From Minisyncoccota bacterium (lineage in GTDB: Bacteria; Patescibacteriota; Minisyncoccia; Phycocordibacterales; UBA9973), in contig DATDXF010000026.1 in NCBI GenBank assembly GCA_036517215.1, forward strand, positions 1-54,583: 54,583 bases of DNA, given 5' to 3'. The position numbers were made by a program, and so were the translations under genes. The notes under the pieces are model-generated. The model searched no databases and was not told where the DNA came from. It saw nothing but the letters and a program-made list of their open reading frames with translations. Of the stretch, positions 1 to 54,583 are shown in pieces. How positions within the stretch are numbered: the first letter of the stretch is position 1; each line of letters opens with the position of its first letter.

Positions 1-1237
1 GGACTTCCGCCACTTTTTTATTCGCCAATAGCATCAGCTCCTCGATCAGCCTGTTTGAGTCTCCGCGAACTTTTTTTATTACTTGTACCGGAACTCCGGT
101 CTTATCCAAGACGAACTTCACTTCTTCTTGGTCGAGCGATATTGCTCCTTTGGAAAACCTTTCCTCGGTCAGTTTTTTCGCTATGTGATTTAGGGTAAAC
201 AACGCCTTTTGAAAAGGGTCGACAAGGTTTCCGCCTCTACGGCGGATCGCCGATGAGGCGATTTTGATAGAAATCTCCGCTTCCTCGTAGCTGAATCTTT
301 TTTGGGAGTGTATCACTGTGCGCCCGAACCATTCGCTTTTTACATTTACCCTGTCTTTGCCGGTTTTTTCTATTACGAATACCGCGCTCATGGTCAACCT
401 GTCTTTGTTCGGAACGAGGGAACACAGGTCGTTCGAAAGAACTTCCGGTAGCATGGGTATCGTCCTGTCTACCAGGTAAACGGAAGTTCCGCGCTCGCGG
501 GCTTCCAGGTCAAGCGCGCTGCCGGTCTTAACGTAATGCGAAACGTCGGCGATGTGTATGCCTATTTCGTATTCGGTGTTTTTCCCGCCGCTTATTTCCC
601 GGAAAGATATGGCGTCGTCAAAATCTTTGGCGTCCGCGGGGTCGATGGTGAAGGTGAGGGTTTTCCTGAAATCCCGGCGGCTGACGTAATCGGATTCTTT
701 TATTCCCCCCGATTTTATTTTTCTGGCTTCTTCTTCCACCTTGTTCGGGAGCTCCGAATCAAAACCTTTTTCCATCGCGATGGCATGCATCTCCGCGTTG
801 TTGTCTCCCGGGCGCCCAAGAATTTTGATTACTTTTCCGAGCGGCGCTTTACTGCCGTCTTTCCAGGAAGTTATCTCCGCGAAAACTTTTTGTCCGGCTT
901 TTGCGCCACCGAGTCCTTCTTTTGGAATTAAAATATCCGTATACATTTTTGTGTCGTCGGGCTTGAGGAAAAAAACGGATTTTTCCGTCTCCAGTATCCC
1001 GGCGAAACGCATTTTGGCGCGGGAAATTATTTTCGTTACTTCTCCGGTCTGCCGGCCATGGCCCATAAGAGGGTGGAGGAGTACTTCCACCAGGTCGCCG
1101 TGCATAGCCGTATTTAAGTGCTTAGAGTCTATTTCCGGATCCTTTCCCTTGTTTTTTTCGCCCCCTACGGCCACATATCCTGTGCCTTTGGCGGATATGG
1201 ATATGATGCCTTCTAATTTATTAGTTTTGTGTTTCAT
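1..1237 (-). CDS. rnr: Ribonuclease R (RNase II/R family), N-terminal ~412 codons; the 3' end runs off the left edge
   Basis: Hand translation of the minus strand from ATG at 1237 stays open to the window edge, so it is absent from the ORF track. It begins MKHKTNKLEGIISISAKGTGYV. RNB-domain signatures: TFTIDPADAKDFDDAIS, IGIHIADVSHYV, RGTSVYLVDRTIPMLPEVLSNDLCSLVP, EELMLLANKKVAEV. Confidence 0.85.
   Translation of the reverse strand, partial: MKHKTNKLEGIISISAKGTGYVAVGGEKNKGKDPEIDSKHLNTAMHGDLVEVLLHPLMGHGRQTGEVTKIISRAKMRFAGILETEKSVFFLKPDDTKMYTDILIPKEGLGGAKAGQKVFAEITSWKDGSKAPLGKVIKILGRPGDNNAEMHAIAMEKGFDSELPNKVEEEARKIKSGGIKESDYVSRRDFRKTLTFTIDPADAKDFDDAISFREISGGKNTEYEIGIHIADVSHYVKTGSALDLEARERGTSVYLVDRTIPMLPEVLSNDLCSLVPNKDRLTMSAVFVIEKTGKDRVNVKSEWFGRTVIHSQKRFSYEEAEISIKIASSAIRRRGGNLVDPFQKALFTLNHIAKKLTEERFSKGAISLDQEEVKFVLDKTGVPVQVIKKVRGDSNRLIEELMLLANKKVAEV
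231..265. repeat. Copy A of a ~35-nt double-hairpin element (CCGCCTCTACGGCGG + ATCGCC-loop-GGCGAT), lying inside the rnr coding sequence
   Basis: Near-identical to 4798-4833; related to 16851-16884 and to the half copy at 1976-1995. Confidence 0.8.
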
Positions 1238-1277
1238 TGTTTTAAATATAACATAAATGCTTTTAACCCCCTAAAAT

Positions 1278-1340
1278 CCCCCTTATCAGGGGGAATAGTT
1301 GTGTTTCCCCTCCCCTGATAAGGGGAGGGTTAGGGAGGGG
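1278..1340. promoter_or_regulatory. Two G/C palindromes with mutually inverted cores, plus a G-quadruplex-type tract, in the rnr leader / divergent promoter region
   Basis: CCCCCTTATCAGGGGG (1278-1293), CCCCTCCCCTGATAAGGGGAGGG (1307-1329), GGGGAGGGTTAGGGAGGGG (1322-1340). Confidence 0.4.
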
Positions 1341-1356
1341 TTGTTTTTTACGCATT

Positions 1357-1407
1357 ATAATACAAGGCCAAATAGGCATTGACAATAGGGTTGAAATGTG
1401 CTATACT
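1357..1407. promoter_or_regulatory. Back-to-back sigma70-type promoters with overlapping -35 boxes
   Basis: Plus strand: TTGACA (1379-1384), 17-nt spacer, TATACT (1402-1407), feeding the lipoprotein gene. Minus strand: TTGTCA (complement of 1380-1385), 17-nt spacer, TATTAT (complement of 1357-1362), feeding rnr. Confidence 0.55.
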
Positions 1408-1454
1408 TATATGAAATGAGGGTAGAATGTATCACCCTCGCTGGAGATGAGAAA

Positions 1455-1901
1455 ATGAGAAAGTTTCAACTCCCGTTCCTTGCCATCATGTTTTTGTCCA
1501 CGATCGCCTGCACCACGGGTCGGATCGAGCTGGCCAAGGCGTCTAACCCGACGCCTACAGCCATCACGGCTTTCCGCGAGTGCGTCGGACCCGACATCAA
1601 CAACATCGTGTTGGTGAAGTCGTGCTCCGAGCTCGCTGGACATGAGCTCGACCGCGCAGCGGAAACGGCCAATGCATCGGCTGATTCCCTTCGTAGCACG
1701 GTCGTCGTGGTATCGCCCGACCCGACGACTTACGGCGGTGGGTACGGGAGTTACTATCCCACGCCCGCAGCGGTCATGCCCACGTGCCCTCCCGGCGCTT
1801 ACGGATGCACCAGTGGTGCACCGCAAGTTGCCACAACTGGCAACACCCGCCCCCCGGGCGGATATGCGCCTGCAACCACAAGCGGAAGTGGGCATCGCTA
1901 G
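1455..1901 (+). CDS. Putative lipoprotein in a markedly G+C-rich gene
   Basis: Internal ATG at 1455 of ORF 1398..1901, preceded by GGAG. MRKFQLPFLAIMFLSTIAC has a lipobox-like signal. Pro/Gly/Thr/Tyr-rich tail. Open reading in several frames is typical of high-GC DNA. Confidence 0.55.
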   Translation: MRKFQLPFLAIMFLSTIACTTGRIELAKASNPTPTAITAFRECVGPDINNIVLVKSCSELAGHELDRAAETANASADSLRSTVVVVSPDPTTYGGGYGSYYPTPAAVMPTCPPGAYGCTSGAPQVATTGNTRPPGGYAPATTSGSGHR

Positions 1902-1975
1902 TCCGCACATCATCAAGGGGATGTTTTCGTCCCAAGACGTCGTCGCACATCGCACGGCGTCTTTTCATTTGTCTT

Positions 1976-1995
1976 CCGCCTCTACGGCGGATTTT
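1976..1995 (+). terminator. Half copy (B) of the CCGCCTCTACGGCGG hairpin followed by a T-tract
   Basis: CCGCC-TCTAC-GGCGG then ATTTTCTATTT, 75 nt after the lipoprotein stop codon. Confidence 0.5.
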
Positions 1996-2034
1996 CTATT
2001 TACAATTTATGTAAAGTGTGGTAGTTTAGTGTTT

Positions 2035-2553
2035 GTGAAGAAGAAAATTTTAAATAATATTTATATTGCGATTTTTGCCGTTTTGGTAGCTTCGTTTGGT
2101 TATGCGGATAATGTCATTGCTTGCCACAGATGCGACAACACCTATCAAAGGTATTCTTTCGGTTATGGTAGCAGCAATCCTTATGAAGTGGGGGAAAATT
2201 TTGACAATACCCGGTACTTTGATAGCAGCCGGGATTTTGGCAATACCACATATGTAGGGGGCACCCAGTATTTTGACAGCAGTCGGAATTTTGTTAATAT
2301 GACTTTTTTTAACACCAGGGGCAGCATGTTCGGAACGAACGGCAATTCTTTCGGCGGAAGCGAATATTTCGACTCTTTTGTTTTTGCCGGCACCAGCCAG
2401 TATTTTGACACAAACCAAATGTTTTCGGTAAATACTTCGTATTTTAATACAACGGGGGACTCGGCTGGCACCAGCCAATACTTCAGCAACTCAAGCGACT
2501 CTTATGCCGGGTACGGTTCTACGGGTAGGAATGTGAGGTATAGGGTAAATTAG
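2035..2553 (+). CDS. Small secreted repeat protein with YFD/QYF repeats
   Basis: GTG at 2035, in frame within ORF 1642..2553. VKKKILNNIYIAIFAVLVASFGYA looks like a signal peptide. Reiterated (T/S)QYFD(S/T), RYFDSS and EYFDS motifs. Confidence 0.5.
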   Translation: MKKKILNNIYIAIFAVLVASFGYADNVIACHRCDNTYQRYSFGYGSSNPYEVGENFDNTRYFDSSRDFGNTTYVGGTQYFDSSRNFVNMTFFNTRGSMFGTNGNSFGGSEYFDSFVFAGTSQYFDTNQMFSVNTSYFNTTGDSAGTSQYFSNSSDSYAGYGSTGRNVRYRVN

Positions 2554-2619
2554 TGGCCGCATCGGCAGACGGGGCGACTTTAATTTGCTTTTTTTACTAA
2601 ACTATAATAAACTCTTGCT

Positions 2620-2940
2620 ATGTTAAAAATTCGACTTCAGAGAATAGGAAGAAAGAACGACCCGTCTTTTCGCGCCGTTTTGACTGATTCAAAAAACAGC
2701 ACCAAGAGCGGTAGATTCCTGGAAATACTTGGGACTTATAACCCAAAAGCCGGAGAAAAAAATCTCAAGAAAAATTTTCAGACTGACAGAATAAAATACT
2801 GGATTAGTAAGGGTGCAAAGCCTTCCGACACAATGCATAACTTTTTAGTGCAGGACAAGATAATCGTAGGCAAGAAAATCAACGTTTTGCCGAAGAAAAA
2901 GCCTACGGTTAAGAGGAAAGAACTCAAGGCTAAAAAATAA
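2620..2940 (+). CDS. rpsP: 30S ribosomal protein S16
   Basis: MLKIRLQRIGRKNDPSFRAVLTDS...GTYNP...RIKYWISKGAKPSDT is typical of S16. Confidence 0.95.
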   Translation: MLKIRLQRIGRKNDPSFRAVLTDSKNSTKSGRFLEILGTYNPKAGEKNLKKNFQTDRIKYWISKGAKPSDTMHNFLVQDKIIVGKKINVLPKKKPTVKRKELKAKK

Positions 2941-3046
2941 CTTGCCTCCCGGTCCCGGGGTGAAGTATAATTACAGATAAGCAGTCAGCCAAACAATTTG
3001 GGTCGCAAAACTGCACGATTACAAAATTAATAATTCGTTTAATACT

Positions 3047-3415
3047 ATGGAAGAAGCAGACAAGATATTTTTGGAATACGTCGTAAAGGCTCTGGTGGAC
3101 AATCCGAATGATGTAAAGATAGATAGAACCGTGGATGAGATGGGGGTGCTTATCACTTTGACCGTTAATCCTGCCGATATGGGTAAGATTATCGTGCGAA
3201 TGGGCAACACCGCCAAGGCTATCCGCACGCTTCTGCGCATCATAGGCATGAAGAACAACGCCCGGGTTAACCTGAAGATTAACGAACCTGAGGGAAGCAT
3301 GAGACCAGAGAGGGACTCTATCCCGCATATGAATTCTACCGGTAGCGGCCTCGGCGCTGCGCCGTCAACACTGAAGACCGTTGACGAAGCAATGGATGAA
3401 TTGAAAGGAATATAA
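3047..3415 (+). CDS. KH-domain RNA-binding protein (YlqC/UPF0109-like) with a C-terminal extension
   Basis: FLEYVVKALVDNPNDVKIDRTVDEMGVLITLTVNPADMGKIIVRMGNTAKAIRTLLRI. It sits in the conserved position between rpsP and trmD. Confidence 0.85.
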   Translation: MEEADKIFLEYVVKALVDNPNDVKIDRTVDEMGVLITLTVNPADMGKIIVRMGNTAKAIRTLLRIIGMKNNARVNLKINEPEGSMRPERDSIPHMNSTGSGLGAAPSTLKTVDEAMDELKGI

Positions 3416-3432
3416 AACATTAAAGCAGAAAG

Positions 3433-3453
3433 TCCCCAAAAAGGGGATTTTTT
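3433..3453 (+). terminator. Intrinsic-terminator-like hairpin between the KH gene and trmD
   Basis: TCCCC-AAAAA-GGGGA followed by TTTTTT. Confidence 0.45.
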
Positions 3454-3468
3454 GTTATACTCTGAAAT

Positions 3469-4170
3469 ATGCGTTTTCATATCATTACAATTTTTCCGGA
3501 CATTTTTGACTCATACCTGCATGAGTCTATTATAGGCCGCGCCATCAAAAACAAAATAATAGATATAAAATTTTATAACCCCAGGGACTTTATCAAAGTG
3601 CCCAAGAATAAAAATCAGAATAATTATAAGCCGGTGGACGATAAGCCTTATGGCGGGGGACCCGGTATGGTCATGCGCGCGGAGCCGATATTGAAAGCGG
3701 TAGAAATCGCCAGAGCGGCGATCCGCCGAACAGGCGGAAAAGTTTTAATCATTAATTTTATTCCGAGCGCGCAAAAGTTTACTACCGGTTCCGCCAAAAC
3801 GCTTTCCAAAAAGTATACGGATATAATTTTAATCTGCGGAAGGTATGAGGGGATAGACGCGCGGGTGGACAAGATTTTAAAAACTAAAAAGTTTTCGATA
3901 GGGGACTATGTGGTAACCGGAGGCGAACTGCCAGCTATGGTTTTAATTGACTCCATATCCCGCCAGCTAAAAGGCGTTCTCGGCAAATACGAATCACTAG
4001 AAGAAGAAAGAATATCTTCAAGCGAAGTTTATACCCGCCCGGAAGTTTTAAAATATCCCTTCGGCGGAGCTCAGGGCAAGAAAGTTAAAACTTACAAAGT
4101 TCCAAAAGTGCTCCTCTCCGGAAACCATAAAAACATAGAGGAGTGGAAAACTAAGTCCGTGAAGGTTTAA
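3469..4170 (+). CDS. trmD: tRNA (guanine37-N1)-methyltransferase
   Basis: MRFHIITIFPDIFDSYL..., DDKPYGGGPGMVM, ICGRYEGIDARV, GDYVVTGGELPAMVLIDSISR. Confidence 0.95.
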   Translation: MRFHIITIFPDIFDSYLHESIIGRAIKNKIIDIKFYNPRDFIKVPKNKNQNNYKPVDDKPYGGGPGMVMRAEPILKAVEIARAAIRRTGGKVLIINFIPSAQKFTTGSAKTLSKKYTDIILICGRYEGIDARVDKILKTKKFSIGDYVVTGGELPAMVLIDSISRQLKGVLGKYESLEEERISSSEVYTRPEVLKYPFGGAQGKKVKTYKVPKVLLSGNHKNIEEWKTKSVKV

Positions 4171-4214
4171 TCTTCCCGGTATATGATACACTAAGAAACG
4201 GGGAGGGTTCTTCA

Positions 4215-4547
4215 ATGAAAATCGTAGGCAACGACGACAAGGTTAATTTGATGCGCACAGAGATTGACACCATCATAGATACGTGGAAAAATGTCGCTAG
4301 CCGTCCGGAATTGGATTCCATGCGGTATCGAATCTTGGAAAGGGCTGTAGTGAGTGTGGAGTTGCAGTTAACTGACGAAGAAATTCGCACCTTTATTATG
4401 GCTATACTGGACCAAGATCCTTCCAAGATGAAAGAGCAAAGGGAGCGGTTTGAATTCGTCGAGGCGGTGACTGCAAAGATTATCCCATGTCGTAACTTCT
4501 ACAAAAACGCGCCAGAATACCCCAAGCCCAAAAAAGACGGGGAATAG
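4215..4547 (+). CDS. Hypothetical protein (110 aa)
   Basis: ATG preceded by GGGAGG at 8-nt spacing. No family recognised. It sits where rplS is usually found. Confidence 0.5.
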   Translation: MKIVGNDDKVNLMRTEIDTIIDTWKNVASRPELDSMRYRILERAVVSVELQLTDEEIRTFIMAILDQDPSKMKEQRERFEFVEAVTAKIIPCRNFYKNAPEYPKPKKDGE

Positions 4548-4797
4548 TCCGCCAGCGGCGACAACAGAGTTCGTCCCCGGCGGACTTTGTTGTTGGTCCA
4601 TGAAGGTCAAACTTCACGGAATGAAAACGCTTGACTTTCAAGCCAAAAAAGAGTAGGCTACGCTAGATTCATTGATTGAGTATCGGATGCAATCCTCGTT
4701 TTATTAATAGGTTATTAATAATGTTATCCGAAGTTAGCCAATAGGAAGCAGAAAGAAGCAAGAGAAAAGCATTTTTTCGTCTGTTTTTCTTTTATTT

Positions 4798-4833
4798 CCG
4801 CCTCTACGGCGGATCGCCTAGGAGGCGATTTTT
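4798..4833 (+). terminator. Copy C of the double-hairpin element followed by a T-tract, upstream of rpoB
   Basis: CCGCCTCTACGGCGGATCGCCTAGGAGGCGATTTTT. Confidence 0.55.
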
Positions 4834-4868
4834 CTACCCTTGTTGCTATTTTCAGGACTCAATCAAGT

Positions 4869-7800
4869 ATGCAAAAAGCGACATCTCGTCCGAAGAAGTA
4901 TTTCTCGCGTTACAAGAAACCACTGGTGGAATTTCCGAATTTGATAGAAGCCCAGGTCAAGAGCTTTAAGTGGCTCATCGAGACCGGGATCGGGGAAGTC
5001 TTCAAAGAATTTTCTCCTATTATAGATTACTCCGGAAAAAAGTTTCAGCTGGAATTCACTTCTTTTTCCCTGGGTGAATCCAAGACCGACGAAAATAATT
5101 CCAAGATAAACAAACTCTCTTACCAAGGGCTCCTAAAGGCGCGGGTAAAATTGACGAATAAAATTTTGGGTACGGTAAAAGAACAAGAGATTTTCATGTC
5201 CGAGCTTCCTTTGATGACCCCGCACGGAACTTTCATAATCAACGGCGTAGAAAGAGTCATCGTACCGCAGCTTGCTAGGAGTTTCGGAGTTTTCTTTACC
5301 GAGTCCGAAACCAAGGGCACCCGGTATTTCGGAGCCAAGATTATTCCCGCCCGCGGAGTCTGGATTGAGATAGAGTCCGAATCCGACGGAGGCATTTACA
5401 TAAGAATAGACAAAAAGAGGAAATTTCCGGCTACCGCGCTCCTGCGGGCCATGGGGTATGAAACGGATGAAATGATATTGAAAGCCTTCTCCAAAGATCC
5501 TACAGCAGAAGAAAACATCAAGGCTTCGCTCGCGAAAGACGGCATAAAGAGCGTGAATGACGCATATATTGAAATTTATAAGCGTCTTCGGGACGGAGAT
5601 ATGGCCACCGCGGATAACGCCAAAGAGTTCATAAATTCTTTGTTTACCCCTGAACGATACGACCTTTCGCCGGTTGGACGATTCAGGTTCAACCAGCGTT
5701 TCGGAAAAGATATGGGTGAAGCGGAAATGGCCCGACGGGTTATTTCCAAAGAAGACCTGGTAACCGTAATTGCCAACATTATTGCTTTAAATAATACTCC
5801 GGGCGCCAAGGCGGACGATATAGACCACCTGGGGCAAAGGCGTGTACGTTTCGTGGGGGAAATTCTCCAGCAAAAAGTGCGCACCGGAATGATGCAGATT
5901 AAAAGAAATATTCAGGACAGAATGTCCATTATCGACGTGGATACAGCTATGCCGATTGCCATAATAAACCAGCGTCCGCTCCAGGCCCGCATAAAAGAAT
6001 TCTTTACTACCAACCAGCTCTCTCAATTCATGGCGCAAGAAAACGTGCTTTACGAAATAGAGCACCTTCGCACTCTCTCCGCCTTAGGGCCCGGAGGTCT
6101 TACCCGCGAGCGTGCGGGCCTTGAAGTTCGCGATGTGCACCCTTCCCACTACGGAAGAGTTTGTCCTATCCATACGCCGGAAGGACCGAACATCGGTCTT
6201 ATTCTTCACCTTTCCACTTACGCGAAGATAAATGATTTCGGAATCATCGAGACTCCTTATGCCAAAGTTAAAAACGGAAAAATAACTTCCGAGATAGTTT
6301 ACTTAAACGCGCTTGAAGAAGAAAAATACAACATCGCGCATGCCGGAATTCCTTATGACGAGAACGGCAAGATAACCAAAGACAAAGTGGAAGCAAGGGT
6401 AAAGACAGAGCCGGGCATGATTCCCGCCGAACAAGTTGACTTCATAGACGTAGCTCCGAACCAGGCATTCTCAATCGCCACTTCCATGATTCCGTTTTTG
6501 GAACACAACAACGCGAACCGCGCGCTCATGGGCAGCAACATGCAGAAGCAGGCCGTGCCTTGCGTGCTTCCGGAAATGCCTTTGGTTGCGACCGGGATTG
6601 AGGAGCTGGCTTCCAGGGACGGAGGCAGGCTTGTCATCGCTCTTGAAGACGGAGTCGTAACTTATCTTGACGCGAAAAAAATAGTGGTAAAGGGCCTCGC
6701 TCGTAAGCCTCGCCCGTCTAGCTATGGCCAAGGGGCTACGGCCGAGGGTAAATCCGACAAAGAACATACTTACGCGCTCATTAACTTCCTCCGAAACAAC
6801 AATTTTGCCGTGTTTCACCAGCGTCCGCTTGTGAATGTAGGCGATAAAGTAAAGAAAGGCGACGTGCTCGCCGATACTTCAAGCACAGTAGGCGGGCAGA
6901 TATCCCTTGGTCAGAATATTTTCGTGGCCTTTCTGTCGTGGTCCGGGTCAACTTACGAGGACGCAATAATTATTTCCGAACGCCTGGTAAAAAAGAGCAA
7001 ATTCACTTCCGTGTATCTGGAAGAATTCACCTGCGTGGTTCGGGACACCAAGCTTGGGCCGGAAATCACCACTCGCGATATACCAAACGTAGGCGAGCTA
7101 AAACTTAAAGACCTGGACGAAGACGGCATAGTTCGCATCGGCGCGGAAGTAAGGGAAAACGATATTTTAGTGGGTAAAATTACTCCGAAAGGAGAGACCG
7201 AACTTACACCGGAAGAAAGGCTTTTGCGTTCTATCTTTGCCGAAAAAGCCCGCGACGTTAAAGACACCTCTCTTCGAATGGAGCACGGCAAGCGTGGACG
7301 AATCATCGGGGTAAAAATATTCTCCCGTGACTTGGGACACACGCTTGAAGCGGGGATTATAAAAAAAATAGTTATCGAAGTCGCTCAGATAAGAAATATT
7401 TCGGTCGGAGATAAGCTTTCCGGACGACACGGAAACAAAGGAGTCATCTCCATGATACTGCCGGAAGAAGATATGCCTTATACGAAAGACGGTACCCCGG
7501 TAGACATAATTCTGTCACCGCTTGGCGTGCCTTCGCGTATGAACCTCGGGCAGATACTTGAAATGCATCTCGGCATGGCGGCAAACAGTTTGGGGTACCA
7601 GGCCATTGTTCCTCCTTTCCTGGGCGCGAAGCACGAAGAAATAAGAGAAGAGCTCGTAAAAGCCGGGTTGCCGGAAAACGGCAGGCTAAAACTCTTCGAC
7701 GGGCGAACTGGCGAGGCTTTCCAGCAGGATGTTGCTGTGGGATATATGTATATGCTCAAGTTGCACCACATGGTGGAAGACAAGATACACATGCGTTCTA

Positions 7801-8099
7801 TCGGTCCCTACTCGCTCATTACCCAGCAGCCCCTCGGAGGTAAGGCGCAAGGAGGAGGACAGAGATTCGGAGAAATGGAAGTCTGGGCGCTCGAGGGCTA
7901 CGGCGCGGCTTATACGCTTCGTGAAATGCTTACTATCAAGTCTGACGATATCCTCGGCCGTTCGGCTACTTTCGATTCCATTATCAAGAACGAGCCAATC
8001 AGACCGCCGAACTCTCCCGCGTCGTTTAATGTGCTTCTAAATTACCTGAGAGGTCTGGCGCTCGATGTCGATTTAAAAAAATCCGGTCAAAAGGAATAA
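4869..8099 (+). CDS. rpoB: DNA-directed RNA polymerase subunit beta
   Basis: 1076 aa with canonical beta-subunit blocks: GTFIINGVERVIV, HPSHYGRVCPIHTPEGPNIGL, NMQKQAVP, RHGNKGVIS, GGQRFGEMEVWALEGYGAAY. Confidence 0.98.
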   Translation: MQKATSRPKKYFSRYKKPLVEFPNLIEAQVKSFKWLIETGIGEVFKEFSPIIDYSGKKFQLEFTSFSLGESKTDENNSKINKLSYQGLLKARVKLTNKILGTVKEQEIFMSELPLMTPHGTFIINGVERVIVPQLARSFGVFFTESETKGTRYFGAKIIPARGVWIEIESESDGGIYIRIDKKRKFPATALLRAMGYETDEMILKAFSKDPTAEENIKASLAKDGIKSVNDAYIEIYKRLRDGDMATADNAKEFINSLFTPERYDLSPVGRFRFNQRFGKDMGEAEMARRVISKEDLVTVIANIIALNNTPGAKADDIDHLGQRRVRFVGEILQQKVRTGMMQIKRNIQDRMSIIDVDTAMPIAIINQRPLQARIKEFFTTNQLSQFMAQENVLYEIEHLRTLSALGPGGLTRERAGLEVRDVHPSHYGRVCPIHTPEGPNIGLILHLSTYAKINDFGIIETPYAKVKNGKITSEIVYLNALEEEKYNIAHAGIPYDENGKITKDKVEARVKTEPGMIPAEQVDFIDVAPNQAFSIATSMIPFLEHNNANRALMGSNMQKQAVPCVLPEMPLVATGIEELASRDGGRLVIALEDGVVTYLDAKKIVVKGLARKPRPSSYGQGATAEGKSDKEHTYALINFLRNNNFAVFHQRPLVNVGDKVKKGDVLADTSSTVGGQISLGQNIFVAFLSWSGSTYEDAIIISERLVKKSKFTSVYLEEFTCVVRDTKLGPEITTRDIPNVGELKLKDLDEDGIVRIGAEVRENDILVGKITPKGETELTPEERLLRSIFAEKARDVKDTSLRMEHGKRGRIIGVKIFSRDLGHTLEAGIIKKIVIEVAQIRNISVGDKLSGRHGNKGVISMILPEEDMPYTKDGTPVDIILSPLGVPSRMNLGQILEMHLGMAANSLGYQAIVPPFLGAKHEEIREELVKAGLPENGRLKLFDGRTGEAFQQDVAVGYMYMLKLHHMVEDKIHMRSIGPYSLITQQPLGGKAQGGGQRFGEMEVWALEGYGAAYTLREMLTIKSDDILGRSATFDSIIKNEPIRPPNSPASFNVLLNYLRGLALDVDLKKSGQKE
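6707..6748. repeat. G+C-rich imperfect palindromic element embedded in frame in rpoB
   Basis: GCCTCGCCC...CTACGGCCGAGGG. The arms CCTCGCCCGTCTAGC and GGCTACGGCCGAGG can pair. It shares both termini with 11158-11185. Confidence 0.65.
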
Positions 8100-8117
8100 T
8101 CATAAAGAATAAATAAT

Positions 8118-11100
8118 ATGAAAACACTAAACACAACCGAATTTGATTCTATCGCACTCAGGCTCGCCAGCCCCGAGCAGATAAAAGAATGGTCCTTTGG
8201 GGAAGTTACCAAACCCGAAACCATAAACTACAGGACGGGCAGGAGCGAGCGCGGAGGCCTTTTCGACGAGAAAATTTTCGGACCGGAAAAAGACTATGAA
8301 TGTTACTGCGGAAAATACCGACGAATACGCTACAAAGATATCATCTGTGAAAAATGCGGAGTGGAAGTTACCCGCTCAATAGTGCGACGCGAGCGAATGG
8401 GGCACATAGAGCTTTCTACTCCCGTTTCGCATATTTGGTTCTTGCGCGGAGTGCCTTCCAGGATGAGCATTCTCCTCAATATATCCGTTTCCGACCTTGA
8501 GAAAGTCATATATTTTGCCGGGTACATAATCACCAAGGTTCACGAAGAAGAAAAAGAGTCGGTTTTGTCCGGGTTGGATAAGGAATACAAGACCAAACTT
8601 AAAAATTCCGCCGACGATGACACTAGGGAAAAGTTGAAAAACCTCCTGTCTATCACCAAAAAAGAAATAGGCGAAATATATGAAGGAAAAGTCCTGAATG
8701 AAATTTCGTTTCATCACTATTCCCTGAAGTACGGCACTTGTTTCGAAGCCAACATCGGAGCGGAAGCGATATATTCCATCTTTAAGAACCTTGATTTGAA
8801 TAAACTAAAACACCTCACGGAAAAGATGCTTGAAAAGGCGAGTGTGGCTGAAAAAGAAAAACTTCAGAAAAGGCTGTCCTTAATCCGTGCCATGACCTAT
8901 GCGGACATCAGGCCCGAATGGATGTTCCTGACCGTTATTCCGGTTATTCCGCCGGTCTTGCGGCCTATGGTAGCGCTCGACGGGGGCAGGCATGCGACTT
9001 CGGACTTGAACGACCTGTACCGAAGGGTTATCAACAGAAATAACCGCTTAAAGAAACTGAAAGAAATAAATGCTCCGGATGTGATTTTGCGAAACGAAAA
9101 AAGAATCATCCAGGAAGCCGTTGACGCGCTCATAGACAACTCTATTGCCAAGCAGAATGATTCTGCCGCGATGAGCCAGTCCCAGAAACGCCCGCTTAAA
9201 TCTCTCTCGGATAATTTGAAATCAAAGCAAGGATTGTTCAGGCAGAACTTGCTCGGTAAACGTGTGGACTATTCTGGACGTTCCGTCATCGTCGTCGGCC
9301 CCCAGCTCAAATTGAACCAATGCGGACTGCCGAAACACATGGCGCTTGAACTTTTCCGGCCTTTCGTTATTTCGAAAATCCTCCAAGCCGAACTGGCTTT
9401 CAACATCCGCGGAGCCAACAAGCTCATAGAAGAACGAACAAGCGAAGTTTGGGCAATGTTGGAAGAGGTAATCCAGGGTAAATACGTGCTCTTAAACCGC
9501 GCGCCGACGCTTCACCGCCTTGGTATTCAGGCTTTCAACCCAATCCTCATAGAAGGAAATGCTATCCAGGTTCACCCGCTTGTTTGTCAGGCTTTCAACG
9601 CCGACTTCGACGGAGACCAGATGGCAGTATATGTTCCTCTCCTTGAAGAAGCGCAATGGGAAGCGAAAGAACTCATGGCCGCGAATAAAAACCTGCTTAA
9701 GCCGCAGAACGGAGATCCGATAGTGCATCCGAGCAAGGACATAGTGCTCGGCAGTTACTGGATGACAAAATCAGTAGATGGAGAAGAAGGGGAGGGAAAA
9801 TATTTTTCCAGCCCTAACACCGCTATTACCGCTTATGATTACGGAGTGGTGACTCTTCGCGCGAAAATAAAAGTGCTTGCCACAGATTCTCCGAAATACA
9901 GAAAGTTCGGCGGCGGAATATTTGAAACTTCCGTAGGCAAGCTCCTTTTCAACAGCATCCTGCCAAACGACTTTGCTTATGTGAACGACGAAATGATACA
10001 GGACAGGCTTTCGTCTCTACTTGATGAGCTTATCGTGCACAACGGTGTGGATAACACTCCGCCGGTTCTCGACAAGATTAAAGAATTCGGATTCAAATAT
10101 TCCACTATCTCCGGTACGACCTGGGGGCTAGATAACGTTAAGGTTTCTCCCGAGAAGCCAAAAATTATCGCTCAAGGTAAAAAACTAGAAGAAGAAATCA
10201 TAGCCCAGTGGAGCGAAGGTTTGCTTTCGGAAGAAGAAAAGTACCAAAAAATTATTGAAATTTGGACACAAACAAAAAAAGATCTGGAAAAAGTTCTACC
10301 CGGCACTCTTGATAAGAATGGTTCTGCCTATGATTTAATTACTTCTAAAGCAAGGGGTGATATGAGATCTCTAACCCAAATGGTGGGTATGATTGGTCTT
10401 ATTCAGAATAACCAAGGTAAAATTCTGGAATTTCCGATTATCCCTTGTTACCAGGAAGGGCTTTCTCCGATTGAATATTTCGTTATTACCCACGGAGCTC
10501 GTAAGGGAGCATCCGACACCGCTCTTAACACGGCAAAAGCGGGATATTTGACCCGAAGACTCGTAGACGTGGCGCAGGACGTGGTAATCACCGAGGAAGA
10601 CTGCGGTACCAAAGAGGGAAAGATGGTTTCTAGAGAGAATATTTCCGGAATTGAAATTCCTCTTTCCAAGAACATAAGAGGGCGCGTGCTTGCCGGAGAT
10701 TTGAAGGATTCAAGCGGCAAGGTGCTTTACAAGAAAGGATTTCTTATTACCAAGGAAGAAGCCTACAATATTGAAGGAGCAGGATTTACAGAAGTATTTG
10801 TCCGTTCACCTCTTACCTGCAAAACAGTACACGGTCTTTGCGTGATGTGTTACGGTCTTGACCTTGGAAGAAACCGTCTTGTGGAACAAGGGGAGGCTGT
10901 AGGTATCATTGCTGCACAGGCTATCGGTGAACCCGGTACGCAGCTGACTCTCCGAACCTTCCATGCTGGAGGTGTCGCAGGAACAGATATCACCACTGGT
11001 TTGCCTCGTGTTGAAGAAATTTTTGAGCGCAGAATACCAAAAAATCCTGCGATAATTTCCGAAACTGACGGGGAGGTACTCGAAGTCAAAGCCAAAGACG

Positions 11101-11765
11101 CAAAAGAAAACGTCAGAGAAAAAGTAATTAAAGTGTTGTCAACCAGCAAGGAAGACGGCCTCGCCCATAGGTCTACGGCCGAGGGAAAGAAAAATGAAAT
11201 GGAGTATACGGTTGCTTTCCGCCGAACGCCGATAGTAAAAGCGGGGGACAAAGTCAAAAAAGGTCAATTGCTTACTGATGGTTCCGCCGACATAGCGGAA
11301 ATGTTCAAGTTGGGCAATAAAGAGCTGGTGGAAGAATATATCATAGAAGAAATAAACAAAGTTTACGAACTACAAAGCGCTTCGATTTCTAGAAAACACA
11401 CCGAGATAATAATCCGCCAAATGTTCTCACGTAGAAAGATAAAGGATGCCGGAGAGACAAACTTCTCCGCGGGCGACATAGTTGAAAATACGGCTTTCAT
11501 AGAAGAAAACGCGAGGGTAGAAGACATAAACGGCAAGAAAGCAACCGCGGAAACAGTGGTGCTAGGTATTACTGAAGTATCTCTCAGAACAAAGAGCTGG
11601 CTCTCTGCCGCATCGTTCCAAAACACAAACCGGGTTCTGATTGAAAACGCCATCAAGGGTGGGGTGGATTCTCTTCGGGGCTTGAAAGAAAATGTCATCA
11701 TAGGGCGGTTAATTCCAGCCGGAACTGGGTTCAATAGCAAAGTGCTCTCGACACAGGAGGAATAA
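8118..11765 (+). CDS. rpoC: DNA-directed RNA polymerase subunit beta'
   Basis: 1215 aa: zinc motif CYCGKYRRIRYKDIICEKCGVEV, NADFDGDQMAV active site, trigger-loop region. Confidence 0.98.
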   Translation: MKTLNTTEFDSIALRLASPEQIKEWSFGEVTKPETINYRTGRSERGGLFDEKIFGPEKDYECYCGKYRRIRYKDIICEKCGVEVTRSIVRRERMGHIELSTPVSHIWFLRGVPSRMSILLNISVSDLEKVIYFAGYIITKVHEEEKESVLSGLDKEYKTKLKNSADDDTREKLKNLLSITKKEIGEIYEGKVLNEISFHHYSLKYGTCFEANIGAEAIYSIFKNLDLNKLKHLTEKMLEKASVAEKEKLQKRLSLIRAMTYADIRPEWMFLTVIPVIPPVLRPMVALDGGRHATSDLNDLYRRVINRNNRLKKLKEINAPDVILRNEKRIIQEAVDALIDNSIAKQNDSAAMSQSQKRPLKSLSDNLKSKQGLFRQNLLGKRVDYSGRSVIVVGPQLKLNQCGLPKHMALELFRPFVISKILQAELAFNIRGANKLIEERTSEVWAMLEEVIQGKYVLLNRAPTLHRLGIQAFNPILIEGNAIQVHPLVCQAFNADFDGDQMAVYVPLLEEAQWEAKELMAANKNLLKPQNGDPIVHPSKDIVLGSYWMTKSVDGEEGEGKYFSSPNTAITAYDYGVVTLRAKIKVLATDSPKYRKFGGGIFETSVGKLLFNSILPNDFAYVNDEMIQDRLSSLLDELIVHNGVDNTPPVLDKIKEFGFKYSTISGTTWGLDNVKVSPEKPKIIAQGKKLEEEIIAQWSEGLLSEEEKYQKIIEIWTQTKKDLEKVLPGTLDKNGSAYDLITSKARGDMRSLTQMVGMIGLIQNNQGKILEFPIIPCYQEGLSPIEYFVITHGARKGASDTALNTAKAGYLTRRLVDVAQDVVITEEDCGTKEGKMVSRENISGIEIPLSKNIRGRVLAGDLKDSSGKVLYKKGFLITKEEAYNIEGAGFTEVFVRSPLTCKTVHGLCVMCYGLDLGRNRLVEQGEAVGIIAAQAIGEPGTQLTLRTFHAGGVAGTDITTGLPRVEEIFERRIPKNPAIISETDGEVLEVKAKDAKENVREKVIKVLSTSKEDGLAHRSTAEGKKNEMEYTVAFRRTPIVKAGDKVKKGQLLTDGSADIAEMFKLGNKELVEEYIIEEINKVYELQSASISRKHTEIIIRQMFSRRKIKDAGETNFSAGDIVENTAFIEENARVEDINGKKATAETVVLGITEVSLRTKSWLSAASFQNTNRVLIENAIKGGVDSLRGLKENVIIGRLIPAGTGFNSKVLSTQEE
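11158..11185. repeat. Short copy of the same G+C-rich palindromic element, embedded in frame in rpoC
   Basis: GCCTCGCCC-ATAGGT-CTACGGCCGAGGG. The 9-mer and 13-mer termini are identical to the rpoB copy. Confidence 0.65.
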
Positions 11766-11771
11766 AAATTT

Positions 11772-13496
11772 ATGAACTCTCCCGTTCTTAAAATTAAGGA
11801 GAGGCTATCAATTGAAGAAGTAGTCTCTTCTTATATAAAGCTTGACAGGGCAGGCGCGAATTTAAAAGCCAAGTGTCCTTTTCACAACGAAAAGACCCCA
11901 TCTTTCTTTATATCGCCCGACCGCGGGAGCTACTATTGCTTTGGCTGCGGAGCTTCCGGAGACATCTTTACTTTTGTGGAAGAGTTCGAAGGGCTGGACT
12001 TCAAGGGCGCGCTAAAGTTGCTCGCAGACAGGGCCGGAGTTCCGCTCGAGCCCTACAGCCGGGAAGCGGCGGAGAATAAAAGTGAAAAAGAAAAGCTATA
12101 CGAAGCCATGGAAGAGGCGGCGGAGTATTTTGAAAATAATCTGAAAGACCACGAGAATGTCTCTGATTATCTTAAAGTGCGTGGCTTGACCGAAAAAAGC
12201 GTGAAAGAGTTCAGGATTGGTTTTGCTCCGCTTGATTGGCGCCTATTGTATTTTTATCTGCAAAAAAAAGGTTTTAGCGATGACGTAATCGAAAAAGCCG
12301 GACTTGCAAAAAAATCCGAAAAAGGTTTTTATGACAGGTTCCGCGGTAGGATTATGTTTCCGATTGCGGACTCAAGCGGGCGGGTCATAGCGTTTTCCGG
12401 CAGGCTCTTCATTGATGATGAAAAATCGGCTAAATATTTAAACAGTCCGGAAACGCCTATTTTCAGCAAGAATGCGGTTCTTTACGGCATAGATAAAGCC
12501 AAAGATTCCATACGCAAAAATAATTTTTCTATATTGGTTGAAGGGCAGATGGATTTGATACTCTCGCACCAGACAGGCTACCGGAATACGGTCGCGACTT
12601 CCGGGACGGCTTTGTCGGATTCAACCGTTTCCAAAGAGCGGGTCGTAAGCAATCTGGGGCTTATACGCCGGTTGTCGGAGAACCTAGTGCTTGCCTTTGA
12701 CGCGGATAAAGCAGGGGCGAATGCCACTATCCGCGCGGGGAAAATAGCTCTTTCTCTCGGGATGGACGTGAAGGTGGTTGAAATCCCCGAAGGCATCGAC
12801 CCGGCAGACTTGATTAGTAAAACTGGAGCGGATGCTTGGCGTGAGGCTATTAAAAATTCTAAGCACGTCATTGAATTTCTTTTGAATAAGGCTTTGAAAA
12901 ACTTCGGCGTAGATGAACGCAGGGCGGGGAGAGCCATAAAAGAGATGGTACTGCCATTCGTAAGTTCTCTGTCAAGCTCGATAGAAAAAATGCACTTTAT
13001 CAAATTAATAAGCGACAAATCGGGGATAGGGCAGAGCGCTCTCTCGGATGATTTAAAAAAGATTGAGGAGGAGCTGAAGCATGAAAAAGAAGAAATAAAA
13101 GAAGCGGGGGAAGCACAGGCGAAAAAGCGCCGGAAAGACAACGTAGAAAGCGACTTACTCGGCATTGCGCTTTGGCAAGAGACGCTTCCAGAGCCTGTTG
13201 TGGATTTTAAAATGATTTTTGAAAAACTGGGAGAAACGGCGCAAAAGTACAAAGACACGAAAGAAGATTTGATATACAGAGCCGAAGTATTTTATACGAA
13301 TAATGAAAATTTGAAGAAAAGCGTGGAAGAAATGTTTTTTAACCTGGAAGAAGAAAATATAAATGAAGCCATAAATAGAAAAATGACCGAGCTCAAGGGG
13401 GCCGGGGATGAAGATTCGGGAAAAAAGATTTTACAGGAGATAAGTGATTTGAATAAAAAGAAAGAAAATATTAAAAATGGTCGCTTAAAAAAATAA
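11772..13496 (+). CDS. dnaG: DNA primase
   Basis: Zinc finger [30 protein letters not shown], followed by a TOPRIM region ([18 protein letters not shown]). Confidence 0.95.
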
Positions 13497-13503
13497 AATA
13501 ATT

Positions 13504-14730
13504 ATGAAAAAGAAAAACAAAAAATCAAACAAGAAAACCAAGGTCACCAAAAAAGCTAGAAAAGTAGTAAAAAAGGGAAAGCCAAAGAAGGTCAAAAAGC
13601 TAAAAAAGGCGATAAAAAAATCGCCGGGGAAAGAAAAGGGAAAGAAACTTTTGTCTTCGGGAAAAAAGGCTGAGAATATGAACCGTATCTCAAGCGAGCT
13701 CATAGAAAAAGGCAGAAAGAGGGGGTTCATAACGTATGACGAGATACTCAAAACTTTCCCGGATATAGAGAACAACATTTTGTTTTTGGACGAGCTGTAC
13801 GAAAAGTTTTCGGTGGCTGGCATAGATGTCCTCGAGGGCGGTAATTTGCTCAACTTGGATCTCGACCTCAACGACAAAGATCTAAACAAGGGCAGCATGC
13901 ATGATTCTATCCAGATGTACCTGAAAGAAATAGGGCAGTACCCACTTATTCACGCCGGAGACGAGAAAGACCTTGCGAAAAGAATCGAACATGGCGACCT
14001 GGAAGCTAAAAATTTGCTTGCGAGGGCGAATTTGCGCCTGGTAGTTTCCATAGCTAAAAAATATGTAGGCCGGTCGGCTAACTTAACCCTGCTTGACCTG
14101 ATACAGGAGGGAAATCTTGGCCTGTTCAAGGCCGTGGAGAAATTCGACTGGACAAAAGGATACAAGTTTTCCACATACGCTACCTGGTGGATACGTCAGT
14201 CTATCACCCGCGCGCTCGCCGACCAGTCTAGGACTATCCGCATTCCCGTGCACATGGTGGAGACTATTTCCAAATACAAGCAAGTGCACAGGAGGCTTTC
14301 CCAGGACCTGGGCAGGGAACCTCTTGCCGAGGAAATAGCCACGGAAATGGGAATCCCGGTTGAAAAAATCCATGTGATTGAAAATATTTCCCAGGAGACG
14401 GTATCTCTCGAACAGCCGGTAGGTGACGACGACGATAAGTCAACTCTGGAGAATTTTATTCCCGACGATAAGATTTTACGTCCCGACCAGGAATCTTCCC
14501 GCAGAATTCTTTCCGACCAGATTCGCGAAGTTTTGGACGAGCTTAATCCTAAGGAGCGTAAAATTCTTGAAATGCGCTACGGCCTTCTTGACGGTATTCA
14601 GCATACCCTGGAAAGAGTAGGAGAAGAATTCGGCGTGACGCGCGAACGCATACGACAGATTGAAGCCAAGGTGCATGAAAAACTCCGACAGCACGAAAAG
14701 ATATCAAGGCTGAAGAATTATTTCGACTAG
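13504..14730 (+). CDS. rpoD: Primary RNA polymerase sigma factor (sigma-70 family) with a lysine-rich N-terminus
   Basis: [54 protein letters not shown], and region 4 [14 protein letters not shown]. Confidence 0.95.
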
Positions 14731-14872
14731 CGAGGAGTATGCGGAAGCTCGCTTACGTAATATCCGAGCGACGGCGAAACATTGTAACCAGTTATACTTC
14801 GATTAGAAGGAGGTAAAAGTGGGGCCAAGGGAGGAATTCTATCTTAAATAGAAATTAAAGACACTCCTCGGT

Positions 14873-15691
14873 TTAAGCAGCAATCTTATACCCTGTCGGA
14901 AGGCTCTCGAAATATTTATTGAGCTTTCGCAGATATTTAGCCTTACTTTCTGGCGAGACATTCGTATCTATGAAATCTGCTAGTGCTATGCGAACCTTAT
15001 CAGCGTTGGCCTCAGCCATAAGTAAATTTCTTTCAACTAAATCTAAATCTCCAATAACAAAATCGACTTTATTTTCAGATGTATCCACGAGAAAGAAAAA
15101 CGATTCATAAGGAAGGAAAATACCCTGCTCTCTGGCCTTTTCAGCCTCCCCGAAAATTTTTTCTAGAAAGGAATCTCCGGGATGTTTTGGGTCGGGTTCA
15201 AAATTCTCGATTTCTTTAAGTCGTTCATATCCTTTTGCCTCAAGATTTACAACCCCAGAAAATGGATTATCACGTTCTTTGTAAGTGTTCGTTCCAATAC
15301 ATATTCTATCTTTTAACTCCGCATGAGTCATCAGTATTGATTTTTTATCCTCTCCTAATCTGTAAGTAGTGAATACCTTAAGATTGGCTTTTTTAGCCTT
15401 CTCATATGTTTGCATGGAAGCCAACGCGGCTTCGTGAGGATCTTTTATTTTACATTCTTCACCGGGGTCGAATCTCTTTATCACAAATCTTAATTTTCTT
15501 GAGCCTAATTGCACTTCTGCATCATACACTTCTCCCCACGCTCCTCCAGCTATTCTCTTTTCTTCCAAAATCTTCAGTTCTGTTTCTCTCCCTTCAAAAT
15601 GCCGGAATGTAGTTTTTTCCTTCATATTGTTTATCGTATCATACGCCCAGTCGCGGTTCAATGTTACTTTTCCAGCACGAAAAGATATCAA
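14873..15691 (-). CDS. Hypothetical protein with protein-kinase-like motifs; start uncertain (TTG at 15691 or ATG at 15625)
   Basis: Gly-rich loop-like IAGGAWGEVY, then FVIKRF (VAIK-like), then a later IGDLD (DFG-like). Motif-level resemblance only. Confidence 0.4.
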   Translation of the reverse strand: MISFRAGKVTLNRDWAYDTINNMKEKTTFRHFEGRETELKILEEKRIAGGAWGEVYDAEVQLGSRKLRFVIKRFDPGEECKIKDPHEAALASMQTYEKAKKANLKVFTTYRLGEDKKSILMTHAELKDRICIGTNTYKERDNPFSGVVNLEAKGYERLKEIENFEPDPKHPGDSFLEKIFGEAEKAREQGIFLPYESFFFLVDTSENKVDFVIGDLDLVERNLLMAEANADKVRIALADFIDTNVSPESKAKYLRKLNKYFESLPTGYKIAA

Positions 15692-15694
15692 GGC

Positions 15695-16426
15695 TTATTT
15701 TAACGCAGAATCAATTTTTGGCTTTACCGTTACCCAGGATTCGGCTCCGTCAATAGTAGAAACTATTTTACCGCTTTTCAAGATAAATCCTTTTGGCGTA
15801 CCTGTTACTCCTGCAGCAGCTCCTTCTGCTTTGGATGCCAACACCACTTCCGTGTAACTAGTACTATCAAGGCACGCGTCAAATGCAGACGTGTCTAGTC
15901 CAAGGTTTTTAGCGAAAGATTTAAGAAAAGTATCGGAGAAAGCTCCTTTATTTTCTCCTTTTTGGTGCCCGTACAGATAGTCGTGATATTCCCAGAATTT
16001 CCCCTGTTCTTCCGCGCACCATCCCGCTTCAGCTGACCTTATGGATTCCGGTCCTAAAAATGGAAAATCTCTGTAAACAAATTTCACACTTCCATTATTT
16101 ATATATTCACTAAGCCCCGGCATGATAGGGGTCCAGGAAGGGTCTATCTGTTTCAAATATTTTTCCGCTTCGGAGCCTTCTTCCAGTCCGGAGATTGCCC
16201 CACAGAACGGGCATTGAAAATCTTCATACATAATTAAAGCAACTTTTGCCTTAGGGTCTCCCTTTATTCTTTCGCTTTTTCCTATCGGAGCTAGTGCCGT
16301 AACCGGAATGCCGTTACCGGTATTCGGGGAGATAGGCCCGGCTCCTTTTAAAAGTATTGCTCCCGCTATTAATGCCCCTGCTATTATTATTGCGCCCACT
16401 ATAGGCTTTTGGTCGTTATTTCCCAT
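15695..16426 (-). CDS. Membrane-anchored DsbA-like thiol:disulfide oxidoreductase
   Basis: N-terminal TM segment IVGAIIIAGALIAGAILL. CPFC active site in YEDFQCPFCGA. Thioredoxin-fold length. Confidence 0.75.
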   Translation of the reverse strand: MGNNDQKPIVGAIIIAGALIAGAILLKGAGPISPNTGNGIPVTALAPIGKSERIKGDPKAKVALIMYEDFQCPFCGAISGLEEGSEAEKYLKQIDPSWTPIMPGLSEYINNGSVKFVYRDFPFLGPESIRSAEAGWCAEEQGKFWEYHDYLYGHQKGENKGAFSDTFLKSFAKNLGLDTSAFDACLDSTSYTEVVLASKAEGAAAGVTGTPKGFILKSGKIVSTIDGAESWVTVKPKIDSALK

Positions 16427-16558
16427 ATTTTTATAAGTTATCTTTTGCTGTTAATATTGCCATTGTAGCATTTTTCCGCGCCATGGTATAATAGTGATAT
16501 TAACAATATTAGGTCTTTTTATAAATTAATTTGTTCCGCCGAGGCGGAACCAAAAAAT

Positions 16559-16849
16559 ATGTGTAATGCGAATGGAACTTGTGGTGGCTGTATGTGTATG
16601 TGCATGAAAATTGGCAAGTACTTGCTTGTCATAGGAGGTTTGAACTGGGGCTTGATGGGGGTGGCGCTTTTAATGGGCAATGGTAGCAACTGGAATGTTG
16701 TTAACTTGCTTCTCGGAAGTTGGCCAATAGTGGAAGGCATTGTTTACGTGCTTGTAGGCGTAGCAGCGGTAATGAAGCTTTTTGGCTGCAAGTGCAAAAA
16801 GTGTATGGCTGGTTGTGCGCCTATGAGGGAAATGGATAAAAAGATGTAA
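16559..16849 (+). CDS. DUF378-family small membrane protein with Cys-rich N- and C-terminal tails
   Basis: IGGLNWGLMGVA signature. Tails MCNANGTCGGCMCMCM and CKCKKCMAGC. Confidence 0.65.
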   Translation: MCNANGTCGGCMCMCMKIGKYLLVIGGLNWGLMGVALLMGNGSNWNVVNLLLGSWPIVEGIVYVLVGVAAVMKLFGCKCKKCMAGCAPMREMDKKM

Positions 16850-16850
16850 T

Positions 16851-16884
16851 CCGCCTCTACGGCGAGACGCCCTTGAGGCGATTT
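16851..16884 (+). terminator. Copy D of the double-hairpin element, directly after the DUF378 stop codon
   Basis: CCGCCTCTACGGCGAGACGCCCTTGAGGCGATTT. Confidence 0.5.
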
Positions 16885-16950
16885 AAAAATAATCCCTTTA
16901 CAACACAGGTGATTGTTTTTGTTTTGCATAAAAGCTCAATAAATGTTAGT

Positions 16951-18207
16951 ATGTCAATACTAATGACTTCAATTTTAGACGTTATTTTTTATATATTAAT
17001 ATTTTTATCCGTGTATGTGCAGGTGTTTTTCCTCATTACTTTCATTGAGAACAGGAAGAAAATCGTGACTAGGCACGGGGATGTCAAACTCTCGTTTTAT
17101 CCGGCAGTGACCGTGACGGTGCCTTGCTGGAACGAGGCGGACACAGTCGGTAAAACCGTGAACTCGCTTTTGAGCTTGAATTACCCGAAAGACAAACTTA
17201 AAATTTTTCTAATAGACGACGGTTCTACTGACAGCACTTTGAATGAGATAAATAAATTCAGAGAGTATCCGAATGTGACAATTTTCCAAAAGAAAAATGG
17301 AGGAAAACACACCGCGCTTAATCTAGGGCTCGAGAACCTGGAAACAGATTTCTTCGGATGTCTGGATGCGGACTCGGTCGCTCATCCAGACTCCCTGGTG
17401 CGTATAATGAGTTATTTTGAAAAAGACGAAAGCGCGATGGCGGTCGCCCCTTCGGTAACTGTTTATAACCCGAAAAATATCATTCAACACGCGCAAAAGG
17501 CGGAATACCATATGGGTGTTTACTTTAAAAAAATGCTCGGAACGCTGGGGGCCATAAACGTAACGCCCGGACCACTCACTGTTTTTAGAAAAAAAGTTTT
17601 TGACAACTTGGGTCCGTACAGACACGGGCACAGTACCGAAGACATGGAAATAGCTTATCGCATGCAAAAAAACAGGTACAAGATAGAGCACTGCAATGAT
17701 GCTTATGTGTACACCAATACGCCGAGAACAGTCCGTAAGCTTTATCGCCAAAGGCTGCGATGGATTTACGGTTTTATCAACAACACCATAGACTACCGGG
17801 AAGTTTTATTCAATAAAAAATACGGGAATTTTGCGACATTTACCCTGCCTATGGGCGTAATTTCTATTTTTGCGGTAAGTTTTCTGTTTGGGAGAATTAT
17901 GGTAAATATCTTCAACTTTATAAATCAAAAAATAATGCAGTTTACCACCGTGGGTTTCGACTTCAACGTCAAGGCTTTCAGTTTTGACCCTTTCTTTATA
18001 AACACGCAATCTTTCATTTTTCTGATCGGTCTCATATATCTGCTCGTAATTTTTGCAATACTTTTCGGACAAAAAATGACCAAAGAAAAACAGATGTTTT
18101 CCTTGCGCATACTTTACTTTTTCCCTGTTTTTGGAATCATTGCGCCTCTTTGGTTTTTAAAAGGAATATACAACACGATTTTATCCAGAAAGCCTTCCTG
18201 GAGATAA
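16951..18207 (+). CDS. Family 2 glycosyltransferase, processive (synthase-like), multi-TM
   Basis: VTVPCWNEADTV, FLIDDGSTDST, LDADS and the QRLRWIYG (QxxRW) motif, plus C-terminal TM helices. ATG at 16951 is preferred over the 16873 ORF start, which overlaps repeat D. Confidence 0.85.
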   Translation: MSILMTSILDVIFYILIFLSVYVQVFFLITFIENRKKIVTRHGDVKLSFYPAVTVTVPCWNEADTVGKTVNSLLSLNYPKDKLKIFLIDDGSTDSTLNEINKFREYPNVTIFQKKNGGKHTALNLGLENLETDFFGCLDADSVAHPDSLVRIMSYFEKDESAMAVAPSVTVYNPKNIIQHAQKAEYHMGVYFKKMLGTLGAINVTPGPLTVFRKKVFDNLGPYRHGHSTEDMEIAYRMQKNRYKIEHCNDAYVYTNTPRTVRKLYRQRLRWIYGFINNTIDYREVLFNKKYGNFATFTLPMGVISIFAVSFLFGRIMVNIFNFINQKIMQFTTVGFDFNVKAFSFDPFFINTQSFIFLIGLIYLLVIFAILFGQKMTKEKQMFSLRILYFFPVFGIIAPLWFLKGIYNTILSRKPSWR

Positions 18208-18208
18208 T

Positions 18209-18892
18209 ATGAACAATAATATTGACTGGAAAAAATATCTGATTGTGTTTTTGATTACTCTAGGACTTTTCTTTACCGCGAGCTATGTCAGCAACTATTT
18301 TGGGGATAAGAAAATAGACCAGCTGAAAAATATTCAGGATAAAATAGCCATTGACATCCTTTCTTCCGAAACGCAGTTCTCTCTTTTGTCCGAGTTGTCC
18401 TGCAAGAACATTTCCGATGCGGTTTTGTCCGGCGAGCTCGGCGAGCTCGGCAGCAAGCTCGAGTGGAGCGAGGGTAATCTAGGAGCAACAGAGGAAGTTT
18501 CATACTTAAAAAAATATTATTCACTGCTTCAGATAAAAGATTACTTGCTTACAAAAAGGATTTCCGACCGCTGTAAAGTAAAATCCGCTTTTATCCTGTA
18601 TTTTTACACCACCGCGGAGAACTGCACCGTTTGCGAGCAGGAAAGCTTGGTATTGTCCAAACTCCGAGCGGAGTATCCGGAGCTCCGGGTATATTCTTTC
18701 GATTACAGCACCGATCTTTCTGCGGTAAAGGCCATGATTGAGATATACAAAATAAAAGATACGCTTTTGCCGGCGCTGGTCATTGACGGAGATTTGCTTA
18801 CAGGCCTACAAGGTTTTGAAGAACTGTCCGCCTTGGTGGAAAAGTCTTTTAAACTTCAGGGCGCGGAAGAGAAATTGGGCGAAAGAAAATAG
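18209..18892 (+). CDS. Membrane-anchored protein with a thioredoxin-like CxxC domain
   Basis: TM segment YLIVFLITLGLFFTASYV, and a CTVC motif in a Trx-like context. Begins 2 nt after the GT2 gene. Confidence 0.5.
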   Translation: MNNNIDWKKYLIVFLITLGLFFTASYVSNYFGDKKIDQLKNIQDKIAIDILSSETQFSLLSELSCKNISDAVLSGELGELGSKLEWSEGNLGATEEVSYLKKYYSLLQIKDYLLTKRISDRCKVKSAFILYFYTTAENCTVCEQESLVLSKLRAEYPELRVYSFDYSTDLSAVKAMIEIYKIKDTLLPALVIDGDLLTGLQGFEELSALVEKSFKLQGAEEKLGERK

Positions 18893-19090
18893 GCCCAAAA
18901 ACTAGAGCCTTAGAGGTTATCCACAAAACTTCATAAAAACCGCGAACATAAGGGCTTTTTGTGATAAAATTGATCTATGCTAAAGAGCGTAAAAATTATA
19001 CTGCCTGAAGTTTTACTTTTTTTTATTTTTCTTTTCTGAGGAGCTTAAGAAAGACATTGATTCCACGGAAAAAACCTTTAGATACACTGC

Positions 19091-19166
19091 TGGAGCCGCC
19101 TCTCGGATTCGAACCGAGGACCTTCGCTTTACAAAAGCGTTGCTCTACCAACTGAGCTAAGGCGGC
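19091..19166 (-). tRNA. tRNA-Thr (anticodon UGU) with encoded CCA
   Basis: Reverse complement GCCGCCTTAGCTCAGTTGGTAGAGCAACGCTTTTGTAAAGCGAAGGTCCTCGGTTCGAATCCGAGAGGCGGCTCCA folds as a cloverleaf. Anticodon loop TTTGTAA; T-loop GGTTCGAATCC. Confidence 0.9.
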
Positions 19167-19204
19167 ACTATGTACTTACTTCTCTAACGAAACTCCTATC
19201 ATGT

Positions 19205-19252
19205 GTTGCTCGGACTTTATCCGCCCCTGGCGGGAACTGAGCTAAGGCGGCA
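19205..19252 (-). pseudogene. Partial duplicate of the 5' ~30 nt of tRNA-Thr, with a G+C hairpin replacing the D-loop
   Basis: AACTGAGCTAAGGCGGCA (19235-19252) is identical to 19150-19167, and GTTGCTC (19205-19211) to 19139-19145. An insert GGACTTTATCCGCCCCTGGCGGG lies between them. No anticodon or T arm follows. Confidence 0.55.
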
Positions 19253-19260
19253 GTATTATG

Positions 19261-19662
19261 TTATAAATTTTCTTCCTCCTTTACTTTCTGTTTTATCTTT
19301 CTGATTTTTTTCTTGTATTCCGAAACAACTTTCAGGAATTTGGAAATTTCGGGTTTTTCTGTCTCTCCCCGGCCTTTTCTCCTCATTCTTTTTACCTTAA
19401 CCCGCACTTCCTCGTACTTATTTTTCAGAATATTGGAACCCCGGAAGTAAAATCTGATAATTCCCACAAGCGTGTTGTACCCGTGTTTTTTTGTTCCCTT
19501 TATTGCCGCATGCTTCCATTCTTCCAGAGCCGGAGCTTTCAGATTTATTTCCGTGAAGTCCCTCTCCGTAATCTGTCCGTTCTGGAGCATCAAAAGCTTC
19601 CTGCCAATCATGAAGGTGATGGATATTAGGGATGCAAAGAATAAGGTTATTATAATATACAT
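19261..19662 (-). CDS. Hypothetical small membrane-anchored, Lys/Arg-rich protein
   Basis: N-terminal TM segment MYIIITLFFASLISITFMIG. Follows tsf on the same strand. Confidence 0.5.
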   Translation of the reverse strand: MYIIITLFFASLISITFMIGRKLLMLQNGQITERDFTEINLKAPALEEWKHAAIKGTKKHGYNTLVGIIRFYFRGSNILKNKYEEVRVKVKRMRRKGRGETEKPEISKFLKVVSEYKKKIRKIKQKVKEEENL

Positions 19663-19670
19663 CTTTTTGG

Positions 19671-20450
19671 TTAGACGGAATAACGCTTCACTTCCTTTAT
19701 TTTAGCATTATTCTTGTCGAGTAGCTGGCCCACTGTCATCTCTCCGTCTTTTATGAATGCCTGGTCAAGCAATGTTTTTTCCTTGAAGTAGGTAGCCATT
19801 TTACCAAGTAGCATTTTTTTCTTTATTTCCTCCGGCTTATCAATGGCCGCTACTTCTTTCTGAAATATTTCTTCCATTGTTTTCCTGGCTTCGTCGGTTA
19901 CTTCGGATTGGGAGATATATTCGGGTTTCATCGCGGTTATGTGCATGGCGATGTCTTTTGCGAGTTCTCTGCTACCCCCTTCGAGGGAAACGATTATTCC
20001 TGTCTTGTTATTGTGCACATAGTTTCCCAAAATATCTCCGGCAACTTCGTACGATTCTCCCAGCTGTATATTTTCTCCGGTTTTTTGGATTACCGGATCT
20101 ATCATCTCTTTTGCTACTGTTTTCATTTGCTCTACCCCCTTTAAAAAAGCTTCTTCCGTAAGCTTTTCGAGCAGGGTAGTGAAATCATCGTTCTTTGCGA
20201 CGAAGTCCGTTTCGCAAAGGAGAGATATAAGCACGGCTTTCTTCCCGTCTGTTTTGACAGATACTCTGCCGTCTTTCACTTCGCGGTTAACTTTTTTTAG
20301 CGCTATGTCGGAACTGGTTTTTTTAAGGATAGCCAGAGCCTTTTTCATGTCTCCCTCGGCTTCTTCGAGCGCCCGTTTGCATTGCATTACCGAGATGCCC
20401 GTAGAGTCCCTCAGTTCTTTAATTTGTTCGGTTGTTATTTGTATTGGCAT
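19671..20450 (-). CDS. tsf: Translation elongation factor Ts
   Basis: MPIQITTEQIKELRDSTGISVMQCKRALEEAEGDMKKALAILKK. ATG at 20450 is preferred; the ORF-track start at 20468 is TTG. Confidence 0.95.
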   Translation of the reverse strand: MPIQITTEQIKELRDSTGISVMQCKRALEEAEGDMKKALAILKKTSSDIALKKVNREVKDGRVSVKTDGKKAVLISLLCETDFVAKNDDFTTLLEKLTEEAFLKGVEQMKTVAKEMIDPVIQKTGENIQLGESYEVAGDILGNYVHNNKTGIIVSLEGGSRELAKDIAMHITAMKPEYISQSEVTDEARKTMEEIFQKEVAAIDKPEEIKKKMLLGKMATYFKEKTLLDQAFIKDGEMTVGQLLDKNNAKIKEVKRYSV

Positions 20451-20508
20451 TTGATTATGCGGAATCAAGTCGCTGCCCCTTTTAGGCGCGGCTTTTTATT
20501 CGGTTAAC

Positions 20509-21258
20509 TTATTTAGTAACAGCGCCTGCCTGGCCTGCATGCGCAGGCAGGCCTTCTTTGTAGGCCTTGCCGACAGCGAGCGAGAAGAATTTTATAGAAG
20601 GTATGGCTGAGTCATTCGCAACGACAGGGAAGTCTATTCCTTTTATATTCGAGTCGGAATTAACCAGAGCGATAACCGGGATACCGGACTTGCGCGCTTC
20701 TGTCGCAGCTATGTGTTCGCTTTTAGCGTCTATGATAAACAATGCGTCAGGCGCTTTCTTCAATCCGAGTAAACCCGTGTAATACCTGGCGAGCTTCTCC
20801 ATTTTTTTCGCCATAACAACTCTTTCTTTTTTGGTGTATTTGTCGAGTCCGCCTGCCGCGCTGTCTTTCTGGTAATTTTCCAGCTCCAAAATTCTTTTCT
20901 TTATTTCGGTGAAATTGGAAAGCGTGCCCCCTATCCACCTAGCGGTGACATACGGCATATTCAGGGATTCCGCTACTTCTTTTACCGCAACTTTTGCCTC
21001 CGGCTTGGTGCCCACGAAAAGCACAGTCTTATTCTGGGCGCCCAAATTTTTTATGAATAAAGCCGCCTCGTCCAAAAGGGCGCTGGTTTTTTCAAGGTTT
21101 ATGATATCTCCCTTGTTCTTGGTCGTGTAAATATATGAAGAAACGGAAGGATGCCTACGGGTCTTGCTGTAGCCATAATGGGCTCCGGCCTTGAACATCT
21201 CTTCCACTATAGCTTCATCGCTTTTCTCGCTTTCCTTGGTATTTTTAACTTTTTGCAT
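20509..21258 (-). CDS. rpsB: 30S ribosomal protein S2
   Basis: From the internal ATG at 21258: MQKVKNTKE...MFKAGAHYGYSKTRRHP..., VLFVGTK, WIGGTLSNF, IPVIALVNSDS. The longer track ORF reaching 21519 overlaps proS and is not S2-like. Confidence 0.95.
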   Translation of the reverse strand: MQKVKNTKESEKSDEAIVEEMFKAGAHYGYSKTRRHPSVSSYIYTTKNKGDIINLEKTSALLDEAALFIKNLGAQNKTVLFVGTKPEAKVAVKEVAESLNMPYVTARWIGGTLSNFTEIKKRILELENYQKDSAAGGLDKYTKKERVVMAKKMEKLARYYTGLLGLKKAPDALFIIDAKSEHIAATEARKSGIPVIALVNSDSNIKGIDFPVVANDSAIPSIKFFSLAVGKAYKEGLPAHAGQAGAVTK

Positions 21259-21418
21259 GGAGACAATATAACAGAAAGGCGGAGCTTTTGCAAACTTGGG
21301 CGGGAGCTTGCCTGCTCTTAATTCTTTGACCAAAAGGGTTTTTTCGGGGCTAAATCTGACATAAATCAGATCGCCCAAACTTTTTGCAAAGCGAAAAGTT
21401 TTAGGGTAGTATGAGCTA

Positions 21419-22678
21419 ATGAGACAATCTAAGCTTTTTACAAAAACGAGGAAAGAAGCGCCTTCCGACGAAATATCAAAAAATGCTGAGCTATTAATCC
21501 GCGCCGGCTTTATCCACAAAGAAATGTCCGGGGTTTACAGCTACCTGCCTCTTGGCTTCAAGGTGCTTAAAAAAATTGAAAATATAATCAGGGAAGAAAT
21601 GAACAAGGTTGGCGGGCAGGAAGTCCTATTGTCCGCAATGCAACCGAAGGAAAATTGGGAAAAAACGGGCCGGTGGAACGATCTCGATGTTTTATATAAA
21701 GTGGAGGATTCTTCGGGACACGAGATTGCGCTCGGTCCGACCCATGAAGAAATAGTAGTTCCGATTTTAAAAAATTATATTTCCTCGTACAAGGATTTTC
21801 CAGTTGCCGTGTATCAGATCCAAAATAAATTTCGCATGGAGCTCCGTTCAAAGTCGGGAATATTGCGCGGGCGCGAATTCATGATGAAAGACATGTATTC
21901 TTTTCATACAAACGCCGAGGACTTTGAGAAGTTTTACGAAAAGATGAAAGATGTTTATAAAACCATCTTCAAAAGAGCCGGCATCGGTCATATTACTTAT
22001 CTTACCTTTGCTTCCGGCGGCACTTTTTCAAAATATTCGCACGAGTTTCAGACCATAACCTCAGCCGGTGAAGATACGATTTATGTGGACGAGGCGAGCG
22101 GCACTGCGCTAAATAAAGAAGTAATGAATGACGAAGTTTTGGGGCAGCTCAATATAGTGAAAGAAAATTTGGTTGAGCATAAGGCTATCGAGGTTGGTAA
22201 TATTTTTGACCTGAAAACAAAATATTCAGCTCCATTTGACCTGTCTTACACGGATGACAAAGGCGAAAAGCACCCTGTTTTAATGGGCTGTTATGGCATA
22301 GGGCTGGGTCGTCTCATGGGGACTGTGGTAGAAGCGCTCTCAGACGATAAAGGCATAATATGGCCAGAATCTATCGCCCCGTATACGATTCACCTCCTTG
22401 CGCTCGGAGAAGATGATTCGGTAATGGAAGAGGCGAATAAAATCTACGACAGCCTGACAAAGGCGGGAGTAGAAGTGTTGTTTGACGACAGGGCCGGCTT
22501 GTCTGCCGGGGAAAAATTCTCCGACGCGGACTTGCTCGGCATTCCTATGAGAGCGGTGGTGTCCGCGCGCAGCATCAAAGAGGGAGGAATTGAATTAAAA
22601 AAGCGTACCGAAGAAAAGGGTAAAGTCGTTACCCTGGATGAGCTGATAAAAACATGTTCGATAAATTCTACAAATTAA
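21419..22678 (+). CDS. proS: Prolyl-tRNA synthetase (short form, no large editing insertion)
   Basis: MRQSKLFTKTRKEAPSDEISKNAELLIRAGFIHKEMSGVYSYLPLG, class II motifs (FRMELRSKSGILRGREFMMKD, GCYGIGLGRL), C-terminal anticodon-binding domain. Confidence 0.92.
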   Translation: MRQSKLFTKTRKEAPSDEISKNAELLIRAGFIHKEMSGVYSYLPLGFKVLKKIENIIREEMNKVGGQEVLLSAMQPKENWEKTGRWNDLDVLYKVEDSSGHEIALGPTHEEIVVPILKNYISSYKDFPVAVYQIQNKFRMELRSKSGILRGREFMMKDMYSFHTNAEDFEKFYEKMKDVYKTIFKRAGIGHITYLTFASGGTFSKYSHEFQTITSAGEDTIYVDEASGTALNKEVMNDEVLGQLNIVKENLVEHKAIEVGNIFDLKTKYSAPFDLSYTDDKGEKHPVLMGCYGIGLGRLMGTVVEALSDDKGIIWPESIAPYTIHLLALGEDDSVMEEANKIYDSLTKAGVEVLFDDRAGLSAGEKFSDADLLGIPMRAVVSARSIKEGGIELKKRTEEKGKVVTLDELIKTCSINSTN

Positions 22679-23700
22679 TTTCAAACGACATAGGCATAGA
22701 CCTGGGAACTTCGAATACCCTGGTGTATTTAAAAGGGCAGGGTATCGTAATCAACGAGCCTTCGGTCGTTGCGGTGAATATCAAGACGAACCAAATTCTC
22801 GCAGTTGGCACTCAGGCAAAGGAAATGCTTGGGCGCACTCCGGGGCATATCAAAGCTATCCGTCCGCTAGTGGACGGAGTTATTTCCGATTTTGAAGTTA
22901 CCGAAGAGATGCTTTCGTATCTGATAAACAAGGCAGACAAGATGTCTCCCAAATTGGCTAGGCCCCGAGTGGTGGTAGGCGTGCCTTCCGGTACGACCAA
23001 TGTGGAGACTCGGGCGGTATATGACGCCGCGCGCTCCGCGGGCGCACGAGAGGTTTTCCTGGTGGAAGAGCCCATGGCCGCGGCAATAGGAATAAGGCTT
23101 CCCATAAGGGACCCTGTCGGTTCCATGATTATAGACATCGGTGGCGGTACCACGGATATAGCCGTTATATCTTTGGGTGGAATCGTTAAATCAAAAAATC
23201 TAAAGATAGCCGGAGACAGGCTGAACAACGACATCATCACTTACATGCGCGACGAGTTCAAGATATTGGTCGGGGAGCGGACAGCGGAGATGGTAAAGAT
23301 AGCAATCGGGTCAGTCACGCAGGGTGAATACATGGAAACAGAAGTGCACGGCAGAGACCTCTTAACCGGGCTTCCGCGCGAAGTAGTGGTCACGGATTCA
23401 GATATCCGCGAAGCGATTACATTATCCGTCAAAGGACTTGTGGATGGTGTGAAGGATATGCTGGAAACTACTCCTCCGGAAATTTTATCGGATATTATGC
23501 ACAGAGGCATTACCTTAACCGGCGGCGGGGCTTTGCTTCCGGGGTTGGATGAACTACTCAAGCGCGTGTTAAAAATTCCGGTGTATGTGGTGGAGGATCC
23601 GCTCTCAGCCGTGGCCCGCGGAACCGGAGTAATCCTGGACGACATCCCTCTTTACAAAGATGTTTTGATCGGGAATCAAGATGAGCTACCTCCTAGATAA
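22654..23700 (+). CDS. mreB: Rod-shape-determining actin homologue MreB
   Basis: IGIDLGTSNTLVY, VVGVPSGTTNVETRAV, MIIDIGGGTTDIAVISLGG, ITLTGGGALLPGLD. Confidence 0.95.
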   Translation: MFDKFYKLISNDIGIDLGTSNTLVYLKGQGIVINEPSVVAVNIKTNQILAVGTQAKEMLGRTPGHIKAIRPLVDGVISDFEVTEEMLSYLINKADKMSPKLARPRVVVGVPSGTTNVETRAVYDAARSAGAREVFLVEEPMAAAIGIRLPIRDPVGSMIIDIGGGTTDIAVISLGGIVKSKNLKIAGDRLNNDIITYMRDEFKILVGERTAEMVKIAIGSVTQGEYMETEVHGRDLLTGLPREVVVTDSDIREAITLSVKGLVDGVKDMLETTPPEILSDIMHRGITLTGGGALLPGLDELLKRVLKIPVYVVEDPLSAVARGTGVILDDIPLYKDVLIGNQDELPPR

Positions 23701-24472
23701 AAAAATAAAACAAAAAAGACTGATAAGAATTGCGCTTTGTGTTGTCGCCCTGTTTTTTTTGTTTTTTTTCCGGACGGAAGTTTCTCGCGGGCTCTCGTCG
23801 GTAAGCCAGGGTATTTTTCGTCCTGTTCTTGTGGCAGGGAATGGAATTGGAGCGAAATTTAAAAGCCTGGGAGCGTATTTTGTTTCCAAAAATTCCCTTT
23901 ACCGGCATAACCAGGAATTGCAAGCAAAGCTGGATTTTGACGAGGCGCGGATGACGAACTACGATTCCTTTGTCGCGGATGCGTCCGCCTTGAGAGAAGT
24001 TCTCGGCAGAAAAAATGAAAAAGTTTCCATGGTGCTCGGAGCTATTTTACAAAAACCAAACCAAAGCCCTTACGACACTTTACTCATCGATATAGGCACA
24101 GAAGAAGGTGTAAACACCGGAAACACCGTCTTTGCCTTGGGAGATGTGCCGGTCGGGCGTATTGCGGAAGCTTACGAACGTTCTTCCAAGGTAATTTTAT
24201 TTTCCAGCGCAGGCGAGAAGACAATGGTATTTGTTTCTTCGCAAGGTCCTTCGATGGAGCTCCTAGGCCGTGGCGGAGGGAATTTTGAAATGATACTGCC
24301 AAAGGATATTACTTTGCAAAAAGGGGACCAGGCAGTTCTGCCCGGACTATCGCCTTATGTGGTTGCCATAGCGGAGACTATAATATCCGACCCGCGGGAT
24401 CCTTTTACCAAGGCGCTCTTAACCAGCCCCGTTAATATACAGGCGATGAAGTTTGTGGAAGTTGCGCTGTAA
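23681..24472 (+). CDS. mreC: Rod-shape-determining protein MreC
   Basis: Overlaps the mreB stop. N-terminal TM segment, coiled segment (NQELQAKLDFDEA), beta-rich C-terminal domain of typical length. Confidence 0.8.
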   Translation: MSYLLDKKIKQKRLIRIALCVVALFFLFFFRTEVSRGLSSVSQGIFRPVLVAGNGIGAKFKSLGAYFVSKNSLYRHNQELQAKLDFDEARMTNYDSFVADASALREVLGRKNEKVSMVLGAILQKPNQSPYDTLLIDIGTEEGVNTGNTVFALGDVPVGRIAEAYERSSKVILFSSAGEKTMVFVSSQGPSMELLGRGGGNFEMILPKDITLQKGDQAVLPGLSPYVVAIAETIISDPRDPFTKALLTSPVNIQAMKFVEVAL

Positions 24473-24489
24473 TTTTTTCATAAATACCA

Positions 24490-26235
24490 ATGGCAAACGA
24501 AACAAGAAATTGTCCAAGCTGTAAAAAAGATTTCAGCATTGAAGCTGAAGATTTTAATTTTTACGAGAAAGTAAGGGTGCCGCCACCTACTTGGTGCATG
24601 GAGTGCCGGCAGATGCGGCGTATGAGCTTCAGGAACGAGCGGATCCTTTATAAAAGGAAGTGCGATAAAACAGGCAAAGACATAATATCCGTTTATTCTC
24701 CGGACTCTCCACATAAAGTTTTTGACCATTCCTTTTGGTATAGCGATAACTTTGACCCGATGGAATATGGGCAGGATTACGATTTTCCCCGGCCGTTTTT
24801 TGAGCAGATGCGGGAATTTATGCTGAAAATGCCCTGGCCATCACTCCGGATTGAAAATTCCGAAAATTGCGACTACAACAATGATACCGGGCGTTCTAAA
24901 GATTGCTACCTGTGCGCCCGCACACATAATTCCACGAATGCATTGTACGGTTACCGGGTGAACAAGTCTCGGGACTGCGTGGACTCTATGCAGGTGTTTG
25001 ACGACTCCGAATTTTTATATGAATGCGTCGAATGCATTTCCTGCCGTTTTGTCACCTTTTCCATGTTTTCGGAAAACTGCTCGAACTCAAGTATGTTACT
25101 CAACTGCAAAAATTGCCTGGATTGCTTCATGTGCACCAACCTACGCAACAAGCAATATTGTTTCAAAAATACTCAGCTTACTAAAGAAGAATATGCTAAA
25201 AAAATAGCAGAATATAATTCAGGTTCTTTTTCCGACAAAGAAAACGCTTTAAAAGATTTTGCAAAGCTTTGCGAGAAAACAATACACCGGAATCTGACTA
25301 TCATAAATTCCCCGAATTCCACCGGAGACAATATTGTGGGTTGTAAAAACGCTTTTACTTGCTTCGGAATAAAAGATTGCGAAAATGTCCGCTATATTTG
25401 GGACAACATGAGGTACAAGGACTCCATGGATACTTATAGCGGAGGAGACGCGGAACTCGCTTACGAGTGCACCAGCAGCGGTAAAAGCTACAATGTAAAG
25501 TTCTGCCTCAGGGCTGTTCATTCAAACGACGCGGAATATTCTTTCATGGTTGATAAGTGTAAAAATGTTTTTGCGTGCATCGGTCTTCAGAACAAAGAAT
25601 TTTGTATTTTCAACAAGCAGTATTCGGAAGCGGATTATAAAATCATGGTGGCAAAAATAATAGAACAGATGACTTTAGCGAGGGAATACGGGGAATTTTG
25701 CCCCATGGAGTTATCCATGTTCGCCTACAATGAAACAGTAGCCCAGGAATATTTCCCGATGACCAAAGAAGAAGCTTTAGGGAGAGGGCTCAGGTGGCAG
25801 GACCCTAATACTAAAAATTACAGCATTACCGTAAAGCCGGCAGATTTGCCGGACGATATAAAAGACGTTAAGGAAGTTATTTTAACGCAGTCTATCGGCT
25901 GTGAGGATGGGGCGAGTTGTAAGCACGGCTGCACTACGGCTTTCAGGATAATCCCACGCGAATTGGAATTTTACAAAAGAATGAATTTGCCTTTACCTCG
26001 CAAATGCCCGAACTGCCGTTACTATGGTAGGCTGGGTAAATTGAATCCGTCAAAGCTTTGGCGCAGGGATTGCCAATGCGGAGGCCCGGGGTCCGAGAAC
26101 GGAGTTTACAAGAACCTCTCCGGCCATCATCTGCACGGGGTGGAACATTGTCCGAACGATTTTGAAACGTCATTTGCCCCGGACAGGCCGGAAATAGTAT
26201 ATTGCGAAAAGTGCTACCAGCAGGAAGTCTATTAG
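24490..26235 (+). CDS. Cys-rich protein (581 aa) with terminal zinc-ribbon-like modules and an internal periodic Cys repeat; function unknown
   Basis: N-terminus CPSCKKDF...FYEKVRVPPPTWCMECR and C-terminus FYKRMNLPLPRKCPNCR resemble each other. The centre has reiterated C-x2-C / NC..C spacing (CKNCLDCFMCTNL, CKNAFTCFGIKDCENV, CKNVFACIGLQNKEFC). Confidence 0.6.
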   Translation: MANETRNCPSCKKDFSIEAEDFNFYEKVRVPPPTWCMECRQMRRMSFRNERILYKRKCDKTGKDIISVYSPDSPHKVFDHSFWYSDNFDPMEYGQDYDFPRPFFEQMREFMLKMPWPSLRIENSENCDYNNDTGRSKDCYLCARTHNSTNALYGYRVNKSRDCVDSMQVFDDSEFLYECVECISCRFVTFSMFSENCSNSSMLLNCKNCLDCFMCTNLRNKQYCFKNTQLTKEEYAKKIAEYNSGSFSDKENALKDFAKLCEKTIHRNLTIINSPNSTGDNIVGCKNAFTCFGIKDCENVRYIWDNMRYKDSMDTYSGGDAELAYECTSSGKSYNVKFCLRAVHSNDAEYSFMVDKCKNVFACIGLQNKEFCIFNKQYSEADYKIMVAKIIEQMTLAREYGEFCPMELSMFAYNETVAQEYFPMTKEEALGRGLRWQDPNTKNYSITVKPADLPDDIKDVKEVILTQSIGCEDGASCKHGCTTAFRIIPRELEFYKRMNLPLPRKCPNCRYYGRLGKLNPSKLWRRDCQCGGPGSENGVYKNLSGHHLHGVEHCPNDFETSFAPDRPEIVYCEKCYQQEVY

Positions 26236-26280
26236 CATCCCCACAAGTCAGACATGTGGAAGAAAAAATAAATTAAAAAA

Positions 26281-26424
26281 TTGGAATTTAAAATCGAGAA
26301 AAAATTAAAGGGCGGATTGGGTAAGGCGGGGATTATAAAAACCGCCCACGGCTTTACCAAGGCGCTCTTGACTAACCCGGTTAATGTACAGGCGCTAAAA
26401 TTCGTGGAGGTGAAAACAAGGTAG
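26281..26424 (+). pseudogene. Chimeric relic: the first ~24 codons of tgt fused in frame to the last ~23 codons of mreC
   Basis: 26281-26352 aligns to 30832-30903 (tgt 5' end). 26353-26424 aligns to 24401-24472 (mreC 3' end). Both are near-identical with scattered substitutions. There is no ATG. Confidence 0.75.
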
Positions 26425-26516
26425 TAGAATGTAAACGCCATTAGTTCAATTTACAGGTTGAGAATTTTTAACCGTAAGGTATAATATACGGTGTGATACA
26501 AATCAATCAAAAATAT

Positions 26517-26894
26517 ATGGGAAAAAAAATAATACTACTTGCCGCCGTAATAGTCGTTTTGATAATCTTGTTTGCCGGTTCCTTTTTTACAGGACAGGCA
26601 AAAAGTGATTACTCCATAGTGTATCTTTCCACCGGAGAAGTATATATAGGTAAGCTAGATACGTTTCCGGGTTTTGAGCTTACGGGTGGCTATGTTTTTC
26701 AGGTAGTACCCGACCTTTCGGATCCTAAAAAGAGCAATTTTCAGCTAAATGCGGTAAAAGAAGCGCTGTGGTCTCCCGAAAAACTGCATTTCGTGGAGAG
26801 CAACGTGGTTTTTTATGGCCAGCTTAGCGTGGAAAGTGCCATAGCCAAAAAGTTGTTGGAGCAAGAAGAACAAAAGTCCAGTGAAAAAAAATAA
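26517..26894 (+). CDS. Hypothetical membrane-anchored protein
   Basis: MGKKIILLAAVIVVLIILFAGSFF signal anchor. ATG at 26517 preferred over GTG at 26493. Confidence 0.5.
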   Translation: MGKKIILLAAVIVVLIILFAGSFFTGQAKSDYSIVYLSTGEVYIGKLDTFPGFELTGGYVFQVVPDLSDPKKSNFQLNAVKEALWSPEKLHFVESNVVFYGQLSVESAIAKKLLEQEEQKSSEKK

Positions 26895-27846
26895 CTTTAG
26901 TCGGAGAATTTTTTTGTGGGTGCTTTCGACTTTCCTCCTGGCGGGGCAGGTGTATGCGGCAGATCTTACTTGGGCCGTGGATCGCACCATAGAACTTTCC
27001 TCTCCCGATATAAATATGACGGTTTTGTCGGGTTCGGAAGCCACCACTTTTACAATCAATGTGGGTGCTATTGAGGTAGTGGTCGCTACGGGCGATACTT
27101 TTACGGTTACTTCCGCGAGCAGGGAATTGGATATTACCGGCGAAACCACTTCGGTGGCGGCGAGCTCCTGCTCAGGTTCTACTGCTACTGCCACTGTCAC
27201 CGGCGGTCCTGACGGGGAAACTATCACCATTGCACCAAAGAGTAACCAATGCGGTTCCGATACGGCACCCCGTATTACTAGCAGTGGCTCAGTGGCAACC
27301 AGAATCGCGCCTGCTTATATTTCTCCTGTGCCTACCGCTCCGGTTTCTGGCACAACTTATAATTTCGGCGCTGCAATTTTAAGAAACGGCAGCAGGGGTG
27401 AAGCCGTCAAAGAACTGCAAAGATTTTTGAATGCGACCATGAATCTGGGCCTGGTTGTTGATGGAATATTGGGTCCGAAAACGATTGCGGTCATAAAAGG
27501 CTGGCAATCCGCCAATGGCCTTGTCCCTGACGGGCTCGTCGGTCCGGTCACCAAGGCGAAAATGAACAACGCAATCCTCCCTTCACAGCCCTCAGCTACT
27601 CCGGCTGCCCCTCCTACTGCCCCTAAATATAATTTTGGAACGGGCACAGTCGTTTTGGGTTCCCAGGGAGAAAATTGCAAAGCTTGGCAGAATTATTTTA
27701 ACGATAAAATGGGTGCCAAGCTTGTGGCGGACGGATATTGCGGCCCGCTTACTATCGCCGCCGCCAAAATCTGGCAGCAATCAGTAGGGCTTACTCCAGA
27801 CGGCATCTTGGGATCTTTGAGCCGCGCCAAGGCTCTTGCTCAATAA
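26881..27846 (+). CDS. Secreted protein with two peptidoglycan-binding (PG_binding_1-like) repeats
   Basis: GTG start. Signal peptide ...LLAGQVYA. Two copies of the G..G..V..LQ..LN....L.VDG..GP.T..A.K.WQ...GL.PDG..G pattern. Confidence 0.8.
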   Translation: MKKNNFSRRIFLWVLSTFLLAGQVYAADLTWAVDRTIELSSPDINMTVLSGSEATTFTINVGAIEVVVATGDTFTVTSASRELDITGETTSVAASSCSGSTATATVTGGPDGETITIAPKSNQCGSDTAPRITSSGSVATRIAPAYISPVPTAPVSGTTYNFGAAILRNGSRGEAVKELQRFLNATMNLGLVVDGILGPKTIAVIKGWQSANGLVPDGLVGPVTKAKMNNAILPSQPSATPAAPPTAPKYNFGTGTVVLGSQGENCKAWQNYFNDKMGAKLVADGYCGPLTIAAAKIWQQSVGLTPDGILGSLSRAKALAQ

Positions 27847-27955
27847 CCCCCATTTTTGATAATCGCTTTTTATCTCCAAAACCTATAGCATGAATATTGA
27901 AACAAATGTATAATTAAAGAATCTGCTTAAAAATTATAAGATAAATTTTTGAAAT

Positions 27956-30175
27956 ATGTTTAAACAAAAACTTTTAGTAGTTACTGGTCTTGTCTTAATT
28001 GTGCTTAATTTCCAGACACCGGTTTTTGCAGCCATGACTTTCTCTTCCGTGGCGATCTCGGGTGATACTGCGTCCACCGTAGACGTGGGTGCGGGGAATG
28101 CTTTGTCACTCCAGACGAATAACAATGGCAATATCATAACCGGCACCGGCAATTTCGGCATAGGCACTGGAAGCCCAGGGGAGCTTTTATCGTTGGGTCT
28201 TGCCGGAACCACCAAGGGCGTGATTTCCCTGGCGGGCAACACTTCGGGGAAAATAATAATTCAGCCCGCCGCTGCGGCAGGTGCCTACACACTCACTCTC
28301 CCGACAGACGACGGTACCGCGAGCCAGTTTCTACAGACGGACGGCAACGGCGTATTGACCTGGGCCACACCTTCCGGTTCCGGTAATGCGCTGACAACTA
28401 ATCCCTTGTCTCAATTTGCGGCAACCACCTCATTACAACTCCTAGGTGTTATTTCAGACGAAACTGGTTCTGGAGCACTTGTGTTTGCTACATCGCCGAC
28501 ACTCACAACTCCAAACCTGGGCACTCCAAGTGCGGCTACGTTAACAAATGCGACCGGTTTGCCTATTAGTACTGGTGTATCCGGACTAGGCACTGGCGTA
28601 GCGACATTTCTCGCGACCCCTTCTTCTGCAAACTTAGCGTCCGCAGTGACCGATGAAACCGGTTCAGGCGCGCTGGTATTCGCGACATCTCCGAGCTTTA
28701 CCACTCCTTCTCTCGGCGCGGCCACAGCATCCGGACTGACACTTTCGGGCATTACCGGTTCGACTCAATGCCTGCATGTGGATACGAACGGCGTAGTTTC
28801 CGGCACTGGCTCCGACTGCGGCGCGGGCGGCGGCGCGACTTTAGCGGCAAACACTTTTACCAATACCCAAACAATTAACCCGGCAAATAACGAAGCAGCC
28901 CTGACAATTAACCGCAACACTACTGGAGTAGGAACTATTGCGACAGACAGTGGAAGTACCACTATTACCGGTACCGGAACTAGTTTTCTCTCTCAAGTTC
29001 GCTCAGGTGATACTATTACACCAAGCGGCCAGTCTGTAAGAACGGTCAATTATGTGACGAGCGACACGTCGCTTACCTTGACGGCGAACGCATCGGCCAC
29101 GGCTTCAGGAATAGCATACACTCTAGGTTCGTCCGGTTTCAGTATTTATCCTAATGCTGTTTTCACAATTTCTCCCTCTTCTCCGAGCACTGGCGGAACT
29201 CGCTCGGAAGCATGGGGTAACGGTGCTTCGGTTGCTGCTTCTCTGACTGATAGTCTAGCAGTTGGCTTTGGTGCGTCTGTCACTACTACTGGAGGCGGCA
29301 TAGCTATCGGGCGATCTTCGTTATCTACCCGGGGAGGTATTGCCATAGGCACCAATACCACTTCCAGTGGAATCAGCGGTGCCCTTGCTATATGCAATGC
29401 CTGTACGGTCTCGGGGCAGTCCTCTGTAAGTATTGGTGGCGGGAACGTTACAGGTACTGGTACTATATCAATCGGAGCCCCCGCTACCAGCGTGAGCCGA
29501 TCTATCCTTTTAGGTATCAATGCGGCCGCTTCGGCCGACCATCAATTGGTATTTGGCGGAACGACCGCGTCAGTTAACTACATGACGGATACTTATTTTA
29601 ACAATCCAACCGACTCGTCAGCTACTGGTATAACTTTACACTCATCGGGCGGAAGCGGAACAGACAACGCGGGTTCGGATTTCGGCATAGCAGCCGGAGT
29701 CGGCACGGGTACAGCAGATCCCGGCGATGTTTTCATAAATACCGGCTTTCCAATAGCCTCAGGCACCACCGCGCAACAGTCGGCCAGCCGTACTTACATC
29801 CGGGCGACGCCCAAGACATTGACGGAATCAAGCGCCACCGGAATCACGGACATATCCGTAGCGTCGGGCACCATTACCGGCGGAACTTTGTACTATACCG
29901 TTGAGGCGAATGACGGCACCGATTATCAAGTAATCCGAGGTTCGGTCCCATTTTCAGCCGTAAACAAAGCCGAGACGCTTACGACCACGCTTGGTACGCC
30001 GGTTGAGACCACTACCGCTTCTTCTGGGACGCTTACCGATACGATCACAATCACCACCGGTACGAATGAAATTACATTAAACATTAATGCGGTCAGTTCG
30101 CTTACTCAGACCGTGCTACGCGCCACTTGGAGTGTAGTCCTCGATGGAGGTACCGGCGCCGTAAGCCCTTTATAA
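27956..30175 (+). CDS. Secreted Gly/Thr/Ser-rich tail-fibre-like protein (739 aa)
   Basis: Signal peptide. Two DETGSGALVFATSP(T/S)(L/F)TTP repeats (about 28456-28500 and 28650-28696), which are also present in the 32172 giant protein. Confidence 0.7.
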   Translation: MFKQKLLVVTGLVLIVLNFQTPVFAAMTFSSVAISGDTASTVDVGAGNALSLQTNNNGNIITGTGNFGIGTGSPGELLSLGLAGTTKGVISLAGNTSGKIIIQPAAAAGAYTLTLPTDDGTASQFLQTDGNGVLTWATPSGSGNALTTNPLSQFAATTSLQLLGVISDETGSGALVFATSPTLTTPNLGTPSAATLTNATGLPISTGVSGLGTGVATFLATPSSANLASAVTDETGSGALVFATSPSFTTPSLGAATASGLTLSGITGSTQCLHVDTNGVVSGTGSDCGAGGGATLAANTFTNTQTINPANNEAALTINRNTTGVGTIATDSGSTTITGTGTSFLSQVRSGDTITPSGQSVRTVNYVTSDTSLTLTANASATASGIAYTLGSSGFSIYPNAVFTISPSSPSTGGTRSEAWGNGASVAASLTDSLAVGFGASVTTTGGGIAIGRSSLSTRGGIAIGTNTTSSGISGALAICNACTVSGQSSVSIGGGNVTGTGTISIGAPATSVSRSILLGINAAASADHQLVFGGTTASVNYMTDTYFNNPTDSSATGITLHSSGGSGTDNAGSDFGIAAGVGTGTADPGDVFINTGFPIASGTTAQQSASRTYIRATPKTLTESSATGITDISVASGTITGGTLYYTVEANDGTDYQVIRGSVPFSAVNKAETLTTTLGTPVETTTASSGTLTDTITITTGTNEITLNINAVSSLTQTVLRATWSVVLDGGTGAVSPL

Positions 30176-30816
30176 TTCTGGCGCTGGGCGATAGCAAGAC
30201 AGCGCCGGACTCTCAAACTTGGGCCTATATATTGGCTCAATCCATAAAGACGACTGCCAATACTCAATGGCGAGCGATTGAACTTGGCCGTGGCGGATAT
30301 AGGGTTGATAACACTCTAAATAATCTCACAACGAATAACGACGGCCAGTTTTCTTCCGCCATTATTCCTAGTGCTCTTACTAATTGTCAAACAAGCACCA
30401 ATTCCCTGGACCATTGCCGAGAAGCCCTTAACGGTGCTCAACCTGAGTACATACTTATCAATCTCGGGGTCAATGATGTGGGATTTACGCCGCCCTGGTC
30501 ACTGCCCAACCAGACTACCTGGCAGAATAATTATATTGCGATTTTAGACGCTCTGAACGCACAATGGCCTGATTCGCTCATTTACATTACCAAACCCTGG
30601 AAGGCGCAGAGCGGGGGAGATGATGCTGTGTGGGACACCATGGCCGGATGGATAGATAACGTAGTTGCGGCGCGTCCGGCGTTTACCTTTGTAGGGGATG
30701 ACGAGCGGGCATGGTTTGAGCCGAACACGGCTACGTATTCCGACGACGACATTCATTATAATGCCGAAGGACAGGCCGCTGCCGCAGACGCCAAGCAAAC
30801 GGCGTTGGGCTACTAG
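30127..30816 (+). CDS. SGNH/GDSL-family hydrolase (esterase) domain ORF; no convincing own start or signal peptide
   Basis: Block I ILALGDSKT and block V DDDIHYNAEG (DxxH). The only in-frame start is TTG at 30127, which overlaps the upstream gene by 49 nt. The frame is -1 relative to the fibre gene. Confidence 0.65.
   Translation: MECSPRWRYRRRKPFIILALGDSKTAPDSQTWAYILAQSIKTTANTQWRAIELGRGGYRVDNTLNNLTTNNDGQFSSAIIPSALTNCQTSTNSLDHCREALNGAQPEYILINLGVNDVGFTPPWSLPNQTTWQNNYIAILDALNAQWPDSLIYITKPWKAQSGGDDAVWDTMAGWIDNVVAARPAFTFVGDDERAWFEPNTATYSDDDIHYNAEGQAAAADAKQTALGY
30166..30206 (+). promoter_or_regulatory. Candidate programmed -1 ribosomal frameshift signal
   Basis: Slippery heptamer C_CCT_TTA (30166-30172) in the fibre-gene frame, directly before its TAA stop (30173-30175). 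A 7-nt spacer follows, then stem GGCGCTG (30180-30186) / CAGCGCC (30200-30206). Confidence 0.4.
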
Positions 30817-30831
30817 GAGCTGCTACAAGGA

Positions 30832-32070
30832 ATGTATTTTAAAATTGAGAAAAAATTAAAGGGCGGATTGGGCAGGGCGGGGATTATAAAAACCGCACAT
30901 GGAGAAATACATACTCCGGCTTTTGTAGCTGTCGGGACAAAGGCGACAGTAAAATCGCTCAATCCAGAACAAGTCCGCGAGACGGGCACAGAAATCGTGC
31001 TTGGAAATACATACCACCTATATCTCCAGCCCGGAGATGAAATAGTCCGTGACGCAGGGGGTATCGGTAGGTTTATGAATTGGCCCGGTCCGACGATGAC
31101 GGACTCAGGCGGTTTCCAGGTTTTTTCTCTGGGCGCTGCTTACGGAAAAGATATTTCCAAAATAACCAAAGTCACCGACCCGTCGCTCCTGATTCCTGAA
31201 CGTTTTGACGATTCCGACGCGCCGCGTCTCGCGAAAATAGGGCAAGACGGGGTTTCCTTCAAGTCGCACCTAGACGGCAGTATTCACTACATTACTCCCG
31301 AAAAATCAATCCAAATCCAGCACAACCTGGGCGCGGATATAATTTTTGCTTTTGATGAATGCACCAGCCCGGCGGAAGATTTGAAATACCAGGAAGAAGC
31401 TCTAGAGCGGACGCACCGCTGGGCAGAGAGGAGCTTGGAAGAACATTTAAAGCTGGAGAATCAGAAACAAGCTCGTTCTCAGATTCCCGTCTCTCCTCAA
31501 GCCTTGTTCGGTATTGTCCAAGGCGGCAGGGAAGAGTCATTACGTAAAAAATCCGCTAAAATTATTGCCGAAACAAATGTGAACGGGCAATATTTTGACG
31601 GCTTCGGCATTGGCGGCTCTTTCGCCAAAGAAGACATGTCTACGGCTGTTAAGTGGGTAAGCGGAATTCTGCCGGAAGACAAGCCCAGGCATCTCTTGGG
31701 CATTGGCGAGCCGGAAGATTTATTCATGGGGGTGGAAAACGGCGTAGATCTTTTTGATTGTGTTTTACCCACTCGGCTCGGCAGAAACGGCACCTTGTAT
31801 ACGAAATCGGGGAAAATAATAATAATGAATACCAGATTTAGGGATGATTTTTCCCCGGTGGAAAAAGATTGCGGATGTTATACATGCAAGAACTACACGA
31901 GGAGTTACATAGCCCACCTTTTTCACGGGAAGGAGATGCTCGCGGGCACCCTGGCTTCAATACATAATTTGTATTTCATAGTTAATCTGGTAAAAAATAT
32001 CCGTCAGTCAATTTTGGATGGAAAATTTCAAGAATTTAAGGAATATTTTATGAAGGAATATACAAGCTGA
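30832..32070 (+). CDS. tgt: tRNA-guanine transglycosylase (queuine tRNA-ribosyltransferase)
   Basis: TPAFVAVGT, DSGGFQVFSL, LFGIVQGG, LLGIGEPEDL, FDCVLPTR, and the zinc site CGCYTCKNYTRSYIAHL. Confidence 0.95.
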   Translation: MYFKIEKKLKGGLGRAGIIKTAHGEIHTPAFVAVGTKATVKSLNPEQVRETGTEIVLGNTYHLYLQPGDEIVRDAGGIGRFMNWPGPTMTDSGGFQVFSLGAAYGKDISKITKVTDPSLLIPERFDDSDAPRLAKIGQDGVSFKSHLDGSIHYITPEKSIQIQHNLGADIIFAFDECTSPAEDLKYQEEALERTHRWAERSLEEHLKLENQKQARSQIPVSPQALFGIVQGGREESLRKKSAKIIAETNVNGQYFDGFGIGGSFAKEDMSTAVKWVSGILPEDKPRHLLGIGEPEDLFMGVENGVDLFDCVLPTRLGRNGTLYTKSGKIIIMNTRFRDDFSPVEKDCGCYTCKNYTRSYIAHLFHGKEMLAGTLASIHNLYFIVNLVKNIRQSILDGKFQEFKEYFMKEYTS

Positions 32071-32171
32071 TTTTGCCAAGTTATCCACATTATTGCTTAT
32101 TTTTAGGGCACGGAGTTGTTATAATGTCATAAGGGCATCATTCTCTTGACCCCAAGAATTAGTTAGAAAAA

Positions 32172-35100
32172 ATGGTAAAGAAAAAAATATTTTTAACAAA
32201 ATTGGCAATTTTAGGGCTTTTTGCTTTAGTTTTTTTCTTTGGCTTCAGCGCTTCCGCAGCCGAATCTTCGCCCCGGGTTACCGCTATCAAAAACTCGTAT
32301 AACAGCTACGTATCCTTTTTTACAAATATATCCGACAAGCTCTCTTCTTCAGGCATTACCTTGGACGCCAACACCCTCTCTTCCGGCTACAACACATATC
32401 AATCCACCCTTACCGCTTCCGTCGAGGACGTCTCCGATGCCGTGTACAACTTCTTCTCCGGCATAATTTCTTTCTTTACGGGAGGTAACGAAGAAACCAC
32501 CACCGCGGAAACTCCTGTTCCCAATCAAGATCCGCAAAACCCTACAGTCAAACCTTACACCAGTCCGCCGTCTCTTCCTCCGCAGTTAGTTCAGGTGGCA
32601 GCGCCGATAAGCAGGCTCGACCTAATAAGCGCTATCAAGGAAGTCCTAAGGCAGGAGGAATTCAACCTTAGTTCAGCTGGAGTTTCACGAATTCAGGGTC
32701 CACAGGGTCCACAGGGACCGCAAGGGCCTACGGGTCCGCGCGGAGAAAGGGGGCCCTCTGGAGACAGCGTTGATATGTCTTCTTTCGTAACAAGGACATT
32801 ATTTGATGCCCAGACAAACGGCACAATGACCTCCATTGAAAATAGCGTTGAAACTTTATCTAAATCTTTAGCGAAAGAGGTCAGCACGGAATTGCTTACC
32901 GTTTCCGGCAATGCCACGGTGGGCGGAAACTTAACCGTTACCGGCACAATTACCGGAACGGGCCCGCTTACAGGCACCGGCCTCACTCTCTCGGGACCTC
33001 TTTCTTTTACCGGCACTAACCATGCGGGTATCACGATAAACAATCTAACTACCGCGCAAAGAGATCTTTTGACTCCGGCCGCTGGCATGACTATCTTCAA
33101 TACTACAGTTACCAAGATGCAGGTGTACAACGGCACGACCTGGAAGAACGTCGGCAATCCAGAAATAGGCGGGGAAGTCGGCAGCGGTACCGCAAATTCC
33201 ATTCTCTTCGTAGACGCCTCGGGCAACCTGGGACAGGATAATGCCAATTTTTCTTTCAACGACGCCACGAACGCACTTACTGTAGGCGGAGCGCTGACCG
33301 CGGCATCCATCAACGGCAATACTATAACCACGGGCACAGGAACATTGACCTTGGGTGCAGGAAGCACTCTCTCAACCTCTGCTACAAACGCAATTACCCT
33401 TACTTCAACTGGCGCAACAAACGTAACCCTTCCAACTTCAGGAACTTTGTATGGTACTGCTACGGATTCAATTACTTCCGCGAATTTACTCGGTTCAGTT
33501 TCTGATGAGACCGGCTCGGGGGCATTGGTGTTTGCAACAAGCCCAACAATTACTACTCCGATTTTTGCTACAAATATAACTACACCTTTGGTTCTCGGCG
33601 GAACAGGAACTACTCAAGACTTATCTTTGCAAACTACTTCCGGCGTCGGCGCAACGGGGGCCGATATGCATTTCCTTGTAGGCAACAACGGAGCGACAGA
33701 GGCAATGACTATTTTAAATAATGGCAACGTCGGCATCGGGACAACAGGACCGGCTTCTTTGCTACACGTTGCGACATCTACTACTGCAACAGGCACAACA
33801 ACTTTTGAACAAGCATCCGCTGATACTGATTCGTATGATTTAAATTTCCGTAAAGCCCGCGGAACAGTTGACTCTCCCGGGGTAATTACCACAGGAGATG
33901 AGTTGGGTGTGATTAATTTTAAAGGATATGGTGGTGCTACTACCGGTTATGTTACTGGCGCGGCAATCAAGAGCTTTTCGACAGCTACGATTGGCGATAA
34001 CCAAGTTCCTGGAGTACTGTCTTTTTGGACTGGAACTGATAGCACCATACCATCAGTTTTAACAGAGAGAATGACACTCGACGGTGCCGGCAATGTTGGC
34101 ATAGGAACCTCACTTCCGATTGGCGGTACTTGGACCAGAAAGCTGCAAATGACTAATGCGGGTTCAGTCGGTATATCTCTAAAAAATACCTCTTCTGTGG
34201 CTCGTCAATGGGATATAGGAAATAATTCGTCTGTCGGAGACGGAGTTAACGATCTTGATTTTTTTGACGCTACGGCCGCACAACATAGATTAGTAATAAA
34301 AGGAGATAGTGGATTTGTCGGCATCGGCACCATTACCCCCCTTCTTAAACTCGAAGTCGCTGGTTCAGTCAGATTCACCGGCACAGCGACTTCTGTCTTG
34401 ACGGGAACTATAGACCCGACAGCTTCCGCAACCGTCACAGGTGTAAGTACTCTCTTTACTACTCAATTGGTAGTTGGAGACCGCATTACTGTTTCAGGCG
34501 AAACGAGGACAGTCACAGCCATCGCTTCTAACACAAGCCTCACTGTTGATACTGCTTTTTCCGATGTTGCATTTGACCCTTCTCCGGATAAACTCGCAGC
34601 CATTTTTGTAGCAAGAGATTCTAGTAATGCTGTCAAAATAATTGTGAATGACCTCGGCAACGTCGGCATCGGAGTATCGCCAAGCGACAAACTCGACGTA
34701 AATGGAAATATAAATATTCCTGCCGGACAGTATTACAAATACGGCGGTGTAAACATGATTTCTGCTGTTACAGCCAGCAACAATTATTTCTTCGGCTTAA
34801 ACGCAGGAAACTTCACGGCGACAGGCGATAGTGCAATTGGTATAGGACTAAGCGCCCTCAATGCGCTCACTTCGGGACGTTTCAATATGGCTATCGGCAC
34901 AAATACTCTCAGGAGCATAACAACTCAAAGCAACAACACCGCTGTTGGTTTCAATGCCTTAGGTTCTGCCACAAACACTGGCCATGAAAATACCGCTCTA
35001 GGCAGTGGTGCATTATCTACAAACACAAGCGGTGCTGATAATACAGGTCTCGGATATTCTGCTCTAACTGCTCTCACTACCGGTTCAAGAAATATTGGTG

Positions 35101-36521
35101 TGGGTAGTTTCGCTGGCTCCAGCAATTCGACTGGCTCTGATAATATTGTAATTGGATACAATATCATGGGTGCCACAGGTACTAATTTCAACAGTAATAC
35201 CATCGTCGGCTCCGGCGCTGGAGTGGGTTCTGGGGCTAATGTATTCAACAACAACTCCATTTTTGGCTTCCAAGGCGGTTCCACTATCACGACCGGCTCC
35301 AACAACCTACTGTATGGCTACAAAGCGGGCAATAATCTTACAACGGGTTCAAACAACATAGTCATCGGCTATGACATCGATTCTCCGACGGCGACAAATT
35401 CAAATACCATGACGATTGGCAACCTTATTTTCGCTACGGGGCTTGATGGCACAGGAACAACTTTGTCTACCGGCAGTGTCGGTATCGGGATAGCCGCGCC
35501 GACAAACATACTTCATGTGACAGGCACTCCAGCCACCGGCACACATACGGCTAGAATAGCTAATACGCTAGGAGGCACAACCCAAAATAATGGACTATTA
35601 ATTCTAGCCGGAAATGATACCGGTGTAGCCGCGTCCGAAATGATTACTTTTCAAAGACCAGATGCTACGGTCATAGGCAGTATTTCGCAAAATGCCGCCG
35701 CTACTGTGGCTTACAATACTTCCTCTGATAAGCGTATTAAAGAAAATATCACACCTACTTCTTTTGGACTATCGGACTTGGTAAAGATTAATGTCTCTGA
35801 TTTTACTTTCACCAGCGATCCCAATAAAGAAAAGATGACCGGATTCATTGCTCAAGATTTAAACAGTATTTTTCCGCAAGCGGTCACCGGAAACGGCGAC
35901 AACGGCACAAGTCCCCTAAAATCAGGCATGACGCCTTGGATGATTGATTATTCTAAACTGACTCCGCTCCTTGTTAAATCAGTGCAAGAGCTTAATTTAA
36001 ATTTGGAAGCAGTCGCTGGCACTATTACTCCACTCTCCGATTCTGCAACAGAGACTTTTGTTACTGCTTTCTTTAATAATATCTACGCTAAAATTGGCAC
36101 GTGGCTGGCAGATGCGGGGAATGGGATAATGAATATATTTGCCAAAGAAATAAATACCAAGACATTGTGCGTCTCGGATGACACTGGGTTAAAAACCTGC
36201 ATAACAAAATCACAACTTGATGTACTGCTTTCAAATGCCGGATCAGCGCCAGCGCCAACACTCGAACCGGCTCCAGAACCAGAAGTTACTCTCCCGACCG
36301 AAGTCGGGACCCCGACAGAGGTCGGGGCAGAACCAGCGCCTGAACCCGAACCGACACTAGAACCCACTCCTGAGCCCGAAACAGAACCCACACCAGAAGT
36401 TATAGAGGAACCAGCACCAGAAGTTGTCTCTGAGCCTACACCAGCGTCTGAACCCCTCGGCAGTAGCACTACGGGCGATGCAGCTCCGGAACCCACCCCC
36501 GAAGAGGCTCCGGCACAGTAA
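32172..36521 (+). CDS. Giant secreted tail-fibre-like protein (1449 aa) with a collagen-like triplet run, an S74-type intramolecular chaperone domain and a Pro/Glu-rich tail
   Basis: Signal peptide. GPQGPQGPQGPTGPRGERGPSGD (32696-32765). DETGSGALVFATSPT repeat. SSDKRIKENITP...MTGFIAQDLNSIFPQAV...IDYSKLTPLLVKSVQELN (~35721-36010) matches the endosialidase-chaperone (Peptidase S74) pattern. PAPEPE-type low complexity at the C-terminus. Confidence 0.8.
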   Translation: MVKKKIFLTKLAILGLFALVFFFGFSASAAESSPRVTAIKNSYNSYVSFFTNISDKLSSSGITLDANTLSSGYNTYQSTLTASVEDVSDAVYNFFSGIISFFTGGNEETTTAETPVPNQDPQNPTVKPYTSPPSLPPQLVQVAAPISRLDLISAIKEVLRQEEFNLSSAGVSRIQGPQGPQGPQGPTGPRGERGPSGDSVDMSSFVTRTLFDAQTNGTMTSIENSVETLSKSLAKEVSTELLTVSGNATVGGNLTVTGTITGTGPLTGTGLTLSGPLSFTGTNHAGITINNLTTAQRDLLTPAAGMTIFNTTVTKMQVYNGTTWKNVGNPEIGGEVGSGTANSILFVDASGNLGQDNANFSFNDATNALTVGGALTAASINGNTITTGTGTLTLGAGSTLSTSATNAITLTSTGATNVTLPTSGTLYGTATDSITSANLLGSVSDETGSGALVFATSPTITTPIFATNITTPLVLGGTGTTQDLSLQTTSGVGATGADMHFLVGNNGATEAMTILNNGNVGIGTTGPASLLHVATSTTATGTTTFEQASADTDSYDLNFRKARGTVDSPGVITTGDELGVINFKGYGGATTGYVTGAAIKSFSTATIGDNQVPGVLSFWTGTDSTIPSVLTERMTLDGAGNVGIGTSLPIGGTWTRKLQMTNAGSVGISLKNTSSVARQWDIGNNSSVGDGVNDLDFFDATAAQHRLVIKGDSGFVGIGTITPLLKLEVAGSVRFTGTATSVLTGTIDPTASATVTGVSTLFTTQLVVGDRITVSGETRTVTAIASNTSLTVDTAFSDVAFDPSPDKLAAIFVARDSSNAVKIIVNDLGNVGIGVSPSDKLDVNGNINIPAGQYYKYGGVNMISAVTASNNYFFGLNAGNFTATGDSAIGIGLSALNALTSGRFNMAIGTNTLRSITTQSNNTAVGFNALGSATNTGHENTALGSGALSTNTSGADNTGLGYSALTALTTGSRNIGVGSFAGSSNSTGSDNIVIGYNIMGATGTNFNSNTIVGSGAGVGSGANVFNNNSIFGFQGGSTITTGSNNLLYGYKAGNNLTTGSNNIVIGYDIDSPTATNSNTMTIGNLIFATGLDGTGTTLSTGSVGIGIAAPTNILHVTGTPATGTHTARIANTLGGTTQNNGLLILAGNDTGVAASEMITFQRPDATVIGSISQNAAATVAYNTSSDKRIKENITPTSFGLSDLVKINVSDFTFTSDPNKEKMTGFIAQDLNSIFPQAVTGNGDNGTSPLKSGMTPWMIDYSKLTPLLVKSVQELNLNLEAVAGTITPLSDSATETFVTAFFNNIYAKIGTWLADAGNGIMNIFAKEINTKTLCVSDDTGLKTCITKSQLDVLLSNAGSAPAPTLEPAPEPEVTLPTEVGTPTEVGAEPAPEPEPTLEPTPEPETEPTPEVIEEPAPEVVSEPTPASEPLGSSTTGDAAPEPTPEEAPAQ

Positions 36522-36571
36522 AACCTTTACATTTTTTTGGCAGTTGCTATACTGTCTTTCAGTTTAATTTA

Positions 36572-38014
36572 ATGCAAAAAATAAAAGCGAAAAAAACTCG
36601 CCTTAGCTCGTCGAGGCAGGTAAAAAAACCCAAAAAGAAGCAAGGTAAAAACTGGCGTAAATTTTGGAAACTCGGAGTGGAAGATTTTAACACTCAGTAT
36701 TTTAATATAACCAAGGACGGCGAGCTTACCGTGCAGGAGGGCAACTATGTCTACAACATAAATGATATCGTACAAAAATACGGCACGCCGACTGAAATAG
36801 TTTTTCCGTTCATATTAGAAGAACGGCTGGAGGATCTGCAGGATTATTTTCGCGCTTTCATGAAGATCCAGAACTACAAAGGTAAATTCTATTATCATTA
36901 CCCTATGAAGGTCAACCAAAACAAAGAATTCATCATGCCGCTCATTTCCGAAGGCGCCCATATGGAAGTGGGCTCCGTCAACGAGCTGTGGCTCGTGAAA
37001 AAGCTATGGGAAGGCGAGAAGTTTAACACGAAAATAAAAGTTTTTTGCAACGGCCCGAAAACGGATGCGTATATAGCCCTTATCGAAGAATTGCGCACAA
37101 AAAACCTGTCCATCATACCTATCATCGAAGACGAGCACGAACTTACGAAGCTCGCCAAATACAAGGGGGATGTCGGTATCCGGGTTAATTTAGATACAAA
37201 GGCAGACACTCACTGGGATAAGAAAGTAGATCGTTTCGGATTTTCGACCAAAGAAATACTGGATATGCCTAAAATGAAAAACTTGAAAGTTCTGCATTAT
37301 CATATAGGCTCTCAGATCATGAGCGCAAAGAGCGTTCTAATGCCCATAGAAGAGGCAATGGATTTGTATATTAAGCTGGTAAAGACCCAGCCCTCTTTAG
37401 ACACGCTCGATATCGGTGGCGGCTTTGGCGTGCCTTACGAGAAAAAGCCCTTTTATGGTGCGCGCAAAATGTCCGAGAAAATAGTGAAGCTTTTGAAAAA
37501 GAAGAGCGATGAAGCCGGCATCCGCCACCCGAATATTGCCGTAGAGTGGGGGAGGTACATTGTGGCTCCGGCCCAGCTCACAATTTATAGTATTATCGCG
37601 GAAAAGCCCATTCCAAAGGCGAACGCCAAATCCTGGTATGTGATTGACGGCAGCTTCATGAATGACCTACTGGATACCTGGGCTATTCACCAGAAGTGGC
37701 ATATAGTTCCGGTCAACAACGCGAATACTACCGCGCTCAAAAGCGTCTGGCTGGCCGGCAGTTCCTGCGACTCGGATGACAAATATACTTCCGGTGGCAA
37801 CTACGTTCTCATGCCTAAGCTCAAAGAGGGAGAGCCACAGTATCTAGCCATCTTTGACTCCGGCGCTTATCAGGACGCTCTGGCTTCGCACCACTGCCTG
37901 CTGTCTTCGCCGGCAAAGCTAATCGCGCAGGATGGTACAATAAAAATTGCCCGCAAGCGGGAATCGCCCGAGTCCATAGGAAAACTTTTTGGCTGGAACG
38001 GAGATCACAAATAA
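36572..38014 (+). CDS. speA: PLP-dependent fold-type III decarboxylase, arginine decarboxylase (SpeA)-like, short form
   Basis: YHYPMKVNQ (PLP lysine context as in SpeA), HYHIGSQI, DIGGGFGVPY, GSSCDSDD. N-terminal W....YFNITKDGELTV is as in SpeA. Confidence 0.7.
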   Translation: MQKIKAKKTRLSSSRQVKKPKKKQGKNWRKFWKLGVEDFNTQYFNITKDGELTVQEGNYVYNINDIVQKYGTPTEIVFPFILEERLEDLQDYFRAFMKIQNYKGKFYYHYPMKVNQNKEFIMPLISEGAHMEVGSVNELWLVKKLWEGEKFNTKIKVFCNGPKTDAYIALIEELRTKNLSIIPIIEDEHELTKLAKYKGDVGIRVNLDTKADTHWDKKVDRFGFSTKEILDMPKMKNLKVLHYHIGSQIMSAKSVLMPIEEAMDLYIKLVKTQPSLDTLDIGGGFGVPYEKKPFYGARKMSEKIVKLLKKKSDEAGIRHPNIAVEWGRYIVAPAQLTIYSIIAEKPIPKANAKSWYVIDGSFMNDLLDTWAIHQKWHIVPVNNANTTALKSVWLAGSSCDSDDKYTSGGNYVLMPKLKEGEPQYLAIFDSGAYQDALASHHCLLSSPAKLIAQDGTIKIARKRESPESIGKLFGWNGDHK

Positions 38015-38076
38015 TCAAGGACCGGCTTAAACTTAAATTCCGGGAACAAAGCCATATTTATATATAAAAAAGAAAA

Positions 38077-38110
38077 TCCCCCGCTTTGGGCGGGAGACTC
38101 TCATTTTTTT
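38077..38110. terminator. Bidirectional hairpin terminator between speA and the rnpB 3' end
   Basis: CCCGC-TTTGG-GCGGG, with a T-run on the plus strand (38104-38110) and a T-rich run on the minus strand. Confidence 0.5.
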
Positions 38111-38510
38111 ACAGGCATCTATAAGCCGAATTCTGTTCCGCCAGCCGGCGGACCGACTGACGACGATAGTAATTTATCTAGGCCTAAAATTGCTCTTAGG
38201 CTCAAGCGATTCTCCCCCACACCTTTCGGAACGATGCGCATCTGCGCGTTGCCTTTGGCAACTTCATTCTGAAAGGTGTGGGGGCGCGATCTTGCACAGA
38301 GGTAAGGGTTTAGCCGTTTCACCCCGATGTTTCCATCAGGCTACCCCCGAAGGGGCCCTAGCCTTTCGGCGTCGGCGTCTCTGCTCGCACCTATGCATTG
38401 CTGCACACGGGGGTTACCCGCTACCATTTCCATCCCTTACGGGATTCGCTGTGTTCGGACTTTCCTCCTTAAAAACAAAGGCTTCTAAGGCAACTATCCG
38501 ATGCCTGCCT
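38111..38510 (-). ncRNA. rnpB: RNase P RNA (bacterial type)
   Basis: The minus strand carries the P4 strands GGAGGAAAGTCCGAACAC (complement of ~38446-38470) and ACAGAATTCGGCTTATAG (complement of ~38120-38137). P1 pairing is CAGGCATC / GATGCCTG at the two ends. About 400 nt. Confidence 0.9.
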
Positions 38511-38514
38511 GGGC

Positions 38515-38566
38515 ATTATACCCCTTTTGCTTTTCGCTTGCAATTTTTTTGCATCTATGCTATACT
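38515..38566. promoter_or_regulatory. Divergent promoters sharing one palindromic -35 hexamer
   Basis: TTGCAA (38538-43) is its own reverse complement. Minus strand: 17-nt spacer to TATAAT (complement of 38515-20), driving rnpB. Plus strand: 17-nt spacer to TATACT (38561-66). Confidence 0.55.
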
Positions 38567-38572
38567 AGGGTC

Positions 38573-38650
38573 GTGAGTGTGAGGTTGTTCTCACATTTAT
38601 CGTAAAACAACATAAGTGCCGCAAAACCCCGCTTTGGCGGGGTTTTGTTT
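38573..38650 (+). ncRNA. Candidate ~80-nt small RNA (promoter to terminator unit)
   Basis: Starts about 7 nt after TATACT. Internal hairpin GTGAG...CTCAC. Ends at AAAACCCCGC-TTTG-GCGGGGTTTTGTTTT. No ORF. Confidence 0.35.
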
Positions 38651-38691
38651 TGTTGTTTGTGCAATTTTCACTCATTTGTTATAATTAGGGA

Positions 38692-39699
38692 ATGATACAA
38701 AAACATTCACAGAGTGAACCGCACGATGACCGTTGGCATTACCTGGAGGACAGAGATGAAAAGCACTTGGAGAATTATGTGGAATGGAAGTATTTTAATT
38801 TTACCCAAAAAGACCTTTCTGGGTACATTATTTACTATGTTTTTGACCCTACGAATAAATCCGGTTTCGGCGGCGGCAGGCTTTTGGTCAGAATACTGAA
38901 AGACGGGAAGTCCTATGGGCTCATAAAGAAAATCAGCATGAACGACATCGAGCTGGACGATATTTCCGCATCCATGCGCATGGCTACGGCTAAAATAACC
39001 GAAAAAAGTCCTTACCATTACGAAATAGACTCCACAGCCCCCGATTTATCCTGGAACCTAAATTACATACAGCATGCCCCTTCAATTGAATCATTTGAAC
39101 ATATTCACACCGGACTTGTGCGATGGGAAAAAGTTAACTGGCTTATAAAAATGCCGAAAGCGAAAGTTACGGGAACTATTAAAATAGGCGCAGAAAGTTT
39201 CAACATTGACGGCCTCGGATACAGCGACACCAACTGGGGCGAGATGGTGCCGATATTTACCAAATACGAATGGGGGCAATACAACGACGACACTTTTTCT
39301 TTGGTTTTTGGCGTGCTTTACGGAATGGAGAAAATAGAGTTAACTTATTTTTATCTGGTCCTGGGGGAGCATTTGGTAAAAATTGAAAATGAACATTGCG
39401 AAGTGGAGCATTTGAAATGGGAAGAAGACGAAGATATAGGCATAAAGATACCGGTCAAGAACCGTTTTCTAGTAAAGAACGAAGAATATGAAGTGGAATT
39501 CTTTACCACGCTCATATCCCGGGATAATCCCGGATTGAAAATCCACCCGCTCCTGCCGAAGGTTGTCGTATCGGAACAGATAGTGGAATACGAAGGAATA
39601 GTGAAGAGAAAAGGGGTTGTTATCCATGAATTCAAAGGGCGGGGATTCGAGGAATGGTCAGGCAAGACATGGAAAGACATACCTCTCGCTTTTAATTAG
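38692..39699 (+). CDS. Hypothetical protein (335 aa), beta-rich
   Basis: Long clean ORF. TTGTGC, 17-nt spacer, TATAAT ending 6 nt before the ATG, so possibly a leaderless mRNA. No family recognised with confidence. Confidence 0.55.
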   Translation: MIQKHSQSEPHDDRWHYLEDRDEKHLENYVEWKYFNFTQKDLSGYIIYYVFDPTNKSGFGGGRLLVRILKDGKSYGLIKKISMNDIELDDISASMRMATAKITEKSPYHYEIDSTAPDLSWNLNYIQHAPSIESFEHIHTGLVRWEKVNWLIKMPKAKVTGTIKIGAESFNIDGLGYSDTNWGEMVPIFTKYEWGQYNDDTFSLVFGVLYGMEKIELTYFYLVLGEHLVKIENEHCEVEHLKWEEDEDIGIKIPVKNRFLVKNEEYEVEFFTTLISRDNPGLKIHPLLPKVVVSEQIVEYEGIVKRKGVVIHEFKGRGFEEWSGKTWKDIPLAFN

Positions 39700-39708
39700 G
39701 CAAAGCAT

Positions 39709-40503
39709 ATGAAAATAAAATTTTTACTGGCGTTGCTTGCTTTTTCCGTAGGAGGGGTTCTCTATCTGGTATTTTATTACAGCCTGGATCCCGCCCTCCT
39801 TACCAAGCTTTCTTTTTACGCGAACCTGGCGAACCCTTCAGTGCGCATAGTGAAGATACAGGAAGGACTCCGGAAAGAAGAGGTAGCCGACGTTATGGCC
39901 GGAGCTCTAGGTTGGAGCGATAGTGAAGTAAAAGATTTTATAAACATACATCTGGCGCTAAACAGCGCAAACATGGAGGGGCGCTATTTCCCAAAAACCT
40001 ACATGATCAACAAAGACGAAAGCCCTTCCGAGGTTACCGCCACGATGTTCGGTGAATTCTCAAAGCAGACAGGGAAGATAAAAAAACCGGAATCAAAAAA
40101 AGTCATCAACGAAGACACCGTGCTAAAGATAGCTTCCATAATCCAGCGTGAAAGCAACGGCAAAACTGACATGAAACTAATATCGGGGATTATATGGAAC
40201 CGCATTTTTAGCGGGATGAAATTGCAGATAGACGCTACTCTCCAGTATGCAAAAGGAAATGAAGAGGACGGCTGGTGGGAAGAGGTCAAATCCGCGGATA
40301 AAAAAATAAAATCTTCCTACAATACTTACATGCACGCCGGTCTGCCGCCTGCCCCCATAGCCAACCCGGGCCTCTCTGCCATAGAGGCTGCCTATAACCC
40401 GCAAAAAACAAACTGCATTTTTTATCTGCACGACAAAAACAGGCAGATACACTGCACGAAGACTTATGAAGAGCATAAGAAGAATATTAGTATATACTAT
40501 TGA
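39709..40503 (+). CDS. mltG: Endolytic murein transglycosylase MltG (YceG-like)
   Basis: N-terminal TM segment. EGRYFPKTY, ASIIQRESNGKTDM, ISGIIWNRI...LQIDATLQY, YNTYMHAGLPPAPIANPG. Confidence 0.9.
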   Translation: MKIKFLLALLAFSVGGVLYLVFYYSLDPALLTKLSFYANLANPSVRIVKIQEGLRKEEVADVMAGALGWSDSEVKDFINIHLALNSANMEGRYFPKTYMINKDESPSEVTATMFGEFSKQTGKIKKPESKKVINEDTVLKIASIIQRESNGKTDMKLISGIIWNRIFSGMKLQIDATLQYAKGNEEDGWWEEVKSADKKIKSSYNTYMHAGLPPAPIANPGLSAIEAAYNPQKTNCIFYLHDKNRQIHCTKTYEEHKKNISIYY

Positions 40504-40729
40504 GGTGGACTTCATAGGACTCTATTGGGACCAAATTGTATCAGAATTACACGAATGGAATAAGGTAATAGTCTTTGCTCGGTCCCTAAATATCAGCCCT
40601 GTTTTGTCTTAATTAATAACGACCGGCTTCAGTATGGCAGAATTTGTTAGCATTTTCAATGACTCGACTCCGAACTTGGGACAACGTTCGTGAAGGCATA
40701 ATTGATGATTTATGACTGCTTTTGTTCAA

Positions 40730-41380
40730 TTATTTCAGATGTTCCACATACAGCTTTTCTGTCTCTGTAAACATCCATTGTATAAATTTTAGTACTTTTG
40801 GATGAAAATCACAAAGATTGAAATTGAAATTAGATAGCAATAAAATTAAATGCTTTCCACTCCAACTTGTTGCACCGCCTTCTAGGCTTAAAAGAACTTC
40901 TGTATGTAAACTATCATCTTCCCCGCGAGGATAGTCAATCGAACGATGGGATGCCCATTTATTAGAAAGTGTGTTTGCCATTCCTTCTTTCTCTATAATT
41001 GAGTCCCATATTTCTTTTAACTCTAAATCTTGTGGAGGGGTTAGTTTTAAAGAATTAATAAAAAAGCTAGCACGTCGTAGCTGACAAAGATATGCTTGTA
41101 TCTCGAATTTTATACTTGCTTGTGCTTGTTTAACCTCAACCCATTCTTCATCTGTGCGATATCTCTCTATATAAAGCGCAGGGACCCCTTTTTCTTCTAA
41201 TTTCTTAAAATTTGTAAAGTGATATTCCAATGCTTCAGGTAAAGCCCTTTGAAACGTAAAGATTTGGAAATTCTTTAAACCTTGCCACTTCTTTTTGTCC
41301 GCAAGATTTTTTTCTGCTGATTGTACAGGTACAAAAGTGCTTATGAGAATTTTTTTGGGAAAGTTGCTTTTCTTTGACAT
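40730..41380 (-). CDS. Hypothetical protein (216 aa), fourth gene of the unknown operon
   Basis: ATG lies 5 nt after the upstream stop. No recognisable family. Confidence 0.6.
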   Translation of the reverse strand: MSKKSNFPKKILISTFVPVQSAEKNLADKKKWQGLKNFQIFTFQRALPEALEYHFTNFKKLEEKGVPALYIERYRTDEEWVEVKQAQASIKFEIQAYLCQLRRASFFINSLKLTPPQDLELKEIWDSIIEKEGMANTLSNKWASHRSIDYPRGEDDSLHTEVLLSLEGGATSWSGKHLILLLSNFNFNLCDFHPKVLKFIQWMFTETEKLYVEHLK

Positions 41381-41385
41381 AGAGG

Positions 41386-41949
41386 TTAAATTTCTTTTAT
41401 TTTAAACCCTAATATAGTTTCAACCTCCTTTTTATTTAATACTCGAGATTCATCAGCGTAAGCATTTGGAAAGAAATCGACTTTATCTTTTACAATAATA
41501 ACGAAACACCCTATATTGTTTCTTATATAAGTTGAATACTTGCCTTTACGACCGGCATAAGTAAGGTCTTCCTCAACCTTTTTAAACTGATGTAAACCCT
41601 CAATAGCATATTTGATTACCTCTGTTATTACAAAGTCAGTTCTAAAAATCAAAATAGTTTTATGACCGGGATAATTTTTAAATTTATCATTAGCAGACTT
41701 AATATGGTCAGCATATCGCTGGTTCATTTTTGTTAGATCGTGAGACGCTGTATATATAACACCTTCCTCTTTAGGGAATACTGTCTTATAATTAGTGTCG
41801 TCTTTGATTTCAATAGCCACTTTAACTGCATGGTTTACAATATCAGCTTTTTTTGTGTTACCATTTTCCATGTCTCCATCAAGCCAGCCAACACTGGTTT
41901 TGTTTAATCTAAACAAAAGATGTTTTTTGAAAATAGCTTCATCAATCAT
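41386..41949 (-). CDS. Hypothetical protein (187 aa) with a PD-(D/E)xK-nuclease-like motif
   Basis: KADIVNHAVKVAIEIKD has the D-x11-E-x-K spacing of the restriction-endonuclease fold. This rests on a motif only. Confidence 0.45.
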   Translation of the reverse strand: MIDEAIFKKHLLFRLNKTSVGWLDGDMENGNTKKADIVNHAVKVAIEIKDDTNYKTVFPKEEGVIYTASHDLTKMNQRYADHIKSANDKFKNYPGHKTILIFRTDFVITEVIKYAIEGLHQFKKVEEDLTYAGRKGKYSTYIRNNIGCFVIIVKDKVDFFPNAYADESRVLNKKEVETILGFKIKEI

Positions 41950-41964
41950 ATACAGATTTTTTTA

Positions 41965-43227
41965 TTAATCACTTTCTTTTTTAATACTTTCTAAGACTTC
42001 AGGAGGAAAACGTGGCCATTTTCCTTTTTTTGATAGAACTTTACGCGATAGAATCATGTGGGCATTTTCATCGCTATTAATTTTAGTTCCCGGAGGTATA
42101 GGCTTAGCTTCCTTTTCAAATCGCCTCATTTCTTCCAAGAGTCCATCATTAACTTTACCGCTTGGCGGCCTGTATTCCTTGGCATTTTCTCTCCACTTTT
42201 TGGACATATGCTTATCCCATAGTCGAGTAATTAAAAATTTATCGTCCTGAGGTGGATACGGAGCGAATCTTATAAGCCCTTGGTTTTTTACTTCTTCTGG
42301 TAAGGCGCTGTAATGTTTATCAAGATTAATTAAATCTTCCTTTAAATCTTTCCCTAGAACGAAGCTCTGGTTATCTCGCAAAAAGAATGGAACTATATCT
42401 GCATGAAGTTTGTCATTTGAAGTGAAAACCATACAAAATGGTAAATAATATAAATAAGCTAAATCAATCTTATGACTTGGCCTGCCTCGGCTAATAAGAT
42501 CGGATGCAATACCTAAATTAAAGAATAGGTCTATGGAAAAGACATGGGTAAAATATGGGGCAAAGTCTTTAACTGAAGGTTTTCCAGACTTTCTCCATCG
42601 AGTTCCAATTTCTATTAGAAACTTGTCCGATACCCCCATAAGTGTAAGGCCAAAAATAAGCACTCTTTCTTGGTCTGGCCCATCAATGTAAAAATCAACA
42701 AATCTTTTTACATCGGCAAGTGTTTTAGGTTTTCCCATAGGAAAAAAGGATTGAAAGAATTCATACTGATCCTCGAAATTTATATTAGACAATCCTTCTC
42801 TCCATTTTTTTGCTCTTTGACGTTCTAATTGTAAAAATTCATGGTTGTGCCAGCGTGATAAAGCTTCTTCTTCTGGTGCTTGTTGAAATATGACCCCCAT
42901 TTTTCCTGCCAGTTCTACAGACTTTCCTCCGCCAATGTGAGGTCTACCAAATTCCATATCTATACTGGCTTCTCCAGCTAACTCTCCCTCCAGTAATGTT
43001 CTGTGGTGAATATTAGGTTTTGAGTGAAAATCTGGAGTTTTAAAAGCTAGATTTCCTACTACATCTTCCGGAGTTCTTCCTGCCCTTACTTCTTTTTCAA
43101 GATCAGCCAGTGTTTCAATAAAGAAAATTGGAGTTATATTTGATAGGTAAAAATGGTCAAGAAGTCCTGCTTCGTCAATGTTAAGACCCTGAAGTGATGA
43201 CTTGTCAAAAATAAGTATAGGACCCAT
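41965..43227 (-). CDS. Hypothetical protein (420 aa) with PIN-like N- and C-terminal elements
   Basis: ILIFDKSSLQGL...FFIETLADL near the N-terminus and MVFTSNDKLHA later resemble PIN acidic-residue strands, with a large insertion between them. Low-confidence call. Confidence 0.4.
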   Translation of the reverse strand: MGPILIFDKSSLQGLNIDEAGLLDHFYLSNITPIFFIETLADLEKEVRAGRTPEDVVGNLAFKTPDFHSKPNIHHRTLLEGELAGEASIDMEFGRPHIGGGKSVELAGKMGVIFQQAPEEEALSRWHNHEFLQLERQRAKKWREGLSNINFEDQYEFFQSFFPMGKPKTLADVKRFVDFYIDGPDQERVLIFGLTLMGVSDKFLIEIGTRWRKSGKPSVKDFAPYFTHVFSIDLFFNLGIASDLISRGRPSHKIDLAYLYYLPFCMVFTSNDKLHADIVPFFLRDNQSFVLGKDLKEDLINLDKHYSALPEEVKNQGLIRFAPYPPQDDKFLITRLWDKHMSKKWRENAKEYRPPSGKVNDGLLEEMRRFEKEAKPIPPGTKINSDENAHMILSRKVLSKKGKWPRFPPEVLESIKKESD

Positions 43228-43273
43228 ATTTTGAATAATACGCTGGAATGCATGAAAGTAAAGAGACTTTTTC

Positions 43274-44077
43274 TTAAAGAATTATATTCTTACTATTTAA
43301 CTTTGAGAAATTATCAACTTTTTTATGTCTAACGATCATACTTGCCATTATATAAATTGTACCTATGGCAGTTGTAAAGTGGTGCATATAAAATCCTCCG
43401 TATAATTCATACTTGTATGATTCTAACTTGTCGGGATTTTTTGCTTCCCAATATCCATCTTTATTTATTTTGCCAACTGAAAGATGTGACATAAAATTAG
43501 GATGCCCAAAGTTACATACATCTTCGTAAATTGTACGCATTAATAATTTTCCTTCCTTTATCTTTTTTATTTCTTCATCATCTATGGTTTGAGATAAATC
43601 AATTTTCTTTAAAACCAAATCTAATTTATCAAACATAGTTAAAACATTTATGGGCTTAAGCTCAATTTCTGTTGTTAAACCACCTTGATGAGCAAAAACC
43701 ATTTTGCGTAAGGCATCTTTAAGTTCCTCTTCTGATTTATCTTCATAAAGAATATAGGTTATATAACCGAGTTGTGCCGGAATTTCGAGAAAGGCTTTCG
43801 CGAGAGCATAAAATGCTGGAAAATTATTAGTGTTTAGGGCATGTACCATTTGGTCTTTTAAGAAAAGAGACCTAAGTAATGTTTGGCTTAAAAACATCTG
43901 TATTCTACTTTGAAAAAATGTTTCGAAATTAGTTTCAGGGCCGATCTTTATATTGTCGTATATGTACTTAAGAATATTTTGCTTATAGTCATCTATCAAC
44001 TTAAAATCTTCTTGAACCATAGCTGGATCTACCATTGGATCAACTTTAAACTTTTCAATTTTAGTGTTGAAAAACAT
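43274..44077 (-). CDS. Hypothetical alpha-helical protein (267 aa), first gene of the unknown operon
   Basis: Clean ORF. Contains an R-x5-H (RKMVFAH) that could be a HEPN-type motif, but this is weak. Confidence 0.55.
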   Translation of the reverse strand: MFFNTKIEKFKVDPMVDPAMVQEDFKLIDDYKQNILKYIYDNIKIGPETNFETFFQSRIQMFLSQTLLRSLFLKDQMVHALNTNNFPAFYALAKAFLEIPAQLGYITYILYEDKSEEELKDALRKMVFAHQGGLTTEIELKPINVLTMFDKLDLVLKKIDLSQTIDDEEIKKIKEGKLLMRTIYEDVCNFGHPNFMSHLSVGKINKDGYWEAKNPDKLESYKYELYGGFYMHHFTTAIGTIYIMASMIVRHKKVDNFSKLNSKNIIL

Positions 44078-44359
44078 TAATGATATTTTATCAAAAAATT
44101 ACCTTTATAGAAATGCTCCCTATTATAAACAAACTCAGAACTTCTGTTAATTGGGCTAATGTTAAGAGCGAACTTCAGTTTAGTGGTATTCATGAGTTAT
44201 TTTCAATACCTAAACCAAAAACAATTTTACTTTAACATATTAAAGAAAAGAGAAAAAAGGCACAAAAAAGAGAAAAGAAGGAGTGTTTTCTAACAACATA
44301 TATAAATCAAGCTATTTCTAATTTCAAACAACTTACTTAACATTAATTTTTTATTTTAT

Positions 44360-44890
44360 GTTTGGGTTATGGGTAAGGGGTCTGGGCGAAGGTTGATTAT
44401 GGTCCTAAACAAGATATTTTATATTTTTGTTATTTCCATAGATTCTTTCTTGGGAGCTCCGCTTAAACATCTGATACCAGGCATAGGTATACCTTGTGTT
44501 GTGCGCCTCGTGCTTGCCCCCCCTCAATCCCCCCGTAGAATGTGCAAATAGACTTTCGTTTCCTACTCGTTGCTATCAACCCTTTATTGTTGTTTTCTCT
44601 CAACAGGGTCTTATCAATCTCGCTTACTTGGATCCCTAAGGATTGACTACCTTTACTAATTCCAAGCCACGACTAGAAATTCGGTGTGATTGTCTGGCTA
44701 CAATGTGTCTGGCACACCCAACGTCGTTTCATTTATCCTATGTGACGTGTCGATTGACTACATTCACTGTGGGTTTTTCTCTGAAGTCCCCCATTTCCAT
44801 GAGTTCCTCCTCGAGTCATACAAGATCCTTATGAGAACTTATTGCACCAGGCGCTGTATGATGAGTCCCTGCCTATAGCACAATACTTAA
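44360..44890. ncRNA. Candidate structured non-coding RNA or degenerate remnant in a ~1 kb ORF-free spacer
   Basis: No protein-like ORF in any frame. The core is visibly G+C-richer than the flanking island DNA. Contains G-runs/C-runs and several local helices. Strand undetermined. Confidence 0.3.
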
Positions 44891-44898
44891 CTTCTAAA

Positions 44899-44958
44899 AC
44901 AAAAAACCTTTTCAGGACGTATCTAGAATTCAGATACATCGTGAAAAGGTTCTTTTCC
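44899..44958. terminator. Long bidirectional hairpin terminator
   Basis: AACCTTTTCAGGACGTATCT-AGAATTC-AGATACATCGTGAAAAGGTT forms a ~20-bp stem with 2 mismatches, flanked by an A-run and T-rich runs. Confidence 0.6.
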
Positions 44959-45070
44959 TAATATATCCTTATTCTATAAGTCCTGGTTAGCAATAACTAT
45001 TGACTAACACATACATTATAGCATAATTTTAAGCAGAAAACAAATAGTTTTCCTACACTTTATCAAAATT

Positions 45071-45673
45071 TTATTCCTCACTTTCCATCCTCTGTCTGCG
45101 TTCATCAAGTGTTTCGCCTTCGTACATCCAATAAGCTGTTCCTTGTGGCATATAATCATAATTAAGTAATTTTTGCGCAGAATTAGATAATCTTGTCGTT
45201 TCTCCATTTAATTCAATAAAACGATTATCTATAACTTTTGCCTTTATATTTTCATCACGACTGAAAACTATTTCTGATCCAGCAGGGATATCAACCATAT
45301 CAAATCTAAAAGGTGGTCTTCTTTCTCGAACCTCATTCAATGCTTTTTGATCTTCTTTGTTTTCCACAATGTCTTTCTTGGGAGTTATGTTTTCTATTTC
45401 CGCTAGTTTTAACGCAGAAACAACTCGCTCTGGATCAATTTTAAAAAACTCTCTTCTTGGATTTATTCTGTTATTATCAAAAGCGTCATGTAACTGATGC
45501 TCGACAAATGCAGAATCTTTTACAGTACAAGCATAAAAACAGGTAAACGGAAGCGGAATACTAGTGGAGGCGCTGAGCTCTTTTATTCTTTGTTCAAAAC
45601 TTGTTGAGGTTTTACCTATTTTTACATATCCCGGCATTGCCTCGTTTGTTAAAATGTAAATAATTTCGATCAT
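45071..45673 (-). CDS. T5orf172 / GIY-YIG-like (MUG113-type) domain protein with an uncharacterised C-terminal domain
   Basis: IIYILTNEAMPGYVKIGKTS...RIKELS...PLPF...LHDAF...RREFF is the T5orf172 pattern. Begins 14 nt after the res stop. Confidence 0.7.
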   Translation of the reverse strand: MIEIIYILTNEAMPGYVKIGKTSTSFEQRIKELSASTSIPLPFTCFYACTVKDSAFVEHQLHDAFDNNRINPRREFFKIDPERVVSALKLAEIENITPKKDIVENKEDQKALNEVRERRPPFRFDMVDIPAGSEIVFSRDENIKAKVIDNRFIELNGETTRLSNSAQKLLNYDYMPQGTAYWMYEGETLDERRQRMESEE

Positions 45674-45687
45674 AGGTTAATTTTATA

Positions 45688-48486
45688 CTATTTTAAAAGA
45701 TTAGTAATAGTAGACTTGACTGTTATTTTTTCAGTTGGAACGATTGCATATCGCCAGGATTTCGCTATCCCGTACTTTCCAACATTTTTTGAAACTAGTT
45801 CGCAATATTTATCTGCTGTTTTCTTCTTCTCTTGCACATCTAGATTATTTATCTCTTCATTTGGTTTTACCTCAATCATTACTATTTCATGTTCAAATTC
45901 AACTACAAAATCTGGTTCATAGCGATGTTGTGAGTTACCAAATTCATCACGCCAGTAAAGGCCCTCAAATTGATTAGGTGCTGGCCTGAGCCAATCTTCC
46001 ACTTCTTCCTCTCTGTCTAAAAGATATGCCATTCGTGCCTCATCAGAAGAATCAAATTTATACATTGAGTGACAAGCTTTCTTGAACCCAGTATAAATTT
46101 TATCTTTTGAAAATCGATCAAGTTGTGATTCTAGTGTAACGGGTTTTTCATCAAAACTTCGAGAAATATTGTATTGCTCTAGATAAGGTTTTGATTCACG
46201 AATACCAGAATCAGAATAATTCTCTAGCTTATATTCTTTATGCATTAATATCTGATCATATATCTCTTTGGCGATTTGACGATAATTATTTTCAACCACC
46301 ATTTTTAAGGCGTTATCATCGCTAACGAATGACTTATAGTGCAGTACTGCTTGATTAGTAAGTTTACGTAACAATTCTGTTTGATTTGGATCATCATAAT
46401 CAACAAGAGGTTCTTCTACAAGAGCAGAAATAATAGTACTTTCTGGACTTTGAGTACGGCCCTCTCCTAAACTTGAGACACGAGTAATCTCAACTTCGCT
46501 ATGCCCTTGGTGGGCCACACCAAACAAATCTTTTTCTTCTTGTCCCTGTAAAGCTTGTTCGAGTATTGAAGTATCTACAGCAAATTTACTTAATTTTTTT
46601 ATATCTAAATCAAAATCATGAATGATAAGCTCACCGTGATCAGGTGTAAGTATTAACCTTGGAATTGGAATATTGCGAATTTCAATAGTTTGTTTAGAAA
46701 TACGCCTAATATTTTCCATTTCCTTTATCGCATTCTCACTAAGCGGATTAAATAAGGACCCCTCTATGTACGGAATATCCTTACTAGCTCCTATTTTATT
46801 TGCTTCATTTTTTGCTGTTGCTTCTAGAATCTCAATTACTTTATTTTGAATTGTCGTTGCCTTTACATCCTCTGGCGTGTCTTCTAAGATTACAGAATTC
46901 GTTGCTTGTTTTGCACGTTCTTCGATTTCCTGCATTATAGCTGGACTAGCTTTAATTTGTTCTTGAATATTAGTTACAAACATTGATTGCACCTCGACAA
47001 CTTCCCTAACTACTTTTATGTCTTGCGTAGAAATACTTTCAATATTTGATGGCTGAATAAGATTAGAATGTCTTGCTTCTTCAATGACTTTCGCGTAGTT
47101 ATCATGAGCAACAATCATTACACGATCAACATTTTTCTTTCCAGTTTTTTCTCCATAAGGTAGACGAAGACCACGACCAATCGTTTGTTCTGTTAGTATC
47201 TCTGATGCAGAAGATCGTATAGGTGCGATAGTGTAAATATTTGTAACATCCCAACCTTCCTTTAACATATTTACGTGGATAACAATTTCTACAATATTAT
47301 CTGGATGTTCAAGTGAAATCAATTTTTCTATGTTTTCATCAGTTTCTTCTCCTGTTGTTTTTGTGTGAACCTTTATAACCTTCCCTTTATAAACCCCACC
47401 TCTAAATTTATCACTATCAATTAAATCAAATAAATCATTAGCATGAGTCGTATCTTTTGCTACTACTAACATTACTGGCTTTACTTTTTCTTTATTATTT
47501 TCAGATGCATATTCTTCGAGTGCTATCTTTGCACGCTCGTGAAAAAAAGCGGCAAGTTGTAGTTTTCGTGCATCAGTATCTATTGAATCCTTATCAAACT
47601 GACTAAAGTCAACATCAGCCTCAGTGCCTACCCATGGATCTTTAACATAACCATCACGAATGGCATTACCAAGATTATATGAGAAAAAAATATTCTTCTT
47701 TGTTTCTGGGTGTTTTTCCTTTCCTTTTCCTACCATATTGCCTGTAAATGGTGTAGCAGTGAATTCAAGCCCAAACAAGGGATCTATGCGATCAAGAGAG
47801 CTCATGGCCGCATCAGCGTGATAGTGGTGTGATTCATCCATAAGTATAACAAGGTCATCTAGAGAACTTAGATATTCAAAATATGATTCTCCCAGTGTTT
47901 CGCTAAATTTTGTAATACCTTTTTCTTTTTCTATATCTTTTTGAGCAAACTGTTGAATATTAAATATATTTATTTCTATTTTATTAGCAAAAAGCGTAGC
48001 CATTTGGTTTTGAATATAATTATCTTTTGTAACTATTTTTACATTTGAAATAGTAAGCTCTTCAATTCCTCGAAAAACATATTTTGGATTATTTGATTTA
48101 CTAAAATCATCTACCAATTTACGATAAATAGTATTACCTGGAGCAACAATCATAAAATGCTGTACACCATAGACAAGATAAAGATAAGCGACAAAAGCAC
48201 CCATAAGGCGAGTTTTTCCTACTCCAGTAGCTAGGGCAAATGTATATGCTGGGAAAGTTCTTTCAAAAGCCTGAAACTGTTTCAGTTCTAGTATCTTTTC
48301 AGTATAATCTTTTGTCGAATCTTCAATATCATTGATATTTTTTTTATTTTTACTCTTCGTCCTCTCCAATATTTTTCTGCCAGCTTCACTCTCTAGATAA
48401 TCAGCAAAAAGTACTAAACTCTTTTCTTGTGGAGTTCGGAGACTCATTGTGTTAATTATATATTGTAGGGCTTGTTCTTTTTTCAT
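45688..48486 (-). CDS. res: Type III restriction enzyme Res subunit (SF2 helicase plus C-terminal PD-(D/E)xK nuclease)
   Basis: ATGVGKTRL (motif I), LVILMDESHHY (motif II), EFTATPF (motif III), QTIGRGLRLPY (motif VI), C-terminal YEPDFVVEF...MIEVKP. ATG at 48486 lies 4 nt after the mod stop; the track start at 48573 overlaps mod. Confidence 0.85.
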   Translation of the reverse strand: MKKEQALQYIINTMSLRTPQEKSLVLFADYLESEAGRKILERTKSKNKKNINDIEDSTKDYTEKILELKQFQAFERTFPAYTFALATGVGKTRLMGAFVAYLYLVYGVQHFMIVAPGNTIYRKLVDDFSKSNNPKYVFRGIEELTISNVKIVTKDNYIQNQMATLFANKIEINIFNIQQFAQKDIEKEKGITKFSETLGESYFEYLSSLDDLVILMDESHHYHADAAMSSLDRIDPLFGLEFTATPFTGNMVGKGKEKHPETKKNIFFSYNLGNAIRDGYVKDPWVGTEADVDFSQFDKDSIDTDARKLQLAAFFHERAKIALEEYASENNKEKVKPVMLVVAKDTTHANDLFDLIDSDKFRGGVYKGKVIKVHTKTTGEETDENIEKLISLEHPDNIVEIVIHVNMLKEGWDVTNIYTIAPIRSSASEILTEQTIGRGLRLPYGEKTGKKNVDRVMIVAHDNYAKVIEEARHSNLIQPSNIESISTQDIKVVREVVEVQSMFVTNIQEQIKASPAIMQEIEERAKQATNSVILEDTPEDVKATTIQNKVIEILEATAKNEANKIGASKDIPYIEGSLFNPLSENAIKEMENIRRISKQTIEIRNIPIPRLILTPDHGELIIHDFDLDIKKLSKFAVDTSILEQALQGQEEKDLFGVAHQGHSEVEITRVSSLGEGRTQSPESTIISALVEEPLVDYDDPNQTELLRKLTNQAVLHYKSFVSDDNALKMVVENNYRQIAKEIYDQILMHKEYKLENYSDSGIRESKPYLEQYNISRSFDEKPVTLESQLDRFSKDKIYTGFKKACHSMYKFDSSDEARMAYLLDREEEVEDWLRPAPNQFEGLYWRDEFGNSQHRYEPDFVVEFEHEIVMIEVKPNEEINNLDVQEKKKTADKYCELVSKNVGKYGIAKSWRYAIVPTEKITVKSTITNLLK

Positions 48487-48490
48487 AGTG

Positions 48491-50095
48491 TTATTCTTCA
48501 GATTCGTTTTCTTCTTCGTCAATTTCTTCCATAGCTCTTTCTTTAATAGGTAGTAAATATTCTTTCTTCCCAAATTGACAAGCTTTTAAAATTGACTGAG
48601 GTATTTTTTTGATAGTAATACGAGCATCTACTTTTTCACATCCAGGTTCGAATTTCTTCGGACAAATAAGAAGTGTTTCGTTTTTACCCAAATGACTCGC
48701 AATCTGTTGAGTCATTGCCACAGAAAGCATTTGTGTAGTTATATAGATACTATTATTGCCTTGACCCTTACCATGTTTCCAGTAGTCAGTAGAGCTTGGA
48801 GAAAAAGTGTAATTAGTAAGTTTACACATAGCACGAATAAGTTTTACATCATTATAGTAGCTATCAATAACTGGATTACCGAATTCGTCAATCACCACAA
48901 AGCTCGGTGCTAGTTCATAAAATTTATAGCCTCCGCCACCTTTCCAATCCAAAATTTCTGAAAGTTTTAACCCATCTTTTCCATCTACTACTTTATCTAA
49001 ACGTACTTTACAATGAGTATAAGCATGATCACCCATTTCAATCCCAATTTGTTTTCTACCCATCTTTTGAGCAACAGCTGAGGTAGTTCCAGAACCAAGA
49101 AATGAATCCAGTACTAAATCCCCAGGCTTTGTAGCAATATCAAGAATACGTTTTATAAGTCGTTCTGGTTTTGGAGTACCGAATGGATCATCAGGAACAA
49201 TTATTTTCATTTCTCCTTTGGCTTCTTGGTTATCTCCTACTTCTTCCCTCGGCCAAATTGTCAGAGGAACAATCCCTTGTTTAACTTCTGAAAGAAACTT
49301 CTTAATTCTTGGTACATTTGACCCATTTTCACCAAACCAAATTCTGTTATCCTTTACTAATTCCTTATAACGATCCATTCCGAACTGCCAACTTCTACCT
49401 TTCGGTGGCCAAAATTTTTTGCCTGTGGGGCCTGTTATCTCATATATACATTTTTCGCTAGGTGTTTTGACTTGCATTGGTTGAGACGCCCAAAGCCCTC
49501 TTGGGTCGTTATCAATATTTTCGTAGCCAATTTCTTCTTCGGGCCTTGGTAGTAAATTCCTTTTCCAGTCAAACTTATTTCTTGCATAAACCAAAATATG
49601 ATCATGATTATCAGAAAACCACTTAGCGTCATTAGCTCTTGTATGCTTCTTTTCCCAAATAACATTTGCTACAAAATTTCCTCTTCCAAAAACTTCGTCA
49701 CATAGTACTTTTAAGTAGTGGGTTTCGTCATCATCAATAGAAATCCAAATACTTCCTTGGTCTGGATGTAAGAGTATCTTTAAAAGTTCCAATCTCGGCT
49801 TCATCAATGAAAGCCATGTGCTATGTTCTACACTATCATCGTAATGCTCAAAGGCATTTCCTGTATTATATGGAGGATCAATATAAATACATTTTACTTT
49901 GCCCTCAAATTCAGGCAATAGTGCTTTGAGGGCAAGTAAATTATCACCATGAATAATCATATTCTCACTATCTTTATCACCATATGACAAATCGGTTCGT
50001 TCTTCTAAAATTCGTGGCTCAATATTAGCAATATCATATTCGGGATTGTTTTTACCTATCCATGTAAGTTCTAGTTTTTGTTTGTTATTGCTCAT
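48491..50095 (-). CDS. mod: Type III-like DNA methyltransferase Mod subunit (N6-adenine/N4-cytosine, beta class)
   Basis: IYIDPPYNTGNAFEHYDD (motif IV) precedes DSFLGSGTTSAVAQKMGRKQIGIEM (motif I). Confidence 0.85.
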   Translation of the reverse strand: MSNNKQKLELTWIGKNNPEYDIANIEPRILEERTDLSYGDKDSENMIIHGDNLLALKALLPEFEGKVKCIYIDPPYNTGNAFEHYDDSVEHSTWLSLMKPRLELLKILLHPDQGSIWISIDDDETHYLKVLCDEVFGRGNFVANVIWEKKHTRANDAKWFSDNHDHILVYARNKFDWKRNLLPRPEEEIGYENIDNDPRGLWASQPMQVKTPSEKCIYEITGPTGKKFWPPKGRSWQFGMDRYKELVKDNRIWFGENGSNVPRIKKFLSEVKQGIVPLTIWPREEVGDNQEAKGEMKIIVPDDPFGTPKPERLIKRILDIATKPGDLVLDSFLGSGTTSAVAQKMGRKQIGIEMGDHAYTHCKVRLDKVVDGKDGLKLSEILDWKGGGGYKFYELAPSFVVIDEFGNPVIDSYYNDVKLIRAMCKLTNYTFSPSSTDYWKHGKGQGNNSIYITTQMLSVAMTQQIASHLGKNETLLICPKKFEPGCEKVDARITIKKIPQSILKACQFGKKEYLLPIKERAMEEIDEEENESEE

Positions 50096-50101
50096 AAATC
50101 A

Positions 50102-53053
50102 TTAAACGATTTTCCAACTGATTGTAAATAATGTTTCCATTTTTGACCTTTGTTTCAATTGAGCCTCTATGGTTTCTAACAACTTCTCTTTTCTGCCTTC
50201 TACCTCATCCTGTGCCTCATATAACTTTTTGCGCATTTCGTTCCTTTTCTTCTCAGAATCCTTTATTACTCGCTGAGCTTTAAGTTTATCATCTAAGTTG
50301 ATAATCTTCTTAGCATTTGTTTTGTCTGTCTTAATATCAATATCAAGCTTTTTTAAATCAAGTTCAAGAGCCTTCTTTACATCATCTGACCAATTGTCTA
50401 GCTTATCTACTTCATCATCAAAAAACTCTCCATTTCTTTCCATAATCTGCTGAGATATTACCGAGATGGTTCGTTGTTCAAGTTCCTCTAATTTATTATA
50501 CTCCTCAGGTGAAAATGTTTTTGGTATAACCGATTGAGCAGAAAGTGAAAACAGCTTTTTTATAATATCTGTTTCTATAGACTCTCCAGCTTCATCGATC
50601 GCAGACACAACTACAGCATCTTCTATTTCAAAAGCTTCAACTGTATAATTTGAAACTTTCAAAATGCCACTTTTACCGACTAATGGTCCCAGTACAGAAA
50701 TTATGGATGAATGATTTGAATAGTCAAAAATAATCTCTGCTCCAACAATCTCTTTGGTTTTTATTTCATTTAAAATTTTCTGCGCTAAAGAATGCCCAGG
50801 TCTATACACGTGAGCATCTTCTACATTTTTACCAATTTTATAGGGACCTGGATCTATGTCCTCGTTTGGAAAAGGGTTATTTTTAAGAGTAAAAGAATAT
50901 CCGTGTTCTGCAAAATCAGCATTATCTCCCAAATAGTAACGAGTAACATCCCATAACCAGCGTTCATATGTATCAAGATAAGCCTGACTCTCTCTTTGGT
51001 TAATTCTTAACTTCTCATGAACTTCAGCATCAAAATTCTCTAGAAGCTTTTGTCTCGTATCGGATAAATTACTTTGAATACTTTCGTCCATTTCTTCTTG
51101 AAGCTTATCAAAAGCAGTATTAATATCTTCGGCTGAACGACATGTCTGATAAATGCCAGCAATACGCTTTTCGAAATCAACACCAGACTCAATAGAACCT
51201 AATACTTCATCACTAGCCCCGAATACGCCTTTAAATAATTTAAATTTCTGATCCAGTAATTCGTAGACACGCTGATCAGCTGCATTTTTTCTGTTAACAA
51301 AATTAATTACAACAACATCATGTTTCTGACCATAACGATGACAACGACCAATACGCTGTTCAATTCGTTGCGGATTCCAAGGTAAATCGTAGTTAATAAC
51401 CAAAGAACAAAATTGTAAATTTACACCTTCTGCTCCAGCTTCAGTAGCAATCATTATTTCTGCTTCATCTCTAAAATATTCAATCAGTGCGGCACGAGTA
51501 TCAGCTGATTTTGAACCAGTTATTTTATCAGTGTCCTTATTTTTTGCTAGCCAGTTTTTATATATTTCTTTAGATTTTTCGTCATTATTTGAACCATTGA
51601 ATAAAACAATTTTATCTTTATAACCACTATTAGCAAGAAGAGTCTCAGCTAGATATCGTTGTGTAATTGTTGATTCAGTAAAAATTATAGCTTTCTTTTT
51701 AGCACCTAGTTCAGCAGTCATTTCAAACCCTTTTTTTAGTGCAATAAGCAAGGCATCTCCCTTGGAGTTAGTATATATTGCTTGTGCGAGATCCCTAAAC
51801 TTTTCTAAATCAGCTTTTTCTTGCTCCATTAATAAAATGTCTTCTTTTGTTAGATCTATCTGCTCTTTCTCCTTTGCATCATTCTCATCTTTCTCTTCAT
51901 CGTCAATCCATTCATCGGATATTTCATCAAAGGCTTCAAAATTTTGTTCAACCCCCGCTGTATCATTGCCTTCATTTGGTATTTTAGCTTTTGTGTCGAC
52001 TATTACTTGATTTAGCTTAAATACTAATTTATCTAAAGTACTCGCGATAGCAAAAGAAGACGATGCTAAAAGTTTACGCAGAATAAGTGTCATAAGTTGT
52101 CGTTGACTAAAAGGAAGAGCGTATAGTCTCGGTCGTTGAAGGTATTCAGACATTCCATCATATAGCTCAACTTCTTGTTCAGTGGGAACATAGTCCTGTG
52201 TTATAGGTTTTCGTTCGGTGTAATTTATATACTCTAAAACTTGTCTACGAAGTGTGCGAATACAAACTGGCTTTAAACGATTGCGTAAATCGACAAACAT
52301 TTCTTGCTTTGGCTCAACAAAACCAACTTCACTTTCGTATATATCTTGCTCACGAGAAACTCGTGCATAATTTGCTTTAAAACTTTTAAGATCACCAAAC
52401 ACATGATCATCAATAATGCTCACAAGACCGTAAAGTTCAAGCAAGGAGTTTTGTAAAGGAGTTGCAGTGAGTAAAATTTTTGGCACTTCGACTAATGCGT
52501 TCTTTATTTCTCGTGCAATCTTGTTCTTTGTTTTATATACATTACGTAGACGATGCGCTTCATCTATGACTGCTAAATCCCATTTTGTCTGTTTTATGTA
52601 TGGAGATTTTGATCGAGCAAAATGATAGGAACAGATAACAATTTTATCTTCCTGGTTAAATGGATTCAAGTTTCCATTTTTTATGTATTGATTAAAAGAT
52701 TTTGCTTCAAGGATTATTGAAGGTAGGAAGAATTTCTCTGAAAGTTCATCATTCCATTGTTTTCGTAAGCTAGAAGGAACGATTAAAAGAATGCTTCTCT
52801 TTCTTTCTGCCCACTTTTGAGATAGGACCAGTCCAGCCTCGATTGTCTTTCCAAGACCAACTTCGTCAGCTAAAATTGCACCCTTTGAGAGTGGAGAACG
52901 GAAAGCGAAAAGGGCCGCCTCAATCTGATGAGGGTTTAAATCAACTTGAGCATTTGATAATGTTGAAGAAAGTTTCTCTAAACTATTAGAAGAGCAGCGT
53001 TTTGTCAGCTCATATGCAAAGTATTTGGCGTGTTGATCGGTGATTTTTACCAT
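50102..53053 (-). CDS. SNF2-family helicase/translocase with a ~350-aa uncharacterised C-terminal region and a coiled-coil tail
   Basis: LADEVGLGKTIEAG, VIDEAHRLRN, LLLTATPLQNSLLELY, DLPWNPQRIEQRIGRCHRYGQ. Stop codon lies 6 nt before the mod start. Confidence 0.85.
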   Translation of the reverse strand: MVKITDQHAKYFAYELTKRCSSNSLEKLSSTLSNAQVDLNPHQIEAALFAFRSPLSKGAILADEVGLGKTIEAGLVLSQKWAERKRSILLIVPSSLRKQWNDELSEKFFLPSIILEAKSFNQYIKNGNLNPFNQEDKIVICSYHFARSKSPYIKQTKWDLAVIDEAHRLRNVYKTKNKIAREIKNALVEVPKILLTATPLQNSLLELYGLVSIIDDHVFGDLKSFKANYARVSREQDIYESEVGFVEPKQEMFVDLRNRLKPVCIRTLRRQVLEYINYTERKPITQDYVPTEQEVELYDGMSEYLQRPRLYALPFSQRQLMTLILRKLLASSSFAIASTLDKLVFKLNQVIVDTKAKIPNEGNDTAGVEQNFEAFDEISDEWIDDEEKDENDAKEKEQIDLTKEDILLMEQEKADLEKFRDLAQAIYTNSKGDALLIALKKGFEMTAELGAKKKAIIFTESTITQRYLAETLLANSGYKDKIVLFNGSNNDEKSKEIYKNWLAKNKDTDKITGSKSADTRAALIEYFRDEAEIMIATEAGAEGVNLQFCSLVINYDLPWNPQRIEQRIGRCHRYGQKHDVVVINFVNRKNAADQRVYELLDQKFKLFKGVFGASDEVLGSIESGVDFEKRIAGIYQTCRSAEDINTAFDKLQEEMDESIQSNLSDTRQKLLENFDAEVHEKLRINQRESQAYLDTYERWLWDVTRYYLGDNADFAEHGYSFTLKNNPFPNEDIDPGPYKIGKNVEDAHVYRPGHSLAQKILNEIKTKEIVGAEIIFDYSNHSSIISVLGPLVGKSGILKVSNYTVEAFEIEDAVVVSAIDEAGESIETDIIKKLFSLSAQSVIPKTFSPEEYNKLEELEQRTISVISQQIMERNGEFFDDEVDKLDNWSDDVKKALELDLKKLDIDIKTDKTNAKKIINLDDKLKAQRVIKDSEKKRNEMRKKLYEAQDEVEGRKEKLLETIEAQLKQRSKMETLFTISWKIV

Positions 53054-53142
53054 ATTTCATATCATTTTTAATAGAGTCCAAATAAAAACTTCATAAAATA
53101 TAACACTTTTTAAGCTTTAAAACAATGGTATAATCCTTAATA

Positions 53143-53394
53143 ATGTATTACCTTTATATTCTTAAATGCGCTGATAAGACTCTTTATACTGGCATCACCA
53201 CAGATTTAAAGCGCAGAGTTATTGAACACAACAGTGGTAAATTAGGTGCAAAGTATACATCTTCTAGGCGACCTGTTAAAATGGTTTATTCCAAAAAGTT
53301 TAAGGACAGGTCAGTTGCCTCCAAGGAAGAAGCTAGGATTAAAAAGCTGAAGAGAAGTAAGAAATTAGAATTAATCAAAGCCAATGGATCATAA
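53143..53394 (+). CDS. GIY-YIG (URI) domain protein, UPF0213/YhbQ-like
   Basis: YYLYILKCADKTLYTGITTDLKRRVIEHNSG...RPVKMVY...A.KEEARIKKL. Extended -10 TGGTATAAT lies upstream. Confidence 0.8.
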   Translation: MYYLYILKCADKTLYTGITTDLKRRVIEHNSGKLGAKYTSSRRPVKMVYSKKFKDRSVASKEEARIKKLKRSKKLELIKANGS

Positions 53395-53557
53395 ATTACC
53401 GCTAAAAGCACATAAGGAGTTAAAAGAAATTCTGCGAAAACAATTCAAGGGTAAATATCCTGAAGAATTGATTGATGATCTAGGTTTAACCTTTCTTAAT
53501 CTATCAGTAATTGCCCTTAAAAGAAAAAACAGAAAAAGTAGGCTGAGTGTAGTATAA
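53384..53557 (+). CDS. Possible small ORF (57 aa), below the ORF-track length cutoff
   Basis: The ATG overlaps the GIY-YIG stop (ATGGATCATAA). MDHKLPLKAHKELKEILRKQFKGKYPEELIDD... No homology recognised. Confidence 0.25.
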   Translation: MDHKLPLKAHKELKEILRKQFKGKYPEELIDDLGLTFLNLSVIALKRKNRKSRLSVV

Positions 53558-53610
53558 CTAGATTAGTATTTTTTATAAAATTATGTTATAATGTATCTAC
53601 AACTGAATAG

Positions 53611-53718
53611 TTTGTATCAAGAGTGGCGGTAGAGAATTGGCTCAGTGACCCCACAGCAACCTGCAATTGCAAGGTGCTAAATCCAACCAGACACACAAGT
53701 GTCAGGAAAGATAAGTTT
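53611..53718 (+). promoter_or_regulatory. SAM-I (S-box) riboswitch aptamer
   Basis: TATCAAGAG-TGGCGG...AGTGA...GCAACC-TGCAATTGCAAGG-TGCTAAATCC-AACCAGACACACAAGTGTCAGG-AAAGATAAG matches the S-box core (P1 TATC/GATA, J1/2 AAGAG, k-turn UGA, GCAACC, GUGCUAAAUCC, GAAAGAUAAG). Loop UUGGC can pair with GCUAA (pseudoknot). Extended -10 TGTTATAAT at 53584-53592. Confidence 0.8.
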
Positions 53719-53737
53719 ACGTCTAGTCCACGTGAAA

Positions 53738-53769
53738 ATCTTTCCTCTTTATTAGAGGATTTTTATTTT
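53738..53769 (+). terminator. Riboswitch expression platform: intrinsic terminator with a competing antiterminator
   Basis: TCCTCT-TTATT-AGAGGA plus TTTTTATTTT. AGGAAAGAT (53704-53712, 3' side of P1) is the exact complement of ATCTTTCCT (53738-53746, 5' side of the terminator). Confidence 0.65.
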
Positions 53770-54027
53770 ATGGGGAAAATACCAGAAGGTTTAATTAAGT
53801 GTGGAGCGTGTGGGGAGTATAAAGGTAAAGTAATAGAAGATGACGAAGAAGGGTATATTGGCGTATCTTGTCTTTGTGATGGTATTCCATGCCCTAAATG
53901 TAAAATCAATAAAATTCATAGGCCGATATCAAATTCTTATGATGAGATCAATAATAGTATCGGACACTGGCCATATTTTTCAGGAATGATGCCATGTAAT
54001 GAGTGTAAAAACATTAAAAAAGAATAA
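53770..54027 (+). CDS. Small Cys-rich zinc-ribbon-like protein (85 aa)
   Basis: ATG at 53770, directly after the terminator. CGAC, CLC, CPKC and CNEC motifs. The track ORF start at 53623 is a GTG inside the riboswitch and is rejected. Confidence 0.55.
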   Translation: MGKIPEGLIKCGACGEYKGKVIEDDEEGYIGVSCLCDGIPCPKCKINKIHRPISNSYDEINNSIGHWPYFSGMMPCNECKNIKKE

Positions 54028-54031
54028 ACAT

Positions 54032-54433
54032 ATGAAAAAAATAACAATACTTTCAAAATCTGAGGTAAAGAAAATAGATTCAAGTTATGTTCGTGGTGTA
54101 GATAAGTGGCGCAGAATGTATGCTGGGGTAGCTTCTAATTTAGAAAGATATGAAAAAGACATCATTTATCTAAAGATAGAAAATACAGAAAAACAATTTC
54201 CTTCAGACTATGGAACTGCGCTGAAGATTGCTAAAAGTTGGAAAGAATTCAATAAAGAATTGCGTAATGCTAAAGGGTTTACAGTTTCTTTTTATAGTAC
54301 TAAATCAACTGGCTTTGTGCTTAATCATGAGGACATAAAAGATGAAGATAAAATCAAACAAGTAGTAGAAGAACTTAAATCAGCAGGAAAACAAAAATCA
54401 GAACGTATAAGTACTTTTCCTGGGTTTCTTTAG
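54032..54433 (+). CDS. Hypothetical protein (133 aa)
   Basis: ATG at 54032, 4 nt after the upstream stop, so probably co-transcribed. No family recognised. Confidence 0.5.
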   Translation: MKKITILSKSEVKKIDSSYVRGVDKWRRMYAGVASNLERYEKDIIYLKIENTEKQFPSDYGTALKIAKSWKEFNKELRNAKGFTVSFYSTKSTGFVLNHEDIKDEDKIKQVVEELKSAGKQKSERISTFPGFL

Positions 54434-54583
54434 TATTTGCAACTAAGCGTCTGCGGGCAAGACCGCAAAAACATAATTCGCATTTACAAGACAAACCACG
54501 AAAGAAACATATGTCCAAACATAGATATACGCATACAACAAGAAAATGGGATATCGGGACCAAGTAAAAAAGGTAGCACCAAG

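Follow-up and report, generated by a model that had tools for sequence, protein, structure and literature searches.

A candidate programmed −1 frameshift joining a secreted phage-fibre-like protein to an SGNH esterase domain on a bacterial chromosome

How is an esterase domain translated when its reading frame opens only inside the end of the gene upstream? The question is raised by a locus on the forward strand of contig DATDXF010000026.1 from a Minisyncoccota bacterium (the whole stretch analysed, 54,583 nucleotides, is referred to as the window). A gene encoding a 739-aa fibre-like protein (0 frame, positions 27956–30175 according to the ORF list, ending ...LDGGTGAVSPL-TAA) is followed by the coding sequence of an SGNH/GDSL esterase in the −1 frame (30172–30816, IILALGDSK...TALGY, then TAG). 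As originally described, the SGNH ORF occupies the −1 frame between a TTG at position 30127 and the TAG at 30814–30816 (229 aa); this TTG (30127–30129), to which the SGNH frame offers no canonical alternative, sits 49 nt within the fibre gene and in our judgement is not the real start. The original prediction was that ribosomes slip back one base at the end of the fibre gene, and the features on which it was built (fibre ORF, SGNH ORF, heptamer, stem and GDS block) were all found where it had placed them. We consider it probable that a programmed −1 frameshift at the heptamer C_CCU_UUA fuses the fibre to the SGNH esterase.

The SGNH domain itself is well defined: it possesses the catalytic blocks of the SGNH/GDSL superfamily and, according to its predicted structure, the alpha/beta/alpha fold. 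The GDS block (30187–30195) and the Gly, GxND and DxxH blocks are intact, and the invariant catalytic columns (G9, D10, S11, G45, G102, D105, D195 and H198), together with the nearly invariant N104, are all present in the window. Pfam PF13472 matches with 1.5e-11 (45.6 bits for a cut-off of 32.9), PF00657 matches as well, and the Pfam GDSL models start at residues 17–19 of the TTG ORF, which is the position of the slip site. The AlphaFold2 model has a mean pLDDT of 92.4 and a strand beta1 spanning F3–G9; the segment F-I-I-L-A-L-G, encoded across the heptamer and the stop, falls in this strand with a pLDDT of about 91. Foldseek places GDSL and carbohydrate esterases at the top (8ik1, 2wao and 7ddy, TM-scores 0.6–0.7); a search of the PDB by sequence gave no match. 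In fused homologues, hydrophobic residues are kept at positions −4, −3 and −1 relative to GDS.

The 739-aa protein is most likely a Sec-exported, phage-fibre-like surface protein. It is rich in Gly, Thr and Ser, it begins with a predicted Sec signal peptide (MFKQKLLVVTGLVLIVLNFQTPVFA/A, 27956–28033, read off the sequence and not with a prediction program), and signal peptides also begin the fibre homologues P0024–P0028 and many others. Its match to a PHROG tail fibre is weak (residues 325–389), and its C-terminal module of about 180 aa is common to phage-context proteins, with 61–62% identity to P0024 and P0026 from phage-like contigs. The phage-gene setting originally assumed for the window had to be abandoned: the presence of rpoB, rpoC, dnaG, rpoD and mreB identifies a bacterial chromosome and not a phage, and the fibre–SGNH locus adjoins a duplication scar among housekeeping genes. 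Relatives of the locus adjoin portal, HNH and VanY genes, and these neighbours, like the weak PHROG match, point to a virion protein, whereas the Sec signal peptides and the chromosomal location of the window copy point away from one. The label 'phage tail gene' is thus right by homology only, since what the window has is a chromosomal gene for a secreted protein.

The junction comprises (i) the slippery heptamer C_CCU_UUA (30166–30172), which takes in the final two sense codons of the fibre gene, stands in the correct 0-frame phase, as predicted, and has an invariant core, C_CCU_U; (ii) the 0-frame stop TAA (30173–30175) directly 3' of it, a 'shifty stop' layout; (iii) a hairpin with a 10-bp stem, UCUGGCGCUG/CAGCGCCGGA (30177–30209; −20.4 kcal/mol, z = −2.8), which begins 4–7 nt past the heptamer and is a candidate 3' stimulator; (iv) possibly a dnaX-type upstream stimulator, the SD-like GGAGGT within the fibre gene (30146–30151). 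No other X_XXY_YYZ stands in frame anywhere in the 739 codons of the gene. In E. coli, C_CC.U_UU.A and C_CC.U_UU.G are slippery, under-represented heptamers and C_CC.U is a shifty tetramer, whereas U_UUA and U_UUG are weak A-site tetramers (PMC4066793). The stem originally proposed (GGCGCTG, 30180–30186, and CAGCGCC, 30200–30206, with a 13-nt loop and a 7-nt spacer) is present and forms the G+C core of the hairpin, which reaches three pairs further than the 7 bp first seen. From the SD-like element it is 14 nt to the heptamer, or 12 nt to the P-site codon with CCU in the A site, and a spacing of 10–14 nt is reported to be optimal for such a stimulator (bioRxiv 10.1101/2020.04.16.045807). The existence of this element corrects the earlier statement that the SGNH ORF has no SD, although GGAGGT stands 20–27 nt ahead of any candidate start. 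The host, however, hardly uses SD sequences (6/32 genes; its start codon is ATG with AT-rich leaders), so that the absence of an SD says little, and for the same reason GGAGG may be without effect there.

If the slip is programmed, the motif should matter beyond the peptide that it encodes, and the orthologue comparison suggested along with the original prediction does favour a programmed shift: the motif is kept at synonymous sites in eight lineages and is missing from two controls. These eight lineages have the same fibre-to-SGNH junction and align across it without a gap. 'C CCT T' is invariant in all of them (in nine when L050 is counted); codon −1 is AGC, ACC, TCC or AAC (residue S, T or N), always with C as third base (8/8), the Pro codon is CCT in 8/8 although CCT makes up 4–24% of the Pro codons in these genes, and the Leu codon is TTR in 6/6 against a usage of 10–33%. 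The product of the frequencies for CCT is 1.4e-8, a figure to be read with the shared ancestry of the eight lineages in mind, because lineage counts overstate independence; fourfold-degenerate sites nearby are close to saturation in the same alignment. The Gly-Gly pair upstream is encoded by GGA GGN or GGG GGG in 8/8 SGNH-linked lineages, versus GGC GGA and GGC GGC in the two controls, which are fibre homologues with the same C-terminal domain and no SGNH gene. The controls end in ...ACT CCG TGA and ...AAT CCC TCG GCA CTC TAA, and neither the heptamer nor GGAGG was found in them. Most relatives have the hairpin as well, with z between −0.3 and −2.8: five of its pairs stay the same throughout, or almost throughout, the eight lineages and the stem-base changes mostly keep pairing, but a double change occurs at one pair only, this weak covariation being due to the fact that the arms lie in conserved coding sequence, for the peptide LALGDSK.AP. 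Altogether, the conservation of the motif at synonymous sites exceeds what the protein sequence needs. The stop that follows the heptamer varies among relatives (TAA, TGA and TAG), so stop-codon readthrough or reassignment cannot explain the link, and an alternative code was ruled out.

Junctions elsewhere in the family of this SGNH domain lead in the same direction. Among the 403 distinct ORF ends in all the DNA collected, 12 end in an X_XXY_YYZ heptamer and 10 of these are fibre-to-SGNH −1 junctions; in other words, every −1 junction to this family (10/10) ends in X_XXY_YYZ plus a stop, compared with 2/393 other ORF ends, and the heptamer at the stop exceeds chance expectation. The heptamers differ: U_UUU_UUC-TGA in L048, C_CCU_UUU-TGA in L050 and A_AAC_CCU-stop in L028 and L029. 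At the +1 junction of L052/L053, CUU_UGA_C lies directly at the stop, and in L052 there is no SD 3 nt upstream of CUU. In about 15 lineages, the SGNH domain is in frame behind a single TGA, mostly TGA-C, and the spacers from this TGA to the Gly codon of GDS measure 12–57 nt and are always multiples of three. Three of these loci (L036, L037 and L038) have no ATG, GTG or TTG ahead of GDS, while an ATG stands 1–4 codons before GDS in five of the first nine loci of the group that we examined; among fused homologues, about 20% have Met there too. A reassignment of TGA was rejected, as many genes at the in-frame loci, the SGNH ORFs included, normally end with TGA.

Single-ORF fusions, for which the original prediction had proposed a search, are common in this family: 61 of the 148 top family representatives are direct fusions with the SGNH domain at the extreme C-terminus, and L033, L034, L039–L043 and L051 are further ones, again with a C-terminal SGNH. 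No direct fusion to the window's own fibre type turned up: no relationship to it could be detected in the N-terminal parts of L014, L006 and P0059, and these proteins show that the SGNH domain is a C-terminal module and not that it is fused to this fibre. The arrangement named beforehand as contrary to a frameshift, an independent SGNH gene with its own signal peptide and no heptamer, was seen only at L013, which is not of the window's junction type. Judging from these loci, the SGNH domain occurs in frame, −1 and +1 behind different carriers, as in the precedent of the Ig-like domains discussed below.

Could the two ORFs instead yield two proteins? Coupled re-initiation, on a GTG or TTG in the relatives and on a near-cognate ATT (30175) or CTG (30178) in the window, would release a free esterase of about 23 kDa, perhaps bound to the fibre non-covalently, and would leave the heptamer without function. 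An NTG codon does stand at −3 before GDS in 8/8 lineages, with a GTG at −4 in three of them, and all but the window (7/8) have a GTG or TTG at −3 or −4; the invariant G of that NTG suits a start codon as well as the first stem pair. A −1 frame relation follows naturally from stop–start overlaps (GTGA in L004, TTGA in L028, TAGTG in L024), many members of the family appear in gene calls as M(x)0-3GDSK, and a start at −4 or −3 still leaves a beta1 strand of four residues. Re-initiation nevertheless leaves unexplained the invariant third-base C of codon −1 and the rare CCT and TTR codons, the presence of U_UUU_UUC, C_CCU_UUU and CUU_UGA_C at independent junctions, and the TGA spacers that are always multiples of three, with no start in L036–L038. 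Moreover, the window has lost both canonical codons (from the stop to GDS, its −1 frame offers ATA, ATT and CTG, and no ATG, GTG or TTG), its candidate start would be buried in the −20 kcal/mol hairpin, and a free SGNH protein would be without a signal peptide, while the true standalone members (L013, P0077, P0104, P0111, P0119 and P0190) carry their own. We regard re-initiation as unlikely, albeit a serious competitor.

The window alone among the lineages lacks a canonical start near GDS, which could also mean that the SGNH ORF is a decaying, unexpressed remnant of a phage-derived cassette captured by the chromosome, whose start was lost (GTG to ATA, TTG to CTG), and the neighbouring duplication scar would fit such a history. 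This is quite improbable, given an ORF intact over 214 codons with all its catalytic blocks, the high-confidence AlphaFold2 fold, the retention of heptamer, stop and hairpin, and the occurrence of the identical protein on five contigs and in four runs from groundwater and soil. The sequencing runs with the junction are DNA metagenomes, and since the sequence is identical in contigs of four of them, with an arrangement common to eight lineages, an assembly or sequencing error at the junction was ruled out. A start at TTG 30127, the only canonical start in the SGNH frame and the one chosen by the automatic calls both here and in the relative P0027, with its 49-nt overlap, is very improbable: the codon is a by-product of the 0-frame ACT TGG (Thr-Trp) and is missing in L001 and L002, which have Tyr there, its leader is not AT-rich, and the extra peptide, ECSPRWRYRRRK, is Arg-rich, out of frame, not conserved, devoid of a signal peptide and outside the Pfam domain. 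Dual coding from an upstream −1-frame start was discarded in the same way, as no such start is conserved and the upstream −1 peptide merely mirrors the 0-frame sequence; transcriptional slippage seems unlikely, CCCTTT being no long homopolymer.

According to the frameshift model, most ribosomes would stop at TAA 30173 and produce the plain fibre, and a minority would slip one base back on C_CCU_UUA. The slip would probably involve tRNA-Pro shifting its pairing from CCU to CCC, either by itself or along with tRNA-Leu, on a ribosome detained by the adjacent stop, the hairpin (30177–30209) and perhaps the upstream GGAGG. The shifted product would have about 953 aa (...GAVSPL-IILALGDSK...), the last 214 residues being the SGNH carbohydrate esterase. 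Note that the peptide first proposed, PFIILALGDS, is indeed what the −1 frame reads up to GDS, but canonical tandem slippage would give ...AVSPL-IILALGDSK, with the Leu kept, and not ...VSPFIIL. The predicted tryptic junction peptide is ATWSVVLDGGTGAVSPLIILALGDSK for a tandem or P-site slip, and the alternative is ...SPFIILALGDSK. The slip rate would fix how many subunits bear the esterase relative to those that are plain. Signal peptides are found on the fibres and not on the appended SGNH domain; we therefore propose that fusion to the fibre is its export route, the esterase travelling as a passenger, and that its likely role would be the O-deacetylation of a surface glycan on a target or partner cell. 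We infer the slippage itself, its efficiency, the tRNA mechanism, the export and the substrate from sequence features, conservation, fold and the pattern of junctions.

Several known systems resemble parts of this arrangement. In E. coli dnaX, which has the heptamer A_AAA_AAG and an SD 10 nt upstream of it, shifting yields the shorter product. The window likewise has an SD-like element upstream, an X_XXY_YYZ heptamer and a hairpin a few bases downstream; in contrast to dnaX, its C_CCU_UUR abuts the 0-frame stop, the SD-like element is 12–15 nt upstream, the product is longer and the host uses SD little. Some phage tailspikes and fibres, such as the deacetylating G7C tailspike, contain in-frame SGNH O-acetyl esterase domains and are ordinary single-ORF proteins; they share with our locus an esterase on a receptor-binding appendage and a presumed deacetylation of surface polysaccharides, whereas the fibre and the SGNH domain of the window are in two frames. 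The +1 site of prfB (RF2) is CUU_UGA_C, and the A1 protein of Q-beta is a UGA readthrough protein. Relatives of the window, though not the window itself, recall both: L052/L053 have exactly CUU UGA C at their +1 junction and the roughly 15 lineages with an in-frame TGA are putative readthrough cases. Lambda G/GT owes its short:long ratio to a conserved −1 slip close to where a morphogenesis gene ends (PMC5009743). A conserved slip near the gene end and a fixed short/long ratio are what we propose here, but G/GT is a chaperone pair absent from the virion and without sequence relationship to our proteins, and the long form here would be an enzyme-bearing surface fibre. Closest are the recoded C-terminal extensions of phage structural proteins, namely T3 gene 10, the capsid and major tail proteins of Lactobacillus phage A2, and the Listeria phages A118, A500 and PSA (PMC5009743), in which the shift also occurs at the very 3' end of a structural gene and adds a C-terminal domain to a minority product. 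Ig-like domains have been acquired in −1, in +1 or in frame, and the explanation given was that the domain is mobile and can insert in whichever frame (Fraser et al. 2006, reviewed in PMC5009743). The present case differs in that the module is a catalytic SGNH esterase and not an adhesion domain, the carrier is a fibre-like protein with a signal peptide and neither a capsid nor a tail-tube protein, an in-frame TGA is among the family's junctions and the window copy is chromosomal. The arrangement was not found described in the literature on frameshifting with tail fibres and SGNH, or on readthrough with tail fibres; a text search for CCCUUUA returned microRNA papers only. Searches of the GTDB species genomes gave no match, and neither did tblastn of the window SGNH against 50,697 GenBank phage records.

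A wider reading, which we hold tentatively and with slightly more doubt than conviction, is that a mobile SGNH cassette joins the C-termini of secreted phage-type fibres by whichever recoding route fits its landing frame. The proposed routes would be slippage by −1 where C_CCU_UUN or U_UUU_UUC forms a shifty stop, a +1 shift on CUU_UGA_C, leaky TGA-C readthrough or plain fusion; each fibre gene would then give a fixed mix of plain and armed fibres, and the window would hold a copy captured by a CPR-like bacterium with a small genome. If so, programmed recoding would here, for the first time, put a catalytic domain on a receptor-binding appendage, and the family would be unusual in that it employs three recoding mechanisms interchangeably.

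Should the slip prove real, automatic gene calls misrepresent this entire family: one gene with two products is now split into a 'hypothetical protein' and a truncated 'lipase', often with loss of the catalytic serine. Frameshifting in phage structural genes would be widened from Ig-like adhesion domains to an enzyme on a receptor-binding fibre, and recoding would be tied to protein export, the signal peptide being present only on the fused form. With one domain joined by −1, +1, TGA readthrough or direct fusion, the family is a natural experiment that makes testable how recoding signals originate after domain shuffling and how the product ratio is tuned. For CPR-type bacteria, a phage-derived surface fibre with a glycan-deacetylating tip would then be a possible host-attachment tool.

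The fibre gene (27956–30175, forward strand, 739 aa) ends in GTA AGC CCT TTA TAA, and the SGNH ORF (Pfam GDSL/SGNH hydrolase) runs on the same strand in the −1 frame from a TTG at 30127 to a TAG at 30816. The heptamer C_CCT_TTA (30166–30172) is in the correct phase, directly followed by the stop codon, and is the sole in-frame X_XXY_YYZ motif of the entire fibre gene. Downstream lies a hairpin with a G+C core (30180–30186/30200–30206) that extends to 10 bp over 30177–30209 (−20.4 kcal/mol, z = −2.8 versus shuffled sequences). The original prediction, a programmed −1 frameshift from the fibre gene into SGNH, described the ORFs, the heptamer with its stop and the stem core correctly; the SGNH ORF indeed has no signal peptide, and the fibre protein has a plausible Sec signal peptide. 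Its argument from a missing Shine–Dalgarno (SD) sequence carries little weight alone, as only 6 of 32 long ORFs in the window are preceded, at up to 25 nt, by a run resembling GGAG, GAGG or AGGA; gene starts are nearly always ATG, leaders are AT-rich, and the organism appears to initiate translation independently of SD sequences. An assembly artefact is ruled out, the junction being identical in contigs of four metagenome runs (groundwater and soil), with no indel variants.

Relatives of the window SGNH share 36–67% identity with it. Reading their DNA, we found the same arrangement in seven more lineages (L001, L002/3, L004/8, L019/20, L024/25, L028 and L029), and an eighth relative, known as a protein call (P0027), has the same 49-nt overlap. 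Around the junction, the alignment is gap-free over a stretch of about 60 nt upstream and about 45 nt downstream, the 0-frame tails reading LDGG[TS]G.V[STN]P(L)-stop and the −1 frame [KNL]P[FL][VI][IV][LV]ALGDSK. The codon preceding the Pro codon is AGC, ACC, TCC or AAC, so that the residue varies while its third base is C in all eight lineages; the Pro codon is CCT in all eight, versus 4–24% of Pro codons in these genes (frequency product 1.4e-8), and the Leu codon, where present, is TTG or TTA (6/6, versus 10–33% usage). Third-base entropy is about 1.9 bits at fourfold-degenerate sites a few codons away, and a second Pro, eight codons into SGNH, is encoded by CCG, CCC or CCA, never by CCT. 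In L028 and L029, the stop directly follows CCT (A_AAC_CCT-TGA or -TAG); the core that is invariant in the eight lineages, at rare codons, is therefore C_CCU_U, with the stop adjacent or one codon away. Since all three stop codons (TAA, TGA and TAG) are found there, readthrough or stop reassignment is excluded for this group.

Two fibre homologues with the same C-terminal domain but no SGNH gene behind (L026 and L027) served as controls. They end in GAC GGC GGA ACC GGA GTG GTG ACT CCG TGA and GAC GGC GGC ACG GCG AAT CCC TCG GCA CTC TAA, respectively, and the slippery motif is absent from both. All eight SGNH-linked lineages encode the Gly-Gly pair that precedes the motif by 12–15 nt as GGA GGN or GGG GGG, whereas the controls use GGC GGA or GGC GGC, without an SD-like run. 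The SD-like element of dnaX is optimal 10–14 nt ahead of the P-site codon (bioRxiv 10.1101/2020.04.16.045807, citing Larsen 1994). With two controls and an SD-poor host, GGAGG as an upstream element is suggestive. Note that in 8/8 lineages the Leu nine codons ahead of CCT (30139–30150 region in the window) is encoded by CTC; with the preceding C this codon could form a 4-bp mini-hairpin, CCUC-GAUG-GAGG, that would sequester the GGAGG.

A systematic survey in Escherichia coli (PMC4066793) lists 18 heptamers that slip at more than 0.1% even when no stimulator is present and are also under-represented in genes, with C_CC.U_UU.A, C_CC.U_UU.G and C_CC.U_UU.U in this set; C_CC.U belongs to the six tetramers with a strong response to downstream structure, and U_UUA and U_UUG alone are weak. 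This ranking fits the conservation seen here, with tRNA-Pro on C_CCU as the putative constant element.

Among 1.84 billion representative proteins, a profile search detected 1042 SGNH relatives, of which 148 of the 150 top-listed were analysed. SGNH sits at the extreme C-terminus of 300–810 aa proteins in 61 of these 148, so single-ORF fusions do exist, also at several loci (L006/10/32, L014, L033, L034, L039, L040, L041/42, L043 and L051). Truly standalone members bear their own signal peptide (P0077, P0104, P0111, P0119, P0184 and P0190), as does L013, where a GTG start overlapping the upstream stop is followed by MSLVLAVLLQISFASG. Besides direct fusions, the remaining loci comprise an in-frame class and other out-of-frame junctions. 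In some 15 lineages (L005/L030, L009, L031, L011, L007/L012, L015, L016/L017, L018, L021, L022/L023, L036, L037, L038, L044/L045 and L046/L047/L049), SGNH is in frame with a long upstream ORF across a single TGA, mostly followed by C and lying 12, 15, 18, 24, 33, 45, 51 or 57 nt from the Gly codon of the catalytic GDS block. Upstream ORFs with a captured N-terminus (L007, L015 and L016) carry signal peptides, TGA is an ordinary stop elsewhere in these contigs, L036, L037 and L038 contain no ATG, GTG or TTG between TGA and GDS, and the Pro/Thr-rich spacers of L021 and L022 (16–19 codons) differ by a 3-nt indel. Judging from sequence, these junctions look like programmed UGA readthrough. The out-of-frame junctions place textbook shift motifs against the stop: U_UUU_UUC (AGT TTT TTC TGA) in L048 and C_CCU_UUU (AGC CCT TTT TGA, with a different 12-codon linker) in L050, both with SGNH in the −1 frame, and in L052/L053 CUU_UGA_C (TCT CTT TGA C, L052:1240–1260), with SGNH in the +1 frame, the exact prfB-type +1 motif, lacking an SD 3 nt upstream.

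In all DNA examined, an X_XXY_YYZ heptamer abuts the stop at 12 of 403 distinct ORF ends; this set includes all ten −1 fibre-to-SGNH junctions, versus 2/393 other ends, and common ancestry lowers the number of independent events, yet at least three different motifs are represented. One of the two other ends is that of dnaG in the window (A_AAA_AAA then TAA, 13487–13496, 8 nt ahead of the rpoD start), probably just an AT-rich gene end.

We regard programmed −1 frameshifting as the probable explanation for the window junction, given a conserved motif that is absent from the controls. Translational coupling alone, in which ribosomes re-initiating near the fibre stop would make free SGNH, is a less likely but credible account: GTG or TTG occurs at codon −3 or −4 before GDS in 7/8 lineages, and three show GTGA, TTGA or TAGTG overlaps, classic coupling arrangements in which the downstream gene is also in the −1 frame. 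The G at the third base of codon −3 (8/8) is as compatible with a start codon as with the G-C pair that opens the conserved stem. However, coupling does not account for the invariant C before CCT and the rare codons, for the variety of slippery motifs among independent junctions, for in-frame TGA junctions devoid of start codons or for the missing SGNH signal peptide; moreover, the window reads ATA ATT CTG between stop and GDS, both canonical start codons being gone with the esterase intact. Frameshifting and coupling could operate together.

The −1-frame translation from the Lys codon at 30163, folded with a 21-sequence alignment, gave a confident SGNH prediction (mean pLDDT 92.4), and it is quite improbable that the window copy is a dead remnant. 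Strand β1 spans F3–G9, and the predicted fold thereby includes residues whose codons straddle the heptamer and 0-frame stop; positions −4, −3 and −1 before GDS are strongly hydrophobic in the 69 sequences with upstream residues. The Pfam model starts at residues 17–19 of the SGNH ORF, that is at the junction, and initiation at TTG 30127 is hardly credible. Automatic calls of SGNH relatives start 1–5 residues ahead of GDS or are cut short downstream of it; the latter (L019:3501, L028:2501, P0005, P0006, P0010–P0015 and P0017) begin at internal ATGs and drop the catalytic serine, a systematic annotation error for many family members. Among solved structures, the nearest are those of carbohydrate esterases and acetyl-xylan esterases, which points to glycan O-deacetylation.

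The window is bacterial chromosome, with rpoB, rpoC, dnaG, rpoD, mreB, tgt and a gene for a class II aminoacyl-tRNA synthetase. The fibre resembles a PHROG tail-fibre family over no more than a short stretch, and its C-terminal ~180 residues are 61–62% identical to proteins from phage-like contigs that also hold portal, HNH, VanY and β-helix genes. Fibre-like proteins from portal/HNH/endolysin contigs (P0024–P0063 and the upstream ORFs of L007, L015 and L016) bear N-terminal Sec signal peptides, odd for virion proteins; in many of them, Gln directly follows the predicted cleavage site, as is typical of Bacteroidota. Note that a 70-nt direct repeat (26282–26351 and 30833–30902, 90% identical) copies the tgt 5′ end, and that the ~70 nt following it within 26281–26424 duplicate the mreC 3′ end (about 24404–24472); the fibre–SGNH block sits between this tgt-head/mreC-tail chimera, which we interpret as the scar of a duplication rather than an att site, and intact tgt.

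The closest precedent is the C-terminal Ig-like domain of phage capsid and tail proteins, which is joined in frame or through a −1 or +1 shift; the accepted view is that such a domain is mobile, inserts regardless of frame and is subsequently rescued by recoding (PMC5009743). The same logic may hold here, although the domain is catalytic instead of adhesive, the carrier is a secreted fibre, the family has a putative TGA-readthrough class, and the window copy lies on the chromosome of a small-genome bacterium. Our literature search found no paper on such a fibre–SGNH arrangement, and no relative of the SGNH sequence was found in GenBank phages.

Under programmed frameshifting, most ribosomes would terminate and release the plain fibre, while a fraction, held by the adjacent stop and the hairpin, with rRNA pairing to GGAGG perhaps adding to the pause, would slip by −1 on C_CCU(_UUA) and make a protein of ~953 aa (...GAVSPL-IILALGDSK...). 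Leu would be retained under canonical tandem or P-site slippage; the originally predicted ...SPF... junction would arise only if tRNA-Pro slipped before A-site filling. Fusion to the fibre would give an esterase without a signal peptide a route to the surface, and the slip rate would fix how many chains carry the esterase relative to plain ones.

Follow-up and report, generated by a model that had tools for sequence, protein, structure and literature searches.

The SNF2, Mod and Res genes in this window (the whole stretch of DNA analysed, 54,583 nucleotides) are a real three-gene module. We propose that they work as a three-component, type III-style restriction-modification (R-M) system in which SNF2 aids interference, with the T5orf172 gene behind them as a separate and optional element; we give this reading a probability of roughly 65%. 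Computed directly were the order of the genes, their domains, the conservation of motifs, the statistics of synteny and the modular exchange of partners. The features are as follows.

53054..53142, no strand: AT-rich intergenic region of 89 nt that separates SNF2 from a divergent GIY-YIG gene of 83 aa
53053..50102, minus strand: SNF2, 983 aa, SNF2-family ATPase resembling chromatin remodellers, first gene of the operon
50105..50983, minus strand: C-terminal module of SNF2, aa 691-983, particular to the family of the window SNF2
50095..48491, minus strand: Mod, 534 aa, predicted type III beta-class N6-adenine DNA methyltransferase
48486..45688, minus strand: Res, 932 aa from its ATG, type III-like
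45673..45071, minus strand: T5orf172, 200 aa, GIY-YIG superfamily nuclease-like

Housed in a low-GC island, the four co-oriented ORFs occupy positions 53053-45071 of the minus strand in the order SNF2, Mod, Res and T5orf172, with intergenic gaps of 6, 4 and 14 nt, respectively. ORF coordinates bear out this order and spacing as given in an earlier note, and Pfam and PADLOC agree with its four domain assignments. The spacing suggests a single transcript and possibly translational coupling across the operon; the former also fits a terminator scan, in which no strong terminator-like site was found within the four-gene stretch (weak evidence in AT-rich DNA). The 89-nt region is probably the promoter region, and the count of promoter-like matches in it is not above the shuffled expectation. 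No HTH or controller ORF was seen in the region upstream of the window SNF2, unlike in the plasmid versions.

The arrangement is far beyond chance, because the order of the genes is repeated at all related loci that are informative, meaning that they contain a complete SNF2 homologue and 6 kb or more of downstream sequence. SNF2, then Mod, then Res on one strand was found in 48 of 48 genome loci with a full SNF2, and in the reciprocal search each of the 23 plasmid records that contain a full-length relative of Res had an SNF2-related gene upstream (seen by direct inspection in 22 of them, and deduced from the organism tally for the second Roseomonas record). As the earlier note had it, SNF2 is thus no chance neighbour; the neighbourhood check that it suggested returned SNF2 homologues with Mod-Res in every informative locus. 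The hosts include Patescibacteria, Gamma-, Alpha- and Deltaproteobacteria, Bacteroidota, Planctomycetes, Chlamydiales, Melainabacteria and others, and Salmonella and E. coli plasmids also carry the three genes. Over 164 related loci, the conserved families are Res (129), Mod (128) and SNF2 (108), with the next family in at most 14. Among 61 judgeable Res-centred metagenome loci, SNF2 is present in 35 and absent from 26. As the homologue sets were seeded on SNF2 or Res and their reach was bounded by the pattern scan, neither these percentages nor the preceding ones are an unbiased census. The earlier note had allowed for a chance juxtaposition in which homologous Mod-Res pairs would usually lack both neighbours: this describes T5orf172, whose presence is rare, and for SNF2 it describes mostly one clade of the Res tree, which accounts for 17 of the 26 SNF2-less loci; the Res clade of the window itself is SNF2-linked throughout. 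No SNF2 of the window's family was seen without Mod-Res among the 48 genome loci and the plasmids. The dependence is one-way: SNF2 depends on Mod-Res, and Mod-Res can exist without SNF2.

The module is also mobile, occurring on plasmids and in low-GC islands with 75-90% identity across phyla, and its parts have been exchanged. At least four type III Mod/Res lineages of PADLOC have a member of the window SNF2 family as their partner. The window and the Salmonella plasmids have PDLC03636/03648, E. coli pEC316_2 has PDLC03646/03654, locus L012 has PDLC03634/03647 (its Res matches EcoP15I Res over its full length, 2.4e-53), and locus L076 has PDLC03638. In two loci (L003 and L031) whose SNF2 proteins are 90% identical, Res is 80% identical to the window Res in one and 38% in the other. 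SNF2 and Res phylogenies are incongruent, which argues against a tightly co-evolved interface and would be equally compatible with SNF2 working on DNA independently. The distance from SNF2 to Mod is at most 30 nt in 21 of the 48 loci; in about half of the loci, unrelated genes part the two, and other defence genes are embedded there. PDC-S13 (Bro-N), PDC-S05 (RhuM), PDC-S02 (YhcG), PDC-S06, GajA, AbiD or SoFic lie in or next to sister operons.

These observations could also be read as two adjacent, independent systems, namely a plain two-gene type III R-M and an SNF2 gene that acts on its own in defence or maintenance and favours this neighbourhood. Mod-Res relatives without SNF2, swapped partners and the cargo between SNF2 and Mod all agree with such a reading. 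Operons of type I R-M, BREX, DISARM and Hma are indeed reported to harbour independent systems (bioRxiv 10.1101/2024.01.29.577857), and single-gene SNF2 defence is known from HmaA, which has a nuclease domain (PMC11232893). However, the window SNF2 carries no nuclease or other effector domain in its Pfam domains and predicted structure, its position 5' of Mod is constant, and it never occurs without a downstream Mod-Res on the same strand; true cargo is diverse and sporadic (at most 14 of 164 loci per family) and occurs alone elsewhere. We therefore consider two independent systems rather unlikely.

SNF2 is related to DISARM DrmD and to RapA, yet is not DrmD itself. Pfam assigns SNF2-rel_dom (9e-35) and Helicase_C (2.7e-21); the helicase core begins near residue 30. 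The likeness to DISARM DrmD that the earlier note pointed out is real, since DrmD models are the best matches in both PADLOC (PDLC02619, 2e-210, aa 30-699) and NCBIfam (DISARM_DrmD_b, 700 bits); the BrxHI/BrxHII and HmaA profiles of PADLOC match more weakly. SNF2 stays below both DrmD equivalog cut-offs, with 700 bits against 950 and 256 against 610, and on the NCBIfam RapA model, whose cut-off is 576, it reaches 176 bits. The catalytic motifs, described earlier as a full helicase set, are readable as GLGKT (66-70), DEAH (164-167) and QRIGRCHRYGQ (566-576); an alignment of 77 homologues shows no variation in Walker A, DEAH or motif VI. The ATPase lobes have RapA as their top sequence match in the PDB, and Foldseek also ranks RapA first (E 5e-27, about 1050 aligned columns, TM 0.41-0.51). 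The alignment with the DrmD profile stops at about position 658 of 872, leaving the C-terminal module uncovered; the C-terminal third of SNF2 has no match to DrmD models. For this part, the earlier note had proposed an unknown domain of about 350 aa and a coiled-coil tail. The coiled coil stands, and the remainder is better described from the AlphaFold model as a helical linker (about 600-711, partly of low confidence) and a confident beta-rich domain (712-844), followed by a long antiparallel coiled-coil hairpin (849-966) and a terminal strand (969-982); pLDDT of residues 690-983 is about 80-90 (AF2). A phmmer search of the module against 1.84 billion representatives gave 1567 matches at E<=1e-3 and 783 at E<=1e-10, and among the 150 best matches listed the match nearly always reaches the protein C-terminus. 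The module is confined to the family of the window SNF2.

With DrmD models as the best profile matches of SNF2, and with the window and all matching contigs stopping only 1.5 kb upstream of it, the operon might be a class 1 DISARM or ARMADA that is truncated or extends beyond the window, with DrmA/B/C past the contig end. We regard this as extremely unlikely, though other partner genes may lie farther upstream in this particular genome. In addition to the missed cut-offs and the unmatched C-terminal third, the methylase is a PF01555 type III Mod, not the PF13659 type of DrmMI; in class 1 DISARM, core genes follow drmD-drmMI, and here Res takes that place; and the 1.5 kb upstream contains small plus-strand genes. 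The earlier note saw no DrmA/B/C-like genes, and this holds: none is in the window, and no conserved DUF1998, PLD or YprA-like family was found over the 164 related loci with flanks up to 10 kb.

Mod matches Pfam N6_N4_Mtase (4.7e-47) and PADLOC MTase_III PDLC03636 (5.6e-166), with DPPY at aa 73-76 and FxGxG near aa 332; its sequence matches among solved type III Mods are 6k0w (3.4e-48) and EcoP15I Mod (4zcf_A, 1.7e-36). For Res, the mechanical ORF opens at TTG 48573; we use the ATG start (932 aa), because homologues align from residue 1 of that form. It combines an SF2 helicase-like ATPase (Pfam ResIII, 3.6e-20) with a C-terminal TnsA-like PD-(D/E)xK endonuclease module (Tn7_TnsA-like_N, 5e-07, aa 839-896); GVGKT (88-92), DExH (217-220) and D859/E872/K874 do not vary among 13 diverse homologues. 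PADLOC recognises it as REase_III (PDLC03648, 6e-128), and it reaches 54 bits on the NCBIfam type III endonuclease model, whose cut-off is 564. A sequence search of the PDB gave no match, EcoP15I Res included. The window Res is a lineage far from EcoP15I Res.

The T5orf172 gene (Pfam T5orf172, 1.7e-17) matches PADLOC PDC-S57 at 1.3e-72, and its model (AF2 pLDDT 89.6) has a small C-terminal DNA-binding-like domain; Foldseek relates it weakly to CcrM (E 2.5e-3) and Slx1. The earlier note took it as bracketing the R-M core. On such a view it might be the second nuclease effector of an obligate four-gene system with SNF2-Mod-Res. It does lie 14 nt past Res on the same strand with no terminator detected, its predicted GIY-YIG fold appears intact, and one other locus (L066) repeats the arrangement with a T5orf172 of 69% identity. 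Yet it is absent 3' of Res in 47 of the 48 related loci; other loci have different nucleases in that slot, Cas4-like PD-(D/E)xK and DUF2779; and relatives of 79-89% identity trail type III systems (one lacking SNF2, one with SIR2-HerA embedded in it) or a ResIII+Eco57I enzyme, or stand alone among housekeeping genes. An obligate four-gene system is thus very unlikely, and T5orf172 is a facultative add-on, not core to SNF2-Mod-Res. In the earlier note the architecture was more than plain R-M, an expanded system based on methylation; this is fair for the first three genes and not supported for the fourth. T5orf172 would be an independently mobile small GIY-YIG-type nuclease, and either a candidate stand-alone defence gene or a homing-endonuclease-like element that tends to settle at the 3' end of R-M operons. 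We found no report of a functional test of PDC-S57 in the literature.

For the three-component system, the type III paradigm would have Mod methylate short asymmetric host sites (N6-adenine) and provide sequence recognition; Res would be loaded by Mod onto unmethylated invader DNA, enter a sliding state with ATP, and cleave when complexes meet. We infer that SNF2 physically associates with Mod and Res as an active RapA/DrmD-like double-strand DNA translocase or remodeller, its C-terminal beta-domain and coiled coil possibly being an adaptor that docks on Mod-Res or on neighbouring DNA. We propose the following possibilities for its use of ATP on the interference side: First, it may drive or reposition Mod-Res complexes. 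Second, it may remove DNA-bound proteins. Third, it may free and recycle Mod-Res stuck on DNA, by analogy with RapA and stalled RNA polymerase. Any of these would increase the efficiency or breadth of restriction. Classical EcoP15I and EcoP1I need no SNF2 partner; together with the SNF2-less Mod-Res clade, this means that type III restriction in itself has no mechanistic need of SNF2.

SNF2 might instead serve modification or regulation, by aiding Mod at host sites, by tempering Res against self-restriction when the mobile operon reaches a naive host, or by expression control. The case for this takes SNF2 as always adjoining the methylase gene; pairs of an SNF2 and a methylase are also found in DISARM class 1, ARMADA, BREX type 3 and Hma/BR systems, and the high mobility of the module makes establishment in new hosts a real problem. 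The methylases of those systems are PglX-like and Mod here is PF01555, however, so that the analogy comes without methylase homology; and in related systems that have been tested, loss of SNF2 abolishes defence and does not bring toxicity. Indeed, the SNF2-type ArmA is essential in ARMADA II (PMC13463889), joint deletion of drmD and drmMI in class 1 DISARM nearly abolishes protection against phage Nami (bioRxiv 10.1101/2021.12.28.474362), and protection is abolished when Walker A or DEAH of the DrmD-like ietH is mutated (PMC13069673). A modification or regulatory role is unlikely in our view, and we propose, by analogy with other systems, that SNF2 acts on the interference side rather than in methylation control. 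In the literature, no paper was found that describes an SNF2 partner of type III Mod-Res, nor a published name for the module. The earlier note asked whether tools would assign the genes to a named system; they would label them piecemeal, as RM type III, an orphan DrmD-like match and PDC-S57.

Compared with classical type III enzymes (EcoP15I and EcoP1I, Mod2Res1-2), the window has mod directly 5' of res, a beta-class N6-adenine methylase whose relatives include type III Mods of solved structure and a Res with an SF2 ATPase and a C-terminal PD-(D/E)xK nuclease, and the system that partners SNF2 in L012 is itself EcoP15I-like. It differs in the conserved third gene at the 5' end, in a Res without sequence match to EcoP15I Res and below the NCBIfam cut-off, and in the frequent embedded defence cargo. 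Class 1 DISARM shares the leading DrmD-homologous SNF2 (about 700 bits to DrmD_b over about 650 residues), the N6-adenine methylase directly after it and a methylation-based self/non-self logic; unlike DISARM, the window lacks DrmA, DrmB (DUF1998) and DrmC (PLD) in domain, PADLOC and 164-locus searches, has a methylase of PF01555 instead of PF13659 with type III Res as the effector, and has an SNF2 with a different C-terminal module that misses the curated cut-offs. ARMADA, BREX type 3 and the DUF499-centred Hma/BR systems likewise set a RapA/BrxHII-like SNF2 beside a DNA methylase, and Hma also hosts embedded genes; however, YprA-like ArmC, UvrD-like ArmD, the DUF499/BrxC ATPase, PglZ and BrxA/B were undetected in the window and the 164 loci, the methylase is a type III Mod and not PglX-like, and the predicted SNF2 structure has no N-terminal Tudor domain. 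RapA, the RNA-polymerase-recycling Swi2/Snf2 ATPase of E. coli, is the best structural match of SNF2 over nearly its whole length, but it has N-terminal Tudor domains, shares only about 17% identity with SNF2 and belongs to a housekeeping locus, not a mobile R-M operon. T5orf172 matches PDC-S57 over its full length; PDCs are candidates found by embedding in BREX, DISARM and type I R-M (Payne et al., bioRxiv 10.1101/2024.01.29.577857), whereas the host here is a type III R-M with SNF2.

The operon consists of four co-oriented genes, and our ORF listing gives the same intergenic gaps of 6, 4 and 14 nt that the earlier note had read from the sequence:

53053..50102, minus strand: SNF2, a DrmD/RapA-like ATPase, 983 aa
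50095..48491, minus strand: Mod, 534 aa
48486 (ATG)..45688, minus strand: Res, 932 aa
45673..45071, minus strand: T5orf172 protein, 200 aa

The mechanical ORF of Res opens at a TTG at 48573; we count the protein from the ATG at 48486 because its homologues align from residue 1 of that form. Directly past a YceG-like gene (39709-40503, at ~40.5 kb), GC content declines from ~0.46 to ~0.34, and it stays low up to the window end (54583), thus placing the operon in an acquired island. The upstream limit of the island lies outside the visible sequence, and all nine public contigs with an identical SNF2 stop about 1.5 kb upstream of this gene; the nearest named relatives are Patescibacteria. Neither flanking direct repeats nor a tRNA were found at the visible boundary, mod contains no phase-variable repeats, and no controller (HTH) gene of the plasmid kind was found upstream of the window SNF2. 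In the proteobacterial plasmid versions, a small HTH gene overlaps the SNF2 start (6232-6432 in L081 and 8769-9014 in L082; L-numbers denote the related loci compared with the window operon), and in the Aeromonas version (L171, 4225-5136) a WYL-domain gene does so, which suggests a controller-type regulator on plasmids.

The operon is flanked by the following genes:

40730-44077, minus strand: second tight four-gene cluster (267, 420, 187 and 216 aa; gaps of 46, 15 and 5 nt)
53143-54433, plus strand: small genes, divergent from the operon
within 53143-54433, plus strand: stand-alone GIY-YIG protein, 83 aa (5.7e-17)
within 53143-54433, plus strand: cysteine-rich ORF, 134 aa, with several CxxC pairs
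within 53143-54433, plus strand: ORF of 144 aa, no family match

The 144-aa ORF has a relative, 50% identical, 3' of the Res gene of L024. Some 1 kb downstream of T5orf172, the second cluster shares the low-GC island with the operon; its four genes have no match in Pfam, PADLOC, NCBIfam or PHROGs, form singleton 90% clusters and are missing from all related loci. The cluster may be a defence or mobile-element cassette of a kind not yet characterised. Just 5' of it stands the region's best promoter-like site (44150-44122, 11 of 12 matches), in AT-rich DNA where promoter and terminator scans carry little information.

The SNF2 protein combines the Pfam domains SNF2-rel_dom and Helicase_C. Its top defence profile is DrmD (PADLOC PDLC02619, 2e-210), which aligns aa 30-699 with profile positions 24-658 of 872. 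The NCBIfam models score below their cut-offs, with 700 bits against 950 for DISARM_DrmD_b (NF038318; profile positions 21-657 of 868 only) and 256 bits against 610 for DrmD (NF038317); the protein is therefore a DrmD homologue and not a DrmD equivalog. The AlphaFold2 model (mean pLDDT 72.9) has a two-lobed core with a disordered acidic insert at 359-399, followed by a helical linker, a confident beta-rich domain (712-844), a long antiparallel coiled coil (849-966) and a strand (969-982). Its top Foldseek match is E. coli RapA (~1050 columns, E 5e-27, TM 0.41-0.51). Alignments of 77 SNF2 and 13 Res homologues show no variation in the ATPase and nuclease motifs, which in Res are GVGKT, DExH and D859/E872/K874. 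We predict that SNF2 is an active translocase or remodeller of dsDNA. The C-terminal 293 residues alone (aa 691-983), searched against 1.84 billion clusters, match 1567 representatives at E<=1e-3, 783 of them at E<=1e-10; in the best 150 matches the alignment nearly always reaches the C-terminus of a protein of ~940-1045 aa, and the module thus defines a large SNF2 subfamily.

Mod is a PF01555 methylase (Pfam N6_N4_Mtase, 4.7e-47; PADLOC MTase_III, 5.6e-166) and matches the type III Mods in the PDB (6k0w, 3.4e-48; EcoP15I Mod, 1.7e-36). It has what defines a type III Mod, namely a beta-class N6-adenine methyltransferase with the catalytic motif DPPY, here at aa 73-76. Res carries ResIII, Helicase_C and a C-terminal TnsA-like PD-(D/E)xK module and matches PADLOC REase_III at 6e-128; as expected of a type III Res, this SF2 ATPase with a PD-(D/E)xK nuclease stands directly 3' of mod, 4 nt away. 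As a recognisable orthologue of EcoP15I or StyLTI it was rejected, since it reaches 53.9 bits against a cut-off of 564 for the NCBIfam type III endonuclease NF012027 and matches no PDB chain at E<=0.01. By its sequence, the Mod-Res part is type III R-M in architecture and in Mod, with a Res that fails the test against characterised enzymes.

How tightly SNF2 is tied to Mod-Res is best seen in the related loci. These were collected by pattern scans that started from SNF2 or Res, and their frequencies are therefore indicative and not a census. The SNF2-centred scan, with one genome per species, gave 78 loci with SNF2 relatives 47-92% identical, from hosts that include Patescibacteria, Gamma-, Alpha- and Deltaproteobacteria, Bacteroidota, Planctomycetes, Omnitrophota, Chlamydiales and Melainabacteria. 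Wherever the SNF2 is full-length and the downstream sequence reaches at least 6 kb (48 loci), Mod and then Res follow on the same strand; the SNF2-Mod distance is at most 30 nt in 21 of these, and more than 400 nt of extra genes intervene in 23. Clustering of ORFs of at least 200 aa over 164 loci left three broadly conserved families only, Res (129 loci), Mod (128) and SNF2 (108), the fourth-ranked occurring in at most 14; therefore no hidden DrmA/B/C-like partner accompanies them.

The earlier note had allowed that homologous Mod/Res pairs might usually lack the SNF2. The plasmids speak against this: all 23 PLSDB records with a full-length Res relative, Salmonella IncFIB plasmids among them, have a 'SNF2-related protein' and a 'site-specific DNA-methyltransferase' upstream (22 inspected directly, 1 inferred from the organism tally). 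The metagenomes bear it out in part, as SNF2 is present in 35, absent from 26 and unjudgeable in 19 of 80 Res-centred loci, where absence required at least 1.5 kb of sequence upstream of Mod. On a rough neighbour-joining tree built from 133 Res proteins, one clade takes up 17 of the 26 SNF2-less loci and the other 9 are scattered, at least one of these 9 (L102 compared with L101) only seeming to lack SNF2 because of 4.3 kb of embedded genes; every member of the window's Res clade is SNF2-linked. ORF clustering shows no conserved family upstream of Mod in the SNF2-less loci that could be a substitute helicase, and two upstream ORFs of ~900 aa, considered as substitutes, proved to be an Ile-tRNA synthetase and a UvrD-nuclease; these loci are thus genuinely without SNF2. 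SNF2 always comes with Mod-Res and Mod-Res sometimes comes without SNF2, and the dependence is therefore asymmetric. The combination of SNF2 with type III Mod-Res is common in nature. E. coli has it rarely (the version of plasmid pEC316_2 is in 2 of 5426 complete genomes), and phage genomes essentially not at all (one partial match among ~50,700 phage records).

The SNF2 family is found 5' of at least four PADLOC type III Mod/Res lineages:

PDLC03636/03648: the window and Salmonella plasmids
PDLC03646/03654: E. coli pEC316_2 and, from SNF2 matches, apparently related Klebsiella plasmids
PDLC03634/03647: L012, whose Res is a full-length relative of EcoP15I Res (2.4e-53)
PDLC03638: L076

The SNF2 proteins of L003 and L031 are both ~90% identical to that of the window, C-terminal module included, and their Res proteins are 80% and 38% identical to the window Res, respectively. 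We considered that the C-terminal module might co-vary with the Res clade; no such pattern is visible, as these two loci join near-identical SNF2 to very different Res. The incongruent histories of SNF2 and Res, as judged from such identities, show modular exchange and argue against a narrowly co-evolved interface. Across candidate-phyla bacteria, Gammaproteobacteria, Planctomycetes and Bacteroidota, SNF2 is much better conserved than the genes it is paired with, at 75-90% identity as against ~38% for Res (L003 compared with L031, L006-L020); near-identical SNF2 joined to divergent Mod-Res points to recent inter-phylum transfer with recombination at or near the SNF2/Mod junction.

Two loci show Res-related sequence in unusual settings. 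The Thioclava sp. plasmid p5 (NZ_CP149930.1, L086, 5319-9020) encodes a 1233-aa 'SNF2-related protein' whose C-terminal ~300 residues match aa 604-930 of the window Res, the part containing the nuclease, at 2e-27, and has no separate Mod or Res gene; it is either a natural fusion of SNF2 with a nuclease or the outcome of a deletion joining SNF2 to the tail of Res. In the Res gene of E. coli pEC316_2 (L082, 15159-18521), a 298-bp piece (query 8092-8389) recurs at 99.7% identity in more than 150 plasmids of E. coli under the annotation 'DUF1158 domain-containing protein'; it looks like a widespread remnant or a shared mis-annotated segment.

The earlier note had also read the T5orf172 gene as part of one expanded system with the other three, a view that the neighbourhoods do not sustain. 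The protein has the domain (PF10544, 64.2 bits against a cut-off of 20) and the fold of its superfamily (AF2 model, pLDDT 89.6); Foldseek gives weak matches only (CcrM-like, Slx1 GIY-YIG, E 0.16-0.4), and the C-terminal half has no Pfam match even at E<=1 and a weak CcrM-like Foldseek match only. It matches over its full length the candidate defence gene PDC-S57 (PDLC05041, 1.3e-72, aa 3-198 against profile positions 6-208 of 212), a profile that has no curated cut-off. Its place 3' of Res is shared by one other locus only, L066, and relatives 79-89% identical occur in four contexts. Three are behind other R-M genes, namely an SNF2-less type III pair, a type III system hosting SIR2-HerA and a ResIII+Eco57I enzyme; in the fourth the gene stands alone amid housekeeping genes. 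On these grounds T5orf172 was rejected as a core component. The protein is best read as a passenger like other embedded genes or as a homing-endonuclease-like element; its PHROG matches include homing endonucleases. In candidate-phyla genomes (L167-L169), close relatives stand near the 3' ends of differing R-M operons (type III, with or without embedded SIR2-HerA, and ResIII+Eco57I), with two small genes that have no domain match directly between the R-M or defence genes and T5orf172 in L167 and L168; this recurrent placing hints at homing-endonuclease-like targeted insertion or at a common accessory role.

In other loci, cargo occupies the SNF2/Mod junction, the Mod/Res junction or the sequence just downstream. 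It includes Bro-N (PDC-S13), RhuM (PDC-S05), YhcG (PDC-S02) and PDC-S06, together with Schlafen-AlbA_2 proteins, LmuB-like ATPases, AbiD, SoFic, GajA, Cas4-like nucleases and DUF2779. The PDC models were defined through 'guilt by embedding' in BREX, DISARM and type I R-M (bioRxiv 10.1101/2024.01.29.577857), and the SNF2-type III operon hosts embedded genes as these systems do, making it a further cargo-bearing operon type of use for such discovery. Its tolerance of insertion is apparent in Aeromonas media pE31A (L171), where an AAA ATPase and DUF4276 pair (7985-9753) lies between SNF2 and Mod and an IS element between Mod and Res.

We propose the following for the reaction. According to the established type III paradigm, Mod would recognise and methylate asymmetric sites, and Res, loaded by Mod on unmodified DNA, would be switched by ATP into a sliding state and cut where complexes meet. 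An enzyme of this type would be expected to methylate one strand of its site and to need ATP and two unmodified sites in inverse orientation for cleavage. Methylase-adjoining SNF2 ATPases are required for defence in ARMADA (ArmA, in ARMADA II; PMC13463889), DISARM (drmD together with drmMI, against phage Nami; bioRxiv 10.1101/2021.12.28.474362) and ietHAS (the ATPase motifs of ietH; PMC13069673), in papers that give no mechanism for it. Because these related systems need their SNF2 for defence, we favour, by analogy, a role on the interference side. Here SNF2 may drive or reposition Mod-Res, it may clear DNA-bound proteins, or it may recycle Mod-Res complexes stuck on DNA, as RapA does with RNA polymerase; its family-specific C-terminal module is likely an adaptor.

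It is possible, with a probability that we put at roughly three in ten, that SNF2-Mod-Res is a distinct and widespread class of ATP-dependent restriction, in which the RapA/DrmD-like remodeller is an integral third subunit that alters how targets are found or cut; this minimal system would then be the ancestral or simplest context of the SNF2-methylase pair. Such a subunit might turn passive sliding into directed translocation, relax the rule of two inverted sites, strip the proteins that protect phage DNA, or recycle stuck complexes. Type III R-M is seen as a closed two-protein paradigm, to which a conserved third motor would add a layer, and this one spans candidate-phyla bacteria to conjugative plasmids of Salmonella, Klebsiella and E. 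coli. In this operon an ATPase of that kind is combined with the smallest and best-understood chassis; with three genes, known type III biochemistry and versions in culturable hosts, the SNF2 question is directly testable. If this reading is true, the system would reveal the role of the SNF2-methylase pair in DISARM, ARMADA, BREX-3 and Hma.

Our literature search turned up neither a name nor a description of the combination of SNF2 with type III Mod/Res. What comes closest is a passage stating in general terms that the SWI2/SNF2 ATPases of bacteria diversified within R-M-like systems (PMC3417536). In public records the genes are annotated as 'SNF2-related protein', 'site-specific DNA-methyltransferase' and 'DEAD/DEAH box helicase', and the loci are now split into 'RM type III' and an orphan DrmD-like match, which a joint annotation would mend. 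Class 1 DISARM is defined by a DrmD equivalog above the cut-off of NF038317 or NF038318, which this SNF2 is not, and by DrmA (helicase), DrmB (DUF1998) and DrmC (PLD), which the locus lacks. Indeed, the lack of DrmA/B/C-like genes stated in the earlier note is confirmed: none was found in the window between 40.7 and 54.4 kb, its sequence stopping 1.5 kb 5' of SNF2, and no such family is conserved in the 164 related loci. The DISARM methylase DrmMI is of the PF13659 type, whereas the window methylase is PF01555 N6_N4_Mtase/MTase_III. ARMADA has the YprA-like DUF1998 helicase-nuclease ArmC, the PglX-like ArmB and, in type II, also ArmD, which are neither in the window nor conserved in its relatives. 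BREX type 3 and Hma carry a similar helicase; Hma and the DUF499-centred BREX-related (BR) systems join the DUF499 AAA+ ATPase HmaC to a helicase and a methylase, and here there is no DUF499/HmaC match and the HmaA profile matches SNF2 at 1.8e-54, much more weakly than DrmD does. None of the other BREX-3 components is at the locus. Membership of DISARM, ARMADA, Hma/BR and BREX-3 was thus rejected, as the defining partners are missing in the window and the 164 loci and the DrmD cut-offs are missed. What the locus has in common with all four is a RapA-like SNF2 adjoining a methylase, and nothing else.
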